A DNA stretch of 55,471 bases from a virus (Duplodnaviria; Caudoviricetes), in the IMG/VR virus record IMGVR_UViG_3300045970_000148, positions 1-55,471 of that record. One strand, 5' to 3'. Positions 1 through 55,471 of this stretch are shown one piece after another. Made by a program: the position numbers and the translations under genes. The notes beneath the pieces are model-generated. The model did no database searches and was not told where the DNA came from. It was given only the letters and a program-made list of their open reading frames with translations. Position 1 is the stretch's first letter. Every line of letters starts with the position of its first letter.

Positions 1-276
1 CAAGATCCACGATGGACGCCAGTTCGTGATCCAGCTCATGAATAGGGATACGGGTACCGTTTTCTTTGAAGTACCTTCTTCGGTCTATCTTGAGCACACG
101 GCCATGATGTTCAAGCAGATCATCAGCCGTAATAGCATAGCGTTCCCGTAACTCCTTACGGATAGCGGCTATACGTGCCACAATGTTAGGTGATGTTAGG
201 AGTTTACTGGCTTCGACGCGTGCCGTGTTATCTTGAACTTTTGGCTTGGCCACAAGATATGCTTTGTAGCCAACAC
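1..276. repeat. Terminal overlap with 55196-55471 (circular genome)
   Basis: Direct comparison: 150-276 is identical to 55345-55471 (127 bp); 1-149 differs from 55196-55344 at 7 positions (54, 56, 59, 65, 80, 89, 149). Confidence 0.95.
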
Positions 277-448
277 CGCCATTCTCCACATACTCCCAAC
301 AAAAACGTTCCTTCCACGGCTCAAGCTCGGCAGATTCATAGCCCACCTCGTTCTGCATTTCCGGTAGCACTACCTGCCCTGAAACAGCTGTAGGGCTACC
401 ATTTAAAAGCGTAGCCCCTGCTGTATGTCCGTTCGGTTTTTCACTCAT
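1..448 (-). CDS. terS: Terminase small subunit, 5' part (continues across the junction into 54984-55471; ~219 aa in total)
   Basis: ATG at 448 after GAGGTGAGGT; reads MSEKPNG...ERFCWEYVENGGVGYKAYLVAKPKVQDNTARVEASKLL, in frame with ORF 54984..55448; TerS-type N-terminal HTH pattern; upstream of terL on the circle. Confidence 0.85.
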   Translation of the reverse strand, partial: MSEKPNGHTAGATLLNGSPTAVSGQVVLPEMQNEVGYESAELEPWKERFCWEYVENGGVGYKAYLVAKPKVQDNTARVEASKLLTSPNIVARIAAIRKELRERYAITADDLLEHHGRVLKIDRRRYFKENGTRIPIHELDHELASIVDL

Positions 449-476
449 ACCTCACCTCATACCACAAATCAAAATC

Positions 477-500
477 ATCCGCAATAACTACGGCGGATAG
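477..500. promoter_or_regulatory. Palindromic operator/promoter motif, copy 1 (upstream of terS)
   Basis: atccgcaataactacggcggatag; matches four other intergenic copies. Confidence 0.65.
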
Positions 501-552
501 TCTAATAAAAGCAAAGCCTCACGTTCTTCCCTGCTTACCGGCACTGATTCTT

Positions 553-1407
553 TCATGGCTGTCTCCTGTAGCTGGTCCAGTTGAGCACCAGAACACGGCC
601 ACCGTTCTCTTGAAAGCGTTCCATGCTACGGACTCCCAGTGTTTCCTCAATCTGCTTGAGCGTCAGATTAGACAGGAGTATTACCGACTTCATAGCCTCA
701 TAGCGGTCGTTTATTACTTCGGTCAGATACAGCTGTTCGGTTGCGGTGCCGAATTGCACCCCTACCTCATCAATCACCAGAAGCTCAGGAGCCACGAAAT
801 AGCGCAACACCTCATCCTCGGTAACTCCTGATTGTTTCCAGCTGTCCTTGAATCTCCTGACGACCTTGAGGGCGGTGGTATGGAGAAACGAGTAACCTCG
901 CTTCATCGTTTCTTGCCCTATGATAGCAGACAGCATGTTTTTCCCGGTACCGAGAGATCCAACCATAATCAAGCTGGTACCGCAGCCAGGAGCGAAGTCA
1001 CCAGCAAAGCTCTTGCAGGCTTCCAACACCTGAGACGCGGCCTGATTGACGGGCTTGTAATCAGCAAACACTTTGCCTTTGAATCGTTCACCGATACAGG
1101 AATCAGCAAAGTATCGGTCAATCTGGACTTGTTTTGCGTGGTTCACTCTGTCAACCGCTTCCTGCTTTATCCGGTCGTTATCGATAGCTGTTTGAGCATC
1201 AGCGCACACAGGGCAGTATGGCCCCACAAGCCACTCCGGTCCTGAAACCATCGGAGTATCGCAGATAGGACAAGGTTCATCCGGCAGCTGCTCCCTGTGG
1301 GGTAAACGTAGATCCATCAAGCCAATCGGCTTCGGGTCCATTTGGCGGGATAATTCCCGGCGTTTTGCCAACAGTCGCTCTTGTCCGGCTTGAATTTCCT
1401 GCTCCAT
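553..1407 (-). CDS. DnaC/IstB-like AAA+ helicase loader
   Basis: Walker A GSLGTGKN, Walker B LLVIDEVG, N-terminal CxxC pairs; follows the initiator gene. Confidence 0.85.
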   Translation of the reverse strand: MEQEIQAGQERLLAKRRELSRQMDPKPIGLMDLRLPHREQLPDEPCPICDTPMVSGPEWLVGPYCPVCADAQTAIDNDRIKQEAVDRVNHAKQVQIDRYFADSCIGERFKGKVFADYKPVNQAASQVLEACKSFAGDFAPGCGTSLIMVGSLGTGKNMLSAIIGQETMKRGYSFLHTTALKVVRRFKDSWKQSGVTEDEVLRYFVAPELLVIDEVGVQFGTATEQLYLTEVINDRYEAMKSVILLSNLTLKQIEETLGVRSMERFQENGGRVLVLNWTSYRRQP

Positions 1408-2350
1408 GCGCTTCTCCTTTCACTGGCTTAAATTCCGTCTGCAACCATTTGATCGTGGCTTCATAGGGATCAAGCAGGCGCGGCTTACCACGGCAGCGGT
1501 TCAGGAACTTTTCAAGGGCTACGGTCAGGTTGATATCAGGAAACAGCTCTCTCAGACGCTCTTGCTTCTCAATGAAAATAACTTCCAGTTGACCACATGC
1601 ACCCGCCTGCTGCTGTTGACGGTTTATTTCCTTTTCCCTTTCCCTTTCCCTTTCCCTTTCCCTTTCCTTGTCAGGCACCTGTTGACTACCCGTTGACATA
1701 CCGTTAACGGGGGGTGTATCGCTCGTTAATATTCCGTCAACTATCCTCTCGCCCTTGTTTGGTGGCCACGTTAACCCTGCTTCTGTTGGAGTCTTGTCAG
1801 ACTTCACCGCATTGCAACGCTTGCATGACGTAGTGAGGTTGTCAGGTCTGTTGGTGCCGCCTTTTGAATAAGGGATTACATGATCCAGACAAATAGCTCT
1901 CTGGTTGTCTCGCAGGTTTTTGCCGCAATATTGGCAAGTATAGTTATCGGTATTGTAAATGTTGATTCTTTGTGACTGGGTAAGTGGCCTGAAATATGGT
2001 GTAATGAGGCCATCGGATGAAGGTATTTCGCTCGGCGGTTCGTCTCTTGATACTATTTGGTGCCGGGACCAGTTTTTGATTGCCCCGTATTGCTTTTCTT
2101 CGACTTCATATCGAATGAGGTACCCATGCTCAAGCAGCACATCCATAGTTCTGCTTAGATCAAAATCGATGTATGGCAGTATAGAGAGCCGCAGTTTTCT
2201 TGGTCGCCATTCAAAGCGACCTTCTCTGTCTGCTGTTGCCCATAAACCGGCAAACACCAACATGCAGTATGCCCCGAGGTTCGATGCTTCCAGATCTTGC
2301 AGATCCTCATCAATAAAAAATTCCGGCTTGATGCTTCTTATTCTCGCCAT
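1277..2350 (-). CDS. Phage replication initiator with embedded HNH nuclease domain
   Basis: MARIRSIKPEFF initiator-type N-terminus; CQYCG...DHVIPYSKGG...NL...CKRCN HNH motif; (ER)n linker. Confidence 0.75.
   Translation of the reverse strand: MARIRSIKPEFFIDEDLQDLEASNLGAYCMLVFAGLWATADREGRFEWRPRKLRLSILPYIDFDLSRTMDVLLEHGYLIRYEVEEKQYGAIKNWSRHQIVSRDEPPSEIPSSDGLITPYFRPLTQSQRINIYNTDNYTCQYCGKNLRDNQRAICLDHVIPYSKGGTNRPDNLTTSCKRCNAVKSDKTPTEAGLTWPPNKGERIVDGILTSDTPPVNGMSTGSQQVPDKEREREREREREKEINRQQQQAGACGQLEVIFIEKQERLRELFPDINLTVALEKFLNRCRGKPRLLDPYEATIKWLQTEFKPVKGEAHGAGNSSRTRATVGKTPGIIPPNGPEADWLDGSTFTPQGAAAG
1588..1775. repeat. Putative replication origin: seven GTYRAC hexamers plus a (CCCTTT)n tract
   Basis: GTYRAC at 1588, 1615, 1681, 1692, 1703, 1736, 1770; tandem hexamer at ~1633-1667; inside the initiator gene as for lambdoid origins. 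Confidence 0.45.
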
Positions 2351-2374
2351 ACAATCCCCTGGTGGACGTAGTAT

Positions 2375-2533
2375 CTACTTACAGCAATACTTGCAGCGGA
2401 CAAACACCCGCAATGTGGCCGGATCTACTTCGGTGATACCCTTGGCCTTGGCAACCAACTGGAGACACGATCTGTTCCGGTGGATGGTCTTGGCCTGTCT
2501 GGTTGTGCTGGTGGAGATAAAGTAACTGTTCAT
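2375..2533 (-). CDS. Small hypothetical protein (52 aa, H/C-rich)
   Basis: MNSYFISTS...HRNRSC...RCKYCCK; ATGA overlap with the upstream gene; below the ORF-track cutoff. Confidence 0.55.
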   Translation of the reverse strand: MNSYFISTSTTRQAKTIHRNRSCLQLVAKAKGITEVDPATLRVFVRCKYCCK

Positions 2534-2889
2534 TTTCCAGCCAAATTGATTATGTCGTCAGCAATCCATTTGCAGAGATTGCCGGGAAGGTTGCGGACGT
2601 ATGTTGCCGCTTCTGACAAGCCTTGAGATTGTCCATCCTTGAAGGCTGCTTTGATTTGTTTTTCCAGTTCTTTTGTGAATACATCCAGCAACATATCCAG
2701 ATTGTAGTTATCAATTATTGCCTGTTTGGTAACAAGTTGTTCATTTGCATGAGCATTGCATTGTTCCAACTGTTCAACAGTGATAAGCAAATCCTGAATT
2801 ATTTTATCAGCCTGCGGTAAAGCATTGGGAATCATATATTTCCCTACAATCCATCTATATGCTTGTTCCTTGAGGTTGCTCATAAACAC
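2530..2889 (-). CDS. Hypothetical protein
   Basis: ORF in the co-oriented early operon. Confidence 0.6.
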   Translation of the reverse strand: MFMSNLKEQAYRWIVGKYMIPNALPQADKIIQDLLITVEQLEQCNAHANEQLVTKQAIIDNYNLDMLLDVFTKELEKQIKAAFKDGQSQGLSEAATYVRNLPGNLCKWIADDIINLAGK

Positions 2890-2906
2890 CCTTTCATAAT
2901 AAACCT

Positions 2907-3206
2907 TTAGACACGCCTTACATCAGATAACGCTTGTGGGTGAATGCTGCCCGCCGTGGCCGCCAGCATTGCCGCCATCAGCATCATTGACGATGACCTG
3001 CCACGACTACCAAAACCACCAGTTCCGACACTTCGCTGTCGTGGCTCCGTGACGCATGGTGGCGTGTAATCCCTGTCCAGTGTTGCGTCACGTTCAGCCT
3101 GACGGAGCAAATACGCTTCCCGATCTATGCGGTGCCGCTCTTCACGTTTTGCAATGGACTCTGCTTTCCGTTCTTCAAATGTTCCTCGCTTGCTCGCTTG
3201 TCCCAT
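2907..3206 (-). CDS. Hypothetical phage protein (MGQASKRGTFEERKA N-terminus)
   Basis: Strong SD (AGGAGGAG) upstream; operon context. Confidence 0.65.
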   Translation of the reverse strand: MGQASKRGTFEERKAESIAKREERHRIDREAYLLRQAERDATLDRDYTPPCVTEPRQRSVGTGGFGSRGRSSSMMLMAAMLAATAGSIHPQALSDVRRV

Positions 3207-3288
3207 GCTTCGCTCCTCCTGTAAAATCAGTAACCAACGTCACCACCCAACCAATAAATCAGGCCGGATCAAGCACCATCCATTATGT

Positions 3289-3647
3289 CTACAAACCGTA
3301 TCGTCGCTCTTCTTCTTTGCATTTCAGATAGTGATAAAAACTTTCGTAACAATCACCGACTCTCAAATAGTCCTGATAGCGCTGTTGGCTTCGGGTTAGT
3401 TTCGGTGCCGGTGGCCGCTTCGGGCTATTCAGCGCCACGTAGTCAATCCCTGTTGGGGTAACAACGAAACAGTGCATATCGCCAGTGAATGAACGTGTGC
3501 CAAAGTCTTTCATCAATCCCATAACGACCAACTCCGTACAGGCGTCGAAATCTTTGCTACCGGGACCAGTAGCAAAGTGATTGCGGAATTGGTTGCCGTG
3601 GCCGTACTTATCCAGCCCGAGGGAGTGTTGCAGAATGTGTAATTTAT
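3289..3647 (-). pseudogene. Phage hypothetical gene cut off from its 5' end by the IS insertion
   Basis: Frame of ORF 3289..3531 stays open up to the IS end (KLHILQHSLGLDKYGHGNQFRNHF...) with no ATG before an in-frame TAA inside the IS; the reconstructed empty site gives a TTG-initiated MSWTYHTDKLHILQH. Confidence 0.55.
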
Positions 3648-3715
3648 TGATATCGGGCGTAAAACCGGTATCCCTTTAGGGTAGCGGATGTAAGCCCGTT
3701 GCCTTTTGCGATAGT

Positions 3716-4120
3716 TCATCCTTGGCTCCCAATGTATTGCTCTATTGTGGCTTTGCTTGCGTTTCCGATGCTGCTGGCAAAGTAGCCATCACTCCAAAAG
3801 GTTTGCTCTCTCCAAAAGCATCTCATTAAACGCTCCGCGTTGCCGTTTTGTCGCCAGAGACGATAGGTTGAAACCTGCTTTAGCAGGCGGACTATCTGCA
3901 ATACCGACTGGGTCGGGTTGTACGAAACCAGCAAATGCACATGGTCTTTGTCGGTTTCCATCTTGACAATCCCGACATCGTTTTCCTCGGCAATATCGCG
4001 CAGGAGCTGTTTAACCTGATCTCCCATATCGGAGACAAGCAACTTCCTGCGATACTTACAGACAAAGATCATGTGGGCTAACAGCAAATATTTGGCATGG
4101 TTCTTTGTGACGTAATCCAT
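3716..4120 (-). CDS. tnpA: IS200-like Y1 HUH transposase
   Basis: HMIFVCKYRR, DHVHLL (HUH), FWSDGYF, EQYIGSQ catalytic Tyr. Confidence 0.92.
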   Translation of the reverse strand: MDYVTKNHAKYLLLAHMIFVCKYRRKLLVSDMGDQVKQLLRDIAEENDVGIVKMETDKDHVHLLVSYNPTQSVLQIVRLLKQVSTYRLWRQNGNAERLMRCFWREQTFWSDGYFASSIGNASKATIEQYIGSQG

Positions 4121-5325
4121 GACGACCTCGCTTGTACTCTTGTTAAGCCGTCCAGCTTCGGGATTGGCTTGATAGCCAGCTTCGTACCAAAAATATCAGT
4201 TAGAATGGCATAGCCGGTAGACATGCGCCCCTTGATGAAATACTCCTTGCCGAGATGCTTTACCTTGTCGAACTTCCTGAAGCCGCAGATCTTGCCGGTA
4301 GGAATCCGCTGTTCGGAACGACGGCCTTTCGTTTGCTGATAATCCCCGTCAGAGATGCTCTTTTTGTACAGCACGGTTGTAGTGCGGAACCTAACCGGGT
4401 TGCCTTGGCTGGCGATTGCGACAGCGTCAAAATGATGCTCTTTGGGCAAACCCATTAACTGCCGATGTTCCTTGGTGATAAAGCCAAAGGTCTCCTCTGC
4501 TGACGGCAAGGCTTTCAGTAGCTGGACTCGGATGCTGTTCATCTGAGTAGCATGGCGGAGTTGCCCTCGTTTCTTGCCTCCCTTGAGGACGATCTGGCCC
4601 TGGTGTAAGGCATCGTGATCGGTCTTGCATAAGGTAATCAGGTTGGATTCTTCGTCGCTCCCGCCGTTTCTCCTGAATATGATGTGGTGAACATGGAGAT
4701 GGCGATCCTTCGATTTGCCTTTGCAGTGCTGGCAGGTGTGGCCGTCCCTGTTCATAACGAACGCCTTGGTATTGGCAAATCCGTAGTTGACGCCTTTCTG
4801 ATACAAGGACTTATCCTGCAGTACGGCTGGATTCTTTAATGCGTGAGCGTCGAATGAAGCTGTCTCGATGATCTCCCTGGATACCGGCAGGATCGACTTC
4901 ACAAAGGCGGTCTCCTTGAGATGCGAGTCGGTTTTGCTTCTCATTGTGGGGGAGAACCTGCCCTTTTTGATTGAGTTGCCCCGGTGCAACCATCTGGCTT
5001 GTCTGTAGCGGGTCTTACGATTGCGCCGGTTCCTGCGGTTTTTACTCCGGGCTTTCATTATCGAGGCGATGTCGTTCCTCACCTCTACTTGGGAAAGATA
5101 CAACACATCCCCGTTTTCGCTTACAGCAGCAGCACCCATTGTGCCGCTGGCTGTGTCCAGGCCAAAGGTGACACCCTGAACGTATTCTTTGGTCTCGTTG
5201 ACCAGCTTGATTACGAAGGGTGTTCGCGTCATACACTTGGCCTTGCCCTGTTTCAGAAGTAATCGTGCTACTACCGGGAGGCAAGGCATAAGTGGTGCGT
5301 TATTTCGGGACAGAACAAAAACCAT
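4078..5325 (-). CDS. iscB: IscB RNA-guided endonuclease (OMEGA)
   Basis: MVFVL...PLMP N-terminus (ATG 5325 after AAGGAGG); RuvC-I GLDT, Arg-rich bridge helix, RuvC-II IIE, HNH HVHHI...NLITLC, RuvC-III HHFDA. Confidence 0.92.
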   Translation of the reverse strand: MVFVLSRNNAPLMPCLPVVARLLLKQGKAKCMTRTPFVIKLVNETKEYVQGVTFGLDTASGTMGAAAVSENGDVLYLSQVEVRNDIASIMKARSKNRRNRRNRKTRYRQARWLHRGNSIKKGRFSPTMRSKTDSHLKETAFVKSILPVSREIIETASFDAHALKNPAVLQDKSLYQKGVNYGFANTKAFVMNRDGHTCQHCKGKSKDRHLHVHHIIFRRNGGSDEESNLITLCKTDHDALHQGQIVLKGGKKRGQLRHATQMNSIRVQLLKALPSAEETFGFITKEHRQLMGLPKEHHFDAVAIASQGNPVRFRTTTVLYKKSISDGDYQQTKGRRSEQRIPTGKICGFRKFDKVKHLGKEYFIKGRMSTGYAILTDIFGTKLAIKPIPKLDGLTRVQARSSWITSQRTMPNICC

Positions 5326-5339
5326 AACCAAACCTCCTT

Positions 5340-5616
5340 GGTAAATTCTCTGCATTGCTGCAGGTTGTGCGTAACTCCAAACTGTTACCATCTGGAGTGT
5401 CCGACTTCATCTCGACAAAGATAATCAGGCTTTTTACACTCACGGCACCGAGCCTTTCCCCAGCTCTACTTAATCCGTGAGCGACATTGCCTCAGTCTGA
5501 TGCGTCAACCAAGGGTGTCATGACCTAACTATCGTAGCTGGCGTTTCTGCCAACTGAGTCTGGTGAACTTAGGCTCCTTTCGAAGCCACGATCCCTTTAG
5601 GGTCGTGGTAGTTCAC
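5340..5616 (-). ncRNA. omegaRNA scaffold (HEARO-like); guide taken from the flank starting at 5617
   Basis: Non-coding, starts GTGAACTACCACGACCCTAAAGGG...TTCACCAGACTCAG...CTACG, directly upstream of iscB; 3' limit approximate. Confidence 0.75.
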
Positions 5617-5657
5617 CAGTATGGTAAGTCCAGCTCAATTCGTGCCCGCTCGCACTC
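5617..5657. repeat. 41-bp direct repeat, copy 1 (copy 2 at 7030-7070)
   Basis: 38/41 identical, first 23 nt perfect; both copies encode ECERARIELDLPY on the minus strand. Confidence 0.9.
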
Positions 5658-5707
5658 CGACATAATGATGTAGCTAAATATGCGAGGATCTTTCAGGAGA
5701 GCAAATA

Positions 5708-6034
5708 TCATCTATTGGCTCCATTCCCGCTTATCACTCCACGTAGTTGCCGTGAAGCCAGCTTTTCGATGTTGCAGAAGGCCACATACTCAAGATTAGT
5801 CCCAAGTTCGTCACAGAGCGTAGCCAGGTACCAAAGGACATCGCCCAATTCTGCGATAAGATCCTGCTTGTGGTCCTGGACTACTCCGCCATGATCCCGA
5901 AATATCTTCTTGATCTTGTCCAGTACTTCGCCCGTTTCACCAGCTAAACCAAGAGCCGGATAGATGATGCCGTGGCCTATGACCGGATATGTTGCGGTTT
6001 TGCGGGCTTCTCTCTGGTAATCACTGAATTCCAT
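5708..6034 (-). CDS. mazG: MazG-like nucleotide pyrophosphohydrolase
   Basis: LGLAGETGEV...KIKK...ELGDVLWY...NIEKL motif. Confidence 0.88.
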   Translation of the reverse strand: MEFSDYQREARKTATYPVIGHGIIYPALGLAGETGEVLDKIKKIFRDHGGVVQDHKQDLIAELGDVLWYLATLCDELGTNLEYVAFCNIEKLASRQLRGVISGNGANR

Positions 6035-6875
6035 TCTGTTCCCCCGTCAAGCTAAACGGCAGAACATCACATTGAAAACCTGATGCCCCTTTATGCCCCC
6101 CCCCACCACGAGCCTTGCAAATCACCGACACATCAACATCCGGCTTTTCGGCATACAGCGATACCTTCCATTTATCCCGGTACCAGCAAAACGACAACAT
6201 TGCGTCATGTTTCTCTGGATCATAACCGGAATCAAACACAGTGGAATTTGTCAGCCCCTTGTTGACGGCCAACACCCGCAAGCCATCCAGCTCAGTTTCA
6301 AAGCCGCACGTCCGAAGATAGCTCTCATTGTCTTTCTTCTGTGCCGCCAGTAGCAGGGCTCCGTCATGAGTAATCTCTGCCACCAGTTCATCATCAATAA
6401 ACAGGCGGTGCCAGAACTCGCTATTGTTCGGATCAGTATTGAACTGCCATACGCCTTTCTGGAACTCCATTGCGCCAGGGTGATTCATCCAGTCCCACAC
6501 GTCATAGCGCCCCAACAGAAACACCGCACGCGGCATGTCAGAACCAACCAGACATTCCCACACCAGTTCACAACCAGCCTTGCCGACAACCTGCATTCCA
6601 TTGAAAGGCACACCGGCAGCGTCCCGCTCTTCAATGGCGCTCTTGTGGTGATCGATCCAGACTAATGCACCGCACGCCTCTTTTAGACGGATCATGTCAG
6701 TGAATGGCTGTAGCGAAAAGTCCACCATATACACCAGCTCGTCAGATAGGATCGTATCCCACGGAAACGGCTGTCCATAATTGATGCCGACCAGTTCACA
6801 TTCAGGATGTACTTCTTTAACTATTGCGCCAGAACAGCGGCCATCATGATCTGCGCTGTGGTAAAAACATTTCAT
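6021..6875 (-). CDS. DHH/DHHA1 phosphoesterase
   Basis: YH..D.DG, VDF, IDHH, GGGGHKGASGF; start MKCFYH at 6875 after GGAGG. Confidence 0.88.
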   Translation of the reverse strand: MKCFYHSADHDGRCSGAIVKEVHPECELVGINYGQPFPWDTILSDELVYMVDFSLQPFTDMIRLKEACGALVWIDHHKSAIEERDAAGVPFNGMQVVGKAGCELVWECLVGSDMPRAVFLLGRYDVWDWMNHPGAMEFQKGVWQFNTDPNNSEFWHRLFIDDELVAEITHDGALLLAAQKKDNESYLRTCGFETELDGLRVLAVNKGLTNSTVFDSGYDPEKHDAMLSFCWYRDKWKVSLYAEKPDVDVSVICKARGGGGHKGASGFQCDVLPFSLTGEQNGIQ

Positions 6876-6897
6876 TGAGCACCTCCGGTTAATTGTG

Positions 6898-6921
6898 TGC
6901 CGGTCTTTCCCGGCTGTCACG
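6898..6921 (-). promoter_or_regulatory. Repeated hairpin motif TGACAGCCGG-(GA-rich loop)-CGGCA, copy A
   Basis: cgTGACAGCCGGGAAAGACCGGCA; related copies at 7979-8000 and 8134-8157. Confidence 0.55.
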
Positions 6922-7028
6922 CTACCCACTGTTCGACCCGTATTTGCATCTGCCAGCCATGCTTGTGCTACGGCAGAGGTTCCCCAACTATTGGGCTCAC
7001 CGGTTAAGGGAGGGCAGCGACCCACCCG

Positions 7029-7334
7029 TCAGTATGGTAAGTCCAGCTCAATCCGTGCCCGTTCACACTCTTCAATAAGTTGCTTCTGTTTTTCAGCAAT
7101 GTGAGCACGGATAACAGAAAGAGCCAGACGAGGATTTACATCAAACAGCGTGTGACTATGTTCGCCAGAAGGCACCCCGAGCTTAAGAACCTGCTCCCGG
7201 CCATAAGGATCTATTGGATTAGGAGCCGTGCCGGTGTTTATGGCTTCTTCCATCTTTTCAATGAGGCTTTTGCCCTTGGATATTTCGCTGTAACACTTCC
7301 AGATTCTTTCTGCTGTTTCCTGAGTAATCATCAC
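7029..7334 (-). CDS. Hypothetical protein
   Basis: ORF; its 3' end forms the 41-bp repeat. Confidence 0.65.
   Translation of the reverse strand: MMITQETAERIWKCYSEISKGKSLIEKMEEAINTGTAPNPIDPYGREQVLKLGVPSGEHSHTLFDVNPRLALSVIRAHIAEKQKQLIEECERARIELDLPY
7030..7070. repeat. 41-bp direct repeat, copy 2
   Basis: See 5617-5657. Confidence 0.9.
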
Positions 7335-7414
7335 AATCCTTTCCTGTTTTAGTAGTTCGCTTTGGCGGGGAATTGCACCCCGCTCGTACTATGTCAATCT
7401 CTCCGCCGTACCAT

Positions 7415-7618
7415 TTAGGCGTTGCTTTCGGAGTCGGCCACAGGCAGATGCTTCGAGGTACGATCAAGGGCAGCAAAAGACTTGCAGAAATATATGCGCA
7501 TCTTCTTTTTACCGAGCTTCAACGGTGATTGACCCGCTGCAAAGCAATACACTTTGCCACGCCTATGGCGTTTTCCAGCCTCTCGTTCCCGCCGTCCTTG
7601 ATTAATCCTCTTGGTCAT
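7415..7618 (-). CDS. Small basic protein with arginine-rich N-terminus
   Basis: MTKRINQGRREREAGKRHRRGK; GAGGT SD upstream. Confidence 0.45.
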   Translation of the reverse strand: MTKRINQGRREREAGKRHRRGKVYCFAAGQSPLKLGKKKMRIYFCKSFAALDRTSKHLPVADSESNA

Positions 7619-7685
7619 GGTCGTTACCTCATTCTCCTACTAAAAGCCGCATGTCACTGTCCATGCCGCAAAGCGATTAAAACAA

Positions 7686-7955
7686 CTACACGACACCCCA
7701 GTCTTCACCCAGTATGTCTGTCTGTGATGCCAACCACGGAACAAAATTCAAGCCTTCGTCAGCAGTTTTCATCATAATATATGGGAGCATCTTACATTCT
7801 GTGCCCACTGGAAAGGCCGCTGCTAAAGGTCTACCTTCTGTAATCTTTACTTCACTGGCACGGTTATAAAACAGAAACATACCCTTGCCATTCCATCCCG
7901 CTCGCGATACACGTTCTCCTGCTTTTAATGCTTCAAGTGCTTGTCCAAAATTCAT
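7686..7955 (-). CDS. DUF2829 / Tad2-like protein
   Basis: MNFGQALEALKAGERVSRAGWNGKGMF...PWLASQTDILGEDW signature. Confidence 0.8.
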   Translation of the reverse strand: MNFGQALEALKAGERVSRAGWNGKGMFLFYNRASEVKITEGRPLAAAFPVGTECKMLPYIMMKTADEGLNFVPWLASQTDILGEDWGVV

Positions 7956-7978
7956 ACTGTCCTCCCGGTTTGATTTAT

Positions 7979-8000
7979 TGCCGTCTCTCCGGCTGTCACG
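7979..8000 (-). promoter_or_regulatory. Repeated hairpin motif, copy B
   Basis: cgTGACAGCCGGAGAGACGGCA. Confidence 0.55.
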
Positions 8001-8133
8001 CCTATGTTCATCGGTATCCTTATTGGTACGGCGTTCCCCTACATGCTTCGCTCCGAATCAGCGTCCCGCCATTCTCCCTATCTGTCGGGCGTTCCCTGCT
8101 ATGTTACCGGGGGGAAGAGATAAGCTTGTTAAG

Positions 8134-8157
8134 TGCCGGTCTTGTTCCCGGCTGTCA
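8134..8157 (-). promoter_or_regulatory. Repeated hairpin motif, copy C
   Basis: TGACAGCCGGGAACAAGACCGGCA. Confidence 0.55.
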
Positions 8158-8430
8158 GGTTTAGTCGTCAACTTTCCTTTGTTAGAGTCCATTTAGTGCT
8201 ACGCGGCCTGTTACCAATTCAGGAGAATGGCCTTGTTGACGCTTTATCTCTGCCTTCGCGGGTGGATATCACCGCCCGATGGATACTCGTGTTATTGTAT
8301 TGCTGTGCGGCTTATACCAACAATGTCACGGGATGATTGCATAGGATTTCCTTTTCAACGGGCTACTTCGTACTTTCCATTTTCGCGAGGTGACCGCTGA
8401 CTCTTGTCCTTGGGCTGCACAGCAAATTGT

Positions 8431-8619
8431 TTATTGAGGCGGATCAGGGAACTCCATCCAGTGCGTAACAGAATCGCTGTCCATCGGATAGCCTTGCAGA
8501 TCCATCCATTGTTCACCACTATGGTATCCCGGCCAAACAGGTTCATTGCTATCTGGTACAAACGTCATAACGGTTGTTTCGCTATCAGGCAGTGATTCTG
8601 TTACCGGTATCCACTTCAT
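8431..8619 (-). CDS. DUF551-like protein
   Basis: MKWIPVTESLP...VTHWMEFPDPP. Confidence 0.75.
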   Translation of the reverse strand: MKWIPVTESLPDSETTVMTFVPDSNEPVWPGYHSGEQWMDLQGYPMDSDSVTHWMEFPDPPQ

Positions 8620-8897
8620 AATTCCATTTCCTCCCGAGTAATTGCGCTTGGTATCCCGAACCCAAAACCTTCAAGCGCCAGTTGCGCGTCAATCCTTGCC
8701 GGTAGACCGGCCATAAACTCTAAATCTTGCTGCTGCCACTCCCGTACTCTATTGATAAATCCGGCTGGCATGGAGCGACGGCCTGTTTCATAACCCTGAT
8801 ATGTTGCTTTCGGCACATTCAGAACACCCGCCATTTCACCTATGCTAAACTTCATTTCCAATCGCAGAGACTTAAGCTCCGCATACGGTTTATTCAT
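8616..8897 (-). CDS. XRE-family HTH protein
   Basis: LKSLR...EMAGVLNVPKATYQGYETGRR. Confidence 0.75.
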   Translation of the reverse strand: MNKPYAELKSLRLEMKFSIGEMAGVLNVPKATYQGYETGRRSMPAGFINRVREWQQQDLEFMAGLPARIDAQLALEGFGFGIPSAITREEMEL

Positions 8898-8921
8898 ATT
8901 TTCACCTTAAATCGTATGCAC

Positions 8922-9128
8922 TCAGGCGCATACCCTCTCGTGCCACGGTAGGACACGATCAGGGCAATCGTAGGTTGTCTCGTTAATAATGGCCGTGATC
9001 TCCTGCTTTGCACAATCGACCTGCTTCCGGCACTTGCCGTAAGCATCACAGCGGTCGCATTGCGTGAACGCCTTTGTCTTTCGCTTGCGTTTCCGCAGTA
9101 CTACTGTTTTACGTCCCATGCTAATCAC
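8922..9128 (-). CDS. Cys-rich hypothetical protein
   Basis: ORF overlapping its upstream neighbour; CxxC motif. Confidence 0.5.
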   Translation of the reverse strand: MISMGRKTVVLRKRKRKTKAFTQCDRCDAYGKCRKQVDCAKQEITAIINETTYDCPDRVLPWHERVCA

Positions 9129-9522
9129 TTACGGCCTCACATCGTTTGCTCTGCTCTAATAGAAAATGCTTCTGTAACGTCTTTTCCTGCACTCTGAACC
9201 CTGATTGAGTAAGCAGCTGTGCCACGGTGTACCAGGACACACCGGCCTCTCTCTGTTTCACAATGCTTTCGTAAAACTTCACCACAATGAAATGAGTCGC
9301 TGTTTTCTCAACAGGGTCCCATTCGCGCTTCGGCTCTTCTGATTTTGTCGGTACCGCCATCATCACCGGCACAACATCAGCATCACGCCAGTAACCGCAA
9401 CGCCAGCAAGTGAACCCTGAAATCATATTCGTTGCAGATCCACCGCTCTGCCGGAGTAGACCCGATGAACCTGAAAATGTACGTTCTTCACGAAGGCGGG
9501 TACCGCACTTGGGACAACTCAT
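9121..9522 (-). CDS. Zn-ribbon protein with probable C-terminal HTH
   Basis: CPKCG...CWRCG; GVSWYTVAQLLTQSG. Confidence 0.6.
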   Translation of the reverse strand: MSCPKCGTRLREERTFSGSSGLLRQSGGSATNMISGFTCWRCGYWRDADVVPVMMAVPTKSEEPKREWDPVEKTATHFIVVKFYESIVKQREAGVSWYTVAQLLTQSGFRVQEKTLQKHFLLEQSKRCEAVSD

Positions 9523-9635
9523 ATGCTCTCCCGTTCACGACACAAACCGTCTGCATCCACGGTAACAAGCCCTTGAGTGCACCGCTGTTCCAGGTAATAT
9601 TTACACTGCTCATTTAAACAACGGATGTACTGCAT
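9519..9635 (-). CDS. Small Cys-rich protein (38 aa)
   Basis: MQYIRCLNEQCKYYLEQRC...GLC; GGAGG SD; ATGA coupling to the next gene. Confidence 0.55.
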   Translation of the reverse strand: MQYIRCLNEQCKYYLEQRCTQGLVTVDADGLCRERESI

Positions 9636-9688
9636 CACCGGCTACCTCCATGAAAGTTGTCTACGACAAAGCGGGTGCTATCGCACCG

Positions 9689-11071
9689 CTACGCGAGGTA
9701 ACAGGCGGAACGGAAACCCACATAGGCGCCCGCGCCCGCCCGAGAGCCACCCAGGGACACGCCCCACACACCAGCACCCGTAGAGTAGCCCCAGCTGCAC
9801 GACGAGATCGGCACCATGTCCTTCTCAGGATAGTTCCAGTACCCACCATTCATCAGCGGATTGCTCTGCTTGCCGGGGAGCGCGATACCGGCACCGGTCA
9901 ACTGCCAGCCGGTTCCTTCCGGATCGCCGGACAAAGTGCTCAGGTCACTACCGAATCGCTGATAACCGCGAGCAATCGGAAACTCATCAGAATCCGGCAA
10001 TGGCTCGTAATTCTTCTTGCGTCCCTTTGGCCCCCAATGGTCAGTAGGTGAAGTAATGCCGCTGGTCATATCCTTCATGCGAGCAGCGGTATTCATCGCT
10101 AGCAGTTGCTTGCCGTCAGATGTGACACCGGGGTTAATCTCATACATCAGGCCGTTCAGATCAGCCACGCCAGACGCTTGACCGTTGTGGGTAGTACGGT
10201 TGAAATGGTTGGCACTGCCGGTCAAACCGCATTGACCATAGCCGTCACCCTCATAGCGAATCTCTGAATCAAAATAATCGCCACGGCTTCCATTGTTACA
10301 GCCCTTGGGAAAGTTGTTCTTGTCACCAAGCCAACCGCAATGAGTCGTGTCGGTAGATGCACCGGCATGAGCGAGAGAAAGCAGGGCGAGGGCGGCATGA
10401 ATAAAGCGGGAGTTTACAAAGAAATCGGCACCGCGAGTCTTGGCGGCCTGAATGGTTCCATAAAACGCATTATCGGGCCTGCCGTTCAGGTCGTTGATAG
10501 GATTGTGTGAGCTGTATGTAGACAGCGGCTTGCCGAACATCAGCGAAGAAGCGATGCCGCCGTTGTTGGAGCACATGAACTTGTCAACAAACACTCCCGG
10601 CTGAATCACCCCACCGTCATAGAATGCACGGTGCAGGGCATAACCGCTGTGTTTAGCGTGCGCCATATCCTTGAAGTGATCGAATGGTTTGATTGAAACG
10701 GCATGAAGAGGAAGAAGGTTCTTGTCAGTACCGATCTTGTAGAAGAATGCCGGAATCCAGACCATAATCGAACCATCGGTAAAGATGTAGTTACCGTAGG
10801 TATCGCTTGCCGTCATGCCAGCAGGCAACGGCCCAGGACAAACACCGACACCAAACCCATCTTGACCAGGTACACCGATATCGTTCACGGCCCCCTGCTT
10901 CCGTACAGCAAGTATTGCCTCAACCGTTACCGCCTGAGCATCCAGTGTGTTAATGCTGTAGCCTCTGGCAAATTCAGGGTGACAGGTACAGACGAACTGC
11001 ATCACCGCACTGTCAACGTCACTTGCCGTCAATTCAATCTTTGCTCCTTTTTTTGTTCGTTTGATCTTCAT
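9689..11071 (-). CDS. Second (remote) DGR target; C-type-lectin-fold protein paralogous to 21482-23452
   Basis: Shared GFGVG.CP, FPKGCNN and THNGQASGVADLNGLM motifs; 3' end is a variable repeat ending VGFRSACY. Confidence 0.88.
   Translation of the reverse strand: MKIKRTKKGAKIELTASDVDSAVMQFVCTCHPEFARGYSINTLDAQAVTVEAILAVRKQGAVNDIGVPGQDGFGVGVCPGPLPAGMTASDTYGNYIFTDGSIMVWIPAFFYKIGTDKNLLPLHAVSIKPFDHFKDMAHAKHSGYALHRAFYDGGVIQPGVFVDKFMCSNNGGIASSLMFGKPLSTYSSHNPINDLNGRPDNAFYGTIQAAKTRGADFFVNSRFIHAALALLSLAHAGASTDTTHCGWLGDKNNFPKGCNNGSRGDYFDSEIRYEGDGYGQCGLTGSANHFNRTTHNGQASGVADLNGLMYEINPGVTSDGKQLLAMNTAARMKDMTSGITSPTDHWGPKGRKKNYEPLPDSDEFPIARGYQRFGSDLSTLSGDPEGTGWQLTGAGIALPGKQSNPLMNGGYWNYPEKDMVPISSCSWGYSTGAGVWGVSLGGSRAGAGAYVGFRSACYLA
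9706..9817 (-). repeat. DGR variable repeat VR2
   Basis: 112 nt, 20 mismatches to TR, 18 at TR adenines; followed by hairpin GCGGTGC-GATA-GCACCCGC. Confidence 0.92.
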
Positions 11072-11262
11072 GCCGCCTCCCGGTTTTTAAATTGACCATC
11101 TATGCACTCACGACACGCACGCCCTTGATTCGCATGGTCACAATGGCACGGTGTCGGTAATTCATCCCCGCTTCTGGCTGCAACACAGAGAGCCACGACA
11201 AACACTCCGGCCATACTGCCAATGAAAATACCGACCCAGAATGCAACCCATACCGGACTCAT
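11068..11262 (-). CDS. Small membrane protein
   Basis: Hydrophobic N-terminal helix ending ALCVAARSGD, Cys-rich tail; ATGA couplings. Confidence 0.6.
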   Translation of the reverse strand: MSPVWVAFWVGIFIGSMAGVFVVALCVAARSGDELPTPCHCDHANQGRACRECIDGQFKNREAA

Positions 11263-11756
11263 CGCTGAGTCTCCATCGCCTGTACTTTGGCAAGCACAAC
11301 CCGCTGATACTGCTTTACCTTCGGATTGCTCGGGCTCCCGTTCCAGCGAGCCACGGCACCGCGATAACCATGCTCCTTGACCATCTGCAAAAATAAACGG
11401 TTCGCCTGGTCAACCTGTCCTTCGATAGAATCCGGTACCGTGCCATGATGTGAGCCCCACACTTGAAATATGCCCTTAGCCTTGCCGCCATCACCAACCG
11501 CGTACTGCCCCCCCCCACTTTCCGTATGGGCGATACTCGCCATTGTCAGAGGGTATTCAGTGCGCTCCGCAATCGCCTTGGCCACCGGTTCCGGCAACAT
11601 CGTCTCGATCCGCTCTTGCGTGTTGCTCTTGGCAACCGGCATAACAGCCTCAACCACAACCGGCTCCTGCTCCAAATAGCCGACAAACCCGTATATCAAC
11701 ACCGCCATAACCGTGAACAATATCGCCTGAGCTGCTTTTTTCTGGTTCTGGATCAT
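11259..11756 (-). CDS. Membrane-anchored lytic transglycosylase/lysozyme-like protein
   Basis: N-terminal TM helix; IAHTESGG...GDGGKAKGIFQ...AVARWNG; start at 11756 after GGAGG. Confidence 0.7.
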   Translation of the reverse strand: MIQNQKKAAQAILFTVMAVLIYGFVGYLEQEPVVVEAVMPVAKSNTQERIETMLPEPVAKAIAERTEYPLTMASIAHTESGGGQYAVGDGGKAKGIFQVWGSHHGTVPDSIEGQVDQANRLFLQMVKEHGYRGAVARWNGSPSNPKVKQYQRVVLAKVQAMETQR

Positions 11757-11784
11757 CCTGTTCCTCCGCCAGTTACATAGATTT

Positions 11785-11937
11785 TTATAGTCCGTCATGA
11801 TATTCCCTCCCGTCGATAACGACTGATTCAAGCACCATTTTCAAACCTTCAATCTCTTCCACTTCCATCGCCTCACCAGCCAGAACCAAACCATGCAGTG
11901 ACTTGATTACAAACAACATGCGAGGATCTATTCTCAT
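11785..11937 (-). CDS. Small hypothetical protein (50 aa)
   Basis: MRIDPRMLF...; fills the operon gap with an ATGA overlap. Confidence 0.5.
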   Translation of the reverse strand: MRIDPRMLFVIKSLHGLVLAGEAMEVEEIEGLKMVLESVVIDGREYHDGL

Positions 11938-12119
11938 GCCTGTGCCGCCTGCCTGAGTTGTCGCCGCTGTTGACTCTTTTCCCGAGCGTCAAGAGCTGCA
12001 CGCTTTGCCCGAGTAAAATCATTTTCAGTCAGAGCAACAGGAGGCAACGGATTCATCAGCTTACGCAACATCCCCTCAATAGAGTCCAGTCGGTCTAAAA
12101 TCATCTGTTCAGCAGTCAT
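11934..12119 (-). CDS. Hypothetical protein
   Basis: MTAEQMILDRLDSIEGML...; ATGA overlaps on both sides. Confidence 0.55.
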   Translation of the reverse strand: MTAEQMILDRLDSIEGMLRKLMNPLPPVALTENDFTRAKRAALDAREKSQQRRQLRQAAQA

Positions 12120-12364
12120 GGCCTTGCCCCTCCGAAACACCGCTGTAATTTCCGATATGCCTTAGCGGAACGAATGTGCTTACATTCGGCAACCGGTGAT
12201 AAAGACACTGCAACCTTGTATTCAAAATGAGGGCAGCCACACCAACCGCTTGCCAGTTCATCCAAATCAACCAGATATAGCAAGCCCCGACCGGTTGACT
12301 TGACGTGATATCGTCCGGCCTCTCCTGCCACTGGATAAACTCCCAGATCGATGGCGGCATTCAT
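12116..12364 (-). CDS. SWIM-type zinc-finger protein
   Basis: YLVDL...CGCPHF...CKHI (CxCx(n)CxH). Confidence 0.7.
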   Translation of the reverse strand: MNAAIDLGVYPVAGEAGRYHVKSTGRGLLYLVDLDELASGWCGCPHFEYKVAVSLSPVAECKHIRSAKAYRKLQRCFGGARP

Positions 12365-12594
12365 GGCTTGAGATTCCGCCGTGATAATGTTGTCGCCTGA
12401 GACATTTCCTGAAATGCTGCTTTTGTATTGTTGCTGGCTGGATCTTTACGGAAGGAGTCAATGTAGATTTCGACACACTTGAATAGGTGTTCATGGACTT
12501 TCTGGTCAGTAGCTTTTTTGCCGAATACTCGGCTATTACTGGCTTTCACCCGTCTGTTTGCATCAGCAATCATTGATTGAATCATTGCGCTCAC
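12361..12594 (-). CDS. Hypothetical protein
   Basis: Coupled ORF in the early operon. Confidence 0.55.
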   Translation of the reverse strand: MSAMIQSMIADANRRVKASNSRVFGKKATDQKVHEHLFKCVEIYIDSFRKDPASNNTKAAFQEMSQATTLSRRNLKP

Positions 12595-13085
12595 AGTTCA
12601 CCTCCTGTTTCAAAGTCGATCCAAAGAGCCGCAGTTACGAGCCATGCCGGGATAAAGCCTTTCTCTGGAGACAAGGCAAAATGCGCACGGCACTCGTGAC
12701 ATGGTTTCACCTGACGTGACGCCTTAATTTCTTCGATTGCTTCTCGCAGCATCAGCTTCAATTCCTCAATCTCGGAGCCAATCATTTCAACATCCCCAGG
12801 GCGGTGATGCCGGTCAGGTTCAGGAAGCAAATCCTTCATGTGTAAATAAAGCCAGCGCAGGTAAATCGCGTTACCACAGCTGACCATGAACGGAACAATG
12901 CGATCGTGACGGAGTGTCACATCATAATTAGAGTTGAGAGCGCGGGAGAGGTGGCTTTCTGTAATGCCAAGATCAATTGCTACGGCCTTCTGATTGTTTG
13001 CGGAGCGTTCCAGTGACATCCTGAGAGCTGCTTTCGCTGATGTGCATTCAAGGATTTCTTTGTCTGGTATTTCGATGCTCAACAT
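12591..13085 (-). CDS. CII-like HTH transcriptional regulator
   Basis: QKAVAIDLGITESHLSRALN HTH; positioned after the cro-like gene. Confidence 0.65.
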   Translation of the reverse strand: MLSIEIPDKEILECTSAKAALRMSLERSANNQKAVAIDLGITESHLSRALNSNYDVTLRHDRIVPFMVSCGNAIYLRWLYLHMKDLLPEPDRHHRPGDVEMIGSEIEELKLMLREAIEEIKASRQVKPCHECRAHFALSPEKGFIPAWLVTAALWIDFETGGEL

Positions 13086-13114
13086 GCGTTTCTCCTGAAA
13101 GTTAATTTCATATC

Positions 13115-13138
13115 ATCAGCCGCAGTTTTGACGGATAG
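13115..13138. promoter_or_regulatory. Palindromic motif, copy 2 (degenerate)
   Basis: atcagccgcagttttgacggatag. Confidence 0.45.
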
Positions 13139-13144
13139 TGCAGA

Positions 13145-13381
13145 TCAGGCGGTACATTCGAGCTTGTCAAGCTCAGGCAACAACAGCGAAGTACAAAACT
13201 TTGAGTAGCTTAAGTTACGAGCTAGTGCCAATCGCTTGACCTGTTTGGCTCGCTCCGGGGGGAGGTTGACAATAATGCGGCCACGGCGAAGGGCTTCATC
13301 TTCTCCAAGTGGCGGGCGGCCACGCTTAGCACCACTTGGAGGCCGACCACCTATAACGACTTCTGCATATTCTGTTTTCAT
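13145..13381 (-). CDS. Cro-position DNA-binding protein (GRP hooks plus ribbon-helix-helix-like)
   Basis: GGRPP, RGRPP, IIVNLP...VKRLALARNLSYSKFC; divergent from the repressor. Confidence 0.55.
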   Translation of the reverse strand: MKTEYAEVVIGGRPPSGAKRGRPPLGEDEALRRGRIIVNLPPERAKQVKRLALARNLSYSKFCTSLLLPELDKLECTA

Positions 13382-13510
13382 TGCTTTGCCTCTAATACTG
13401 TTGTATTTTGTGATTCACTAAATAGTTAAGGTATAATTCTTTTAGTGGGCGTACTTTGTTGTGAAGTGACGCAGTTTATTGAGCTTCAACCTGATTAAGT
13501 ATTTTTTGCA

Positions 13511-13735
13511 GTGATACCAGAAGGGAGTTGGTCTATGGCCGAGCAAATAATCATTCTCAGCGCTCAGCTTGCGAATGCGACTGAGCGCATTTCGCAGCTT
13601 GAAGCGCAGGTAGCGACTCTTGAACAGCAACTTATAGAAGCGGAAGCGGTCATAAAGGAACTCAGAGACAGGATTCAGGATTCTGTTGCGAAAGAAGTTC
13701 ATATCGACAAGCCTCGTTCTCCCATGTGTGGGTAG
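13511..13735 (+). CDS. Small coiled-coil protein
   Basis: Heptad pattern; likely start is MAEQII after GGGAG. Confidence 0.45.
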   Translation: MIPEGSWSMAEQIIILSAQLANATERISQLEAQVATLEQQLIEAEAVIKELRDRIQDSVAKEVHIDKPRSPMCG

Positions 13736-13780
13736 TTCTTTTGTGTGTCACGCAATTATTTATAATTCGGAATCACGAAC

Positions 13781-14209
13781 ATGTCAAATAAAAAAATCGA
13801 TACTCCGAACATTATTGGTTCAGCGGTACACGCCGCCCGAAAAGCTAGTAAACTTACGCTGAGAGAGCTAGGCTCAAAGGTTGGCACTTCAGCAGGAAAC
13901 CTAAGTGACATTGAAAATGGGAAATCAGTACCAGGTGGCGAACTACTTATTTCGATACAACGAACACTTAATATAAATATTGTTGGAGAATCCGAACAGA
14001 AATACGAAGTTGCGCAGGTCGTACAAGGGTTAACACCAGCGGAATATGAAATGATAAGAATCGCACGAGAGTGCCCGGAGGCCGTGGCTGTAGTACGGAT
14101 GATGGGTGCGGTAGATTCAGACACACAGAAGGATATTCAACATGACGTTGAGAAGGCGAAACGTATCTTCGATAAGATGAAAGAATTACAAGAGAGAAAA
14201 GCGGTGTAG
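13781..14209 (+). CDS. CI-like XRE HTH repressor
   Basis: ARK...LTLRELGSKVGTSAGNLSDIENGK; divergent from the early operon. Confidence 0.8.
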   Translation: MSNKKIDTPNIIGSAVHAARKASKLTLRELGSKVGTSAGNLSDIENGKSVPGGELLISIQRTLNINIVGESEQKYEVAQVVQGLTPAEYEMIRIARECPEAVAVVRMMGAVDSDTQKDIQHDVEKAKRIFDKMKELQERKAV

Positions 14210-14237
14210 TTTATGCCTTTCAGTCGGGGGTTAATTT

Positions 14238-14486
14238 ATGAGTGAGACGCAAAAATGGATAGGCATTACAACGGTCATACTGGATGTTTTAATGGGTTTA
14301 TTCCCTCCTTGGCACATCAACTGGTCAACATCCGAGGGTGCTGCAAGACACATCAACAAGGGTTACCAATTTATTTTTACACCAATACCAACTGGGACAA
14401 TCACAATGTCTACCTTATTTGTGCAAATTGCCGTGGTAACACTTGTTGGTGCTGCGTTGTTTTATTTTACTAAGCCCAGCAGATAA
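14238..14486 (+). CDS. Small two-TM membrane protein (lysogeny/moron)
   Basis: LFPPW...GYQFIFTP motif between two hydrophobic helices. Confidence 0.6.
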   Translation: MSETQKWIGITTVILDVLMGLFPPWHINWSTSEGAARHINKGYQFIFTPIPTGTITMSTLFVQIAVVTLVGAALFYFTKPSR

Positions 14487-14508
14487 TAAAATAGCTGAGG
14501 GGGATTAT

Positions 14509-14895
14509 ATGAGACTTTATATGCAGCCAATTCTTTTTATCATCATGTCTCTATTTCCTGCGTTGGTATTTTCTGAGTGTGCTCAATACCAAATCATAGA
14601 TCATGGCGACAGGGTTGAGGCTATTTGTGTCGGGGCACCGTTATCGGAATCAGAAAAAAGGGCACTATCTGTTGCAGATGGGCAGTACCGCCAGAACGAA
14701 GTGGCACGCGAAAAGAGCTATGCCCAGCAAGAGATTGATCGTAACGCTGAGGAATTAAAACTGCGTAAATCAAGAGAGGCATTAGTTATTCAAGAACGGG
14801 AAGAGAAACAAAGAAAAGAGAGCGAAGAGAGATTGCGTAGGGCGCAGAAGGATTTAGAGGATTCACAAGACCGGTTGAAAAGAAGTTGGAGATAG
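14509..14895 (+). CDS. Secreted coiled-coil protein
   Basis: Signal-peptide-like N-terminus after GAGGGGG; Cys pair then charged coiled coil. Confidence 0.55.
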   Translation: MRLYMQPILFIIMSLFPALVFSECAQYQIIDHGDRVEAICVGAPLSESEKRALSVADGQYRQNEVAREKSYAQQEIDRNAEELKLRKSREALVIQEREEKQRKESEERLRRAQKDLEDSQDRLKRSWR

Positions 14896-15215
14896 CTATG
14901 AAGCGCTATCAAAAATTAATCCAAGATGCTGTAGGCGGCAGTAGTGAGAGCCATGCTCCAATCAAGAAAAATGGCTACAATATATTAGCGCGTGAAATGG
15001 GAGCGCCCTCAACGTCAATCCACGAATGGGCAACTTATCCGCATAAAGTACCTACATACAAAAGCCTTGAACGGCTGTCTGCATATTTCGATGTCCCTTT
15101 ACACACGCTATTGATGGAGTATGACGATCCGCGTATAGCCATTATCGACATAATGTATAAGCTTGACGACCAGCGCATTTCGGTCTTATTAAGCCATGCA
15201 AAGGTACTCTCCTAA
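14886..15215 (+). CDS. XRE-like HTH protein
   Basis: LAREMGAPSTSIHEW...PTYKSLERLSAYFDVPLHTLL. Confidence 0.7.
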   Translation: MEIAMKRYQKLIQDAVGGSSESHAPIKKNGYNILAREMGAPSTSIHEWATYPHKVPTYKSLERLSAYFDVPLHTLLMEYDDPRIAIIDIMYKLDDQRISVLLSHAKVLS

Positions 15216-15216
15216 T

Positions 15217-16371
15217 ATGTCAATAAAACCGCACCCCACAAAAAAAGGCTGGTGGCACATCATCATCAGTCACGGTCGTAAGGGCTCTAAGACCTACAAG
15301 CCCACGGAATACATACCATACGAAGGCACTGAAGCACGAGCCCTCGCTTTTGAGCGTGAATTGCGTGGACTGCAACCAGACAATAATGGCCGTATCAAAG
15401 TAATAGATCTGCTGGACAGCTTCTTTACATGGCACCAGACGAATATGAAGCCTAAAACTCACACTGAATGCATGGCGGCTTTCAAGCGTCTTATTCCGTA
15501 CCTGGGTAACAAGTATATCTCATATCTTCGTAACAGCGATTATGAACCATATAAGGCGGATCGTCTTGCAACACTGATTATTCCAAAACGGAGAAAACAT
15601 AGAACAGATCGAGTGCATGACAGCTATGCTGAAACCGACGAAGAATATGCTACCCGTTGCGTAGCTGAAACACGAAACGTCAGTAAGCGTTCAATCCAGA
15701 TTGAGTTGAACTATTTCAGGACCTTTATCCGTTGGGCGAGAGATGAAGAAAAGTATACTGTTGGTGACTTGCCGAAGGGGTTTAGTAAGGATCAACAAAA
15801 AGCAAAAGGGAAGGTTGTGTTGGCCCTGACTGAAATTCCCGCCTTGATCGAGCAGCAGAAGGAAGGATTCCAGCGAACCCTTACAATGTTGATGTTACAG
15901 AATGGTCTACGTAAAACCGAAGCACTGACGCTCCGCAAGCGAAACGTAGATCTTAAGAACAATTGCCTGATTATAACAGGAAAGAACGATAAGACCAGAG
16001 TTGTACCGATAGTTACACCGGATCTGTATAAGGCACTTGAGGAAGCGGGAGAGAAAAAACAACCAGCAGACTTTCTTTTTGTGAATCCTAAAACAAAACG
16101 TCCCTATACCAATATAATGAAAAGTCTTAAGTCGGCAGCCGTATCAGCCGGAATCGATAAGAGGGTATATAACCACCTCATGAGACACAGTTTCATAACC
16201 AGTGGTCTTATGGCCGGTGTCTCTGTATCTGCTATGCGTGACCTCGCTGGACATGAGGATATACGCACTACGCAGGAGTATACACACTTCATTGCAGAGC
16301 ACCTGCAATCAGAGGCGGTAAAGATAGCCTCTGTAATGTTAGTTCAAAAAGTTGCTCCTGAACCCGCATGA
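15217..16371 (+). CDS. int: Tyrosine integrase
   Basis: GLRKTE (R), GKNDKTR (K), HLMRH (HxxR), AGHEDIRTTQEY (H, Y); adjacent to attP. Confidence 0.93.
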   Translation: MSIKPHPTKKGWWHIIISHGRKGSKTYKPTEYIPYEGTEARALAFERELRGLQPDNNGRIKVIDLLDSFFTWHQTNMKPKTHTECMAAFKRLIPYLGNKYISYLRNSDYEPYKADRLATLIIPKRRKHRTDRVHDSYAETDEEYATRCVAETRNVSKRSIQIELNYFRTFIRWARDEEKYTVGDLPKGFSKDQQKAKGKVVLALTEIPALIEQQKEGFQRTLTMLMLQNGLRKTEALTLRKRNVDLKNNCLIITGKNDKTRVVPIVTPDLYKALEEAGEKKQPADFLFVNPKTKRPYTNIMKSLKSAAVSAGIDKRVYNHLMRHSFITSGLMAGVSVSAMRDLAGHEDIRTTQEYTHFIAEHLQSEAVKIASVMLVQKVAPEPA

Positions 16372-16399
16372 ATACTGAGCTTGCGCTAAGTCGGTCATA

Positions 16400-16445
16400 C
16401 CTTGGGAGCAGGGGGTCGCTGGTTCGATTCCAGTCTCACCGACCA
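16400..16445 (+). other. attP core: 3' half of tRNA-Pro(TGG)
   Basis: cctTGGgagcagggggtcGCTGGTTCGATTCCAGTctcaccgACCA: anticodon loop, T arm, acceptor strand and CCA, with no 5' half upstream; 29 bp after int. Confidence 0.85.
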
Positions 16446-16452
16446 GATATCA

Positions 16453-16486
16453 AGGGGTTACGGGTTTCCCGTAGCCCCATAATTTT
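16453..16486 (+). terminator. Hairpin terminator downstream of attP
   Basis: GGGGTTACGGG-ttt-CCCGTAGCCCC followed by ataatttt. Confidence 0.6.
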
Positions 16487-16551
16487 GTAAAATTCCATAC
16501 AATTCCAGACAATTTAGCGTCTGTAATTTTCAGCATCCCTTTCCTCCGCCT

Positions 16552-16824
16552 TTACTGGCTTTCTTTGGCACTGGTAACACCCCCTCTTTTATTAAATTGC
16601 TCAATCGTAGTGAAGTTTATTTCTCCCCAGACACGAATCAGTTCCAAGTTTATCAGCACATCCTTCCGGCCACGATCAGAGAGACAATATTCATTTTCCC
16701 TCCGGACTACTGGAACTTCACGAAGGAGCGGCGCTTGTTCTACCGGCAGAGTAATTCTGATATCCGGGCAAACGGGGCAGGGCTTTGGGCACCCCAGGAG
16801 GAATAAGCACGAAACTATCACCAT
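16552..16824 (-). CDS. o-spanin (Rz1-like lipoprotein)
   Basis: MVIVSCLFLLG-C lipobox, Pro-rich, overlaps the i-spanin. Confidence 0.7.
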   Translation of the reverse strand: MVIVSCLFLLGCPKPCPVCPDIRITLPVEQAPLLREVPVVRRENEYCLSDRGRKDVLINLELIRVWGEINFTTIEQFNKRGGVTSAKESQ

Positions 16825-17128
16825 CAGCAACAGGAGGTTGCGAAACTTCAACACTGTCGATGTATGTATTTGACTGGACTCTGACCTTTTTGATTGCATC
16901 TGCAATCTCCTTATTGAGCTGAATATAGTTATTGAATTGCTGCGCATACATCTCTGCTGACGCTTTTTGTAGTGCTGCTTCCGCTTTATACTTGTCCAGA
17001 TCAGCGCGGATACTTTTCTCATGCCAGCCAAACCATGCCAGTCCGGCTATGATAATTGCAACAAGGGCAATCTTGATGTACAACAGGTACGGATTCAACG
17101 TTGTGGCGATACTCCCGAGTCCTATCAT
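16718..17128 (-). CDS. i-spanin (Rz-like)
   Basis: N-terminal TM helix plus coiled coil; lysis cassette. Confidence 0.7.
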   Translation of the reverse strand: MIGLGSIATTLNPYLLYIKIALVAIIIAGLAWFGWHEKSIRADLDKYKAEAALQKASAEMYAQQFNNYIQLNKEIADAIKKVRVQSNTYIDSVEVSQPPVADGDSFVLIPPGVPKALPRLPGYQNYSAGRTSAAPS

Positions 17129-17559
17129 AGTTCACCTTCCTCCCCGATTTCCAATACATCAATCCCAAGACCTGAGCCCGTATCAAATCTAATGGCAATC
17201 TCTACGGCCTCCTTGGCATTCTTGCCTGCGGCCATTGCACCAAGTGCATAATCCGCCCCGCTGCCAGCTGCCCAGTAGGGCATATCTATCAGATACGGCA
17301 TAAGCAGGTTTTCAAAACGTTGGCACAGTCCGGCAGATATAACCATTGCGGAAAAACCTTCATCAAGTTTCGGCCTTTTATCTGGATCTCTACCATTGCG
17401 ATACCATTCCAGAAACAACATGGATTCCTGAACACTGCCACAACATCCAACCAGGTCATTGCTATAGCGGAATATCTTCTTAAGCGGTATCGCGGTACCG
17501 CCGAGTGTTAGTTGCCTGTCAGCTGCCATCATCTGTCCATCCCATGCAACAGTGGTCAT
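17125..17559 (-). CDS. HslV/proteasome-beta-like Ntn peptidase
   Basis: M-TTVAWDG...AADRQ...GSGADYALGAM...AVEIA..FD. Confidence 0.75.
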   Translation of the reverse strand: MTTVAWDGQMMAADRQLTLGGTAIPLKKIFRYSNDLVGCCGSVQESMLFLEWYRNGRDPDKRPKLDEGFSAMVISAGLCQRFENLLMPYLIDMPYWAAGSGADYALGAMAAGKNAKEAVEIAIRFDTGSGLGIDVLEIGEEGEL

Positions 17560-17660
17560 GCAGCTACCCCCGGTTTTTTACACTGGCCACAATCAATGCA
17601 GTCCTGATTGTCACAAACATAGCTGTTAAGAAATACGCAGAACTTGCACGCCTTTGCCAT
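17556..17660 (-). CDS. 34-aa six-cysteine peptide
   Basis: MAKACKFCVFLNSYVCDNQDCIDCGQCKKPGVAA; AAGGTG SD; ATGA coupling. Confidence 0.5.
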   Translation of the reverse strand: MAKACKFCVFLNSYVCDNQDCIDCGQCKKPGVAA

Positions 17661-17664
17661 AACT

Positions 17665-18240
17665 TCACCTTACCCTTATGAATCCGACTACCGCGAATGC
17701 TGAACCAATGTCGAGCCTTCTGTTACGGTCAAATACTCCGCCACCCTCTCGCTGGTTGCCAGTATTTCCCGGTTGAGTGTTTCCCTCTCGTGATCTGAAA
17801 GAAGTACGTCCGGTCTGAGCAAGAGCAATACCAGCGTGCCCGCTGAAATTTGGGATTGTGTCACGGCCATGCCTCCAGATAATGCCGTCAGCAGGCATGA
17901 TTTTGTCTATCCCCATTGCCACGTCCTCAGCGTCGAACGTCCGGTACCGCAATCCATTCGACCGGCACGCTTTCCAGAGCAACGAACATCGGCCTATCCG
18001 TGGCAGGTTGTGGCCCTGCTCGTGATAGTTCCAGATATAGAACGCGGCACAGTATGGCTGTCCCATTGGCAAACCCAGATACTTAAGCCAAGTGTCAATC
18101 TCTGGCCCGCGATTGTCGTTGTGCAGCTCCCGGACATGCAGATACTTTGTGCTATTGGCAATTACGCGATCTTGCAATGGCGCTGCTTCCGACCATGTTG
18201 TTGACGCTAACAAAATAGTTATAAGTAGGAACCGTTTCAT
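17665..18240 (-). CDS. Endolysin, CHAP-type, with signal peptide
   Basis: QPYCAAF...GHAGI...EGNT; N-terminal MKRFLLITILLAS. Confidence 0.78.
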   Translation of the reverse strand: MKRFLLITILLASTTWSEAAPLQDRVIANSTKYLHVRELHNDNRGPEIDTWLKYLGLPMGQPYCAAFYIWNYHEQGHNLPRIGRCSLLWKACRSNGLRYRTFDAEDVAMGIDKIMPADGIIWRHGRDTIPNFSGHAGIALAQTGRTSFRSREGNTQPGNTGNQREGGGVFDRNRRLDIGSAFAVVGFIRVR

Positions 18241-18515
18241 TTGCCGATTACACCGGCCATTGCCAAGAGCAACGCCGAAACGAATATGGCAGCGGCCATG
18301 TTGTCTCGTTCAAATACCTCTTGGAGCACGTCATACTTCGTGCCACGTAGACAGTATACCGTGACAAAGAATGCAACCAGTAAAACCGCCAGCTGCATTA
18401 AGCGAAGCGTCACGATCTCGGCAGCGGCCAAAGCTCCGGCAGGCACCAAGAGAAACACCGCCAGAAGAGTGACAATAACGAGGCTTACAATCAGGGAAAA
18501 TTCTGCTGCTTTCAT
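18237..18515 (-). CDS. Holin-like three-TM protein
   Basis: Three hydrophobic helices directly before the endolysin. Confidence 0.6.
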   Translation of the reverse strand: MKAAEFSLIVSLVIVTLLAVFLLVPAGALAAAEIVTLRLMQLAVLLVAFFVTVYCLRGTKYDVLQEVFERDNMAAAIFVSALLLAMAGVIGK

Positions 18516-18528
18516 CTTAAGCTCCTTT

Positions 18529-18933
18529 CTACCCCTTCATTTCTTTCCATAGTTTCGCTATGGTTTGAAACACATTCAGCTTATCTACCAGCCAAAGAAT
18601 GAACAGCAGGCCACTAATTGCGTACGGCGTTATCTGGGTCTTTACCCCGTCCCAGAACTTTTGCCGTTCAGCTTCAACGGTTTCAACCCCACACTCTTTC
18701 GCGTGCAGCAGATCAATGCGCCGTATGGATTTGAACGCGGCTTGAATATCCCGTTCAGCTTCGCCCATTCGCTCGGTCAATGACTTGATCTGTGCGCCCT
18801 GCTCCGATATATCCGCGAGCACTTCATACGTTTTTGCGCCAAGCTGCTTTTGTTCAGCCAGTGTATCCGACACACTTTTCAGAATCATCTCAAGGGTAAC
18901 GAGTCTTTCCCCTTGCTGGCATAGTGTTGTCAT
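18529..18933 (-). CDS. Coiled-coil protein with C-terminal TM (lysis-associated)
   Basis: Composition and position. Confidence 0.55.
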   Translation of the reverse strand: MTTLCQQGERLVTLEMILKSVSDTLAEQKQLGAKTYEVLADISEQGAQIKSLTERMGEAERDIQAAFKSIRRIDLLHAKECGVETVEAERQKFWDGVKTQITPYAISGLLFILWLVDKLNVFQTIAKLWKEMKG

Positions 18934-18950
18934 AAGTGGACTCCATCAAG

Positions 18951-19145
18951 TTATTGAATTGCAGATCCTGCCAGTAATGCCTTTTCGCCTCTACCCCATG
19001 CCCGGCACTCTTCCACCCAGGCATTGTATTGCGTGGCCTCTTCCGAAGGTGCCGTGCGCAAGATCCCTAATTCATCATCCACGCTGTACCGGCTGCGGAT
19101 CATCTCCACCACTTTGCGGTTGATCGCTTCCCGGCTCATTTCCAA
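18951..19145 (-). CDS. Small tail-fibre-associated protein
   Basis: IRSRYSVDDE...VEECRAWGRGEKA resembles the C-terminus of 19423-19842. Confidence 0.6.
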   Translation of the reverse strand: MEMSREAINRKVVEMIRSRYSVDDELGILRTAPSEEATQYNAWVEECRAWGRGEKALLAGSAIQ

Positions 19146-19426
19146 ACCTCGCGGTACTTGTCGCAGTGGTTCTCTTCACCCATCAGGTGCAGGAATATCC
19201 AGTTGATAAACCGTTCCTGCCAACCATCTTTGCGGCCACTCCACGAGCTGATTGTTTCCCGGTCGCCTTGTCCCATTGCTGCATTGCCAAGACGGTCATA
19301 GGCAACGGCGATACTGACTGCCCGTGTGGTGTTGAACAGGATCGAGACACCCATCCAAAACCACACGGCACTGTTCAGCAATCCGATTGCCAGCCATGCC
19401 AGTATCAGAACAAGACGGACTCTCAT
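19136..19426 (-). CDS. Hypothetical membrane protein
   Basis: DRLGNA...GDRETISS...ENHC; coupled ORF. Confidence 0.6.
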   Translation of the reverse strand: MRVRLVLILAWLAIGLLNSAVWFWMGVSILFNTTRAVSIAVAYDRLGNAAMGQGDRETISSWSGRKDGWQERFINWIFLHLMGEENHCDKYREVWK

Positions 19427-19842
19427 AGCCCCAGAACTGCTTTCTCGTCACGGCCCCACTGCCTGACTTCCTCCACAAAGGCACCGAAAGCAAGCAGTGC
19501 ATCTTGCTCCCCCGGTTGGAAGGTATACGCCCCCAGAGCGACACCAACACCAATGCGGGAGAAATACGCCTCATCCTCAAGGCTATACTTTGCCCTGATA
19601 CGCTCCTGCATTCTGCTGGTGATAAGCGCAACGTGGACGCTTGCCGACTTGATCCGGTCGCGTAGCTCGTCGGTCAACGTTACTTCGGTAACAGTTAGCC
19701 GTGAATCATGCACCGGCAGCTCACCGGCCACACTGATAAATGTTGTGCCGTCAAGCGTACACAGTTCGGTAACGCCTTCACCCGAGACACGGTACTCCGT
19801 GAATTCGTCTGAATCCTTTTGGTACTGATAGATTTTTGCCAT
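19423..19842 (-). CDS. Tail-fibre-associated (chaperone-like) protein
   Basis: ELCTLDG...IRAKYSLEDE...VRQWGRDEKA; GGAGG SD. Confidence 0.6.
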   Translation of the reverse strand: MAKIYQYQKDSDEFTEYRVSGEGVTELCTLDGTTFISVAGELPVHDSRLTVTEVTLTDELRDRIKSASVHVALITSRMQERIRAKYSLEDEAYFSRIGVGVALGAYTFQPGEQDALLAFGAFVEEVRQWGRDEKAVLGL

Positions 19843-20797
19843 TGTGAATAGCCTCCTTGAGTATGGATATTAACCGTGGCAAGCTATCGGTACGGCAGGC
19901 GTGACCGAGGATAGATGCCATTGATAATTGATTGCCCTGCTTGCAGGAACGTTTGAACTTGAAAAGGGAATACTTGCGAATGAATCTGCGAGTGCGCCAG
20001 GTGCGATAGCCAACAAAGTTCAAGCCGCGCTTAACCTTCTGAATGCCGAACCGCGATAATGAGAGATGCAGATTGTCAGTGATAAACGCGATGATGGTTT
20101 TCAGATGCTTCACGCAATCAGGACGACTGATACCAATCAGGATAAAATCATCCACATAGCGCACGTACTTTTTGATCTTCAGGACCCGCTTGATAAAATG
20201 ATCGAGCGGATTGAGGTAGATCAGCGCGTACATCTGGCTTAACAGATTGCCGATAGGTATGCCGGTATCGGTATCCTTCTCGGTGTACATCATCATGATA
20301 TTGATTAACCGCTGGTCTTTGATCTTCTTTACCAACTGGCTCCGTAAAATGTCCCGGTCGATACTGGCAAAGAACTTTCGGATATCCAGTTGCAGGGTAT
20401 AGCTATCTCCGTCACTGGCTCGCAATGCCGCCTGAGTGTAGTCGCTGGCTTTGTGAGTACCCATACCGACACGGCAGGCGAACGATTGATCTATGAAGGT
20501 TCGGTTATATATTGGATAGATGAAACGATAGATAGCGTGTTGAACAACGATATCCCGAAAAGCAGGAGCATGAATAATACGCGGCTTAGGTTCTGTGACC
20601 TGAAACACCTGGTAGATACGTGGCCGATAGGAACCGCTGTGAATCTCCCGGTGTAGATCATCAAGGTTTGCGCCCAGATGTTTCTCAAACTCAAAGGTTG
20701 CTCTCTTGGAACGCTTGCCCTTGCGAGCATCCAGAAACGCTTGATAGAGATTCTCAGGGGTAAAGACCTTATCGAACAATCCGCCAGTTCGTTTCAT
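19778..20797 (-). CDS. DGR reverse transcriptase
   Basis: LDIRKFF, GIPIGNLLSQ, YVRYVDDF; start MKRTG at 20797; next to TR and avd. Confidence 0.95.
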   Translation of the reverse strand: MKRTGGLFDKVFTPENLYQAFLDARKGKRSKRATFEFEKHLGANLDDLHREIHSGSYRPRIYQVFQVTEPKPRIIHAPAFRDIVVQHAIYRFIYPIYNRTFIDQSFACRVGMGTHKASDYTQAALRASDGDSYTLQLDIRKFFASIDRDILRSQLVKKIKDQRLINIMMMYTEKDTDTGIPIGNLLSQMYALIYLNPLDHFIKRVLKIKKYVRYVDDFILIGISRPDCVKHLKTIIAFITDNLHLSLSRFGIQKVKRGLNFVGYRTWRTRRFIRKYSLFKFKRSCKQGNQLSMASILGHACRTDSLPRLISILKEAIHNGKNLSVPKGFRRIHGVPCLG

Positions 20798-20930
20798 TGT
20801 GCCACCCCTGACGTTCGGGCAATCCCTACCAGAAAGAAGTGGACTGGTGATTTCGCACGAACTGAGTGCCGGACAATAGCTCCCTGTTTTTCCACTACCC
20901 GCGAAACATAGCGGCATGAGGAAAGAGAGT

Positions 20931-21042
20931 CGGAACGGAAACCCACAGTGTTGCTCGCGCTCGTCCGATAGCTACCCAGGTACACGCTCCACACACCAGC
21001 ATACGTATTGTTGTTCCAGTTGTACGACGAGATCGGCACCAT
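20931..21042 (-). repeat. DGR template repeat (TR)
   Basis: A-rich 112-nt copy of VR1/VR2 between avd and RT; 3' end diverges (GACTCT vs GCCTGT), as expected for IMH* vs IMH. Confidence 0.92.
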
Positions 21043-21062
21043 ATTGAGTTATTGCCCGTTTC

Positions 21063-21464
21063 CTACCAACGGTTCTCCTCCTTCAATTTATTAATCCAGC
21101 CGCCAATCATTCGCCCAAGTTCATCATTCAATCTGGTTATCGCGCTAAAGCGGTGTGCTTCAAGTTCACCGGCTGATTTCTCCTGCTTCTTGCCATCCTT
21201 GAAGCGGAAGTAGCCGAGCTCATACGCCAGCAACAATTGCATTCTCAACCGTTCATGCGCGATATCCAGATTTGAAAGCGTGGTTTTCTTGTGATAGCGT
21301 TTCTGGCCTTCGCTTATCAGGTCGTATACTTCATACGCCGTATTTCTGATGCGCTGTTCCAGCGCAAACTTCTCAAACTTCGGGAAGTGATTCAGGTAGA
21401 GGTTCAGGAGCTTGCTAAACTCCATGAACTTTCTACACAAATTTGCCTCAGGGTCGATAACCAT
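21063..21464 (-). CDS. avd: DGR accessory variability determinant
   Basis: FPKFEKFAL...IR...LDI..E.LR...ELGRMIGGW helix-bundle signature; position. Confidence 0.9.
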   Translation of the reverse strand: MVIDPEANLCRKFMEFSKLLNLYLNHFPKFEKFALEQRIRNTAYEVYDLISEGQKRYHKKTTLSNLDIAHERLRMQLLLAYELGYFRFKDGKKQEKSAGELEAHRFSAITRLNDELGRMIGGWINKLKEENRW

Positions 21465-21481
21465 CGGTCGCTATCGCTCTC

Positions 21482-23452
21482 TTACGCAGGGTAACAGGCG
21501 GAACGGAAACCCACATTGTTGCCCGCGCCCGGCCGAGAGCCAGTCAGGGACACGCCCCACACACCAGTACCCGCAGCGTTGTTCCAGTGGAACGACGAGA
21601 TCGGCACCATGTCGTTTATGAAGTATTCATAGAAGTAGTCGTTTCCGAAAAGACTACTGCCTGCGGCAGAGACGCCGTTGCCGTCTTTTGGAAAGCCAAG
21701 CCCCGCGAGCTGCCAAGGATCGCCAGCGGTAGCTTCTGAAAGCACCTGATTAGCAGCGTTGCCGAAGTACATTCCACAACCGCCGTTTACCATTGGCACC
21801 GTGATAACATCGGAATGTGCAGCAACACCAGTTGCGCCCCATACATCAGTCGAGAGGGTATTGCCAGCCCCGAGAGACTTGGCGGCGGTAGCCTTCTTGT
21901 AAACATAGAACGTTCCGAGAGTGATCGTGCCGCCAGAGGTGTACGCCGTGTAGCCGGTAGAGTTGACACCGGATAGCTCAAAGGTGTTCGCCGTGACGTT
22001 GGCAACGGTATGGACACACGTATTTACCTGCGTCATACCAACAACTCCTGATATTACAATCTGCTGGCCGTTGACAAGTCCGTGAGCTGTAGCAGTAACA
22101 ACAGCGGGGTTAGCCTGAGAAATGCCGGTGATTGCCTTGGTGGAAGTGATGCAAGTCAGGCCGGGATTAATATCATACATCAGACCATTCAGATCAGCCA
22201 CGCCAGATGCTTGGCCGTTATGGGTAGTCTTGGCAAAAGTATTGCCGACTCCGCCGCCGTAACCTGCTGAACCGGTTTTGCCGCAATTGGAATACCCGTC
22301 TGTCTGGTAGGTAACAGCGGTATCGTTGACATCCTTAAGCGCGTTATTATTACAGCCCTTCGGAAAGTTTGTTGCGCCCGCTGAATACCAGGCGCAGTAA
22401 GTTGTAGCACTGGAAGCTTGACCATGTGCCAGAGCCAACAGAGCAAGACCGGCAGTAATAAAGCGGGTCGTACAGAAGAACATTGACGAAGCATTGACGG
22501 CACCGTTCACACCATCCCTTGCTTTGGCTGCGGTGATTGCCGAGTAATAAGCGTTTGTACCGGCAGTGCATGTACCTGCTGACGTGTAGGTCGTGAAAGC
22601 GGTCGAGTTGATATTAACCGTGACGTTATTCGCATCGACAACCGAAACAACCTGAGCAACAAGCCCGTTAAGTTCTGTCATGCCGACAACAGCACTGATT
22701 GCAAACCGTTGACCGACAACATAGGAATGCCCGGTAATGGTGATCTGGCAGTTTGCCGCCTTGGTAGCAGCAGTGATTGCTTTGGTAGCAGGGTGAGCAG
22801 TACGAACAGCGGTAAGGTTGGCAATGGTATTGTGGTCATACGCCGTGCTGATCGGATTACCGTTTGCGATTGACGAAGCAATCCGGCCTGTTCCCCAGAC
22901 GTTTTCAGAACACTTGTACTTGTCCACGAAACAGCCGGACTTTTCCACATCGCCATCAATGAACATGCGGTGAATAGCATAACCGGACGCATTCGCCAGA
23001 ACCGTAGACGAGAATGTCTCAAGACCACGCACGTCAACCGAGTTGACACCATGCACACCATAGGTAGGGTTTGATGCATGAGCCACGCGATACCAGAACT
23101 TCGGTATCCAGCACATAATTGAACCATCCTGATACATGTAGTTGCCATAATTGGCGTGAGCTGGATCAGTAGCACCGGGAAGCGCCACAAAACCGGCAGG
23201 CACAATAGGACAAATGCCGACACCGAAACCAGCCCCGCCAGGTGCGCCGATGCTGTTGACCTTGGCGGGAAGCACGAGGTTTGCGGAGGCTGCGACAACA
23301 TCAGCCTGCGCCTTTGCGTCGAGGACGCTTTGAGCGGCGGAAACTGCGGAACCGGAAGCAGCTGTAACCTTTGCATCCAGCGTTGCCTTTGAAACGTTTA
23401 CTGCGGTAGTCAGTGCCGTGGTGGACGCTACCAGATCATCAATAGTTGCCAT
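21482..23452 (-). CDS. DGR-diversified tail fibre / receptor-binding protein
   Basis: Ala-rich N-terminus, CLec-like body with two inserted repeats, C-terminal VR. Confidence 0.88.
   Translation of the reverse strand: MATIDDLVASTTALTTAVNVSKATLDAKVTAASGSAVSAAQSVLDAKAQADVVAASANLVLPAKVNSIGAPGGAGFGVGICPIVPAGFVALPGATDPAHANYGNYMYQDGSIMCWIPKFWYRVAHASNPTYGVHGVNSVDVRGLETFSSTVLANASGYAIHRMFIDGDVEKSGCFVDKYKCSENVWGTGRIASSIANGNPISTAYDHNTIANLTAVRTAHPATKAITAATKAANCQITITGHSYVVGQRFAISAVVGMTELNGLVAQVVSVVDANNVTVNINSTAFTTYTSAGTCTAGTNAYYSAITAAKARDGVNGAVNASSMFFCTTRFITAGLALLALAHGQASSATTYCAWYSAGATNFPKGCNNNALKDVNDTAVTYQTDGYSNCGKTGSAGYGGGVGNTFAKTTHNGQASGVADLNGLMYDINPGLTCITSTKAITGISQANPAVVTATAHGLVNGQQIVISGVVGMTQVNTCVHTVANVTANTFELSGVNSTGYTAYTSGGTITLGTFYVYKKATAAKSLGAGNTLSTDVWGATGVAAHSDVITVPMVNGGCGMYFGNAANQVLSEATAGDPWQLAGLGFPKDGNGVSAAGSSLFGNDYFYEYFINDMVPISSFHWNNAAGTGVWGVSLTGSRPGAGNNVGFRSACYPA
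21499..21610 (-). repeat. DGR variable repeat VR1
   Basis: 112 nt, 18 mismatches to TR, 13 at TR adenines. Confidence 0.92.
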
Positions 23453-23464
23453 TGTGATTCTCCT

Positions 23465-24208
23465 TTACGCGAAAGCGAAATGTTCGACCATCATGGTCTG
23501 GGTTAGGATGAGGTTGTTTGCAACGGTCATTATCTGGCCTGCGGCGGCGGCGGCGGCTGATTCCGCCCTTACTGCCTGACCGGTAGCGAGAACAACTTGA
23601 GCTGCGCCAGCTGATGTTGCTAGAGCGGCTTGTGCAACTGCAGCTACCCTTGATTGTTCAGCAGCTACCGCCGATATTACTGCGGCCCCTGCTTTGGATG
23701 TTGCAATGTCCGCCTGTGTCTCTGCATCCATAACAGAGTTGGCGGCTGCGGCTGCATAGCCTGCTGTTGCTATTTCGCTATTCGATGCAGTAGCGGCGGC
23801 GGCAACGGCTGTTGCTGCATCAGCATCAGCTGAATTTTTACTGGAAAGAGCGGCGGCGGCACTTGCTGCGGCATTTGCGGCGTTGATAAAAGTGTTGCGC
23901 AATACTTCCGGTGGCACCGTCTCCATGTAGGTAGACAGATTGGCGGCTGCATCGTCCGTGATTTGCAAAGGAACATCAGCGCATATTCTCCCCGAGCTGT
24001 CAGTTATCACCAGGCGAACGCGAGCTGTCCGGGCAATGGAGAAACTAAAATCACCATTTGCATCAATCGAAACCGTATCAGGAACGAGTGTAGCAATAGA
24101 ACCCTGAATCATTTGCGGGACTATTGACGGCTTGATGGTAGCGGTTCCGCCCTGTGCTATTGCCAGTCCAACGTTTGATGTATTGCCACTTAATGTTTGA
24201 TATAACAT
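23465..24208 (-). CDS. Tail fibre proximal/adaptor protein
   Basis: Beta-rich N-domain (DANGDFSF) plus long Ala-rich coil. Confidence 0.6.
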   Translation of the reverse strand: MLYQTLSGNTSNVGLAIAQGGTATIKPSIVPQMIQGSIATLVPDTVSIDANGDFSFSIARTARVRLVITDSSGRICADVPLQITDDAAANLSTYMETVPPEVLRNTFINAANAAASAAAALSSKNSADADAATAVAAAATASNSEIATAGYAAAAANSVMDAETQADIATSKAGAAVISAVAAEQSRVAAVAQAALATSAGAAQVVLATGQAVRAESAAAAAAGQIMTVANNLILTQTMMVEHFAFA

Positions 24209-24224
24209 GCGCGTTCCCCTTCGC

Positions 24225-24248
24225 ATCCGTCATAATTACGGCGGATAG
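24225..24248. promoter_or_regulatory. Palindromic motif, copy 3 (upstream of tail fibre/DGR/lysis unit)
   Basis: atccgtcataattacggcggatag with AT-rich upstream DNA. Confidence 0.7.
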
Positions 24249-24265
24249 TATAGATAAAATAATAA

Positions 24266-27200
24266 TTACTCAATCTGATTTCGTTCCCATGCCATTGTTT
24301 TCTTTTGTGGCTTAAAGGTACGTGATTTCTGAATACTTTCGGCCTTGATGATCGGCACCAGGCCGAAAGCCTGAGACTTGCGAAGCTCCGTATTGTATTT
24401 TACGACGCCACGCACAGCGGCTTTCATATCTTCCGAGTTCTTTGCTCTCCGGATTCCGGCAAGAGCATCATCCCGTTCCGACTTCCAGTAAGCGTTTAGA
24501 TCCCGCTCGTCGCTTTTCAGGTTGGTCCGGTCGCTGATTTCAAGAGGATTGAAACCGAGCATCTTCTTGGCAACATCGGTACCGCTGTATTTTACTTGAC
24601 GACCTGTCTCGTCAAAGACCGGTTTACCTCCCAGCGTTGTGGCTCCCTGATTGTACTGACGTGCAGCTCGCATAGGATTAGCCAAGAATTCAGGCACAAT
24701 ATTTTCTATCGCCCGGAGTCCATCCCCTTTTTGCAGGGCATTCAAAGCCATACCCGGCTTCTTGAGTAATCCGCCCCACGCTCCACCGATACGCTCCCCG
24801 AAGGTCTTTTCAGGATCAGAGATAAATGGAATGTTGACGGCAAGCGCACGGCTCATATCAACACCGACCACGGAGGTAACGCCATGATTGACGAAGTTCT
24901 GTATGATCTGTCCCGGCGTGCTGTTACCAGCTGCGTCCTTGACGAACTTTTTGAACTTCATTTTGTACGAAACCCCAAACCACTTCATGATCCAGTTATC
25001 CATATCGTCGGCACCGGGAAGGGCAAAGACCCCACCCAATGCGGCAATGGCTCCCAGACTCCGGGCAATGGTGGCGAACTCCCCATCTTTGGCACGGTTG
25101 AACATCCAGTGCATATAGTTGTGGACGTACCCCTGAAACAGATAGGCGGTCTTACCCAATGGCCCCAGTTTGCGGACCATCTCGGGCAGGTTCTCTTTGC
25201 CCATGACGTAGTGAGTATTATTCACAAACTCTTCGGCCTTTTTATATGCCGCTTCGTCAATCGTTCCCGCTGCGCTCTTTTTGAATATACGGTATGCGGC
25301 AAGTATGGCCGGTTCACGGTTAAGTTTTTGTTCAACCAACTGGAACGGTGTCATAGATTTTTCAACAAACCATTTCCATTTAGTGCCGAAACCCATTTCC
25401 TGAGTACCGGATATCTGTCGAATTGCCTGCGCTTGTGCCGTGCCCTCGCGAACCGCACGGAACAATACATCATATTCCTCCTTGGTAAGCGTCCCGACAC
25501 CGCCGCGTTTACGGTCTACGGAATCCTTCAATACGTCCTTCTGTGCAGTGGCAAGGGCGGCTATGGCAGAACCCTTGTGACCAGCTTTTTTCATTATCAG
25601 GGAAAGTTCTGCCTGGCCAACGGTATAGTTCTGGAAAGCGTTCAAGAGTGCCGATGATACTTTGAAACCAAGATAGTACACGGCACCGACGCTGCGGGCG
25701 GTTGCTGCCAGCTCATCCAGATAGGTGCTATTCTTCATAGCGTCCTGAACGTAATCATTTACCCAGACTTTATCGGATGGATTGGCCTTGCTGATATCCT
25801 TGGCCGCGCTGGTTGTCTCAATGGCAAAGCGCATCTTGGAGAGCCAGCCGGACATGCCGCTGATATACTCTTTTAATACTGTCTGATAATCAGCATCATC
25901 ATAGCCCTCAATCAATGTCGTCTCACGGCTGATACCGTGACGGCCAAACCCCTGAGCCATGATCTCCTTGGCAATTTCCTGAAATACTTCATGCTTAAGG
26001 GACTGCCACTGCTCAACTGACATTTTCCCGGTAACACCGGCACGATCAAAGGCTTGATTCAGCAAAGCCTCTACAGCAACTTCACTTCCCTTCCATGCCA
26101 ACAGCTCAGACGGCGTGGCGTTGTTGCGCTCGTATTCAACTTCATACTTGGTACCAGCTTCAAAGTTCCCCTTGAGGTGCTTCTTAAGATCGGCCTGAAC
26201 TTCTCTGACAAGCCCCTTGGCTCCTGTCTCGGTCAGAGTCGGTTTCATGTAGACCTTGACCCGCTCCCCTTCCTCGTTCGTGGTGTAGACAGAAACATGC
26301 CAGTCACCATCTTTACGGTTACGCGGTGCATAGCCTCTCAGATTGCCCCACTCGCTCTTGAGCTTGTCCAGTTCGCCACGGTAGCCAAGGATATCCCGGA
26401 AAGCAGAGAGCATATTCCCCTGGTGTTTCTTCTCGGTCTGGTCAACCTGTTTCCAGAAGTCACGATAGGCGGCGATAACAGCAGGGCTCGCCTTGATCTT
26501 GGCGGGGTTCTCGCCGCTGGCAAGTTCATCATCAGTGAGGTTACGCTTAAGACTGCGAATCAGCCGGTGAACTTCACTTGCCTCTTTCGCATCAAGGTGT
26601 GCTGCTCGCTCCATGTTCTTATTCAGGAGTTCGACCAGATCAGCGAACCACTCTTGATCCTTGTATGGAAGCATTGACAGTTCATCGAGCTGCTGGAAGC
26701 GTACCCGATTGGCGGCATTCATAACTTCATGAAAGGCCCGATATGCTTCAACAACAGTTTTACCGACTTTGCCGAACTTGGTTTTTCCCCGGTACAGCTC
26801 GTCTCTGGTGAAGTAGGTGGCAACTCCGTTTTCGTCACCATGCTTTATCAAGTCGTTAAACTGTTTTAATTCTTCTTTGCTGGCTTTCTTAAGAATGTTA
26901 TCCAGCCCTTCAACTCCGGTATAGCCTTCCGATGCCTGAAATAGATCAGAGATAATGCCGTTGCGGTTCTGGCTACGCTCAAGATTGAGATTAACAACAT
27001 GGCGGCGTATCGGTTTGCCCTCACTACCGAACCACGGATTAGAGAGGATCTTGCCGATATTGGCTTTCAGGCGCTCAGGAATACTCTGGCCTGCCAGTTC
27101 AATCAGGCTCTTGACCATATCAGTTACTTTGGCAGGGGCGTTTATCTTGGCGGCGTGTTGTGAGATAGCCTGATCTTGTAAAGAAAACTTGGCGGTGATT

Positions 27201-30200
27201 TCCACGTCTGCATCGTTGAAAATGACGTAGTTGTAATTGCCTTCACCCTTGCCTCGGCTGGAGCCGTCCAGATATTTAATGCCACGGACGCCGAGAGAAT
27301 GGAGATATTCAGAAGCGGCCCGTTGTCTGTTTTGTTCTGAGTCATCCGCAGCAATTGACTTTGATATCAGGTTGTACGCTTGTTGGCCGTTTACATTGTT
27401 GCTTTGTGCATAATCGGCATAATCTCTACTCAACCTACTGGCTTTATGATAGTCAGTTTCGTTATTTACTATGTCGTCAAACGCTCGTTGAATAGACTCT
27501 TTCACGGTTTCACTCTGCTCATTCAGCGGCATGTCCCACAACAGATATTCATCTTCTTTTGGGTCGAGTTCAACTTGATAGAGTTTGCCTTTGGCTTCTT
27601 CTTCAGCCGGTTCCGGAGAACGTTCAAATCCTGTATCTTTTATTTTGTTTTGGAAACCTTCTTCGGCATATCTATAATCTTTGCCAACGGAATTAGCGTA
27701 AACGAGGTTGCTAAACTCAATTGCTGTTTCTCTGTCGTCTATCGACCTTGGAGCGTGTTCGTGGATGTTCCATTCAAATTCTTGCGCAAGTTCAGGGAAC
27801 TCTTTTTTAAACCTTGCATAATCTGCCTCTGCACGATCAGCAGAATCTTTGGCTATTTTCTGCCAGTTTTTATTCCGCCGCGCAAGCGTCTCCTTGTACC
27901 ACTCCGCAACATCCCGGCTACCTGCAAAGTAAAGACCATACCCGTAAGCCTGCGCCCCTTCACCCGTGCCGATATGCGCCGTACTAAACCCATTATGATC
28001 ATGCGGCGAACCATGCCAGGCAGCGGCAAACATCGCCTCATCACCACCCAAACCAACCGACAACCGCTTTTCCCCAATCCGCAACATCTCGGCCACGGCC
28101 AGTGAAAGCTCACTATCAGAGACATGCGAGATAAGCCCCTGCTGCCGTAACCAGTGCTTGATATACATGAACAGGCGCTGCATCAGGCCTGACGGTTTCC
28201 AATCGGCATTCACCGCCTGTTCTGCAATGGCGGCGGTTGCTTCCTGAACGGCACGGCGGTATTGCTTTTCATCGGTCAAATCATAACCGTACCGGTAGGC
28301 TATCCGCTCAAGCATCAGGTGCGCTTCTTTGGCTGCTTCTGTTTTGCCATTTACCGTACGCTTAAACCAGTCGACAGCCAGGTCAACTACCTTCTTGGTC
28401 TGTCCGGCGTGTGCCAGTTCGTGACCAATGACCAGTGCCTTGACGCGGTCCATATTGGGGATGTTATCTGTTATGACATGGATAGTCCCGCCATATTCCA
28501 TTGCCTGGACATGCGCGGGATTTACTTGTGCTAGTTCGATCTGATTGTATGCGGTGGAGTCTGCTGCTTTTAAATCATCGGGGGATTGCCAAACCTTGAC
28601 GCGCTTGGCAATTGGGAGGGAATCAACAAAGGTTTGAACTTCGGGAACATTTAAGGAACTTTTATTCCGGTCTTTTTCTCGTAAGCCGCTATCGCCCCAG
28701 GCATACAAAGCTTGATTTCCTGAAGCATTTGAGCGTGCTGCCCCGGAGTCATACTTGACCGTGACAGCGTTATTGTTGGCGTTGACGATTGCTTCGCTTT
28801 GTTCGTCGGTGTACTCTGGGATTTCATTATCTGACTCCTTTATTCTTGTTGCTGCCTCGGTATGCAACGAGTCCATAACAGCTTTATCACTGTTACTGTA
28901 TATTATCACATTTCTTGATTCCGGCAAATATAATGTAACGTAGTCACCGAACTTTATCTTTCGGTTTTTCGGCATATAATTTTTGTTAAACAGGTGCACC
29001 GAAGCGTCATGCACAAGCAGCGACTTTACAGTATAGGCATGGTCATTTAAAAACTTTGCCTCAGCATCATAGAATTTAGATGCAGCGCCATCTGATGAAT
29101 ATTCACCATTTGTCAGTTTGATTTTTCCAAGTATTTCCCCGAGACTTACCCAGTCATTATAAAATGTCCGTTTTGCCGTCAAGACATGCTTGCCAGCCTT
29201 ATCAAAAACCTGCATCTCGGTATAGCCGTGCTTGCCAGAAATAGATTTAACCGTATGGTCACTGTCTTTCATCAAACCGCTTACCTGGGCGATGTATTGA
29301 GGAATAAGTGTCTTATGGTCTACCTTCTTTATGGGCTCAATGCTTTCCCGGCCAGCATACGGATAATCGGTATGCATATCTCCGAGCGCAAAATTAGCGG
29401 GACCTTCTCCCGGTTTCACTTCATCCGCTGTCAACTCCGCCTGCAACTGCGATAACTCGGCAATCTTCTCATTGAACGCTGCTTCATGTTCAAACGGTGC
29501 GCCGATTCTCTTTATCAACTGCTTCAACTTCGTTTCATCCTCAGCAAGATTCGATTCTGTTCTTCGAAGCGAATCAGATACATCATTCAAACGGTTGAAG
29601 ATCCTCCGGGCCAAACCAGCCCCATCCGTGCCTTGCGGATACATCATCATATTGGTGTCAATTTCTGACGGCACATTATCAGTTATCTGAATGATATTGG
29701 AATACTGTGTTGTCACCGCTGACATAGCAACGGACGCGACTAACGGCATACCATTAATGCTGCCGTACTGCTGTGAATCAGTCCAAACCCCTTTATAACT
29801 ATTGTCAGGGAATTGGTTTTGAAGATCCAGTACCGCCTGATTATACGCAGCAACTACCGCTTCGCCAAACTCACCTGCCTTGTCAATCGTGCGCTTTTCG
29901 ACAACACCCTTGAAGCTACTACCGGAAACATAACCGCCAACAGCCTTTACCGCTTCTTTCAGCTTGGCAATGCTCTTCTGTTCATAGGATATATTCCATT
30001 CCGCTGTATTTTTATCGCCTCGCATCTGGCTTTGTTGCTGGAAGTGTGCTTCTTTCAAGCGGGAGTAGCGCTCGATATCGGCTTGCAAACCTACCAGCTT
30101 GATAACCCGCTCGTCACCAGACGACAAAGCCCGTGCCATTTCATACTGGCTGACTTCTGAAACATCTTCCATTGTGCGCAGATTATCGTCACCCATAAAG

Positions 30201-33200
30201 GCTTGCTCGATAAAGCGCCCTTTGCGGCCTACCATCTGCCACATGGTTGAATCATAACTCCCTTTGGTGGAATACCAATTAGCCTCAATCTCGGTATTCT
30301 GGTTCCCCTGGCGAATGATACGACCGTGAGCTTGTTCGACTGCGGACGGGTACCACGGTGGATCAATATAATGCAGAGCATAGAGACGGGTTTGCAGATT
30401 CTTTCCGACTCCCAGACTGTTGGCATGGCCGATGATGATCTTCTTGCGCCCTTCGCGCATATCCTTCATGACTGACAATTGCTTGGCACTGGTGTCATAT
30501 TCATCAAACCACGCCACTTCACCAGCAGGAATACCGGCAGCTTTCAAGCGCTGATTGATCCAAGCCCGAGCGTCAAAACCACGGCTCTTGGCGACATTGG
30601 CACCGAAACCATGATTATAAAAGACAACCTGCGTGCCGCCCTTGATTGCAGATGGTTTACCATCAACGCCGTTGTATTTGTTATCCTTCGTGTCTTTATA
30701 CACCCGGATAATTTCATCAATCACGCGGTTCAGCTTGCTATCAGGATCATTCTTGGTCGAACCGACCAGGCGCATATCAATAGACGACAAACGGCCATCG
30801 GTAATAATGTTGATAATCGGGTCAGGGTTTCCCGGTTGATCCGGTGTCGGCTTCCAGTCACGTGCCCGCTGCATACGTGGTTGCAGTACGTTTGTCTGAT
30901 ACGCTTTAAGTTCATCTGACGGCGTAGCGATAATCATATTCGGCTTGCCGCCCTTGATATCAGGGCGAACCACATACGCCCCCAGGTGGCTGGAAGTCAG
31001 TACATCCATAAAGGTACGAACACGCTTCATCAACTCCGGCAGGTTATTGAACTTGGCAAAGCGAGAAACCGGCTCATACTTGCCTGCTGCGTTCAACTCA
31101 TAATCCATTGCCGTCTGGCCGAACATCGCCGCCCAAGCATCAAAATGACCGATATCGTCACGCTCCATCTCTTCTTCCATAAAGAAACGCATGACGTTGT
31201 ACAGCTCGCCCATTGTATTTGTGACAGGTGTACCGGAAGCGAAGACATGACTACGGCCAGGTTTTTGATGCTCCATCCAGTTTGTTTTCAGAAACAGGTC
31301 GAGCGCGGTACGACTACCAACAGGGTCAATTCCCTTGACCTGCTGCACTGTGGTAAAATCCAGTTTACGGAACTTGTGCGCTTCATCAACAAACAAGAAG
31401 TCAACACCCAGTTCTTCATAGGTAATGATATTGTCGCCCTTGCCATCTTCAACAATGCTGTCAAAGCGCTGTTCGGCATTTTCAATCATCTTCTCCATCT
31501 TGGAAATAAGATGTCGGGGTGCATCATCGTCTTGTGCTTCCGTCAATGCTTCACGCATGGCGTTCAGCATCTTCTCTTTCACCGGGGCAACACTCTCCGG
31601 TTTCATGCGCAACTTACCAAGTGCTGATTGCGTAATGATGATAGCATCAGGGGCATTCATCGCCGCTTGCGCCATAAAGCGCTTACGGTTTTTCAGATCA
31701 AAGTTAAGTTCATCGGCCACCATAATGCTTGCCAGTGGGTACGCATCCATGAATTCAGCGGACCATTGCGACAGCTGGTCATTCGGCACGACATAGAGCG
31801 GCTTGTTAATCAGCCCCAGGCGTTTCATCTCCATACCGGCAGCAATCATCTCAAGCGTTTTACCTGCACCAACAGCATGTGCCAGATAGGTATTGCCGGT
31901 CTGGATCATGCGCCAGATTGCCCGCTTCTGGTGAGGGTGCAGCTTATACTTGGTAGCGATACCGGGAAGTGTCAGGTGACTGCCATCAAAACGACGGGGT
32001 GCAAGGTTGTTGTACTTCTTATTGTAGAGATCCAGCATCTCGCCAGCACGTTCAGCATCAGTCCAGATCCACGATCGGAACTCTGTACGCATATTGTCGG
32101 CAATTTCATTTACCCGTGCTGTCGCAGCAGGATCGGCTGATACTTTGCCGTCAAGATCTCTTACGGTAATACGAAGAGGTCGCTGATTCAGAACAGCATC
32201 AAGAATCTCATTAGCACCACGATCAGCCGTACCCCATTCAGCGGTTGAGCTACGCAACGACTGGACACCCTGCTTTTTACTGGAAGCACGGCGGCCATAT
32301 CCTTTGGCCGGGGCATTACCCATTGTTACCTTCCAGGTGTTTGTTGCCGCATGGCGCTCAACCTTTATATTCAGGTTCAGCACTTCTTGGGCGAACTCCC
32401 CGACAATATCAGTCGGCATCCACGCCATACCAAGACCAGCGGTAATCTGTCCCGGTGTAAGCGGTTTTGGCTGTACTTCGGTTAATGCCTTGACGTTTGC
32501 GCGAAACTTCTCATCACTCCGTGCCGCCTGTTCAGCTTCTGCCAGTTTAGTAACAACATCACCAGACAGATATTCATCCGCCAGCAGATGTTCACCGGAT
32601 GGCGTTTCATAGATCATATCGCCCAAGGCTTCAATCGCTTCCGTGCGAGACATCTTCATCAATCCGGCGATGTGATCCAGGTCAAGCATCCCGATTTCAT
32701 CAAGCGACAATGCCAATGCATCACCCATGCTCTGCGGATTGGTGGAACGCACCGGCTTCATGACGGTACGACCGGTCAGGAAGGAGGCTTTTGAAATATC
32801 GCCATCGTCGTTGATCTGCTCAAGCGCGAGAACAAGCGAACCCTCAACGTCGATGTTTGCTGTTTTTTCCCACTTATAATTGCGCGACTCTACTTTCTGT
32901 TCATTGCCATCTTCATCAAGCTCTGTTTTGACTTTCAGCGTAAAGTCTTTGATGTTGCCGTGCTTCTTCACAAAAGCGTCATACGCCTTATTCAGTTCCT
33001 TCAACGACTTTTCCCACCCTGCATCGTTGAACTGGTCAAAACGTGCCTGCTTCATCAGGTCACGTAAAGGAATATAATCGGTCAACCAGACTTGCTCTTT
33101 TGCTGATAGCTTCACCATGCTGGAGAGCGACACCCCGGAACCGTTTTCAACCCGCATGATTCCGCTCTTGTCAGACAGGTACACGCCCCCCTCTTTCTTA

Positions 33201-36200
33201 TTCTTGGGGCTAAAATCACGCTCTACGACAACCTGCTTGATCGTTTTCGGATCTTGTCGCATGGCACTGTAGACGTTGGCAGGCAGGTTTTGCACAGCAG
33301 CGGCAAAGAGCTGTTCAATATCGCCTTCCAGTGGTTTAACAGAATAATCATTCTGGCTGAATTGGCCTCGCTCGGTAACATGAGTACCCAACACCATCTC
33401 AGGATGAGCGGCAAAATACTCGTTGATCTGCTTGGTCTGGTCGCCTATCTGGATATCAGCGGTTTTGCCCCAGGCATGGCCACCCCCTTCGACTCCGCTC
33501 AGGGCAGGTGCTTCACCTTCGGCACGTTTGCGCAAAAAGATAACATCCGTAACAACTTCCGTGCCGCTGTGCTGCTTGAAAGCGGTTTGTGGTAGACGGA
33601 TTGCACCCAGTAGATCGGCACGCTCAGATAGATATGCCCGTGCCTTGTCGTCCAACTTATCCATAGTATAGCGACTGGTAACAAACGCCAGCAAACCACC
33701 GGGACGCACCTTGTCAATGGTCTTGGCAAAGAAGAAGTCATGCAGTGAAAACTTGTTTTTCTTGTAATCAGGGTCAGTCAGGATTGTTGTGGATGAAAAC
33801 GGCGGATTGCCGATTGCCACGTCAAAGAAATTGCCGGGGAACTTCTGCTTGGTGTAGTCACCATGGATAATATTCTGATTCGGATAGAGTTGTTGTGCTA
33901 TGGCAGCAGTAATGCCATCCATCTCAATACCGGTATACTTGGAATTGGCGTAGATACCATCAGGCATGGTGCCCATAAAGTTACCGGTACCGGGGCCAGG
34001 TTCAAACACCTTGCCACCAGCAAAGCCCATACGCTCAAAAGCTTTCCACATGGAGCGGGTAATAGCTTCACTGGTGTAGTGGGCATATTGACTGGAGCGT
34101 GCGGCGGTCTTTAATTCTTCGGGAGTAAGCGCAGTATCAAGGCGGTCAACCAGCGGCTTCCATGCTGCTTCTGCCCATTGTGGAATAATGCGCCCTTGTT
34201 CGGCATAGCCGGGGAATATCTTATTGCGGATTTCGCCAGAGCCCCAACCGACATACTTCATCAATAGAAGTTGTTCGTCAGGCGTGGCCATGCGATTTTC
34301 TTCGCGGAGGGTTTTAATCAGTTCAACAATATCAAGGTTACGGCTGGCACTATCCTTCCAGCTTCCGGTACGCTCTAAGCCGCCATTTGGGATTCGTAAA
34401 TCTCCGGTGGCATCGGATCGGAGAATTCCAGATAATCCGCTCGGGTCACTTCCCAGATCTCGCGTTGCGCTTGTTCCGTCTCCTGCACTTGCTGCATCGA
34501 ATCGTGGATCTTGCTGATTTTCGTTAATGCTTGATGAAACACTGACCGATACGACTCCTCCATCTCCACTGCGTACTCTTCCAGGAACGTCTGCAACGTC
34601 CCCGCTTTTGTCAGATCTTTGTGCATCTGAGGTGCCTGTTCCTTCATCGACAATGCTATCATCTGTTCCAGTTTTTTGCCGCTCGGAATTAACATCAGAC
34701 ACCTCCTCGTTTTCTTCTATTATAGCATAGTTATTGTTTTTTACATCATCCATAAAGCGCATGAGATAGGGTTTAATGGCGTTACCAAACTGCTTGGCAA
34801 TGAACTGAAAGAACTCGGTTAACTGCTTGCCGGATTCTTTGAAGTTATTGTATGCTGCCACAAAGTGAGGTTTGGCTTTGGCGTAGGTATGCTCGTCCAC
34901 GGCACCGGGGAAGTTCTTTAGCGAGCCACCACCAAAGATGTCATAGAGCCCTTTCAATGCTTCACCGGCACCCTTGACGCCAGAATCAGCGGCGGCTTTC
35001 AGAATATCGCTTGCGCCTCGGGTGTCTGTTGCAGGTGTGCCTGTTACCGCGTCTTGTCCGTATGCCCCTGAGACAATCGGGTCGTTACCGGTTCCGTAGA
35101 TTGTATCTACAAGATACTTCTTGCGGGTGTCGGTCAAGTGCCGCCATTTTGTCTTGGCCAAGAGATCAGTCTGGCCGCTCATATCCTGCGTAATCACTCT
35201 TCGGCCAACAAGAGTTAATTCGTTATCCCACCATGCTTCATAGTCTATGGTAGAGTTAATTGCCGGTTTCGCTGATCGTGCTGTCTGCTTGCTCCACAAA
35301 TCAAACAGTCCGGCATAACCGCCGATTTCCTTTATTGCTGATTCAAGATCCTCGGGAGATAATGCATAGTAATCCCACACATAAACTTCCAGATCTTTTT
35401 TGAATACATTATAATATTCATCTGTCCCTTGACCGTTGTTTATGAACTTGGTTGCCATACTCCATGCAGCATCAATAGCCTTACCGCGCTTTTCTTTTTC
35501 ATAAGGGGAATTATCTACAGATTTAACCGGAATGCTTTCAGCGACAACATCTACAACACTCTTCCCGGCCAGTGCAGTATTCAATTTATCCAGAAAATCA
35601 AACGGTGGCGAAAACTTATTCCCCGGTGCCGTGCCGCCGACACTGCGGTGATACCAATCGCCATCCACTTTGGTATAGATATAAGGATTGTTGTCAACCT
35701 GAACTTCGTTATCCGCCAGCTCGACCTTTTCAGGTGCAACCGCTTCGCCCTGCAAGCCTTCCACAAACTTCCGTCGTGCAGGAGTATCAGTCACATACCA
35801 AACACGCTTACGCATTGCCCACCGGAAACCTTCCGCCTTGATCTTGCTGATAACAGCATCAGACGGTTTTCCTTCAAAGCGCAATTCAATACCATTCTGC
35901 GCACTGTTGAATGAAACCTTCATCCCGGCAACCGGCTCTACCTTCGGCTTGGCCGCTTCAACCTTCTGCCGGTACTTATCCGCCTCATCTGGGTACTTTT
36001 CTGCCCAAGTATCAAACGCCGCCTGTTGTTCATCAGCAGTCTTGTCAAAAGCAGTTGCCGACTTTTCGTGACTGGCAATATTCTCTTTCTTCTTGGCACG
36101 TTCAGCTGCATTGCGTGAACTCTGTGCCTGTTTGCGGGAATACGCTACATTTCGCAGTAGTGCGTCTGGTTCGACCGCTACTTTATTATAAACCGGGGCA

Positions 36201-39200
36201 GGAACAACTGCCGGAGCGGGATCTGTTTCATGGTTCATGTGATCGAAAGAAGCATACCCTTTGACACCGTTATCCCACACAACATCATACGAATGAGAAT
36301 GACGCTGTGAAGCTTCGGATGAAGCGGACCCGTATGTAATCATGCGGCTGATAAATGTTTCAGCACGGGAAACTTCACCATGCTTACCGTCACTATCCTG
36401 AACACGATCCCCCTCTTTAAAGTAGGGTGCCGTCTGGTCATCTCTTTCCGGTTTTGTTGGATGGGAATCAATAGGAGGTGGTGTACTTTTCCGCTCTTCC
36501 TGCTTTGCCTTATGCTTCTGTAATGCTTTTTGAATGCGCGGTTTGTTCTCTGGCTTGGCCTTGGCTATAACCTGCTTCAAATACGCTTCGTGCTTCTTGG
36601 CTTTTGATAGCGAACGTGCCGGTTTTTCAGCAGCCGTTACATCATCAAACATCGCCGCCATTTCCTCAAGCGACAGGCTGTTAATTTCATCTTCAATGGT
36701 TTTGGTGGCAGTAGGTAGTTCCTCGGCCTTGATACGGGCCTTGCGTGGAGCATTGGTCTTTTTCGGTTTCTCCGCCTTGGCACCATCGACTAAACCAGCA
36801 GCATAGGCTTCATTGGCGGTTTCAGTATGTTGAGTCTGATCCAGCATAGGTTGACCGTGATCCTGCCATCCAGCATGGTAATTGGCGTAAAACATTTTAT
36901 CAAAGTCGTTGCGGTCCCAACTTGGGGCATCCCAGAGATCATACTTATTCAGCATTGCTTCATAAGCTTTTTGGCCAGCTTTGCCGCGTGGATGTTCTTT
37001 CTTGCCAGGCAGCGGGAGCCGTTCTACTGTTTTAACTGCGCCTGCCGTACCTTCGCTTGCAACATCACCTTTACTGACTGGAGAAACGCTTTCCGCTTCG
37101 CTGGTGGCATCTTCTTGCACTTGTCCTTGATCTTCTGTGCTGTTTCCTTGACTGAATTCTGTTGCATCCAGAACCTCCTTAAGATCGTTTTCAACCTCCT
37201 GCCAATCGGCGGCGGTCAGGGTTTCATTATCCAGTCCATCAAGATACTCATCCAGAATATCGCCAGCATCAGCCAGTTCTTGTACCTGTTCATCAAGCCA
37301 CTGGTTACGGCTGAACTCGTCGTACTCTTCATCGGTCATGGCGTTAATCATTTCCGAATAGCGAATCTCCGCTTCGCGGTATGCGTCGGTACCCGCTTCG
37401 GTCGAATGCGTCGAGCGGTGTACGGTACCGCGTTGTGCACTATCCAGCTTATCAAGCAGAGTGTTGATATCAGCAGACTCATCAAGATAGCCCTGTTCAA
37501 CCAATGCTTCTCGCATCCTGTCCAGCGGTATACCCTTGGAACTGATAACATGCAGAATCCCGGCCTTAGCTTCTTTTGTGGCCAGGCTATTCAGTGTGTG
37601 TGCCAGATCCTTGCCGGTACCGGTCTGCTTGTCGATCTCTGTACGACTGATACCGCCCAACTTGGCAATAGCTACAGCAATGCTGTCTTTGGAAGTATCC
37701 AGTTGACGGCGGGTGTTGGCCGGTTTTACTGGTGGCGGTGTTTTGCCGGTCTTGTTTTCGGGAGGAAGTCCACCAAGAAACTTGTCCAGCTCCTTTATAT
37801 ACTTACTGGTATCGTATTTCTCGCCTTGCGGGTTTGTGGCCTTTTCAATATTTGACCTTACTTCGCTTGCAGCTGCCAACAGTGCTTCACGCTCGGTGCC
37901 GTAACCTTTGTTATGGCCGCTCGGAGTCAGGGGCGGGTGTGGCCCACCGTGTCCTGAGTAAGCAGTATTGTAACCGGCGTTAGCGTAATACTCGCCGTCA
38001 GCAGCTTTACCTATCTTGAAATCAAAAAACGGTACAGCTTGAGGACGCTTCGGATCTGGTACGGTATAGCGCGTCTGTTCTGCCACCTGTTCTTCCATTT
38101 TCGGTGTTGTGTTTACTGCTTTACCAGATTCGGCGGCCTGGATCTCTGCATTGATCTCACTCAATCGCTGAGTGACTTCCGCTGGATACACCAAACCGCC
38201 GGTAATACCCTTGCCGCTGTTTTTTGTAAGCAGTTGTTCTTTCTCCTGCTTCAATGCGGTAACACGGTCTGTTACAGCCTGGCTCCGCACGCTGGACACT
38301 TCTTCTTGCGGCCCATTGTTTTTTTGCTGCACGCTGGACAAATCATTGCTTACACCTCCGGGTTGGATATTATCACTTCCGACTCCTGCCACTTGGCTTT
38401 GCACAGGGGGCACTGCCACTCGCTGCCCGTCCATTTCACTCGGCCCTTGGTTTGGCACTTCGGGCAATATACTTGTAATGCCATTGACCTTCTCCTGTGA
38501 CTTACGGAATTCAGAGACAATTCTTGATGCGTATGAAGCGGCACGCTCTCCGTGCAGTTGCATCAAATGGCCGTCTGATTGCTGGTTCTTCCATGCCATA
38601 GCCTTTTCAAGCTCACTTGGAGCTGATGGCAGAGAGGCGGCTTCCGGCTGTATCTCTGGGGCATTGGCAAAAGGTTGAGCTGCAAACGATGAATACATAT
38701 CCGCTGATATCGGTGGCAGATCAGGAAGAATGGAATTGACGGCGCGGGTCATTGCTCCTGCCGGTGGAGTTGCAGCTATACCAAGATCACGTCCCGAATC
38801 CACGGGCCAGCTTTCGGGTATAGAATCGGCGCCAACACCTGATGAATCTTGCAGTATGTTACCAGTGCGTACATTTGCTCCTGTGACAATTTCGGTAGCG
38901 GGTTGGTTTTGCTGATTGACGGCATTGGCTTCCTCCGTTGGTATTTGTGGCTGTTGGCCACGCTGCTCTAAATAATCACCGGCATGACTCAATACCTGCC
39001 CGCCACCACCCATTGCGGCACCGGCCAATCCGCCCAATGCTGCTGATTCGGCAACACGCTCGTCCCACGGCTTGCCAAGCGCAAGGTTCTGCATGACCTG
39101 TTCTTGTGCTGATTGAGGCAACTCTTCAAAGATGCCCTCCGACAACATCCCGCCAGTAATACCCTTGACCATGCCGACTTTACTTTGACCGGCCAGCTTA

Positions 39201-39889
39201 CCGCCAGCAATCATAGTATCGACATCGGCAATGCCCATCTTGCGGGCAAGACCACCGCCAGCAAGCCCAAAGGCGGCAGTACCAACACCGGACGCTGCAG
39301 CAAGTGCCGCCTGTTTCGGTGTAAGCAAACCTGTTGGTGTCTCTTGCCGGATCTGTTCAGCGGCAGAACCCGCACCAAAAACACCTTCGCCAGCTGCACC
39401 GGCAACAATAGGAGCGAATTCACCAGCTGCGGCCAGTGCCGCTTTTGGCGCTACTTTCATGATCCCACGAGCAACACCGCCAGCTCCTATCATGCCGGGA
39501 GCAGATTCAAGCACGGAATGAGCTATAGTTGATGGCCGTTGTACCGCTGCGGCAATGGTGGGAAAGAAACCTTCGGTATTAGCGACTTCACGATTCAACT
39601 GCTGTTGCTCAGGAGTGTAGAGCGTATCAATGATTGATTTTGCTTCTTTGGGTTTAAAGCCTGCTTTTTCTGCCAACTTTCCGGCATAACCGCCCGTTGC
39701 GATATCAGCAATACCAACTACTGCTTCCGGTACGGCTATGGCACCTTTTAACAGAGATAGTGCAGGATCAGCGACAACCCTGCGAAGGCGGCTTGGTGTG
39801 GGTGTTTCCACTTCACCATCGAGCTTACCGGTGAATGGAATTAAGGAGGGTGCAGCGTCGAGCGTTCCGTTAAACGGTTTCAGTTCCAT
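24266..39889 (-). CDS. Giant DarB-like polyvalent virion protein (~5207 aa): adenine methyltransferase, SNF2-type helicase, HExxH peptidase-like and ADP-ribosyltransferase-like domains
   Basis: FEPGPGTG and NPPF (~33800-34005); HAVGAGKT (~31870); DEAH (~31380); GHELAH (~28420); WHGS...QAYGYGLY (~27930-28015); likely start MELKPF at 39889, just after the upstream stop. Confidence 0.88.
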   Translation of the reverse strand: MELKPFNGTLDAAPSLIPFTGKLDGEVETPTPSRLRRVVADPALSLLKGAIAVPEAVVGIADIATGGYAGKLAEKAGFKPKEAKSIIDTLYTPEQQQLNREVANTEGFFPTIAAAVQRPSTIAHSVLESAPGMIGAGGVARGIMKVAPKAALAAAGEFAPIVAGAAGEGVFGAGSAAEQIRQETPTGLLTPKQAALAAASGVGTAAFGLAGGGLARKMGIADVDTMIAGGKLAGQSKVGMVKGITGGMLSEGIFEELPQSAQEQVMQNLALGKPWDERVAESAALGGLAGAAMGGGGQVLSHAGDYLEQRGQQPQIPTEEANAVNQQNQPATEIVTGANVRTGNILQDSSGVGADSIPESWPVDSGRDLGIAATPPAGAMTRAVNSILPDLPPISADMYSSFAAQPFANAPEIQPEAASLPSAPSELEKAMAWKNQQSDGHLMQLHGERAASYASRIVSEFRKSQEKVNGITSILPEVPNQGPSEMDGQRVAVPPVQSQVAGVGSDNIQPGGVSNDLSSVQQKNNGPQEEVSSVRSQAVTDRVTALKQEKEQLLTKNSGKGITGGLVYPAEVTQRLSEINAEIQAAESGKAVNTTPKMEEQVAEQTRYTVPDPKRPQAVPFFDFKIGKAADGEYYANAGYNTAYSGHGGPHPPLTPSGHNKGYGTEREALLAAASEVRSNIEKATNPQGEKYDTSKYIKELDKFLGGLPPENKTGKTPPPVKPANTRRQLDTSKDSIAVAIAKLGGISRTEIDKQTGTGKDLAHTLNSLATKEAKAGILHVISSKGIPLDRMREALVEQGYLDESADINTLLDKLDSAQRGTVHRSTHSTEAGTDAYREAEIRYSEMINAMTDEEYDEFSRNQWLDEQVQELADAGDILDEYLDGLDNETLTAADWQEVENDLKEVLDATEFSQGNSTEDQGQVQEDATSEAESVSPVSKGDVASEGTAGAVKTVERLPLPGKKEHPRGKAGQKAYEAMLNKYDLWDAPSWDRNDFDKMFYANYHAGWQDHGQPMLDQTQHTETANEAYAAGLVDGAKAEKPKKTNAPRKARIKAEELPTATKTIEDEINSLSLEEMAAMFDDVTAAEKPARSLSKAKKHEAYLKQVIAKAKPENKPRIQKALQKHKAKQEERKSTPPPIDSHPTKPERDDQTAPYFKEGDRVQDSDGKHGEVSRAETFISRMITYGSASSEASQRHSHSYDVVWDNGVKGYASFDHMNHETDPAPAVVPAPVYNKVAVEPDALLRNVAYSRKQAQSSRNAAERAKKKENIASHEKSATAFDKTADEQQAAFDTWAEKYPDEADKYRQKVEAAKPKVEPVAGMKVSFNSAQNGIELRFEGKPSDAVISKIKAEGFRWAMRKRVWYVTDTPARRKFVEGLQGEAVAPEKVELADNEVQVDNNPYIYTKVDGDWYHRSVGGTAPGNKFSPPFDFLDKLNTALAGKSVVDVVAESIPVKSVDNSPYEKEKRGKAIDAAWSMATKFINNGQGTDEYYNVFKKDLEVYVWDYYALSPEDLESAIKEIGGYAGLFDLWSKQTARSAKPAINSTIDYEAWWDNELTLVGRRVITQDMSGQTDLLAKTKWRHLTDTRKKYLVDTIYGTGNDPIVSGAYGQDAVTGTPATDTRGASDILKAAADSGVKGAGEALKGLYDIFGGGSLKNFPGAVDEHTYAKAKPHFVAAYNNFKESGKQLTEFFQFIAKQFGNAIKPYLMRFMDDVKNNNYAIIEENEEVSDVNSERQKTGTDDSIVDEGTGTSDAQRSDKSGDVADVPGRVRSGDGGVVSVSVSSSINENQQDPRFDAASAGDGTSATRDLGSDPSGLSGILRSDATGDLRIPNGGLERTGSWKDSASRNLDIVELIKTLREENRMATPDEQLLLMKYVGWGSGEIRNKIFPGYAEQGRIIPQWAEAAWKPLVDRLDTALTPEELKTAARSSQYAHYTSEAITRSMWKAFERMGFAGGKVFEPGPGTGNFMGTMPDGIYANSKYTGIEMDGITAAIAQQLYPNQNIIHGDYTKQKFPGNFFDVAIGNPPFSSTTILTDPDYKKNKFSLHDFFFAKTIDKVRPGGLLAFVTSRYTMDKLDDKARAYLSERADLLGAIRLPQTAFKQHSGTEVVTDVIFLRKRAEGEAPALSGVEGGGHAWGKTADIQIGDQTKQINEYFAAHPEMVLGTHVTERGQFSQNDYSVKPLEGDIEQLFAAAVQNLPANVYSAMRQDPKTIKQVVVERDFSPKNKKEGGVYLSDKSGIMRVENGSGVSLSSMVKLSAKEQVWLTDYIPLRDLMKQARFDQFNDAGWEKSLKELNKAYDAFVKKHGNIKDFTLKVKTELDEDGNEQKVESRNYKWEKTANIDVEGSLVLALEQINDDGDISKASFLTGRTVMKPVRSTNPQSMGDALALSLDEIGMLDLDHIAGLMKMSRTEAIEALGDMIYETPSGEHLLADEYLSGDVVTKLAEAEQAARSDEKFRANVKALTEVQPKPLTPGQITAGLGMAWMPTDIVGEFAQEVLNLNIKVERHAATNTWKVTMGNAPAKGYGRRASSKKQGVQSLRSSTAEWGTADRGANEILDAVLNQRPLRITVRDLDGKVSADPAATARVNEIADNMRTEFRSWIWTDAERAGEMLDLYNKKYNNLAPRRFDGSHLTLPGIATKYKLHPHQKRAIWRMIQTGNTYLAHAVGAGKTLEMIAAGMEMKRLGLINKPLYVVPNDQLSQWSAEFMDAYPLASIMVADELNFDLKNRKRFMAQAAMNAPDAIIITQSALGKLRMKPESVAPVKEKMLNAMREALTEAQDDDAPRHLISKMEKMIENAEQRFDSIVEDGKGDNIITYEELGVDFLFVDEAHKFRKLDFTTVQQVKGIDPVGSRTALDLFLKTNWMEHQKPGRSHVFASGTPVTNTMGELYNVMRFFMEEEMERDDIGHFDAWAAMFGQTAMDYELNAAGKYEPVSRFAKFNNLPELMKRVRTFMDVLTSSHLGAYVVRPDIKGGKPNMIIATPSDELKAYQTNVLQPRMQRARDWKPTPDQPGNPDPIINIITDGRLSSIDMRLVGSTKNDPDSKLNRVIDEIIRVYKDTKDNKYNGVDGKPSAIKGGTQVVFYNHGFGANVAKSRGFDARAWINQRLKAAGIPAGEVAWFDEYDTSAKQLSVMKDMREGRKKIIIGHANSLGVGKNLQTRLYALHYIDPPWYPSAVEQAHGRIIRQGNQNTEIEANWYSTKGSYDSTMWQMVGRKGRFIEQAFMGDDNLRTMEDVSEVSQYEMARALSSGDERVIKLVGLQADIERYSRLKEAHFQQQSQMRGDKNTAEWNISYEQKSIAKLKEAVKAVGGYVSGSSFKGVVEKRTIDKAGEFGEAVVAAYNQAVLDLQNQFPDNSYKGVWTDSQQYGSINGMPLVASVAMSAVTTQYSNIIQITDNVPSEIDTNMMMYPQGTDGAGLARRIFNRLNDVSDSLRRTESNLAEDETKLKQLIKRIGAPFEHEAAFNEKIAELSQLQAELTADEVKPGEGPANFALGDMHTDYPYAGRESIEPIKKVDHKTLIPQYIAQVSGLMKDSDHTVKSISGKHGYTEMQVFDKAGKHVLTAKRTFYNDWVSLGEILGKIKLTNGEYSSDGAASKFYDAEAKFLNDHAYTVKSLLVHDASVHLFNKNYMPKNRKIKFGDYVTLYLPESRNVIIYSNSDKAVMDSLHTEAATRIKESDNEIPEYTDEQSEAIVNANNNAVTVKYDSGAARSNASGNQALYAWGDSGLREKDRNKSSLNVPEVQTFVDSLPIAKRVKVWQSPDDLKAADSTAYNQIELAQVNPAHVQAMEYGGTIHVITDNIPNMDRVKALVIGHELAHAGQTKKVVDLAVDWFKRTVNGKTEAAKEAHLMLERIAYRYGYDLTDEKQYRRAVQEATAAIAEQAVNADWKPSGLMQRLFMYIKHWLRQQGLISHVSDSELSLAVAEMLRIGEKRLSVGLGGDEAMFAAAWHGSPHDHNGFSTAHIGTGEGAQAYGYGLYFAGSRDVAEWYKETLARRNKNWQKIAKDSADRAEADYARFKKEFPELAQEFEWNIHEHAPRSIDDRETAIEFSNLVYANSVGKDYRYAEEGFQNKIKDTGFERSPEPAEEEAKGKLYQVELDPKEDEYLLWDMPLNEQSETVKESIQRAFDDIVNNETDYHKASRLSRDYADYAQSNNVNGQQAYNLISKSIAADDSEQNRQRAASEYLHSLGVRGIKYLDGSSRGKGEGNYNYVIFNDADVEITAKFSLQDQAISQHAAKINAPAKVTDMVKSLIELAGQSIPERLKANIGKILSNPWFGSEGKPIRRHVVNLNLERSQNRNGIISDLFQASEGYTGVEGLDNILKKASKEELKQFNDLIKHGDENGVATYFTRDELYRGKTKFGKVGKTVVEAYRAFHEVMNAANRVRFQQLDELSMLPYKDQEWFADLVELLNKNMERAAHLDAKEASEVHRLIRSLKRNLTDDELASGENPAKIKASPAVIAAYRDFWKQVDQTEKKHQGNMLSAFRDILGYRGELDKLKSEWGNLRGYAPRNRKDGDWHVSVYTTNEEGERVKVYMKPTLTETGAKGLVREVQADLKKHLKGNFEAGTKYEVEYERNNATPSELLAWKGSEVAVEALLNQAFDRAGVTGKMSVEQWQSLKHEVFQEIAKEIMAQGFGRHGISRETTLIEGYDDADYQTVLKEYISGMSGWLSKMRFAIETTSAAKDISKANPSDKVWVNDYVQDAMKNSTYLDELAATARSVGAVYYLGFKVSSALLNAFQNYTVGQAELSLIMKKAGHKGSAIAALATAQKDVLKDSVDRKRGGVGTLTKEEYDVLFRAVREGTAQAQAIRQISGTQEMGFGTKWKWFVEKSMTPFQLVEQKLNREPAILAAYRIFKKSAAGTIDEAAYKKAEEFVNNTHYVMGKENLPEMVRKLGPLGKTAYLFQGYVHNYMHWMFNRAKDGEFATIARSLGAIAALGGVFALPGADDMDNWIMKWFGVSYKMKFKKFVKDAAGNSTPGQIIQNFVNHGVTSVVGVDMSRALAVNIPFISDPEKTFGERIGGAWGGLLKKPGMALNALQKGDGLRAIENIVPEFLANPMRAARQYNQGATTLGGKPVFDETGRQVKYSGTDVAKKMLGFNPLEISDRTNLKSDERDLNAYWKSERDDALAGIRRAKNSEDMKAAVRGVVKYNTELRKSQAFGLVPIIKAESIQKSRTFKPQKKTMAWERNQIE
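34375..34695 (-). CDS. Nested +1-frame gene, 106 aa, TnpV-like helical protein
   Basis: GAGGAGGtgtctg-ATG; KEQAPQMHKDLTKAGTLQTFLEE resembles TnpV by eye; host frame is a D/S/G-rich linker. Confidence 0.65.
   Translation of the reverse strand: MLIPSGKKLEQMIALSMKEQAPQMHKDLTKAGTLQTFLEEYAVEMEESYRSVFHQALTKISKIHDSMQQVQETEQAQREIWEVTRADYLEFSDPMPPEIYESQMAA
37024..37167 (-). CDS. Nested +1-frame gene, 47-aa basic protein
   Basis: AAGGAGGttctgg-ATG; MQQNSVKETAQKIKDKCKKMPPAKRKAFLQSVKVMLQAKVRQAQLKQ. Confidence 0.55.
   Translation of the reverse strand: MQQNSVKETAQKIKDKCKKMPPAKRKAFLQSVKVMLQAKVRQAQLKQ
38272..38346 (-). CDS. Nested +1-frame gene, 24-aa zinc ribbon
   Basis: GGAGGTGtaagca-ATG; MICPACSKKTMGRKKKCPACGARL. 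Confidence 0.6.
   Translation of the reverse strand: MICPACSKKTMGRKKKCPACGARL
38350..38484 (-). CDS. Nested +1-frame gene, 44-aa zinc ribbon
   Basis: AGGAGaaggtca-ATG; MALQVYCPKCQTKGRVKWTGSEWQCPLCKAKW... Confidence 0.6.
   Translation of the reverse strand: MALQVYCPKCQTKGRVKWTGSEWQCPLCKAKWQESEVIISNPEV
38776..38925 (-). CDS. Nested +1-frame gene, 49 aa
   Basis: GGAGGaagcca-ATG; MPSISKTNPLPKLSQEQMYALVTYCKIHQVLAPILYPKAGPWIRDVILV. Confidence 0.45.
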   Translation of the reverse strand: MPSISKTNPLPKLSQEQMYALVTYCKIHQVLAPILYPKAGPWIRDVILV

Positions 39890-39890
39890 A

Positions 39891-41198
39891 TCATTTCCCC
39901 GTAAATCTATTACCGCTGGCATCCTGATAAACATCCTTACCGCCTGACGTACCAACATAGGTCATGCCAGAAGGCGCTTTATATGAAACGAATTTACCGG
40001 CTACAGCGGGTTTCTCGGGAGTGCCGAAACCAAGTATCCCGGTCGATGCTTGTGCTGGTGTCCCCGGCATAAACTGTTTCCCTGTGAGAATGTCCTGAGT
40101 GTCTTGCGCAATGCGCCCCGCATGATCCTTGGCTTCCGCCTCTGGCTTGCCCGCCGTAATAGCCGCGTCATAGGCTTTCGTGTACGCCTCTGATGTAATT
40201 TTTTTCTGGTTCTGTATGATTTCGTCCATCTTGGCGGCATGATTTGCTGCGGCCTGCTCTTCTTTGCTCTGAATACCAGCGGTGGTTTTTGTGTAGTTCT
40301 TTTCGTGTGCTTTATTCAGATCTATTTGAGACTTTTGCAGATCTACTTTCATGGCATTTAACGGCGTTGTTATATCTTCTGATAATGTCTTGCCCAATGT
40401 TGACGCGAGTATGTTCTGATTGGCAGTTTCGGCACTGGCATCAATCTGATATTTATGTATCGGGAGGTTTAGCGCCGTTGGTATCGCAGAGCCCGCCACA
40501 TTAATAATAGAATTTGTGCGTGCGTTTTGTTGATTTGCTTCGCGGCGAGACTGAGCCTCATCCATCATTTGATCCCTGCTATCACCGAAAAACTTACTGG
40601 GTGTGCGGTTTGCTTTAGCAACGGGCATAGCGGAAAGCTGTTTTATATAATCGTTTAAACCTAACCCTTCTTGTAATTGTGGCCGCTGCGGGTTTTGCAG
40701 CTTATCCATGCTTGCGCGGTTAAACTCCTGGATTCGGAGAGGATCGTTATAAACAGCGGCGTTGTCGCTTGATCCACCGCTATTTTTGGCAATGCCTTTT
40801 TGAAGGTCGGGCATATCGATTTTAGGAAGTGCCGTATTTAGCGGAGTAGTATTACTGATATCTGAAATAGGCTTTAGCTCATTTGCTTCGGCGGGCAATT
40901 CGGGTGCCATAGGTACGACGGCATTCTTTTTTTGAGGAACACTGATAGTTGGTTTACCGGCCTTGCCATTGGCATAGTCAGACAATTCACCAGCTACCTG
41001 TTGAGTCCTACCGTTGACCATCGCCATTGGATCACCAGTATCGCTGAACATGGCACGGCCAGTCTCAAGAATCTTCCCGCCCAAAGAAGCAGCTGCCGGA
41101 ACAAGCCCCAGAGACACAACGCTTGATATCGGTGCCTGTTTCGCTACACCTGAAAAGGTCGTTTCATACTTCGGTTTATAAGCACCAAGGAGCGCCAT
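39891..41198 (-). CDS. Probable internal virion (ejection) protein
   Basis: Q/A/K-rich helical protein before the giant gene; GGAGG SD. Confidence 0.55.
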   Translation of the reverse strand: MALLGAYKPKYETTFSGVAKQAPISSVVSLGLVPAAASLGGKILETGRAMFSDTGDPMAMVNGRTQQVAGELSDYANGKAGKPTISVPQKKNAVVPMAPELPAEANELKPISDISNTTPLNTALPKIDMPDLQKGIAKNSGGSSDNAAVYNDPLRIQEFNRASMDKLQNPQRPQLQEGLGLNDYIKQLSAMPVAKANRTPSKFFGDSRDQMMDEAQSRREANQQNARTNSIINVAGSAIPTALNLPIHKYQIDASAETANQNILASTLGKTLSEDITTPLNAMKVDLQKSQIDLNKAHEKNYTKTTAGIQSKEEQAAANHAAKMDEIIQNQKKITSEAYTKAYDAAITAGKPEAEAKDHAGRIAQDTQDILTGKQFMPGTPAQASTGILGFGTPEKPAVAGKFVSYKAPSGMTYVGTSGGKDVYQDASGNRFTGK

Positions 41199-41214
41199 CT
41201 TACACCTCCATTGT

Positions 41215-41238
41215 ATCCGCCATAACTACGGCGGAAAC
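41215..41238. promoter_or_regulatory. Palindromic motif, copy 4 (upstream of ejection genes)
   Basis: atccgccataactacggcggaaac with AT-rich upstream DNA. Confidence 0.65.
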
Positions 41239-41278
41239 TATACGTAAAAAAATATAAAGTATCGACAATTATTGTGCG

Positions 41279-42643
41279 TTACGCTATCTGCTGGATAGCA
41301 ATCGCAGTCTGAGAAGCTGCATTCGCTAACGAAGCTGCTGCCTGTGCCGCTGCGGATGCTGCATTTACCTGCTTGACTGCATTATCAGATATGACTTTGA
41401 CCTGGTTGTTGGCAAGCGAGACGTGTTCCTGAACTGCTGCCGAATATTCAATAAGCGCGTTTTTATCTTCTTCGCTTAATTGAGAAACAATTGTCTTAGC
41501 TTTTTCAATAAGGAGTGAATAGTATTTATATTTAATGTCCGCGTTGGTATTGGAGCTGCTTATGATGGCGCTGGATGATGCCGTGAAGGTGTTAATGTTT
41601 GCATTGCTTTGTGCGTCAAAGGTTTTTATGTTTGCATCTACCTGAGCAGTATATTTTTTAATTTCAGTATCCGTTATGGCCACATATTTTCTAAGGATAC
41701 TGTCAATGGTAAGCTGGTTTAATTTTATATTCGCATCAAGCCGTTGCAGGGCATATTCTAACCGTAATTTAGCTTGCTGGAATATGCTGTCTAGTTGCGC
41801 AGAAAAAGACTTTATCAATACATCGGCATAGCGGGCGTTCCATTCAGTGTCAGAATTATGCGCCGAGATGCTTTTATCAATAGTAAACTGGTAATTAGTT
41901 TTGGCCCAGTCGTATATATGCTTAACAAGCTCTCTGCTTACCTGCGACAAGTCAAATTGGTATTGTTGCGTAGCTGCCAGCTTGAGCGCAGTAGTCATTG
42001 AGTTTGGATAGGTAAAGCCTCTGGCTCCGACTGATGCTGCGGCGGCACTGTGAGCATCACGTAATGCCTGCTGTTTCCGCTCCCGATCCTGGGCATAAAA
42101 TGCTACCTGCATTTTAGTAGAGTCGTTGGTCAGGCTCGTAATCACATTGTCTACATCAGTGGCCCCGAGTAGCCCTGTCATGTACCCATCCATTGTTGAT
42201 TTCAGGTTGGTCCAGTACGTTTCTGACCACTTAGGTGTATTGAATGTAGACAGGTCTGGGGCAGTGGGCAGGGCTCCGAGATCAAAGCTTACAGCATTGA
42301 GGGCTGTAGCAGCAGTTGATGTCATTGTTAACACCTGTGCCGCCGCAAGGAGAGCAGGATCAAGTTGCCCGTTTGCGGCAATGTCAGTTGTTGTGAGCGC
42401 TCCTGCGGGCGTGACTGTTCCGGCAGCCGCCAACGTCCCAGGTGTTGCGGCGGATGATTCAGCTATAGCCCCAATTGCGGTGATAGGGGCCGAGTAATCA
42501 TATCCGGTCGGCAGAGCGGTTGAGTGGATAGACATGGATATTGTGGTATTGGCAATCGAGTTAAGGCTACTTATAGCAGCGTTTACAGATGACACTGCGG
42601 CGGTATATTCGCTTACTACATCTCCTACTGTTCCTGATGGCAT
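41279..42643 (-). CDS. Virion structural protein (Ala-rich, coiled)
   Basis: Long ORF with GGAGG SD in the structural operon. Confidence 0.6.
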   Translation of the reverse strand: MPSGTVGDVVSEYTAAVSSVNAAISSLNSIANTTISMSIHSTALPTGYDYSAPITAIGAIAESSAATPGTLAAAGTVTPAGALTTTDIAANGQLDPALLAAAQVLTMTSTAATALNAVSFDLGALPTAPDLSTFNTPKWSETYWTNLKSTMDGYMTGLLGATDVDNVITSLTNDSTKMQVAFYAQDRERKQQALRDAHSAAAASVGARGFTYPNSMTTALKLAATQQYQFDLSQVSRELVKHIYDWAKTNYQFTIDKSISAHNSDTEWNARYADVLIKSFSAQLDSIFQQAKLRLEYALQRLDANIKLNQLTIDSILRKYVAITDTEIKKYTAQVDANIKTFDAQSNANINTFTASSSAIISSSNTNADIKYKYYSLLIEKAKTIVSQLSEEDKNALIEYSAAVQEHVSLANNQVKVISDNAVKQVNAASAAAQAAASLANAASQTAIAIQQIA

Positions 42644-42661
42644 GGTGTGCCTCCGTGGTGC

Positions 42662-44620
42662 TTAGTTTGGTCTAGTGAATGTTATGGTGTGGGCTTCCCG
42701 AACGTGATTTCCACCTGAAGTACCCCAATAATCGTAAGTCATAGTAATGGAGTATGCGTCAACAGCAACGTTGGATGCGTTGTACTGGACATACGACAAC
42801 ACTGACGTAAGTGGTTGCGTATAAGCGTAGTTTGTTTGTATCCTAAACCCCCCGCTAGGCTGAGTCCAGTTAGTCATGCTGGAATCAAACGAGCTGGTTA
42901 CAGTACGATTAGAGTTTACACTCATGGTCATCCCGACGTATGCACTTGCTATATTCGGGACAGTTAAATATAGCGCATGGGTTGTCCCGTCGAACCAATA
43001 TTCAGTTCGTGTGTGTGCCGAAACGGTCCATACTGCTGCCAGAGTGGTATAACCTGCGATAGCAACAGTAAAGTTGATAGAAGTCGCATTATAAAGTGCC
43101 ACATTTGCACCCTGCGGTGTCCACGACATCGCTACGTTGAACGATGTATCCGAAGGTATGGCGCTATTCAGTTTTGTGGAGTTGTCTGCTGTTGATATAG
43201 TTATCCCTGACGCATGGTTTGTCACGGTGTAGGTATAACCACTTCCGGCAGACGGGGTTATGATCCATGGTGCAACCTCGCCTCTCCAACTATTAGATAA
43301 CTGCATAAGAACCATAAGCTGATAATAAGTGACTGCACCTCTCGCATAAGAAAATGATGTCCCGTAGTTTATTGTTGGTGTATTCTTGGCTATGGTAAAT
43401 GGGTGTGAGTCACCAGAGACGGCTAGGTATCGCAAAAGGTCGGATGGGGTGAATCCATATACTATATTGAATGTATCTGGGGTTATATAAGCAGAAGAGT
43501 TCGAGAACGATGCTGTGTTACTTGCGTTCGCCCCTGAAAGTGACGTTGTGGGAGTGCCCACTACCACGACCGGATCAAGCCGGTTATCGGTGCGCTTAAA
43601 TACAGGGGATTCGAATACTGCCCAAGTCAAATATCCATAGCTGTAGCTGGTAATAGCCCACACCACAACCGGCAGAGCTTTTTCAATAGTAAAGGTACGC
43701 TTCTTTACTGCGACCTGATACGTCACTAGATCCGTGGGCACAAACCGATAATAATATGTCACCGTTCCCATGTCTGGCTGTGCGTACCCAACTATCTGCG
43801 TGGTAAATAATTCATCACTGTAATATCCATGGGTCCCTGCCGGTAAGACAGTGCCATCTACGGATATAAAAGTTGCTTCTGCGGTGAATTGTGTGGCGAG
43901 ATCTGCTGGATGGAGCGCCTTATCCCAAAAGTATTCTCCGTAAGGACGGGTCAGGTCGGGGCTCCATACAATAAACGTCTCAGACTCAGGTGGACCGTAC
44001 TGCTCATATATTGCAGACAATCCAGTTTTAGTTGTGCCATCTTCTGCAAGCGTGATCTCTGGCCGAAAAGGGGCGAATAAGCTGATTGGAGGTTCCGAGC
44101 TATCAGTAATGAGCAGACCTATCTCGTCCAGCCGGTCAACCCCATTCAGGTCGTTCGCCCACCATGGATCTTCTACAAACTGATGTTCAATTATATATTC
44201 CCTGGCCATTCCTGCTGTAACGATATCGCCTGTCCCGTCGGATAGTCCGGTTAATATGTTGACCGACATACCCGTAACCACATTAGAGGGCACCCCGGAT
44301 ATTAAATCCATGTGGGCAAGTTGAATCTGAAAAGGCGGGTTTCCCCCTTTCCAAGAAATGAAGGGATACGATACCCAGTCAGGCATCAACTCATTATATG
44401 CGGCAGTAATCCTGAACGGATTGCCCTGTAGTATTGTGACAGAATCACTGATTGGGGTGTTTCCCATTTTTACTATGTAAACGAAAATATCTGAGGCGGG
44501 GTCCAGCGTTAAAGACTTTACTGATTTGGAAGGTCGAGCCCCTCCGGGTTTATAGGCCGCTTTTGCTCCGGCTACCATTGTGGCGTTTAAGTCAGATCCG
44601 GTAGCGTTGACGATCTTCAT
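42662..44620 (-). CDS. Tail-associated beta-rich protein with Ig/MBG-like repeats
   Basis: T/S/Y-rich; repeated FTIEKALPVV / FTIAKNTPTI; TGATG coupling to the upstream gene. Confidence 0.55.
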   Translation of the reverse strand: MKIVNATGSDLNATMVAGAKAAYKPGGARPSKSVKSLTLDPASDIFVYIVKMGNTPISDSVTILQGNPFRITAAYNELMPDWVSYPFISWKGGNPPFQIQLAHMDLISGVPSNVVTGMSVNILTGLSDGTGDIVTAGMAREYIIEHQFVEDPWWANDLNGVDRLDEIGLLITDSSEPPISLFAPFRPEITLAEDGTTKTGLSAIYEQYGPPESETFIVWSPDLTRPYGEYFWDKALHPADLATQFTAEATFISVDGTVLPAGTHGYYSDELFTTQIVGYAQPDMGTVTYYYRFVPTDLVTYQVAVKKRTFTIEKALPVVVWAITSYSYGYLTWAVFESPVFKRTDNRLDPVVVVGTPTTSLSGANASNTASFSNSSAYITPDTFNIVYGFTPSDLLRYLAVSGDSHPFTIAKNTPTINYGTSFSYARGAVTYYQLMVLMQLSNSWRGEVAPWIITPSAGSGYTYTVTNHASGITISTADNSTKLNSAIPSDTSFNVAMSWTPQGANVALYNATSINFTVAIAGYTTLAAVWTVSAHTRTEYWFDGTTHALYLTVPNIASAYVGMTMSVNSNRTVTSSFDSSMTNWTQPSGGFRIQTNYAYTQPLTSVLSYVQYNASNVAVDAYSITMTYDYWGTSGGNHVREAHTITFTRPN

Positions 44621-46101
44621 CAGCGTGTACGTCCAGCACAAACCACAACAGTCGGTTCAAGGTTGAACGCCGTAAATACAGAACCGTTGATATTCTTAAG
44701 CTTGAACTGCCAGAACGTTGCGCTCATTCCGCGAGGTGGAGAAGATCGCAAGGTATGTGCTGAGGCCAGATCATCAAACAGAATCACATCATCCTCAAAA
44801 GCCAGCTGCTCATTGACAAAGTAATCAACTGCCAACTCACCGCCACATCGAGCCTGAACATAAAGAGCTGGCAGATACTTCTTTTCTTTCTTGCCGAAGT
44901 CGGTTGACGGTGTAAGCACAAATGCGTCAATCTTCTGTGATAATTCAGGAACTCCGGCATAATCGGTATCACCTTCAATCCTGAATACGCCATGACTATT
45001 GGCCCCATAATATTCAGAACCATGCTTGAACAGGCTGGTAAAAGGATAGTTGGTAAAACGGCTGTGAGTCCCCTTGGCCAGATTGAGCACCCATGTTGCA
45101 CTGGCAAAGCCGACAATGTACTGATTGAGCCCGTTGTGCTCTTTGAATAGCGCGGTGCCAGTAGCAACATCAGGCAGCGTTACCTTGTCGGCTGAGAGAT
45201 TAACGGCAGTGCCTCCCGGTAATCCGGCGAAGATACCTACTCGCGTAGACCAGAGAACCGCCATGCCTACCGCTTGCAACTGAGGTATCAGGCCAGCATG
45301 AACTTGAATTGCAGTACCGTAGATTGCTCCATACGGTGTTACCTGCGCTTGAGAGAATCCTGCTTGCAGCTTGCCTTGTTCATCAACGACAATCCCGCCA
45401 CCCTCAAGGAAGTATGTTGCTTTCTCGGTACCCACAAACAGGCCATTGGTGCCATGATGAATCATGGTTACTGGATCAGAAAAACCGGCAACCACGTTGT
45501 AACGGATATCCATCTGTTCAATGTTGTGCGTCTTGGTGGCGTAGACAAAGTTATCAATCGCCAGGTACAGCGTACCGCCAAAATGATGCAGACACTTCCC
45601 GGCCAGAGTCGCCAGCTTGAAAGCATCTACTTCAAAGTTGCTGTTTGACGCAACTCCATTCCATTTGGCCGGATCAGCAGGATAGTGGCTTGCTACCCAT
45701 GCTTCCAGTGAGGCTGCATCTACCCAGTCACTTGCCTTATCAATCCGCGTAACTGTGGCGCCATCAATGATGCCTATCTTCTCGTTATCAGAGAACACAA
45801 CTACATCATTGACCTGCTCAAACTCACACGCAGCCAGCACGGTAAAGGCTGTTGTCAGTGTCGTAACGATCAATCCGTTGAAGGTGCAGAGGTGCCCGCC
45901 AAATACGCAGTAGGTCACATCATCTTTGCTGGTCCAGCAGGAGGTGACATCTCCGGCCACAACCAGATTGAACCCGTCACGTCTGATAGCGTTGTGCTCG
46001 TCGTCAAGGTCACAGTTACAGATATCGACACACTGCCCTTTCTTCGGATCAAAGCTGGCAGGATCAGCCAGAGTATTCATACCTGCAAAAGAAAAGCGCA
46101 T
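44620..46101 (-). CDS. Probable tail nozzle/stabilisation protein
   Basis: F.GMN...N.D.D...RR.G N-terminus; follows the adaptor in a podovirus gene order. Confidence 0.55.
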   Translation of the reverse strand: MRFSFAGMNTLADPASFDPKKGQCVDICNCDLDDEHNAIRRDGFNLVVAGDVTSCWTSKDDVTYCVFGGHLCTFNGLIVTTLTTAFTVLAACEFEQVNDVVVFSDNEKIGIIDGATVTRIDKASDWVDAASLEAWVASHYPADPAKWNGVASNSNFEVDAFKLATLAGKCLHHFGGTLYLAIDNFVYATKTHNIEQMDIRYNVVAGFSDPVTMIHHGTNGLFVGTEKATYFLEGGGIVVDEQGKLQAGFSQAQVTPYGAIYGTAIQVHAGLIPQLQAVGMAVLWSTRVGIFAGLPGGTAVNLSADKVTLPDVATGTALFKEHNGLNQYIVGFASATWVLNLAKGTHSRFTNYPFTSLFKHGSEYYGANSHGVFRIEGDTDYAGVPELSQKIDAFVLTPSTDFGKKEKKYLPALYVQARCGGELAVDYFVNEQLAFEDDVILFDDLASAHTLRSSPPRGMSATFWQFKLKNINGSVFTAFNLEPTVVVCAGRTR

Positions 46102-46102
46102 A

Positions 46103-46786
46103 TCAGAACCTCTCCGGGCGGCATACATACTCTTGGGGATTCATGGCGGCGCGATTCAAGGTGATCTGTTCAATATCCGCATCAAACTGTTTGCCCCATT
46201 TGGCTGACAGGTTCGGGTCATAACCTTCCAGATCCGGCTTGATGTAGAGATACTTCAAAGCACCATGAATCATTTCATCATCCAGCTGTTTTACTTCCGG
46301 TGAGGCTATTATCTCCTTTTCCACCAGTGATAACAGCGGGAGGCGTTTCACCGTCATGGCAACGGTGCCGCCAGTAATAGGTTTACGGTTGAAGCTGACG
46401 ATGTAATCACCAGAATCAACCGTAAAGAATGAGGGTGTACCCTCGGCTTCATCCCAACCGGGATCATGTTGATCCAGCCAGGCGGTAGTTTTGCGTTCAA
46501 GGGGCTTGGTTACACCGGGGAACTTCAAGCGTTCTATGCGCAATATCCGGTCATCAATAACGTAGTCTCTCGGGAATACTCCGTTGACAGCAGCTATCGT
46601 GAGCTGACATATCGCAACAGTCGTTGAGTCGTGCAGCAGAAATAGTTTCTTGCACAGTTCACGTTCTGCTTGAGACAATGACGCGATGATATGTGGTGTT
46701 TTCCAAAGGAACTGCGACTCATGCAATCCTTTCGCATCATCCAGAAACTCAGTCCGTATCCGTTTAACCAGCCCCTCGATATCCAT
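46103..46786 (-). CDS. Probable head-tail adaptor
   Basis: R.EFLDD...FLW...SQAERELC pattern; position. Confidence 0.6.
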   Translation of the reverse strand: MDIEGLVKRIRTEFLDDAKGLHESQFLWKTPHIIASLSQAERELCKKLFLLHDSTTVAICQLTIAAVNGVFPRDYVIDDRILRIERLKFPGVTKPLERKTTAWLDQHDPGWDEAEGTPSFFTVDSGDYIVSFNRKPITGGTVAMTVKRLPLLSLVEKEIIASPEVKQLDDEMIHGALKYLYIKPDLEGYDPNLSAKWGKQFDADIEQITLNRAAMNPQEYVCRPERF

Positions 46787-46789
46787 ACC

Positions 46790-47323
46790 TTACCCCTTGG
46801 CTGCTTCGTAAGCTGCATCACGCTCCGGGCCAGTCACTTCAAAGCCGAGCTTTTCTTTCAGTACTTCCACTTTGGGAGTGCCTGTGCTGGTGAAATCACT
46901 TGGATTGCCGGTGTTCAACAGATCAATGATTGCTGCCTTGATCTGCTCTGTTCTCTCACTGGTTGCAGCAGGAGATGCAGGGGTAGGTGACTTAAGAGCA
47001 AAACCGTCATCATCTGAATCCTGCAAGAGTGTCAAAGGTGGAGTAGCGGGAGTATCAGCTTGAATCAGTGGAGCCCCCGGTGTTTCAACACCAGCCAGAC
47101 GACTCTTAAGGTCAATAATCTGTTCCTCCGTATAAGCGCCACGAGCAATCGCTTCCTGATGAAAGAACAGCGGCACCGTGCGTGGTGTATCGCCAATACG
47201 GCAACCGTGACCGCCATGTTCAGTTGAAAGAGAAATAGGTTCCTGACCGGGAAGTGTGCAGAACTTGGTTTCTTCATTTGTGACCACGGAACTCGGGTCA
47301 AAGGTGTTCGGATTAACTGCCAT
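46790..47323 (-). CDS. Hypothetical head-region protein
   Basis: C-terminal DFTSTGTPKVEVLKEKLGFEVT..ERDAA; GGAGG SD. Confidence 0.6.
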   Translation of the reverse strand: MAVNPNTFDPSSVVTNEETKFCTLPGQEPISLSTEHGGHGCRIGDTPRTVPLFFHQEAIARGAYTEEQIIDLKSRLAGVETPGAPLIQADTPATPPLTLLQDSDDDGFALKSPTPASPAATSERTEQIKAAIIDLLNTGNPSDFTSTGTPKVEVLKEKLGFEVTGPERDAAYEAAKG

Positions 47324-47348
47324 TGGTATATCCTCCGGTTTATGATTC

Positions 47349-47372
47349 AGGGGCGAGAGTAACCCCGCCCCT
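47349..47372 (-). terminator. Hairpin after the decoration gene
   Basis: AGGGGCGGG-gttact-CTCGCCCCT. Confidence 0.45.
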
Positions 47373-47383
47373 GTGTTCTTTGT

Positions 47384-47788
47384 TTACCGCTGAACGAAAT
47401 CAGCGCGGCCAGGTTCGATGTACTCCACAATCAGGTATCCTGCACCAGCAGTAGGAGCAACTCCGGTGAAAGCGGCATTGATTACAATAGTGCGCTCGTT
47501 GGCGGTGTTGTGTACCTTGCCGGTCGGCACCAGCTTGGTCAATGCGGCTGTTTTCGCATCGATAGCCGATTTGAAGCGGTTTGCAGACGACTTGTCGCCT
47601 ACAGTGAGGGTGTTGGTAGTGGAGTTGAATGCTGTGGTGATAACAAGCTCACCATCAGTTACAATCGCACCACTGGGAAGGCCCATTGCTTCCTGGTCAA
47701 TCGGAGTAACCGAGCCAAGATCAGCAAAGGTGAAATCAACCTTTTTTACGGATGGGGACTGTACCCCTGCATCTTTCGTGATCGCCAT
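47384..47788 (-). CDS. Probable capsid decoration protein
   Basis: LPSGAIV...ITTAFNS...LTVGD...IVEY; follows the capsid gene. Confidence 0.6.
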   Translation of the reverse strand: MAITKDAGVQSPSVKKVDFTFADLGSVTPIDQEAMGLPSGAIVTDGELVITTAFNSTTNTLTVGDKSSANRFKSAIDAKTAALTKLVPTGKVHNTANERTIVINAAFTGVAPTAGAGYLIVEYIEPGRADFVQR

Positions 47789-47919
47789 GATCGTAATTCC
47801 TTTCGTGAATGAATTTTTGTTGGCAGGGTTGCGGCGTTAACCGCTGATGCAACCGGGAAAGCATCACCCCGCCATAGGTAAAGGAGCGAGCCTTAAGCCC
47901 GCCCCTCCGGTTTATCCGC

Positions 47920-49038
47920 TTAGAACGGGTCCATGTAGTGATCGACTGCGACCAGTCCGAAGTCCTCAGTGCTCTTGTCGAGGTTGCTGTAGAACTTGGG
48001 CTTGAGCAGGCCGAAGATTTTGCTTGTGTAGATACCCTGCTGGCTATCGTACTCAAACCCTTTCTCTACCCACTTTGGAGCGCCGAGGTCGGAGAAGCCG
48101 AGAGCCTGAGCACCCATAAGCAGAGTACGGCTACCGTTGACAGCGTTACCTGCGCCCCACTTGGCGGAAGCACCATTGGTATTGAATACCAGCGAGTGCT
48201 CCTGAAGGATCAGGCCGTCAACCGTTACGGTACCGCCAGTAAAGAACGGATTCTCATCACCACGTACTCCGCCCTGAATGACGGCGTTTTTGTAATCAGC
48301 ATCGTTCTTAATCATGGCAAGGGTATTGGCGGTGATAAAGACCACGTAATACTCTTTCCCGCCTGCATAAAGAGGCTTGACCATGTGGCTCTTGGCATAC
48401 GCCTTAAGCATCGTCAGCATCTTGTAGGTTGGTCGGTCGGTAGAAGCGATTACAGAAGTATCGCCAGCCTCAAGCTGTCCGGTTGTGCCGTTCCAGCGTC
48501 TCCAGCGTTTTGCAGAAGGAGCGGAAACATACGGGGCAAAGTTCAGCTTGGTAAGCGTATCTTTGGCACGCAACGAACCATCCAGGTTGTAGGCATAGGA
48601 AATGCCGGACGCGGTAAGGAACGCCAGCTGGTCAGCACGAGAAGCAAGCCAGGTGGAGAGCTTGTCTTTTGCTTCGCCACGGAAATCAACGACTGTGTTC
48701 TGATCGGCCAGTTCACCCTCGTTACGAACTGAGTGGTAGATCTCGTCAATCATGATCTCCTGCTGGTAGGACTTCATTTGTTCTTCGGTACCTTCACGCT
48801 TGCCACCGACAGAACCAACGCCGCCATCTTCTACGAGGTCGGCAACCAGAGTCATGATGCACTTGAGGCCGCCGCCTACGGTTTTCTTGAGGTCAGTGAT
48901 TAACTGAATAGGGAAGTTGTCGCCTTTACCGGCGAACTTGGAAAGGATGTAGGACTTCTCGCGCATCTGCGAGAGTACATCGCGGGACCAGATTTTAATC
49001 TGATCGGAGCTGAGTGCTCCAAAATTGGTAACTGCCAT
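47920..49038 (-). CDS. Major capsid protein (N4 gp56-like family)
   Basis: 372 aa, AGGAGG SD, EG.EE, N.FFTG...DG, GAQAL; follows the scaffold gene. Confidence 0.8.
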   Translation of the reverse strand: MAVTNFGALSSDQIKIWSRDVLSQMREKSYILSKFAGKGDNFPIQLITDLKKTVGGGLKCIMTLVADLVEDGGVGSVGGKREGTEEQMKSYQQEIMIDEIYHSVRNEGELADQNTVVDFRGEAKDKLSTWLASRADQLAFLTASGISYAYNLDGSLRAKDTLTKLNFAPYVSAPSAKRWRRWNGTTGQLEAGDTSVIASTDRPTYKMLTMLKAYAKSHMVKPLYAGGKEYYVVFITANTLAMIKNDADYKNAVIQGGVRGDENPFFTGGTVTVDGLILQEHSLVFNTNGASAKWGAGNAVNGSRTLLMGAQALGFSDLGAPKWVEKGFEYDSQQGIYTSKIFGLLKPKFYSNLDKSTEDFGLVAVDHYMDPF

Positions 49039-49101
49039 GACTGAATTCCTCCTGTGAGTTTTGTGTGTCGTTTCGTTTTGACTGCATGGGATTTGTGCGG
49101 A

Positions 49102-49237
49102 TTAACGCCCGGCACATCGGGCGGAAACGACCTCTTCACAGGGGCGTCGGTCACTGGCACAGTATCGCGGTAGCTTGCGAAATGGTTTAACGTCACACTC
49201 AGGACGAAAACGACCGCTTGCAGTGCGTCGGTACTGG
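49102..49237 (-). promoter_or_regulatory. Tandem structured repeat in the capsid leader
   Basis: Two copies (49187-49237, 49102-49157) of CCAGT(G)ACCGACGC...AAG.GGTCGTTTYCGYCC...GRCGTTAA. Confidence 0.55.
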
Positions 49238-49310
49238 TCAGATTGAGTTCTGACTGAACTGTTTGGGGGATGGGCCGGGATCTTCCGGGCATCCTCATCC
49301 CCCTTGCAGG

Positions 49311-50249
49311 TTACAGAATATCTCCGCGTGCTTTTGCGGCTGCTTCTGTCTTACTGAATTCCTTGAACTGTTTCTCTGACATCTTATCGATATTGACAGT
49401 AAATGACTCTTCGCCTTTACCGGGAAGAACAGGAGGTTGTGCAACCGAAGCTGAGGCCGCTGTAGTACGTGCCTGTATATCGCGTGATTGCCGTACCTCA
49501 TCAGCCTTGCTGGTATCAACAGTAGCAGGAGTCTGTGTACCCAGTAGTCGGGCAAACTTTGGCCCTTTCTCCTGAACAGCTGTCTGTAATGCCTCAACCG
49601 GTGTCAGACCAGTGGTAATAAGTTCGGCTGTGCGAGCCCTGACGGCTCCAACTGCATCAACGTCAACATCAGGTGAATCAATATTCAGGAATGGATACTT
49701 CTCGTAAGCGGCTGTAGCGACTGTTTCAAGCGACGATTGCAACGTCTCCTGACTGGCACTCTGCTTGATATTGGTTTCTGCCCTTACGGTAGCAACCTGT
49801 AACAGCAGATCATCAATCTGGTCGCCAAGTACGCTTGCTGCTTCAAGATCACCTTCAAGCTCCAGGTCTTTCTGTTGACGGCGCATCTCCCGTATCTTCT
49901 CGCGTGGATCTTCAACGGTTTGTTGCTGCCCTGCCTGTTCAGTCGTCTCTGTTGCTGGACGCTGTGCGGTCTTGAGTGATTCAAGTTGCGCCTTGAGCGC
50001 CTTGTTTTCCTCGTTTACCTCATTGAAGCGAGCGCGGGGAATAGTTGCATCCGGCTTCTCTTCCGGGTCAACCTTTGCTGCCGGTTCTTCCTTGACGAGC
50101 TTGGCCAGAATGCCAGGGTTGTATTCCGCATCTACACGGACTCCTGCCGCTGTTGGTTCTGGTTCAAAGAAATCGCCTCTATCCTCAACTGCCGGTACTG
50201 CTCCGGGCACCGCTTCCGGTACCGCTACTTCTGTTGCTGATAATGTCAT
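49311..50249 (-). CDS. Capsid scaffolding protein
   Basis: Acidic; IPRARFNEVNEENK coiled coil; before the capsid gene. Confidence 0.75.
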   Translation of the reverse strand: MTLSATEVAVPEAVPGAVPAVEDRGDFFEPEPTAAGVRVDAEYNPGILAKLVKEEPAAKVDPEEKPDATIPRARFNEVNEENKALKAQLESLKTAQRPATETTEQAGQQQTVEDPREKIREMRRQQKDLELEGDLEAASVLGDQIDDLLLQVATVRAETNIKQSASQETLQSSLETVATAAYEKYPFLNIDSPDVDVDAVGAVRARTAELITTGLTPVEALQTAVQEKGPKFARLLGTQTPATVDTSKADEVRQSRDIQARTTAASASVAQPPVLPGKGEESFTVNIDKMSEKQFKEFSKTEAAAKARGDIL

Positions 50250-50288
50250 TGTCCTGCCTCCCGGTTGTGTTGTCTGGACCTTGCGGCC

Positions 50289-50474
50289 CTAATCCTTTTC
50301 GTTGATAAGGCCAGCCATTTCAGACATGCGGCTCTTTATCATTTCATTGAGGCGCTTACGGCGTTCAGGATCTTTCTTGAGTGCCGTTTCGAGCTCTTCC
50401 GCCCGAGACAAACACCTCAGATCATCCTCAGTCTCCCAACGCTTTTCATCGTCCGACATTTTCCCCTTTGCCAT
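50289..50474 (-). CDS. Small hypothetical protein
   Basis: MAKGKMSDDEKRWETEDDLRCL after GGAGG. Confidence 0.6.
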   Translation of the reverse strand: MAKGKMSDDEKRWETEDDLRCLSRAEELETALKKDPERRKRLNEMIKSRMSEMAGLINEKD

Positions 50475-50637
50475 TTCTGACCTCCCGCATTGAATTGGTA
50501 TGCTGCTGTTCATAACTGCCCCCGAAACGACAAAACCCCACACACACGCCGTAATTGACGTATATGCGGGGTCTATTTAATCCTGCACTCAGGTAAAAAG
50601 ATTATCCGCGACTACCGGTATTCAGTTGTTGTACTGG

Positions 50638-50826
50638 TTACAGCGGGTTCATCTCTTCAAGCTTGGTACCGACAAGCCCGCCCTGATTCAAATGCAGGGT
50701 GAGGTTCCCGGTGAACTTGGCAGTAATAATGCCGCATTCCTTGCACAGATCAAGCAGATCAAGTGCTGCTTTGCGCGGGTCTTTAACCGGTATGCGGCGT
50801 ATGTGTTGCGTGGCACTGTTAGCCAT
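50638..50826 (-). CDS. Small hypothetical protein
   Basis: KFTGNLTLHLNQGG; AAGGTG SD. Confidence 0.55.
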   Translation of the reverse strand: MANSATQHIRRIPVKDPRKAALDLLDLCKECGIITAKFTGNLTLHLNQGGLVGTKLEEMNPL

Positions 50827-50837
50827 AAGTCACCTTT

Positions 50838-50861
50838 ATCCGCCGCAATTATGACGGATAG
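50838..50861. promoter_or_regulatory. Palindromic motif, copy 5, overlapping a TTGACA-16-CATAAT promoter (minus strand)
   Basis: atccgccgcaattatgacggatag. Confidence 0.7.
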
Positions 50862-50871
50862 TAAAATGATG

Positions 50872-51150
50872 TCAAGAACTTTTTATTTGTTGCTTGTAGC
50901 GTGAGGCAACGGCCCTGCGCTGGTGTCTGGTTGACCCAGGGTGACGAGCCTTGGCAATCTGCTCTATCTCCTTCATAAAGACTGCTCTGTTGGCTTTCAT
51001 GCGCTGTCTCTGTTCTTCCAGATACGCCTCTTCTTCCTGCTTGCGCTTCACAAAATCGGCATGATCCCTTTTCCGCTTAAGATTCCAGGTGAGAACACCT
51101 GATAAAGCAATGAGTATGGCACCAATGCCGATAGCTATCAGGTTCATCAT
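50872..51150 (-). CDS. Small membrane protein
   Basis: N-terminal TM helix, basic tail. Confidence 0.55.
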   Translation of the reverse strand: MMNLIAIGIGAILIALSGVLTWNLKRKRDHADFVKRKQEEEAYLEEQRQRMKANRAVFMKEIEQIAKARHPGSTRHQRRAVASRYKQQIKSS

Positions 51151-53312
51151 GCCCCACCGCCTTCAATGCCTGTCGTATAGCCATGATCGGCTTGAGGCGG
51201 GAAGTTTGGACTGGTGTTCTGTGGTACCGGTGTACTGATTGGCAGTTGTGGTACCTGCTGAGGTATAACCGGCGCGGCATTATGATCTTCAAAACCAGCT
51301 GACAGCATCAGTTCATCTGCCAGCGGTGCCGCTCCCGGTGTCATAGCCAGAACCTTGGCAGCGTTGACGGCCCCGAACATGCCCTGAATATTCGTGTTGG
51401 TCTTTTCGGCAACCAGCTTGTTGCGCTGTTCAGCCTTAAGATCCACACCGGCCATGATATCCTTGATACGAGCCTCCAGCAGTTTCAGTTGTGCCGCAGC
51501 CGCTCCGTTATCTTCCGGATTAGCCAGACGATCAGCGAGCTGCTGCTTATTGGAGAGGTTTGAAGCCATTACGATTACATCAGCCGGTATCGGAATACCC
51601 GCCTTCTGCATTTCAAGAAGCTGCCGGAACTGAGTATCGGCAAAGGTTGCCGCCAATGGCTGAGAGGTGACAACAACCTCATATTCACCCAGAGTAATAT
51701 CATTGACGATTTGCCCCAGTTCATTCACCTGATTGATAACCAACTCTTCCTCAGTATCGTTGCCCCGGTCGTCAATGCCGATAATCTTGAACATACGCTC
51801 ATTGGTAAAGAACCGCTGGAACAGCTCCATCAGTTTACGAGCCAGCAGAATACGAGTAAACGCCATATTGTCGTGAGCATCAGCCAGTATCAGCTTACTC
51901 TGGTACTGTTTGGATTGAATGGCTATGCCTGATACTTCAGGTGAATTCATCCCCTGTTCAGCGTCAGACATGCCGGTAACGCTCTTAATACCCTCTGCGC
52001 CTACCTGTGACAATCGATCCATGCCTGTGGGGTATTGGTTTGGTTTTATCTTCTCTAAAGGGGCGGTACCAGGCTTACGCATTATCACCAATCCGGTCTT
52101 CATGCCCTTTTCGGCTAAATCGGCAGTTGTCATGTTTGTAAGCTGGCCCTCTTCTCCTTGCCATCCTGAGTTGGCCACGCTGGTTATATAATGAATTGAA
52201 GCAGACAGACTCTTGTTTTCCAATTCCTGCGGACTGATTGCATTGTCAACCATAGCCAGACAGTGACCATAATCGAATAACCAGAAGTAGGGAATGATAT
52301 CAAAGGTCTTGTAGGGGCTCCAATCGTTATGTAGTACAGCAAAGCGAGTAGTCACCATCCAGTAGACTCGCTTGGCGTTCAACTTCTGCAACACCAAACC
52401 GTTCATTGCTGCAAACTCTCGGGCTTGTACCAGTGGCGTCTGGTCCGGTACCGGTTCGGTATCACCGGTCTTTGGATCAACGTAATGCATACAGAGGCTC
52501 ATCTTGTAGTATTGTCGCTCGATAACTCTCAAGCGGACTTCACCGCTGTCTTGACTGCGGAAGTGGTAGACGTTGCCAGCTGCCTTACCGAAACCCTGAC
52601 GATCATCAAGTTCATTCATATGGGCAAACTCCCGGCCCCATGAATCTTCCGTATATTCCGCGTGAGCCTTGTCGGCTGCCATGCGAGACTCACGGCCATA
52701 CATCCCTTCAATCTCATCAAGAGACAACCACGAGATAGTCAGAACATCCGGCCAGGTTGCAGGATCGTACTGGTCAGCATAAGGAGAAAGCACAACTGTC
52801 TCGGGGTTGACGTTCCTGATGTCGATCTCTCCGTTCAGGTTGCCGTTAAAGTCCATACGAGCACGGATAAAGCCGCGCTTTTTAATCAGACCATCTTTAT
52901 ACATCTGCTTTTCAATACGATGATATCCGGTCTTGTTAAGGACATGCATACCCAGTTTGGTCAGATCCTTGGCAATGTTTGCCGTGGCCTGTCCCTTGGC
53001 TGGCTTGTAGGCAATATCGGCACGAGTAGCAATCTGTTCTCCTACCGCCGTTTCAACCGCCGGAAGGATTCCGTTGCGCTCGATACACTTACGTCCCTGA
53101 ACGCTCTCCATGTAGGAACGATCATCATCATTCCACTGCCCGCCATCCCCGGCATAATAGCGATAGTTACGCCGTGCCTTGGCTACATACTCCGTATGGC
53201 CGTTATCGCAGTAAAAGCGGAAACGATCCCACTGCAACTGAATCAGCTGGAAATCTGAAAACAATAACTTGTCGCCTCGATCTTCGCTTGCCATGACTGT
53301 CCCCTTATCCAA
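51147..53312 (-). CDS. Portal protein (P22-like)
   Basis: YYAGDGGQW, PQ.LENK..S, SG.AI, GEYEVVV; after terL. Confidence 0.85.
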   Translation of the reverse strand: MDKGTVMASEDRGDKLLFSDFQLIQLQWDRFRFYCDNGHTEYVAKARRNYRYYAGDGGQWNDDDRSYMESVQGRKCIERNGILPAVETAVGEQIATRADIAYKPAKGQATANIAKDLTKLGMHVLNKTGYHRIEKQMYKDGLIKKRGFIRARMDFNGNLNGEIDIRNVNPETVVLSPYADQYDPATWPDVLTISWLSLDEIEGMYGRESRMAADKAHAEYTEDSWGREFAHMNELDDRQGFGKAAGNVYHFRSQDSGEVRLRVIERQYYKMSLCMHYVDPKTGDTEPVPDQTPLVQAREFAAMNGLVLQKLNAKRVYWMVTTRFAVLHNDWSPYKTFDIIPYFWLFDYGHCLAMVDNAISPQELENKSLSASIHYITSVANSGWQGEEGQLTNMTTADLAEKGMKTGLVIMRKPGTAPLEKIKPNQYPTGMDRLSQVGAEGIKSVTGMSDAEQGMNSPEVSGIAIQSKQYQSKLILADAHDNMAFTRILLARKLMELFQRFFTNERMFKIIGIDDRGNDTEEELVINQVNELGQIVNDITLGEYEVVVTSQPLAATFADTQFRQLLEMQKAGIPIPADVIVMASNLSNKQQLADRLANPEDNGAAAAQLKLLEARIKDIMAGVDLKAEQRNKLVAEKTNTNIQGMFGAVNAAKVLAMTPGAAPLADELMLSAGFEDHNAAPVIPQQVPQLPISTPVPQNTSPNFPPQADHGYTTGIEGGGA

Positions 53313-53526
53313 CAGCTATATGATTTTCTTCGTCTACTACATACAAACGTACACCATCAAACTTCTCGCGTTCACCAACGGCACTGTATCCATCAAGATA
53401 GGCGGTAATGCCTGGCTCTGACATCAACTGACGACGTGTACCAAATCCGATATAGATCCCGGTCGGATTCTTAAGTTGTGCTTTCTTAAAATTGTGCATT
53501 GCTACAAGAATGTCTTTTGAAACCAT
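53305..53526 (-). CDS. Hypothetical protein
   Basis: ORF with SD between terL and portal. Confidence 0.55.
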   Translation of the reverse strand: MVSKDILVAMHNFKKAQLKNPTGIYIGFGTRRQLMSEPGITAYLDGYSAVGEREKFDGVRLYVVDEENHIAVG

Positions 53527-53538
53527 GCCGCACCTTCC

Positions 53539-54987
53539 TTACGAGCACATAGCGCTCTTTTTATGAAAATCCCCAACAATATGTCCCGGCTCCATAACTA
53601 TCGGCTTCGTGATTGCCGCCTGACGGCCCGAACGCCACCAGTACCTTGTGCAGTCCATCAGGTGATCGTTAGTCTTTACTATGGTGCCCTTGCCGTTATC
53701 TGAGCGACGATACAGCCTGAATTCATCAAACCACGGAGCCAGAGACTTGAATACTTTGAGCTTACCGGTAGAGAGGGCTGTCCATACGTCATGGATACCA
53801 GCCTCAACCGCATTATCAGCTATTGAGAGAATCAGCTTTTCATCCTGATACAGATTGATAAGCTTCTCGCCGTCCTTCTGGCTACCGCCACGAGAGGCCG
53901 GATCAATTACGCCCGGAATCCAGTCACCTTTTGCTTTGATACCCGAAGCATGAATAGGCGGTTCAGCCTGACCACGCTTGTAAGCGGAATATAGGTAGCC
54001 CGTCTCCGTCTCTCGGTCTACCGCTCCCCAGATCGCCGCCGTACAGTTCCAGCCAACATCGAAGCCGAATGAACGCGGCCAGTGCGCCGGGATAACAAAG
54101 TCCGGCACCTTGATAAAATCCTCTTCAACAGGGTAGATAGCCCCTGCACCCAATACCGGAACGCCCTTAGAGCGAGCCTCACGTTGATGGGGAGGTAAGG
54201 CGGCATAGAGTTCATCCTTCGTTTTCTTGTCCAGATGCGGTACATCGTCCCAATCAGCCTGAATCGTATAGCGGGTGTGCATTGCATCAGGAAGCTTACC
54301 GCCAGGCATAAAGCGCAGAACGATAGCCGTGATACCTGACAGCGGCGTGAACGTATTCATCACGATGCCGTTACAGGTCATGGTACGCAGCAGCTCTTCG
54401 TCGTACACGTCCTCGGGCGGTTCCTCGTCATTCCAGATAACATGCTTGGCTGTGCCCTGAAACTTTTTACGGCCCTGCTCGTATGACTTGAAACCAAGAA
54501 CAGATACACCGCCAGTAGGAACATGACGAACCATAACCGACTCAAGGCAATTCTTCACGCCATGTGAACGGCGTTCAAAACTGACAATCAAATCACCAGG
54601 TATAAGACCTGTACCCCAACACTCTTCCTTCTCGGGTGGTCCTACCAGCTTTTGCTGAATAATATCCCTGACTGTCTCTGAGGTATCACCAGAGGCCCAT
54701 GCATCAATGGGATGATCGAAGCGCTTACCTTCCCACCACGCCGGATACAAACCTGTCAGGTGGCATACCATCTCATAACCGCCCATGCCCTCGGTCTTAC
54801 CGACGCGGTTTGCTGCAATGGCCCCACGTTCACGGAAGTCTGCACCAGCACGAAAAAAGGCGAGATGCTTCTGATAGAGATCTCGCCGTAGTGGTCCTGT
54901 GTCTGGAAAGTAATCAAAGAAGCGCTTGCGGGACTTGCGCCGTGCAATCTCTTCCTGAATCGCTATGAGTTCCAGATAATTGCTCAT
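53539..54987 (-). CDS. terL: Terminase large subunit (P22-like)
   Basis: AANRVGKT Walker A, WNDEEP Walker B, TFTPL, GFDVG and NDHLMDCTRY nuclease motifs. Confidence 0.93.
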   Translation of the reverse strand: MSNYLELIAIQEEIARRKSRKRFFDYFPDTGPLRRDLYQKHLAFFRAGADFRERGAIAANRVGKTEGMGGYEMVCHLTGLYPAWWEGKRFDHPIDAWASGDTSETVRDIIQQKLVGPPEKEECWGTGLIPGDLIVSFERRSHGVKNCLESVMVRHVPTGGVSVLGFKSYEQGRKKFQGTAKHVIWNDEEPPEDVYDEELLRTMTCNGIVMNTFTPLSGITAIVLRFMPGGKLPDAMHTRYTIQADWDDVPHLDKKTKDELYAALPPHQREARSKGVPVLGAGAIYPVEEDFIKVPDFVIPAHWPRSFGFDVGWNCTAAIWGAVDRETETGYLYSAYKRGQAEPPIHASGIKAKGDWIPGVIDPASRGGSQKDGEKLINLYQDEKLILSIADNAVEAGIHDVWTALSTGKLKVFKSLAPWFDEFRLYRRSDNGKGTIVKTNDHLMDCTRYWWRSGRQAAITKPIVMEPGHIVGDFHKKSAMCS

Positions 54988-55471
54988 AGCTCTGGATGAT
55001 CCTTTTTGACAATATCACGCGCAAGCTCGCGGGCTTTCTGTTCAAGCTCGTCGTCTGTCAGATCGGCAAAGCGGTGCGTTACTGTGGCGCTTGACTTGTC
55101 CAGACCAAGGATACGAGCCATAGCCTCCTTTGATTTCTCGCGGGAGGCCACAACCGGCAGCATGACAATGCCGTGTTCTTTGCTGAACGTAGAATCAAGA
55201 TCCACGATGGACGCCAGTTCGTGATCCAGCTCATGAATAGGGATACGGTTCCCCTTTTCATTGAAGTACCTTCTCCGGTCTATTTTGAGCACACGGCCAT
55301 GATGTTCAAGCAGATCATCAGCCGTAATAGCATAGCGTTCCCGCAACTCCTTACGGATAGCGGCTATACGTGCCACAATGTTAGGTGATGTTAGGAGTTT
55401 ACTGGCTTCGACGCGTGCCGTGTTATCTTGAACTTTTGGCTTGGCCACAAGATATGCTTTGTAGCCAACAC
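54984..55471 (-). CDS. terS: Terminase small subunit, 3' part
   Basis: Continues the frame of 1-448; SREKSKEAMARILGL; ATGA overlap with terL. Confidence 0.85.
   Translation of the reverse strand, partial: VGYKAYLVAKPKVQDNTARVEASKLLTSPNIVARIAAIRKELRERYAITADDLLEHHGRVLKIDRRRYFNEKGNRIPIHELDHELASIVDLDSTFSKEHGIVMLPVVASREKSKEAMARILGLDKSSATVTHRFADLTDDELEQKARELARDIVKKDHPEL

What the first reader, a model, noticed from the sequence alone, without database searches (positions are those of the whole stretch)
34375..38925. Hidden set of small genes overprinted in one +1 frame inside the giant DarB-like gene
Seen: five ORFs (38776-38925, 38350-38484, 38272-38346, 37024-37167, 34375-34695) lie inside the ~5200-aa ORF on the same strand, all in the same +1 frame. 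Each has an AGGAG/GGAGG site 6-7 nt before its ATG. They sit where the host frame is low-complexity linker, not in the MTase, helicase or ART cores, and their products look protein-like (two zinc ribbons, a basic helical peptide, a TnpV-like protein). Inference: these linkers are shadows of real genes, so the locus is dual-coding and could supply partners, inhibitors or chaperones of the injected enzymes. I do not know of a description of this for DarB-like or polyvalent genes. Caveat: Glu codons and NAT-G junctions create GGAGG and +1 ATGs by chance.
Basis: partly seen in the sequence, partly recalled or inferred. Interest (0 to 1): 0.85.

Follow-up and report, generated by a model that had tools for sequence, protein, structure and literature searches.

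The report
Small genes nested inside giant phage gene
A 5230-residue phage gene carries five small genes in a second reading frame, and one of them belongs to a known protein family (TnpV) that sits nested the same way in many phages, plasmids and bacterial genomes.

Summary
The five ORFs lie in one +1 frame of the 5230-aa gene (24266-39958, minus strand). Each has AGGAG/GGAGG 6-8 nt before its ATG.

- **Chance:** the gene has 7 such SD-led +1 ORFs, against a mean of 0.6-1.0 in synonymous shuffles. None of 3 x 1000 shuffles reached 7.
- **Conservation:** all five are kept, with SD, start and stop, in the only two independent relatives found.
- **Selection:** pN/pS is 0.05-0.41 in the +1 frame and at least 0.86 in the giant frame. 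Third-position periodicity switches to +1 inside them.
- **ORF E (106 aa):** it is a TnpV-family (PF14198) protein. A homologue lies in +1 within about 700 nt upstream of the methylase module (one at about 1.7 kb) in 57 of 74 related viral records. It is also nested in +1 in two Firmicutes plasmids and in 13 of 50 sampled bacterial TnpV loci, never in +2.
- **Giant frame:** it avoids stops across these ORFs, 0 seen against about 63 expected, so both frames are kept.

Translation and function are not shown. I found no description in print.

The parts
24266..39958 (-). Host gene: a 5230-aa polyvalent (DarB-like) virion protein gene with methylase and SNF2/ResIII helicase modules.
   Evidence: It is the longest ORF of the window. 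Pfam gives Eco57I methylase at 28.3 bits (cut-off 25.3) over aa 2041-2113. ResIII scores 28.3 bits and SNF2-rel_dom 26.2 bits, both above their cut-offs. It lies in the head/tail module of a tailed phage, with terminase, portal and major head protein nearby.
38776..38936 (-). Nested gene A: SD GGAGG 38936-38932, ATG 38925, stop at 38778-38776; 49 aa; +1 frame; no known family.
   Evidence: Sequence. It is kept at 92% aa identity with SD, start and stop in L002 and L079. pN/pS is 0.17-0.41 in +1 and at least 1.66 in the giant frame; W-L002 had no synonymous change in the giant frame. Variable sites by +1 codon position are 5, 2, 10. Pfam, PHROGs, NCBIfam and the Atlas give no hit.
38350..38496 (-). 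Nested gene B: SD AGGAG 38496-38492, ATG 38484, TAA 38352-38350; 44 aa; CPKC...CPLC zinc-ribbon-like; +1 frame.
   Evidence: All four Cys are kept in L002 and L079, some through changes that are synonymous in +1. Against L002, +1 identity is 39 of 45 and giant-frame identity 27 of 44. pN/pS is 0.05-0.37 in +1 and 1.26-4.97 in the giant frame. Zinc-ribbon Pfam hits are all below cut-off. phrog_4875 scores E 4.5e-5. The AF2 model has pLDDT 69.
38272..38359 (-). Nested gene C: SD GGAGG 38359-38355, ATG 38346, stop 38274-38272; 24 aa; CPAC...CPAC zinc-ribbon-like; starts 3 nt after B's stop.
   Evidence: It is kept in L002 and L079 with all four Cys. In L079 it lies about 600 nt from B and has its own AAGGAGG SD. 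pN/pS is 0.20-0.33 in +1 and 1.04-2.61 in the giant frame. Pfam zinc-ribbon hits are below cut-off.
37024..37179 (-). Nested gene D: SD AGGAGG 37179-37174, ATG 37167, stop 37026-37024; 47 aa; Lys/Arg-rich; +1 frame.
   Evidence: It is kept at 59% aa identity in L002 and 89% in L079, with SD and start. pN/pS is 0.27-0.38 in +1 and 0.86-2.28 in the giant frame. No family hit.
34375..34706 (-). Nested gene E: SD GGAGG 34706-34702, ATG 34695, TAG 34377-34375; 106 aa; divergent TnpV-family protein; ends just before the methylase module.
   Evidence: It is 94% identical in L002. It is homologous to the L003 +1 ORF, which scores 49.8 bits on Pfam TnpV against a cut-off of 27. A homologue is found in 57 of 74 related viral records, 56 of them in +1 of a spanning ORF of at least 1000 aa. 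The AF2 model has pLDDT 85 and pTM 0.69 and is all-helical. There are 0 giant-frame stops against 1.9 expected after shuffling.
28651..28827 (-). SD-led +1 ORF F (58 aa): status open, possibly chance.
   Evidence: AGGAG lies 7 nt before the ATG. It has no match in L002 or L003, no conserved alt-frame match and no PHROG hit.
25351..25473 (-). SD-led +1 ORF G (40 aa): status open, possibly chance.
   Evidence: AGGAG lies 4 nt before the ATG. No relative covers this part of the gene, and there is no PHROG hit.

Best explanation
The giant virion-protein gene is truly dual-coding. Five small genes (A-E) lie wholly inside it in the +1 frame. Each has its own Shine-Dalgarno site, ATG and stop. I infer that each is translated by internal initiation on the giant gene's mRNA.

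In these stretches the amino-acid sequence under selection is the +1 one. The giant frame there is a poorly conserved, low-complexity spacer, and selection keeps it only free of stop codons so that the polyprotein stays in one piece.

E is a TnpV-family protein. That family also exists as free-standing genes, so the small gene is older than the spacer. The giant gene most likely arose, or grew, by reading across pre-existing small genes in the one alternative frame that is easy to keep open.

The TnpV nesting is not a quirk of this phage. It recurs in a large family of phage polyvalent genes, in Firmicutes plasmids, and in about a quarter of the sampled TnpV loci of one bacterial class. It is always in +1.

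What is shown: the ORF anatomy, the excess over chance, conservation, frame-specific purifying selection, stop avoidance in the giant frame, family membership of E, and a confident fold for E.

What is inferred: independent translation, and expression together with the giant gene (no excess of internal promoter-like sites).

What is guessed, at about 0.3: the small proteins act in the producing cell as helpers or regulators of the modules they are nested beside, and nesting keeps helper and module together when modules are shuffled.
For: **Excess over chance**
- There are 7 SD-led +1 ORFs against 0.6-1.0 expected. None of 1000 synonymous shuffles reached 7 in each of three series.
- All 8 SD+ATG pairs of the gene are in +1.
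- The other 15 long ORFs of the window have 1 SD-led ORF among 41 +1 ORFs.

**Conservation**
- A-E are kept in L002. A-D are kept in L079; E's region is not covered there.
- C moves with its own SD in L079.

**Selection by frame**
- pN/pS in +1 is 0.05-0.41 in 13 of 13 comparisons. In the giant frame it is at least 0.86 in the 12 of 13 where it could be computed; A W-L002 had no synonymous change in that frame. Pooled over B+C+D, dN/dS is 0.07-0.24 against 1.4-2.5.
- Variable sites by +1 codon position are 39, 23, 69 (chi-square p 3.8e-6). Flanking domains show giant-frame periodicity: 14, 12, 55; 5, 1, 37; 3, 6, 21.
- Of W's other +1 ORFs, one of 32 compared is likewise better conserved in +1 than in the giant frame, at 100% identity.

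**E and the TnpV family**
- The L003 homologue passes Pfam TnpV at 49.8 bits. Of 45 family members, 12 pass at E <= 0.001 on their own.
- The family profile retrieves 37 proteins, 32 of them PF14198.
- Giant-frame homology between W and L003 starts only at aa 1853, whereas the +1 homology spans E.
- 57 of 74 records have the homologue. 56 are in +1 of a spanning ORF of at least 1000 aa. Of 52 unique ORFs, 49 have an SD core 4-10 nt before the start.
- Identity of the nested protein tracks that of the adjacent methylase: Spearman 0.47, with 0 of 999 permutations reaching it.

**Both frames kept**
- 46 nested TnpV ORFs have 0 giant-frame stops against 62.7 expected. The third frame has 325 against 309 expected.

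**Generality**
- TnpV is nested in +1 of the 'SNF2-related protein' genes of a Listeria seeligeri plasmid and a Clostridium botulinum plasmid.
- It is nested in three MAG contigs, one of which NCBI itself names TnpV protein.
- It is nested in 13 of 50 sampled PF14198 loci, with none in +2.
- Across 75 giant genes, 463 of 5551 +1 matches score more than 1.5x the giant frame. In +2 the figure is 1 of 5831.

**Fold**
- E folds with pLDDT 85.
Against: - No expression or translation data could be obtained.
- A-D rest on only three independent sequences, so the pairwise comparisons are not independent. A lies in a block that is 95% identical at the nucleotide level to L002, which leaves little power.
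- E itself scores only 15.5 bits on Pfam TnpV, below the cut-off of 27. Membership rests on transitive homology.
- B, C and D pass no family threshold. The profile search with B found no clear free-standing relative.
- In one search I picked the SD-bearing start where there were several, which flatters the count of 49 of 52.
- F and G have SD+ATG but no support from conservation. About 0.6-1 such ORF is expected by chance, so not every SD-led +1 ORF need be a gene.
- The function of TnpV is unknown and there is no fold match in the PDB. The 'helper of the neighbouring module' idea has no direct support.
- Free-standing TnpV genes are not followed by giant genes in 26 of 26 cases looked at.
Confidence: 0.87

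Rival explanations
1. Chance ORFs. Glu-rich, low-complexity coding sequence throws up GGAGG and out-of-frame ATGs, and the +1 frame is simply poor in stops.
For: A 106-aa +1 ORF is not unusual: 57-79% of shuffles reach it. 47 of the 54 +1 ORFs of at least 20 aa have no SD. F and G show no conservation.
Against: None of 1000 shuffles reaches 7 SD-led ORFs. All five are kept in relatives with +1-specific purifying selection and +1 periodicity. Relatives of E pass Pfam TnpV.
Confidence: 0.02
2. Frameshift artefact or compensated frameshifts. The +1 segments would be the true in-frame domains of the giant protein, and the 'linkers' a wrong reading caused by sequencing errors or paired indels.
For: The +1 reading is the conserved one and the giant-frame reading is not. 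In L046 the upstream part of the giant gene really is in frame with the TnpV ORF.
Against: Each +1 ORF is closed by a stop 1-26 codons before its ATG and ends at its own stop. The same boundaries recur in independent assemblies: 3 for A-D, 56 for E. The giant frame shows active stop avoidance, 0 against 62.7 expected. Free-standing TnpV proteins of the same length exist.
Confidence: 0.03
3. Programmed +1 ribosomal frameshifting. Ribosomes on the giant frame would slip into the small ORFs, with the SD-like site as stimulator, and make truncated fusion proteins rather than free small proteins.
For: SD-like sites can stimulate frameshifting (recalled: prfB, dnaX). L046 encodes exactly such a fusion in its DNA.
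Against: All 52 unique TnpV-like ORFs have a start codon (45 ATG, 5 GTG, 2 TTG), 49 of them at initiation-type spacing from an SD core. The +1 frame is closed by stops just upstream: 7 codons for E, 1 for C, and TAA inside the SD region of the Listeria copy. I looked for no slippery motif, so none is shown.
Confidence: 0.06
4. For E only: a relic of a TnpV-carrying mobile element that inserted into the methylase-helicase gene. Such elements do target snf2 genes of streptococcal ICEs.
For: Passages of PMC9815147 report elements inserted in snf2 that carry a TnpV gene. TnpV also occurs free-standing on mobile elements.
Against: The giant ORF is unbroken. No recombinase or relaxase lies beside E. 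The nested gene sits at the same place in 57 records and co-diverges with the adjacent methylase (r 0.47, 0 of 999 permutations). That pattern fits vertical descent, not repeated insertion.
Confidence: 0.04

Closest known systems
Phage lambda Rz/Rz1 (spanin genes; recalled, not tested here)
   Same: A small gene lies wholly embedded in the +1 frame of a larger phage gene on the same strand. It has its own ribosome-binding site and start, and both products are made.
   Different: Here the host is a 5230-aa multi-enzyme polyprotein and carries five nested genes. They sit in spacer regions between domains. At least one (E) is older than the host-frame sequence that covers it. No functional pairing is known.
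TnpV of Tn4451 and Pfam family PF14198
   Same: E belongs to this family by profile and transitive homology. It has a similar length and is all-helical.
   Different: E alone is below the Pfam cut-off. TnpV was described as a free-standing transposon gene, postulated to act in excision by likeness to lambda Xis (passage in PMC3158075). Here it is nested in +1 of a methylase-helicase gene. I found no paper that mentions this arrangement.
Polyvalent proteins of phages and conjugative elements, e.g. P1 DarB (Iyer et al. 2017, PMC5512222)
   Same: The host gene fits. It is a giant multi-domain protein with methylase and SNF2-type helicase modules, encoded among virion genes. The Firmicutes hosts carry LPD25, DUF6908 and MutS_I domains.
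   Different: In that paper's main text 'TnpV', 'overlap', 'frameshift' and 'linker' occur 0 times (find mode). Its supplements could not be seen. Dual coding of the spacers is not part of the published picture.
Phage Mu com/mom (recalled, not tested)
   Same: A small Cys4 zinc-finger protein gene overlaps a DNA-modification gene and controls its translation. This is a possible model for B and C.
   Different: The overlap there is only partial. No RNA target is known here.
Long overlapping genes reported in bacteria (e.g. PMC8850804; search listing and abstract only)
   Same: They are embedded ORFs argued from purifying selection in an alternative frame.
   Different: Those are antisense, young and taxonomically narrow. 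The TnpV nesting here is same-strand, old and spread across phyla and element types.

Membership tests
Embedded (nested) overlapping protein-coding gene | An ORF lies wholly inside another gene's ORF in a different frame. | tested here: met
   A-E are all at offset +1 within 24266-39958.
Embedded (nested) overlapping protein-coding gene | It has its own translation-initiation signals. | tested here: met
   AGGAG/GGAGG lies 6-8 nt before each ATG. These sites are kept in relatives. This is sequence evidence only.
Embedded (nested) overlapping protein-coding gene | There is purifying selection on the embedded frame. | tested here: met
   pN/pS is 0.05-0.41 in +1 and at least 0.86 in the host frame. 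Periodicity is in the +1 frame, with controls.
Embedded (nested) overlapping protein-coding gene | The host frame is also maintained. | tested here: met
   There are 0 host-frame stops against 62.7 expected in 46 nested TnpV ORFs. The third frame is not depleted.
Embedded (nested) overlapping protein-coding gene | The embedded product is made (translation shown). | not testable with these tools
No Ribo-seq or proteomics data were available.
TnpV (Pfam PF14198), for E | The score reaches the Pfam gathering cut-off of 27 bits. | tested here: not met
   E scores 15.5 bits, E 0.017.
TnpV (Pfam PF14198), for E | There is homology to members that pass the cut-off. | tested here: met
   E matches the L003 ORF by tblastn at E 1.6e-7, and that ORF scores 49.8 bits. 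Of 45 aligned members, 12 match TnpV at E <= 0.001. The family profile retrieves 32 PF14198 proteins among 37 hits.
Zinc ribbon, for B and C | Two CxxC pairs at ribbon spacing, kept in relatives. | tested here: met
   B has CPKC-14-CPLC and C has CPAC-10-CPAC. All Cys are kept in three genomes while the residues between them vary.
Zinc ribbon, for B and C | The sequence passes a curated family threshold. | tested here: not met
   All Pfam and NCBIfam zinc-ribbon hits are below cut-off. The AF2 model of B has only pLDDT 69.
DarB-like / polyvalent protein, for the host gene | An N6-adenine methylase module plus an SNF2/ResIII helicase module in one giant polypeptide of a mobile element. | tested here: met
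   Eco57I scores 28.3 bits (cut-off 25.3), ResIII 28.3 (22.5) and SNF2-rel_dom 26.2 (24.9). The phage context is shown.
   No ART family appeared among the Pfam hits at E up to 1. No structure-based test was run.

The most novel reading that the evidence does not exclude
Giant polyvalent genes of phages, plasmids and ICEs may be systematically dual-coding. On this reading their 'disordered linkers' are read-throughs of older small genes. TnpV would be the most ancient nested gene, fixed in +1 across phyla. The nested proteins would be working partners of the injected enzyme modules that stay in the producer cell, as regulators, chaperones or antidotes. Nesting would lock each partner to its module during domain shuffling. 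If so, a hidden layer of small proteins has been missed in a whole class of anti-defence loci.
Probability: 0.3. Interest if true: 0.9.

Novelty: new variant of a known kind. Interest (0 to 1): 0.82.

Why it matters
- **Scale of the overlap.** Same-strand nested genes are textbook rarities in phages. Here one gene holds five, and one of them belongs to a named Pfam family that is nested in the same frame in phages, plasmids and many bacterial genomes.
- **Missed genes.** Of the 5.8 billion predicted proteins searched, only about 5 of the 37 hits look like the phage-type nested form. The plasmid gene table shows only the big gene, though that table is stated to be incomplete.
- **Meaning of the linkers.** The result gives a concrete reason for the long, non-conserved linkers of polyvalent proteins.
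- **TnpV.** It gives a new handle on TnpV, whose function is unknown.
- **A practical test.** NAT-G to NAC-G start knock-outs are silent in the host frame, so each nested gene can be removed without touching the giant protein.
- **Annotation.** Overlap-forbidding gene callers can hide conserved genes.

Tried and rejected
**Searches that found nothing**
- Megablast of 33000-40000 against phages and plasmids found no match. A blastn 'distant' search against E. coli genomes found no match.
- tblastn of E and of the L003 TnpV against GenBank phages found no match.
- The alignment of three E homologues as a locus query returned only the two contigs already known.
- A- and D-based scans of viral contigs returned only the L002 contig. 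A-D therefore rest on three genomes.
- The genome-contig scan gave only 3 loci.

**Function and fold**
- The Foldseek search of the E model against the PDB gave a best E of 1.0, so the fold gives no functional lead.
- The profile search with B over 1.84 billion representatives gave 8 hits, mostly long multi-repeat Cys-rich proteins, and no clear free-standing relative.
- Atlas searches with D and A gave nothing usable.
- The hhalign comparison of the L010-group nested ORF with the TnpV-like alignment gave probability 4.4%, which is inconclusive.
- The promoter and terminator scan of 34000-40300 gave counts at shuffle level: 7 against 6.2, and 9 against 7.3. There is no sign of separate transcription units.
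- Pfam on the first ~900 aa of 10 of the 13 spanning ORFs from the bacterial survey found MutS_I in 2, Eco57I below cut-off in 1, and nothing in 7. Their polyvalent nature is therefore shown only for some.
- Complex prediction of E with the adjacent methylase module gave no verdict. It is not used as evidence either way.

**Script errors that I corrected**
- Two control blocks were mis-registered. One came from a one-codon offset and the other from gaps. They were redone.
- mis-oriented some minus-strand loci. It was redone.

**Rejected readings:** chance ORFs, a frameshift artefact, and a relic of an inserted element (see the rival explanations).

**Literature searches**
- 'TnpV'.
- 'polyvalent protein' + 'overlapping gene'.
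- Polyvalent proteins, bacteriophages, conjugative elements.
- 'DarB' + 'embedded gene'.
- Overlapping genes, bacteriophage, purifying selection and related terms.
- 'TnpV' + 'SNF2'.
- Nested gene, overprinting and related terms.
- None describes this arrangement.
- Supplements of papers were closed. Those of PMC5512222 may list domain architectures that bear on it.

Full report
**Setting.** The window is one nearly complete viral record of 55,471 bp (96% complete by CheckV). It belongs to a tailed phage: terminase, portal, major head protein and head-closure protein lie at 44.6-55 kb. The longest ORF, 24266..39958 on the minus strand, encodes 5230 aa. Pfam finds an Eco57I-type methylase at aa 2041-2113 and ResIII/SNF2 helicase domains further on, all above their cut-offs. 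This is a DarB-like 'polyvalent' protein gene lying among virion genes.

**The observation.**
- Reading the sequence gives GGAGG or AGGAG 6, 7, 8, 6 and 6 nt before the ATGs of A (38925), B (38484), C (38346), D (37167) and E (34695).
- C begins 3 nt after B's stop.
- Two more SD-led +1 ORFs exist: 28827..28651 and 25473..25351.

**Is it more than chance?**
- I shuffled synonymous codons among positions of the same amino acid, over the whole gene and within blocks of 200 or 60 codons, 1000 times each. SD-led +1 ORFs of at least 24 aa averaged 0.61, 0.60 and 0.99. The gene has 7, and no shuffle reached 7.
- The gene holds only 27 SD motifs, and all 8 SD+ATG pairs fall in +1.
- The other 15 long ORFs of the window have 1 SD-led ORF among 41 +1 ORFs.
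- ORF length itself is unremarkable.

**Relatives of A-D.**
- A scan of viral contigs with a neighbouring piece of the giant protein gave L002 (54-94% aa identity in blocks) and L003 (about 30%).
- A metagenome scan with B gave L079 and L080, which are identical where they overlap and so count once.
- A-D are present in +1 in both L002 and L079, each with SD, ATG and stop. E is present in L002; L079 does not reach it.
- In L079 a 600-nt insert separates B from C, and C has its own AAGGAGG.
- Against L002, B is 39 of 45 identical in +1 but 27 of 44 in the giant frame. All eight Cys of B and C are kept, while the residues between them change.

**Selection by frame.**
- Nei-Gojobori counts give pN/pS of 0.05-0.41 in +1 for all 13 ORF-pair comparisons. 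The giant frame gives 0.86-4.97 where it can be computed.
- Pooled over B+C+D, dN/dS is 0.07-0.24 in +1 against 1.4-2.5 in the giant frame.
- Variable sites fall 39, 23, 69 on +1 codon positions 1, 2, 3 (p 3.8e-6).
- In flanking domain blocks they pile up on the giant frame's third position: 14, 12, 55; 5, 1, 37; 3, 6, 21.
- Among all alternative-frame ORFs of W with a match elsewhere, A, B, D and E score better in +1 than in the giant frame at real divergence. One other +1 ORF (32613..32485, ratio 1.14) and a few +2 ORFs also exceed 1.1, but at 94-100% identity, where the ratio says little. The remaining +1 ORFs give ratios of 0.4-1.05.

**E is a TnpV gene.**
- E alone is sub-threshold on Pfam TnpV at 15.5 bits.
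- Its homologue in L003 lies in +1 of that locus's giant ORF, has GGAGG 8 nt before its ATG, and scores 49.8 bits against a cut-off of 27.
- The giant-frame proteins of W and L003 become alignable only at W aa 1853, nine residues before E's stop. The +1 homology covers E.
- With the methylase N-terminus as query, 73 further viral loci were fetched. Nearly all have a giant ORF running more than 1000 aa upstream of the methylase.
- An iterated profile of E found a homologue in 57 of 74 records. In 56 it is in +1 of a spanning ORF of at least 1000 aa.
- Its stop lies within 200 nt of the methylase match in 38 records, 500-700 nt upstream in 18, and about 1.7 kb upstream in one (L035).
- Of 52 unique proteins, 49 have an SD core 4-10 nt before the start. 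Where several starts were possible I chose the SD-bearing one.
- Twelve of 45 aligned members match Pfam TnpV at E <= 0.001 on their own.
- The family profile pulls out 37 database proteins, 32 of them PF14198.
- E folds confidently with this alignment (pLDDT 85, pTM 0.69, five helices). It has no PDB fold match.
- Pairwise identity of the nested protein tracks that of the adjacent methylase: Spearman 0.47, with 0 of 999 permutations reaching it.

**Both frames are kept.** Across 46 nested TnpV ORFs the giant frame has 0 stops. Shuffling synonymous codons within each ORF gives 62.7. The third frame has 325 against 309 expected. The giant frame is therefore under selection to stay open, and only that. 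This is what a translated spacer predicts.

**Beyond this phage family.**
- A 'free-standing' TnpV from the database (P0012, named TnpV protein by NCBI) was run by tblastn against plasmids.
  - It matched under the annotated 'SNF2-related protein' genes of a Listeria seeligeri plasmid and a Clostridium botulinum plasmid.
  - In both, the match is at offset +1, about 240 aa into the gene.
  - The Listeria copy has AAGGGAG 7 nt before its ATG.
- P0012's own contig shows the same thing: TnpV at 2980-3366 lies in +1 of a 2264-aa ResIII/SNF2-helicase ORF. Two more MAG contigs do as well.
- In 300 genomes scored (of 301 drawn) from that bacterium's class, 105 have a PF14198 match.
  - Of the 30 best-scoring loci, 4 are nested in +1 and 26 are free.
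  - Of 20 further matches picked down the list, 9 are nested and 11 are free.
  - That makes 13 of 50 nested, with none in +2.
  - The free ones are not followed by a giant gene.
- TnpV is thus an independent small protein family that is often nested.

**Other nested families.**
- Across 75 giant genes, 463 of 5551 +1 matches score more than 1.5x the giant frame over the same bases. In +2 the figure is 1 of 5831, which serves as a built-in control.
- Besides TnpV, the clusters include:
  - a ~65-aa family in 21 loci;
  - a ~98-aa SD-led ORF at the TnpV position in 10 loci that lack a detectable TnpV (relation to TnpV inconclusive);
  - a ~55-aa SD-led family in 5 loci;
  - several smaller clusters.

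**How it most likely works.**
- Shown: the anatomy, the excess over chance, conservation, frame-specific selection, and maintenance of both frames.
- Inferred: ribosomes start at the internal SD sites on the giant gene's late mRNA. Promoter-like sites are at shuffle level.
- Origin: free TnpV genes exist and the covering giant-frame sequence is not conserved. The spacer is therefore the newcomer, and the giant gene reads across older small genes.
- Why +1: the exclusive use of +1 fits the stop counts. After shuffling there are about 1.4 stops per ORF in that frame and about 7 in the other.
- Function is unknown. TnpV was postulated to act in excision by likeness to lambda Xis (passage in PMC3158075). 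B and C look like Cys4 ribbons, and D is a basic peptide. My working guess is that they are helpers or regulators of neighbouring modules, at about 0.3.

**Novelty.**
- Nested +1 genes are known in phages (Rz1 in Rz, recalled).
- I found nothing in print on nested genes in polyvalent or DarB-like genes, or on TnpV nested in SNF2/methylase genes.
- The main text of the 2017 polyvalent-protein paper does not contain 'TnpV', 'overlap' or 'frameshift'.
- One paper reports TnpV-carrying elements inserted in snf2 genes of Streptococcus suis ICEs (passages). That may be the same arrangement read differently.
- NCBI does name at least some nested copies. The proteins are therefore not unknown; the nesting is what goes unremarked.

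**Limits.**
- A-D rest on three genomes.
- F and G are unsupported.
- E's family membership is transitive.
- Paper supplements were not visible.

Noticed in passing
window 19778-23452 (repeats at 20928-21042 and 21496-21610): This looks like a diversity-generating retroelement. A reverse transcriptase gene (PHROG E 6e-101) lies beside a 115-nt repeat, and the second copy (83% identical) sits at the 3' end of the 656-aa tail-protein ORF. Of 19 mismatches, 14 are at adenines of the RT-proximal copy.
   Followed up: partly
I found no conservation or family support, and about one such ORF is expected by chance.
   Followed up: partly
window 49311-50249: Among the other 15 long ORFs of the window, this is the only one that holds an SD-led +1 ORF of at least 24 aa.
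   Followed up: no
window 36827-37855 (+ strand): A 342-aa ORF lies antisense to the giant gene. I did not examine it, and it may be a chance open frame.
   Followed up: no
L046 7083-7101: In this one relative the frame switches just before the TnpV start. The N-terminal 2100 aa of the 'giant' protein then run in frame into TnpV and end at its stop, and the methylase-helicase part is a separate overlapping ORF. This could be a natural split or a sequencing error.
   Followed up: partly
L044 13594-13800; L010 7699-7995; L037 4232-4396; L030 7684-7953; L067 6436-6696 and their clusters: Related giant genes hold further +1 ORF families that are better conserved than the giant frame over the same bases (21, 10, 5, 3 and 2 loci). 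Several have SD+ATG, and none has a Pfam match.
   Followed up: partly
L079 4605-5200: A 600-nt insert encoding a giant-frame module lies exactly between nested genes B and C. This hints that the small genes mark module junctions.
   Followed up: no
L079 659-1036: Upstream of the giant gene there is a tandem array with a period of about 96 nt, at 84-90% identity (self-BLAST).
   Followed up: no
literature: PMC9815147: Elements inserted site-specifically in the snf2 genes of Streptococcus suis ICEs are reported to carry a TnpV gene. It is worth checking whether that TnpV is a nested copy belonging to snf2.
   Followed up: no
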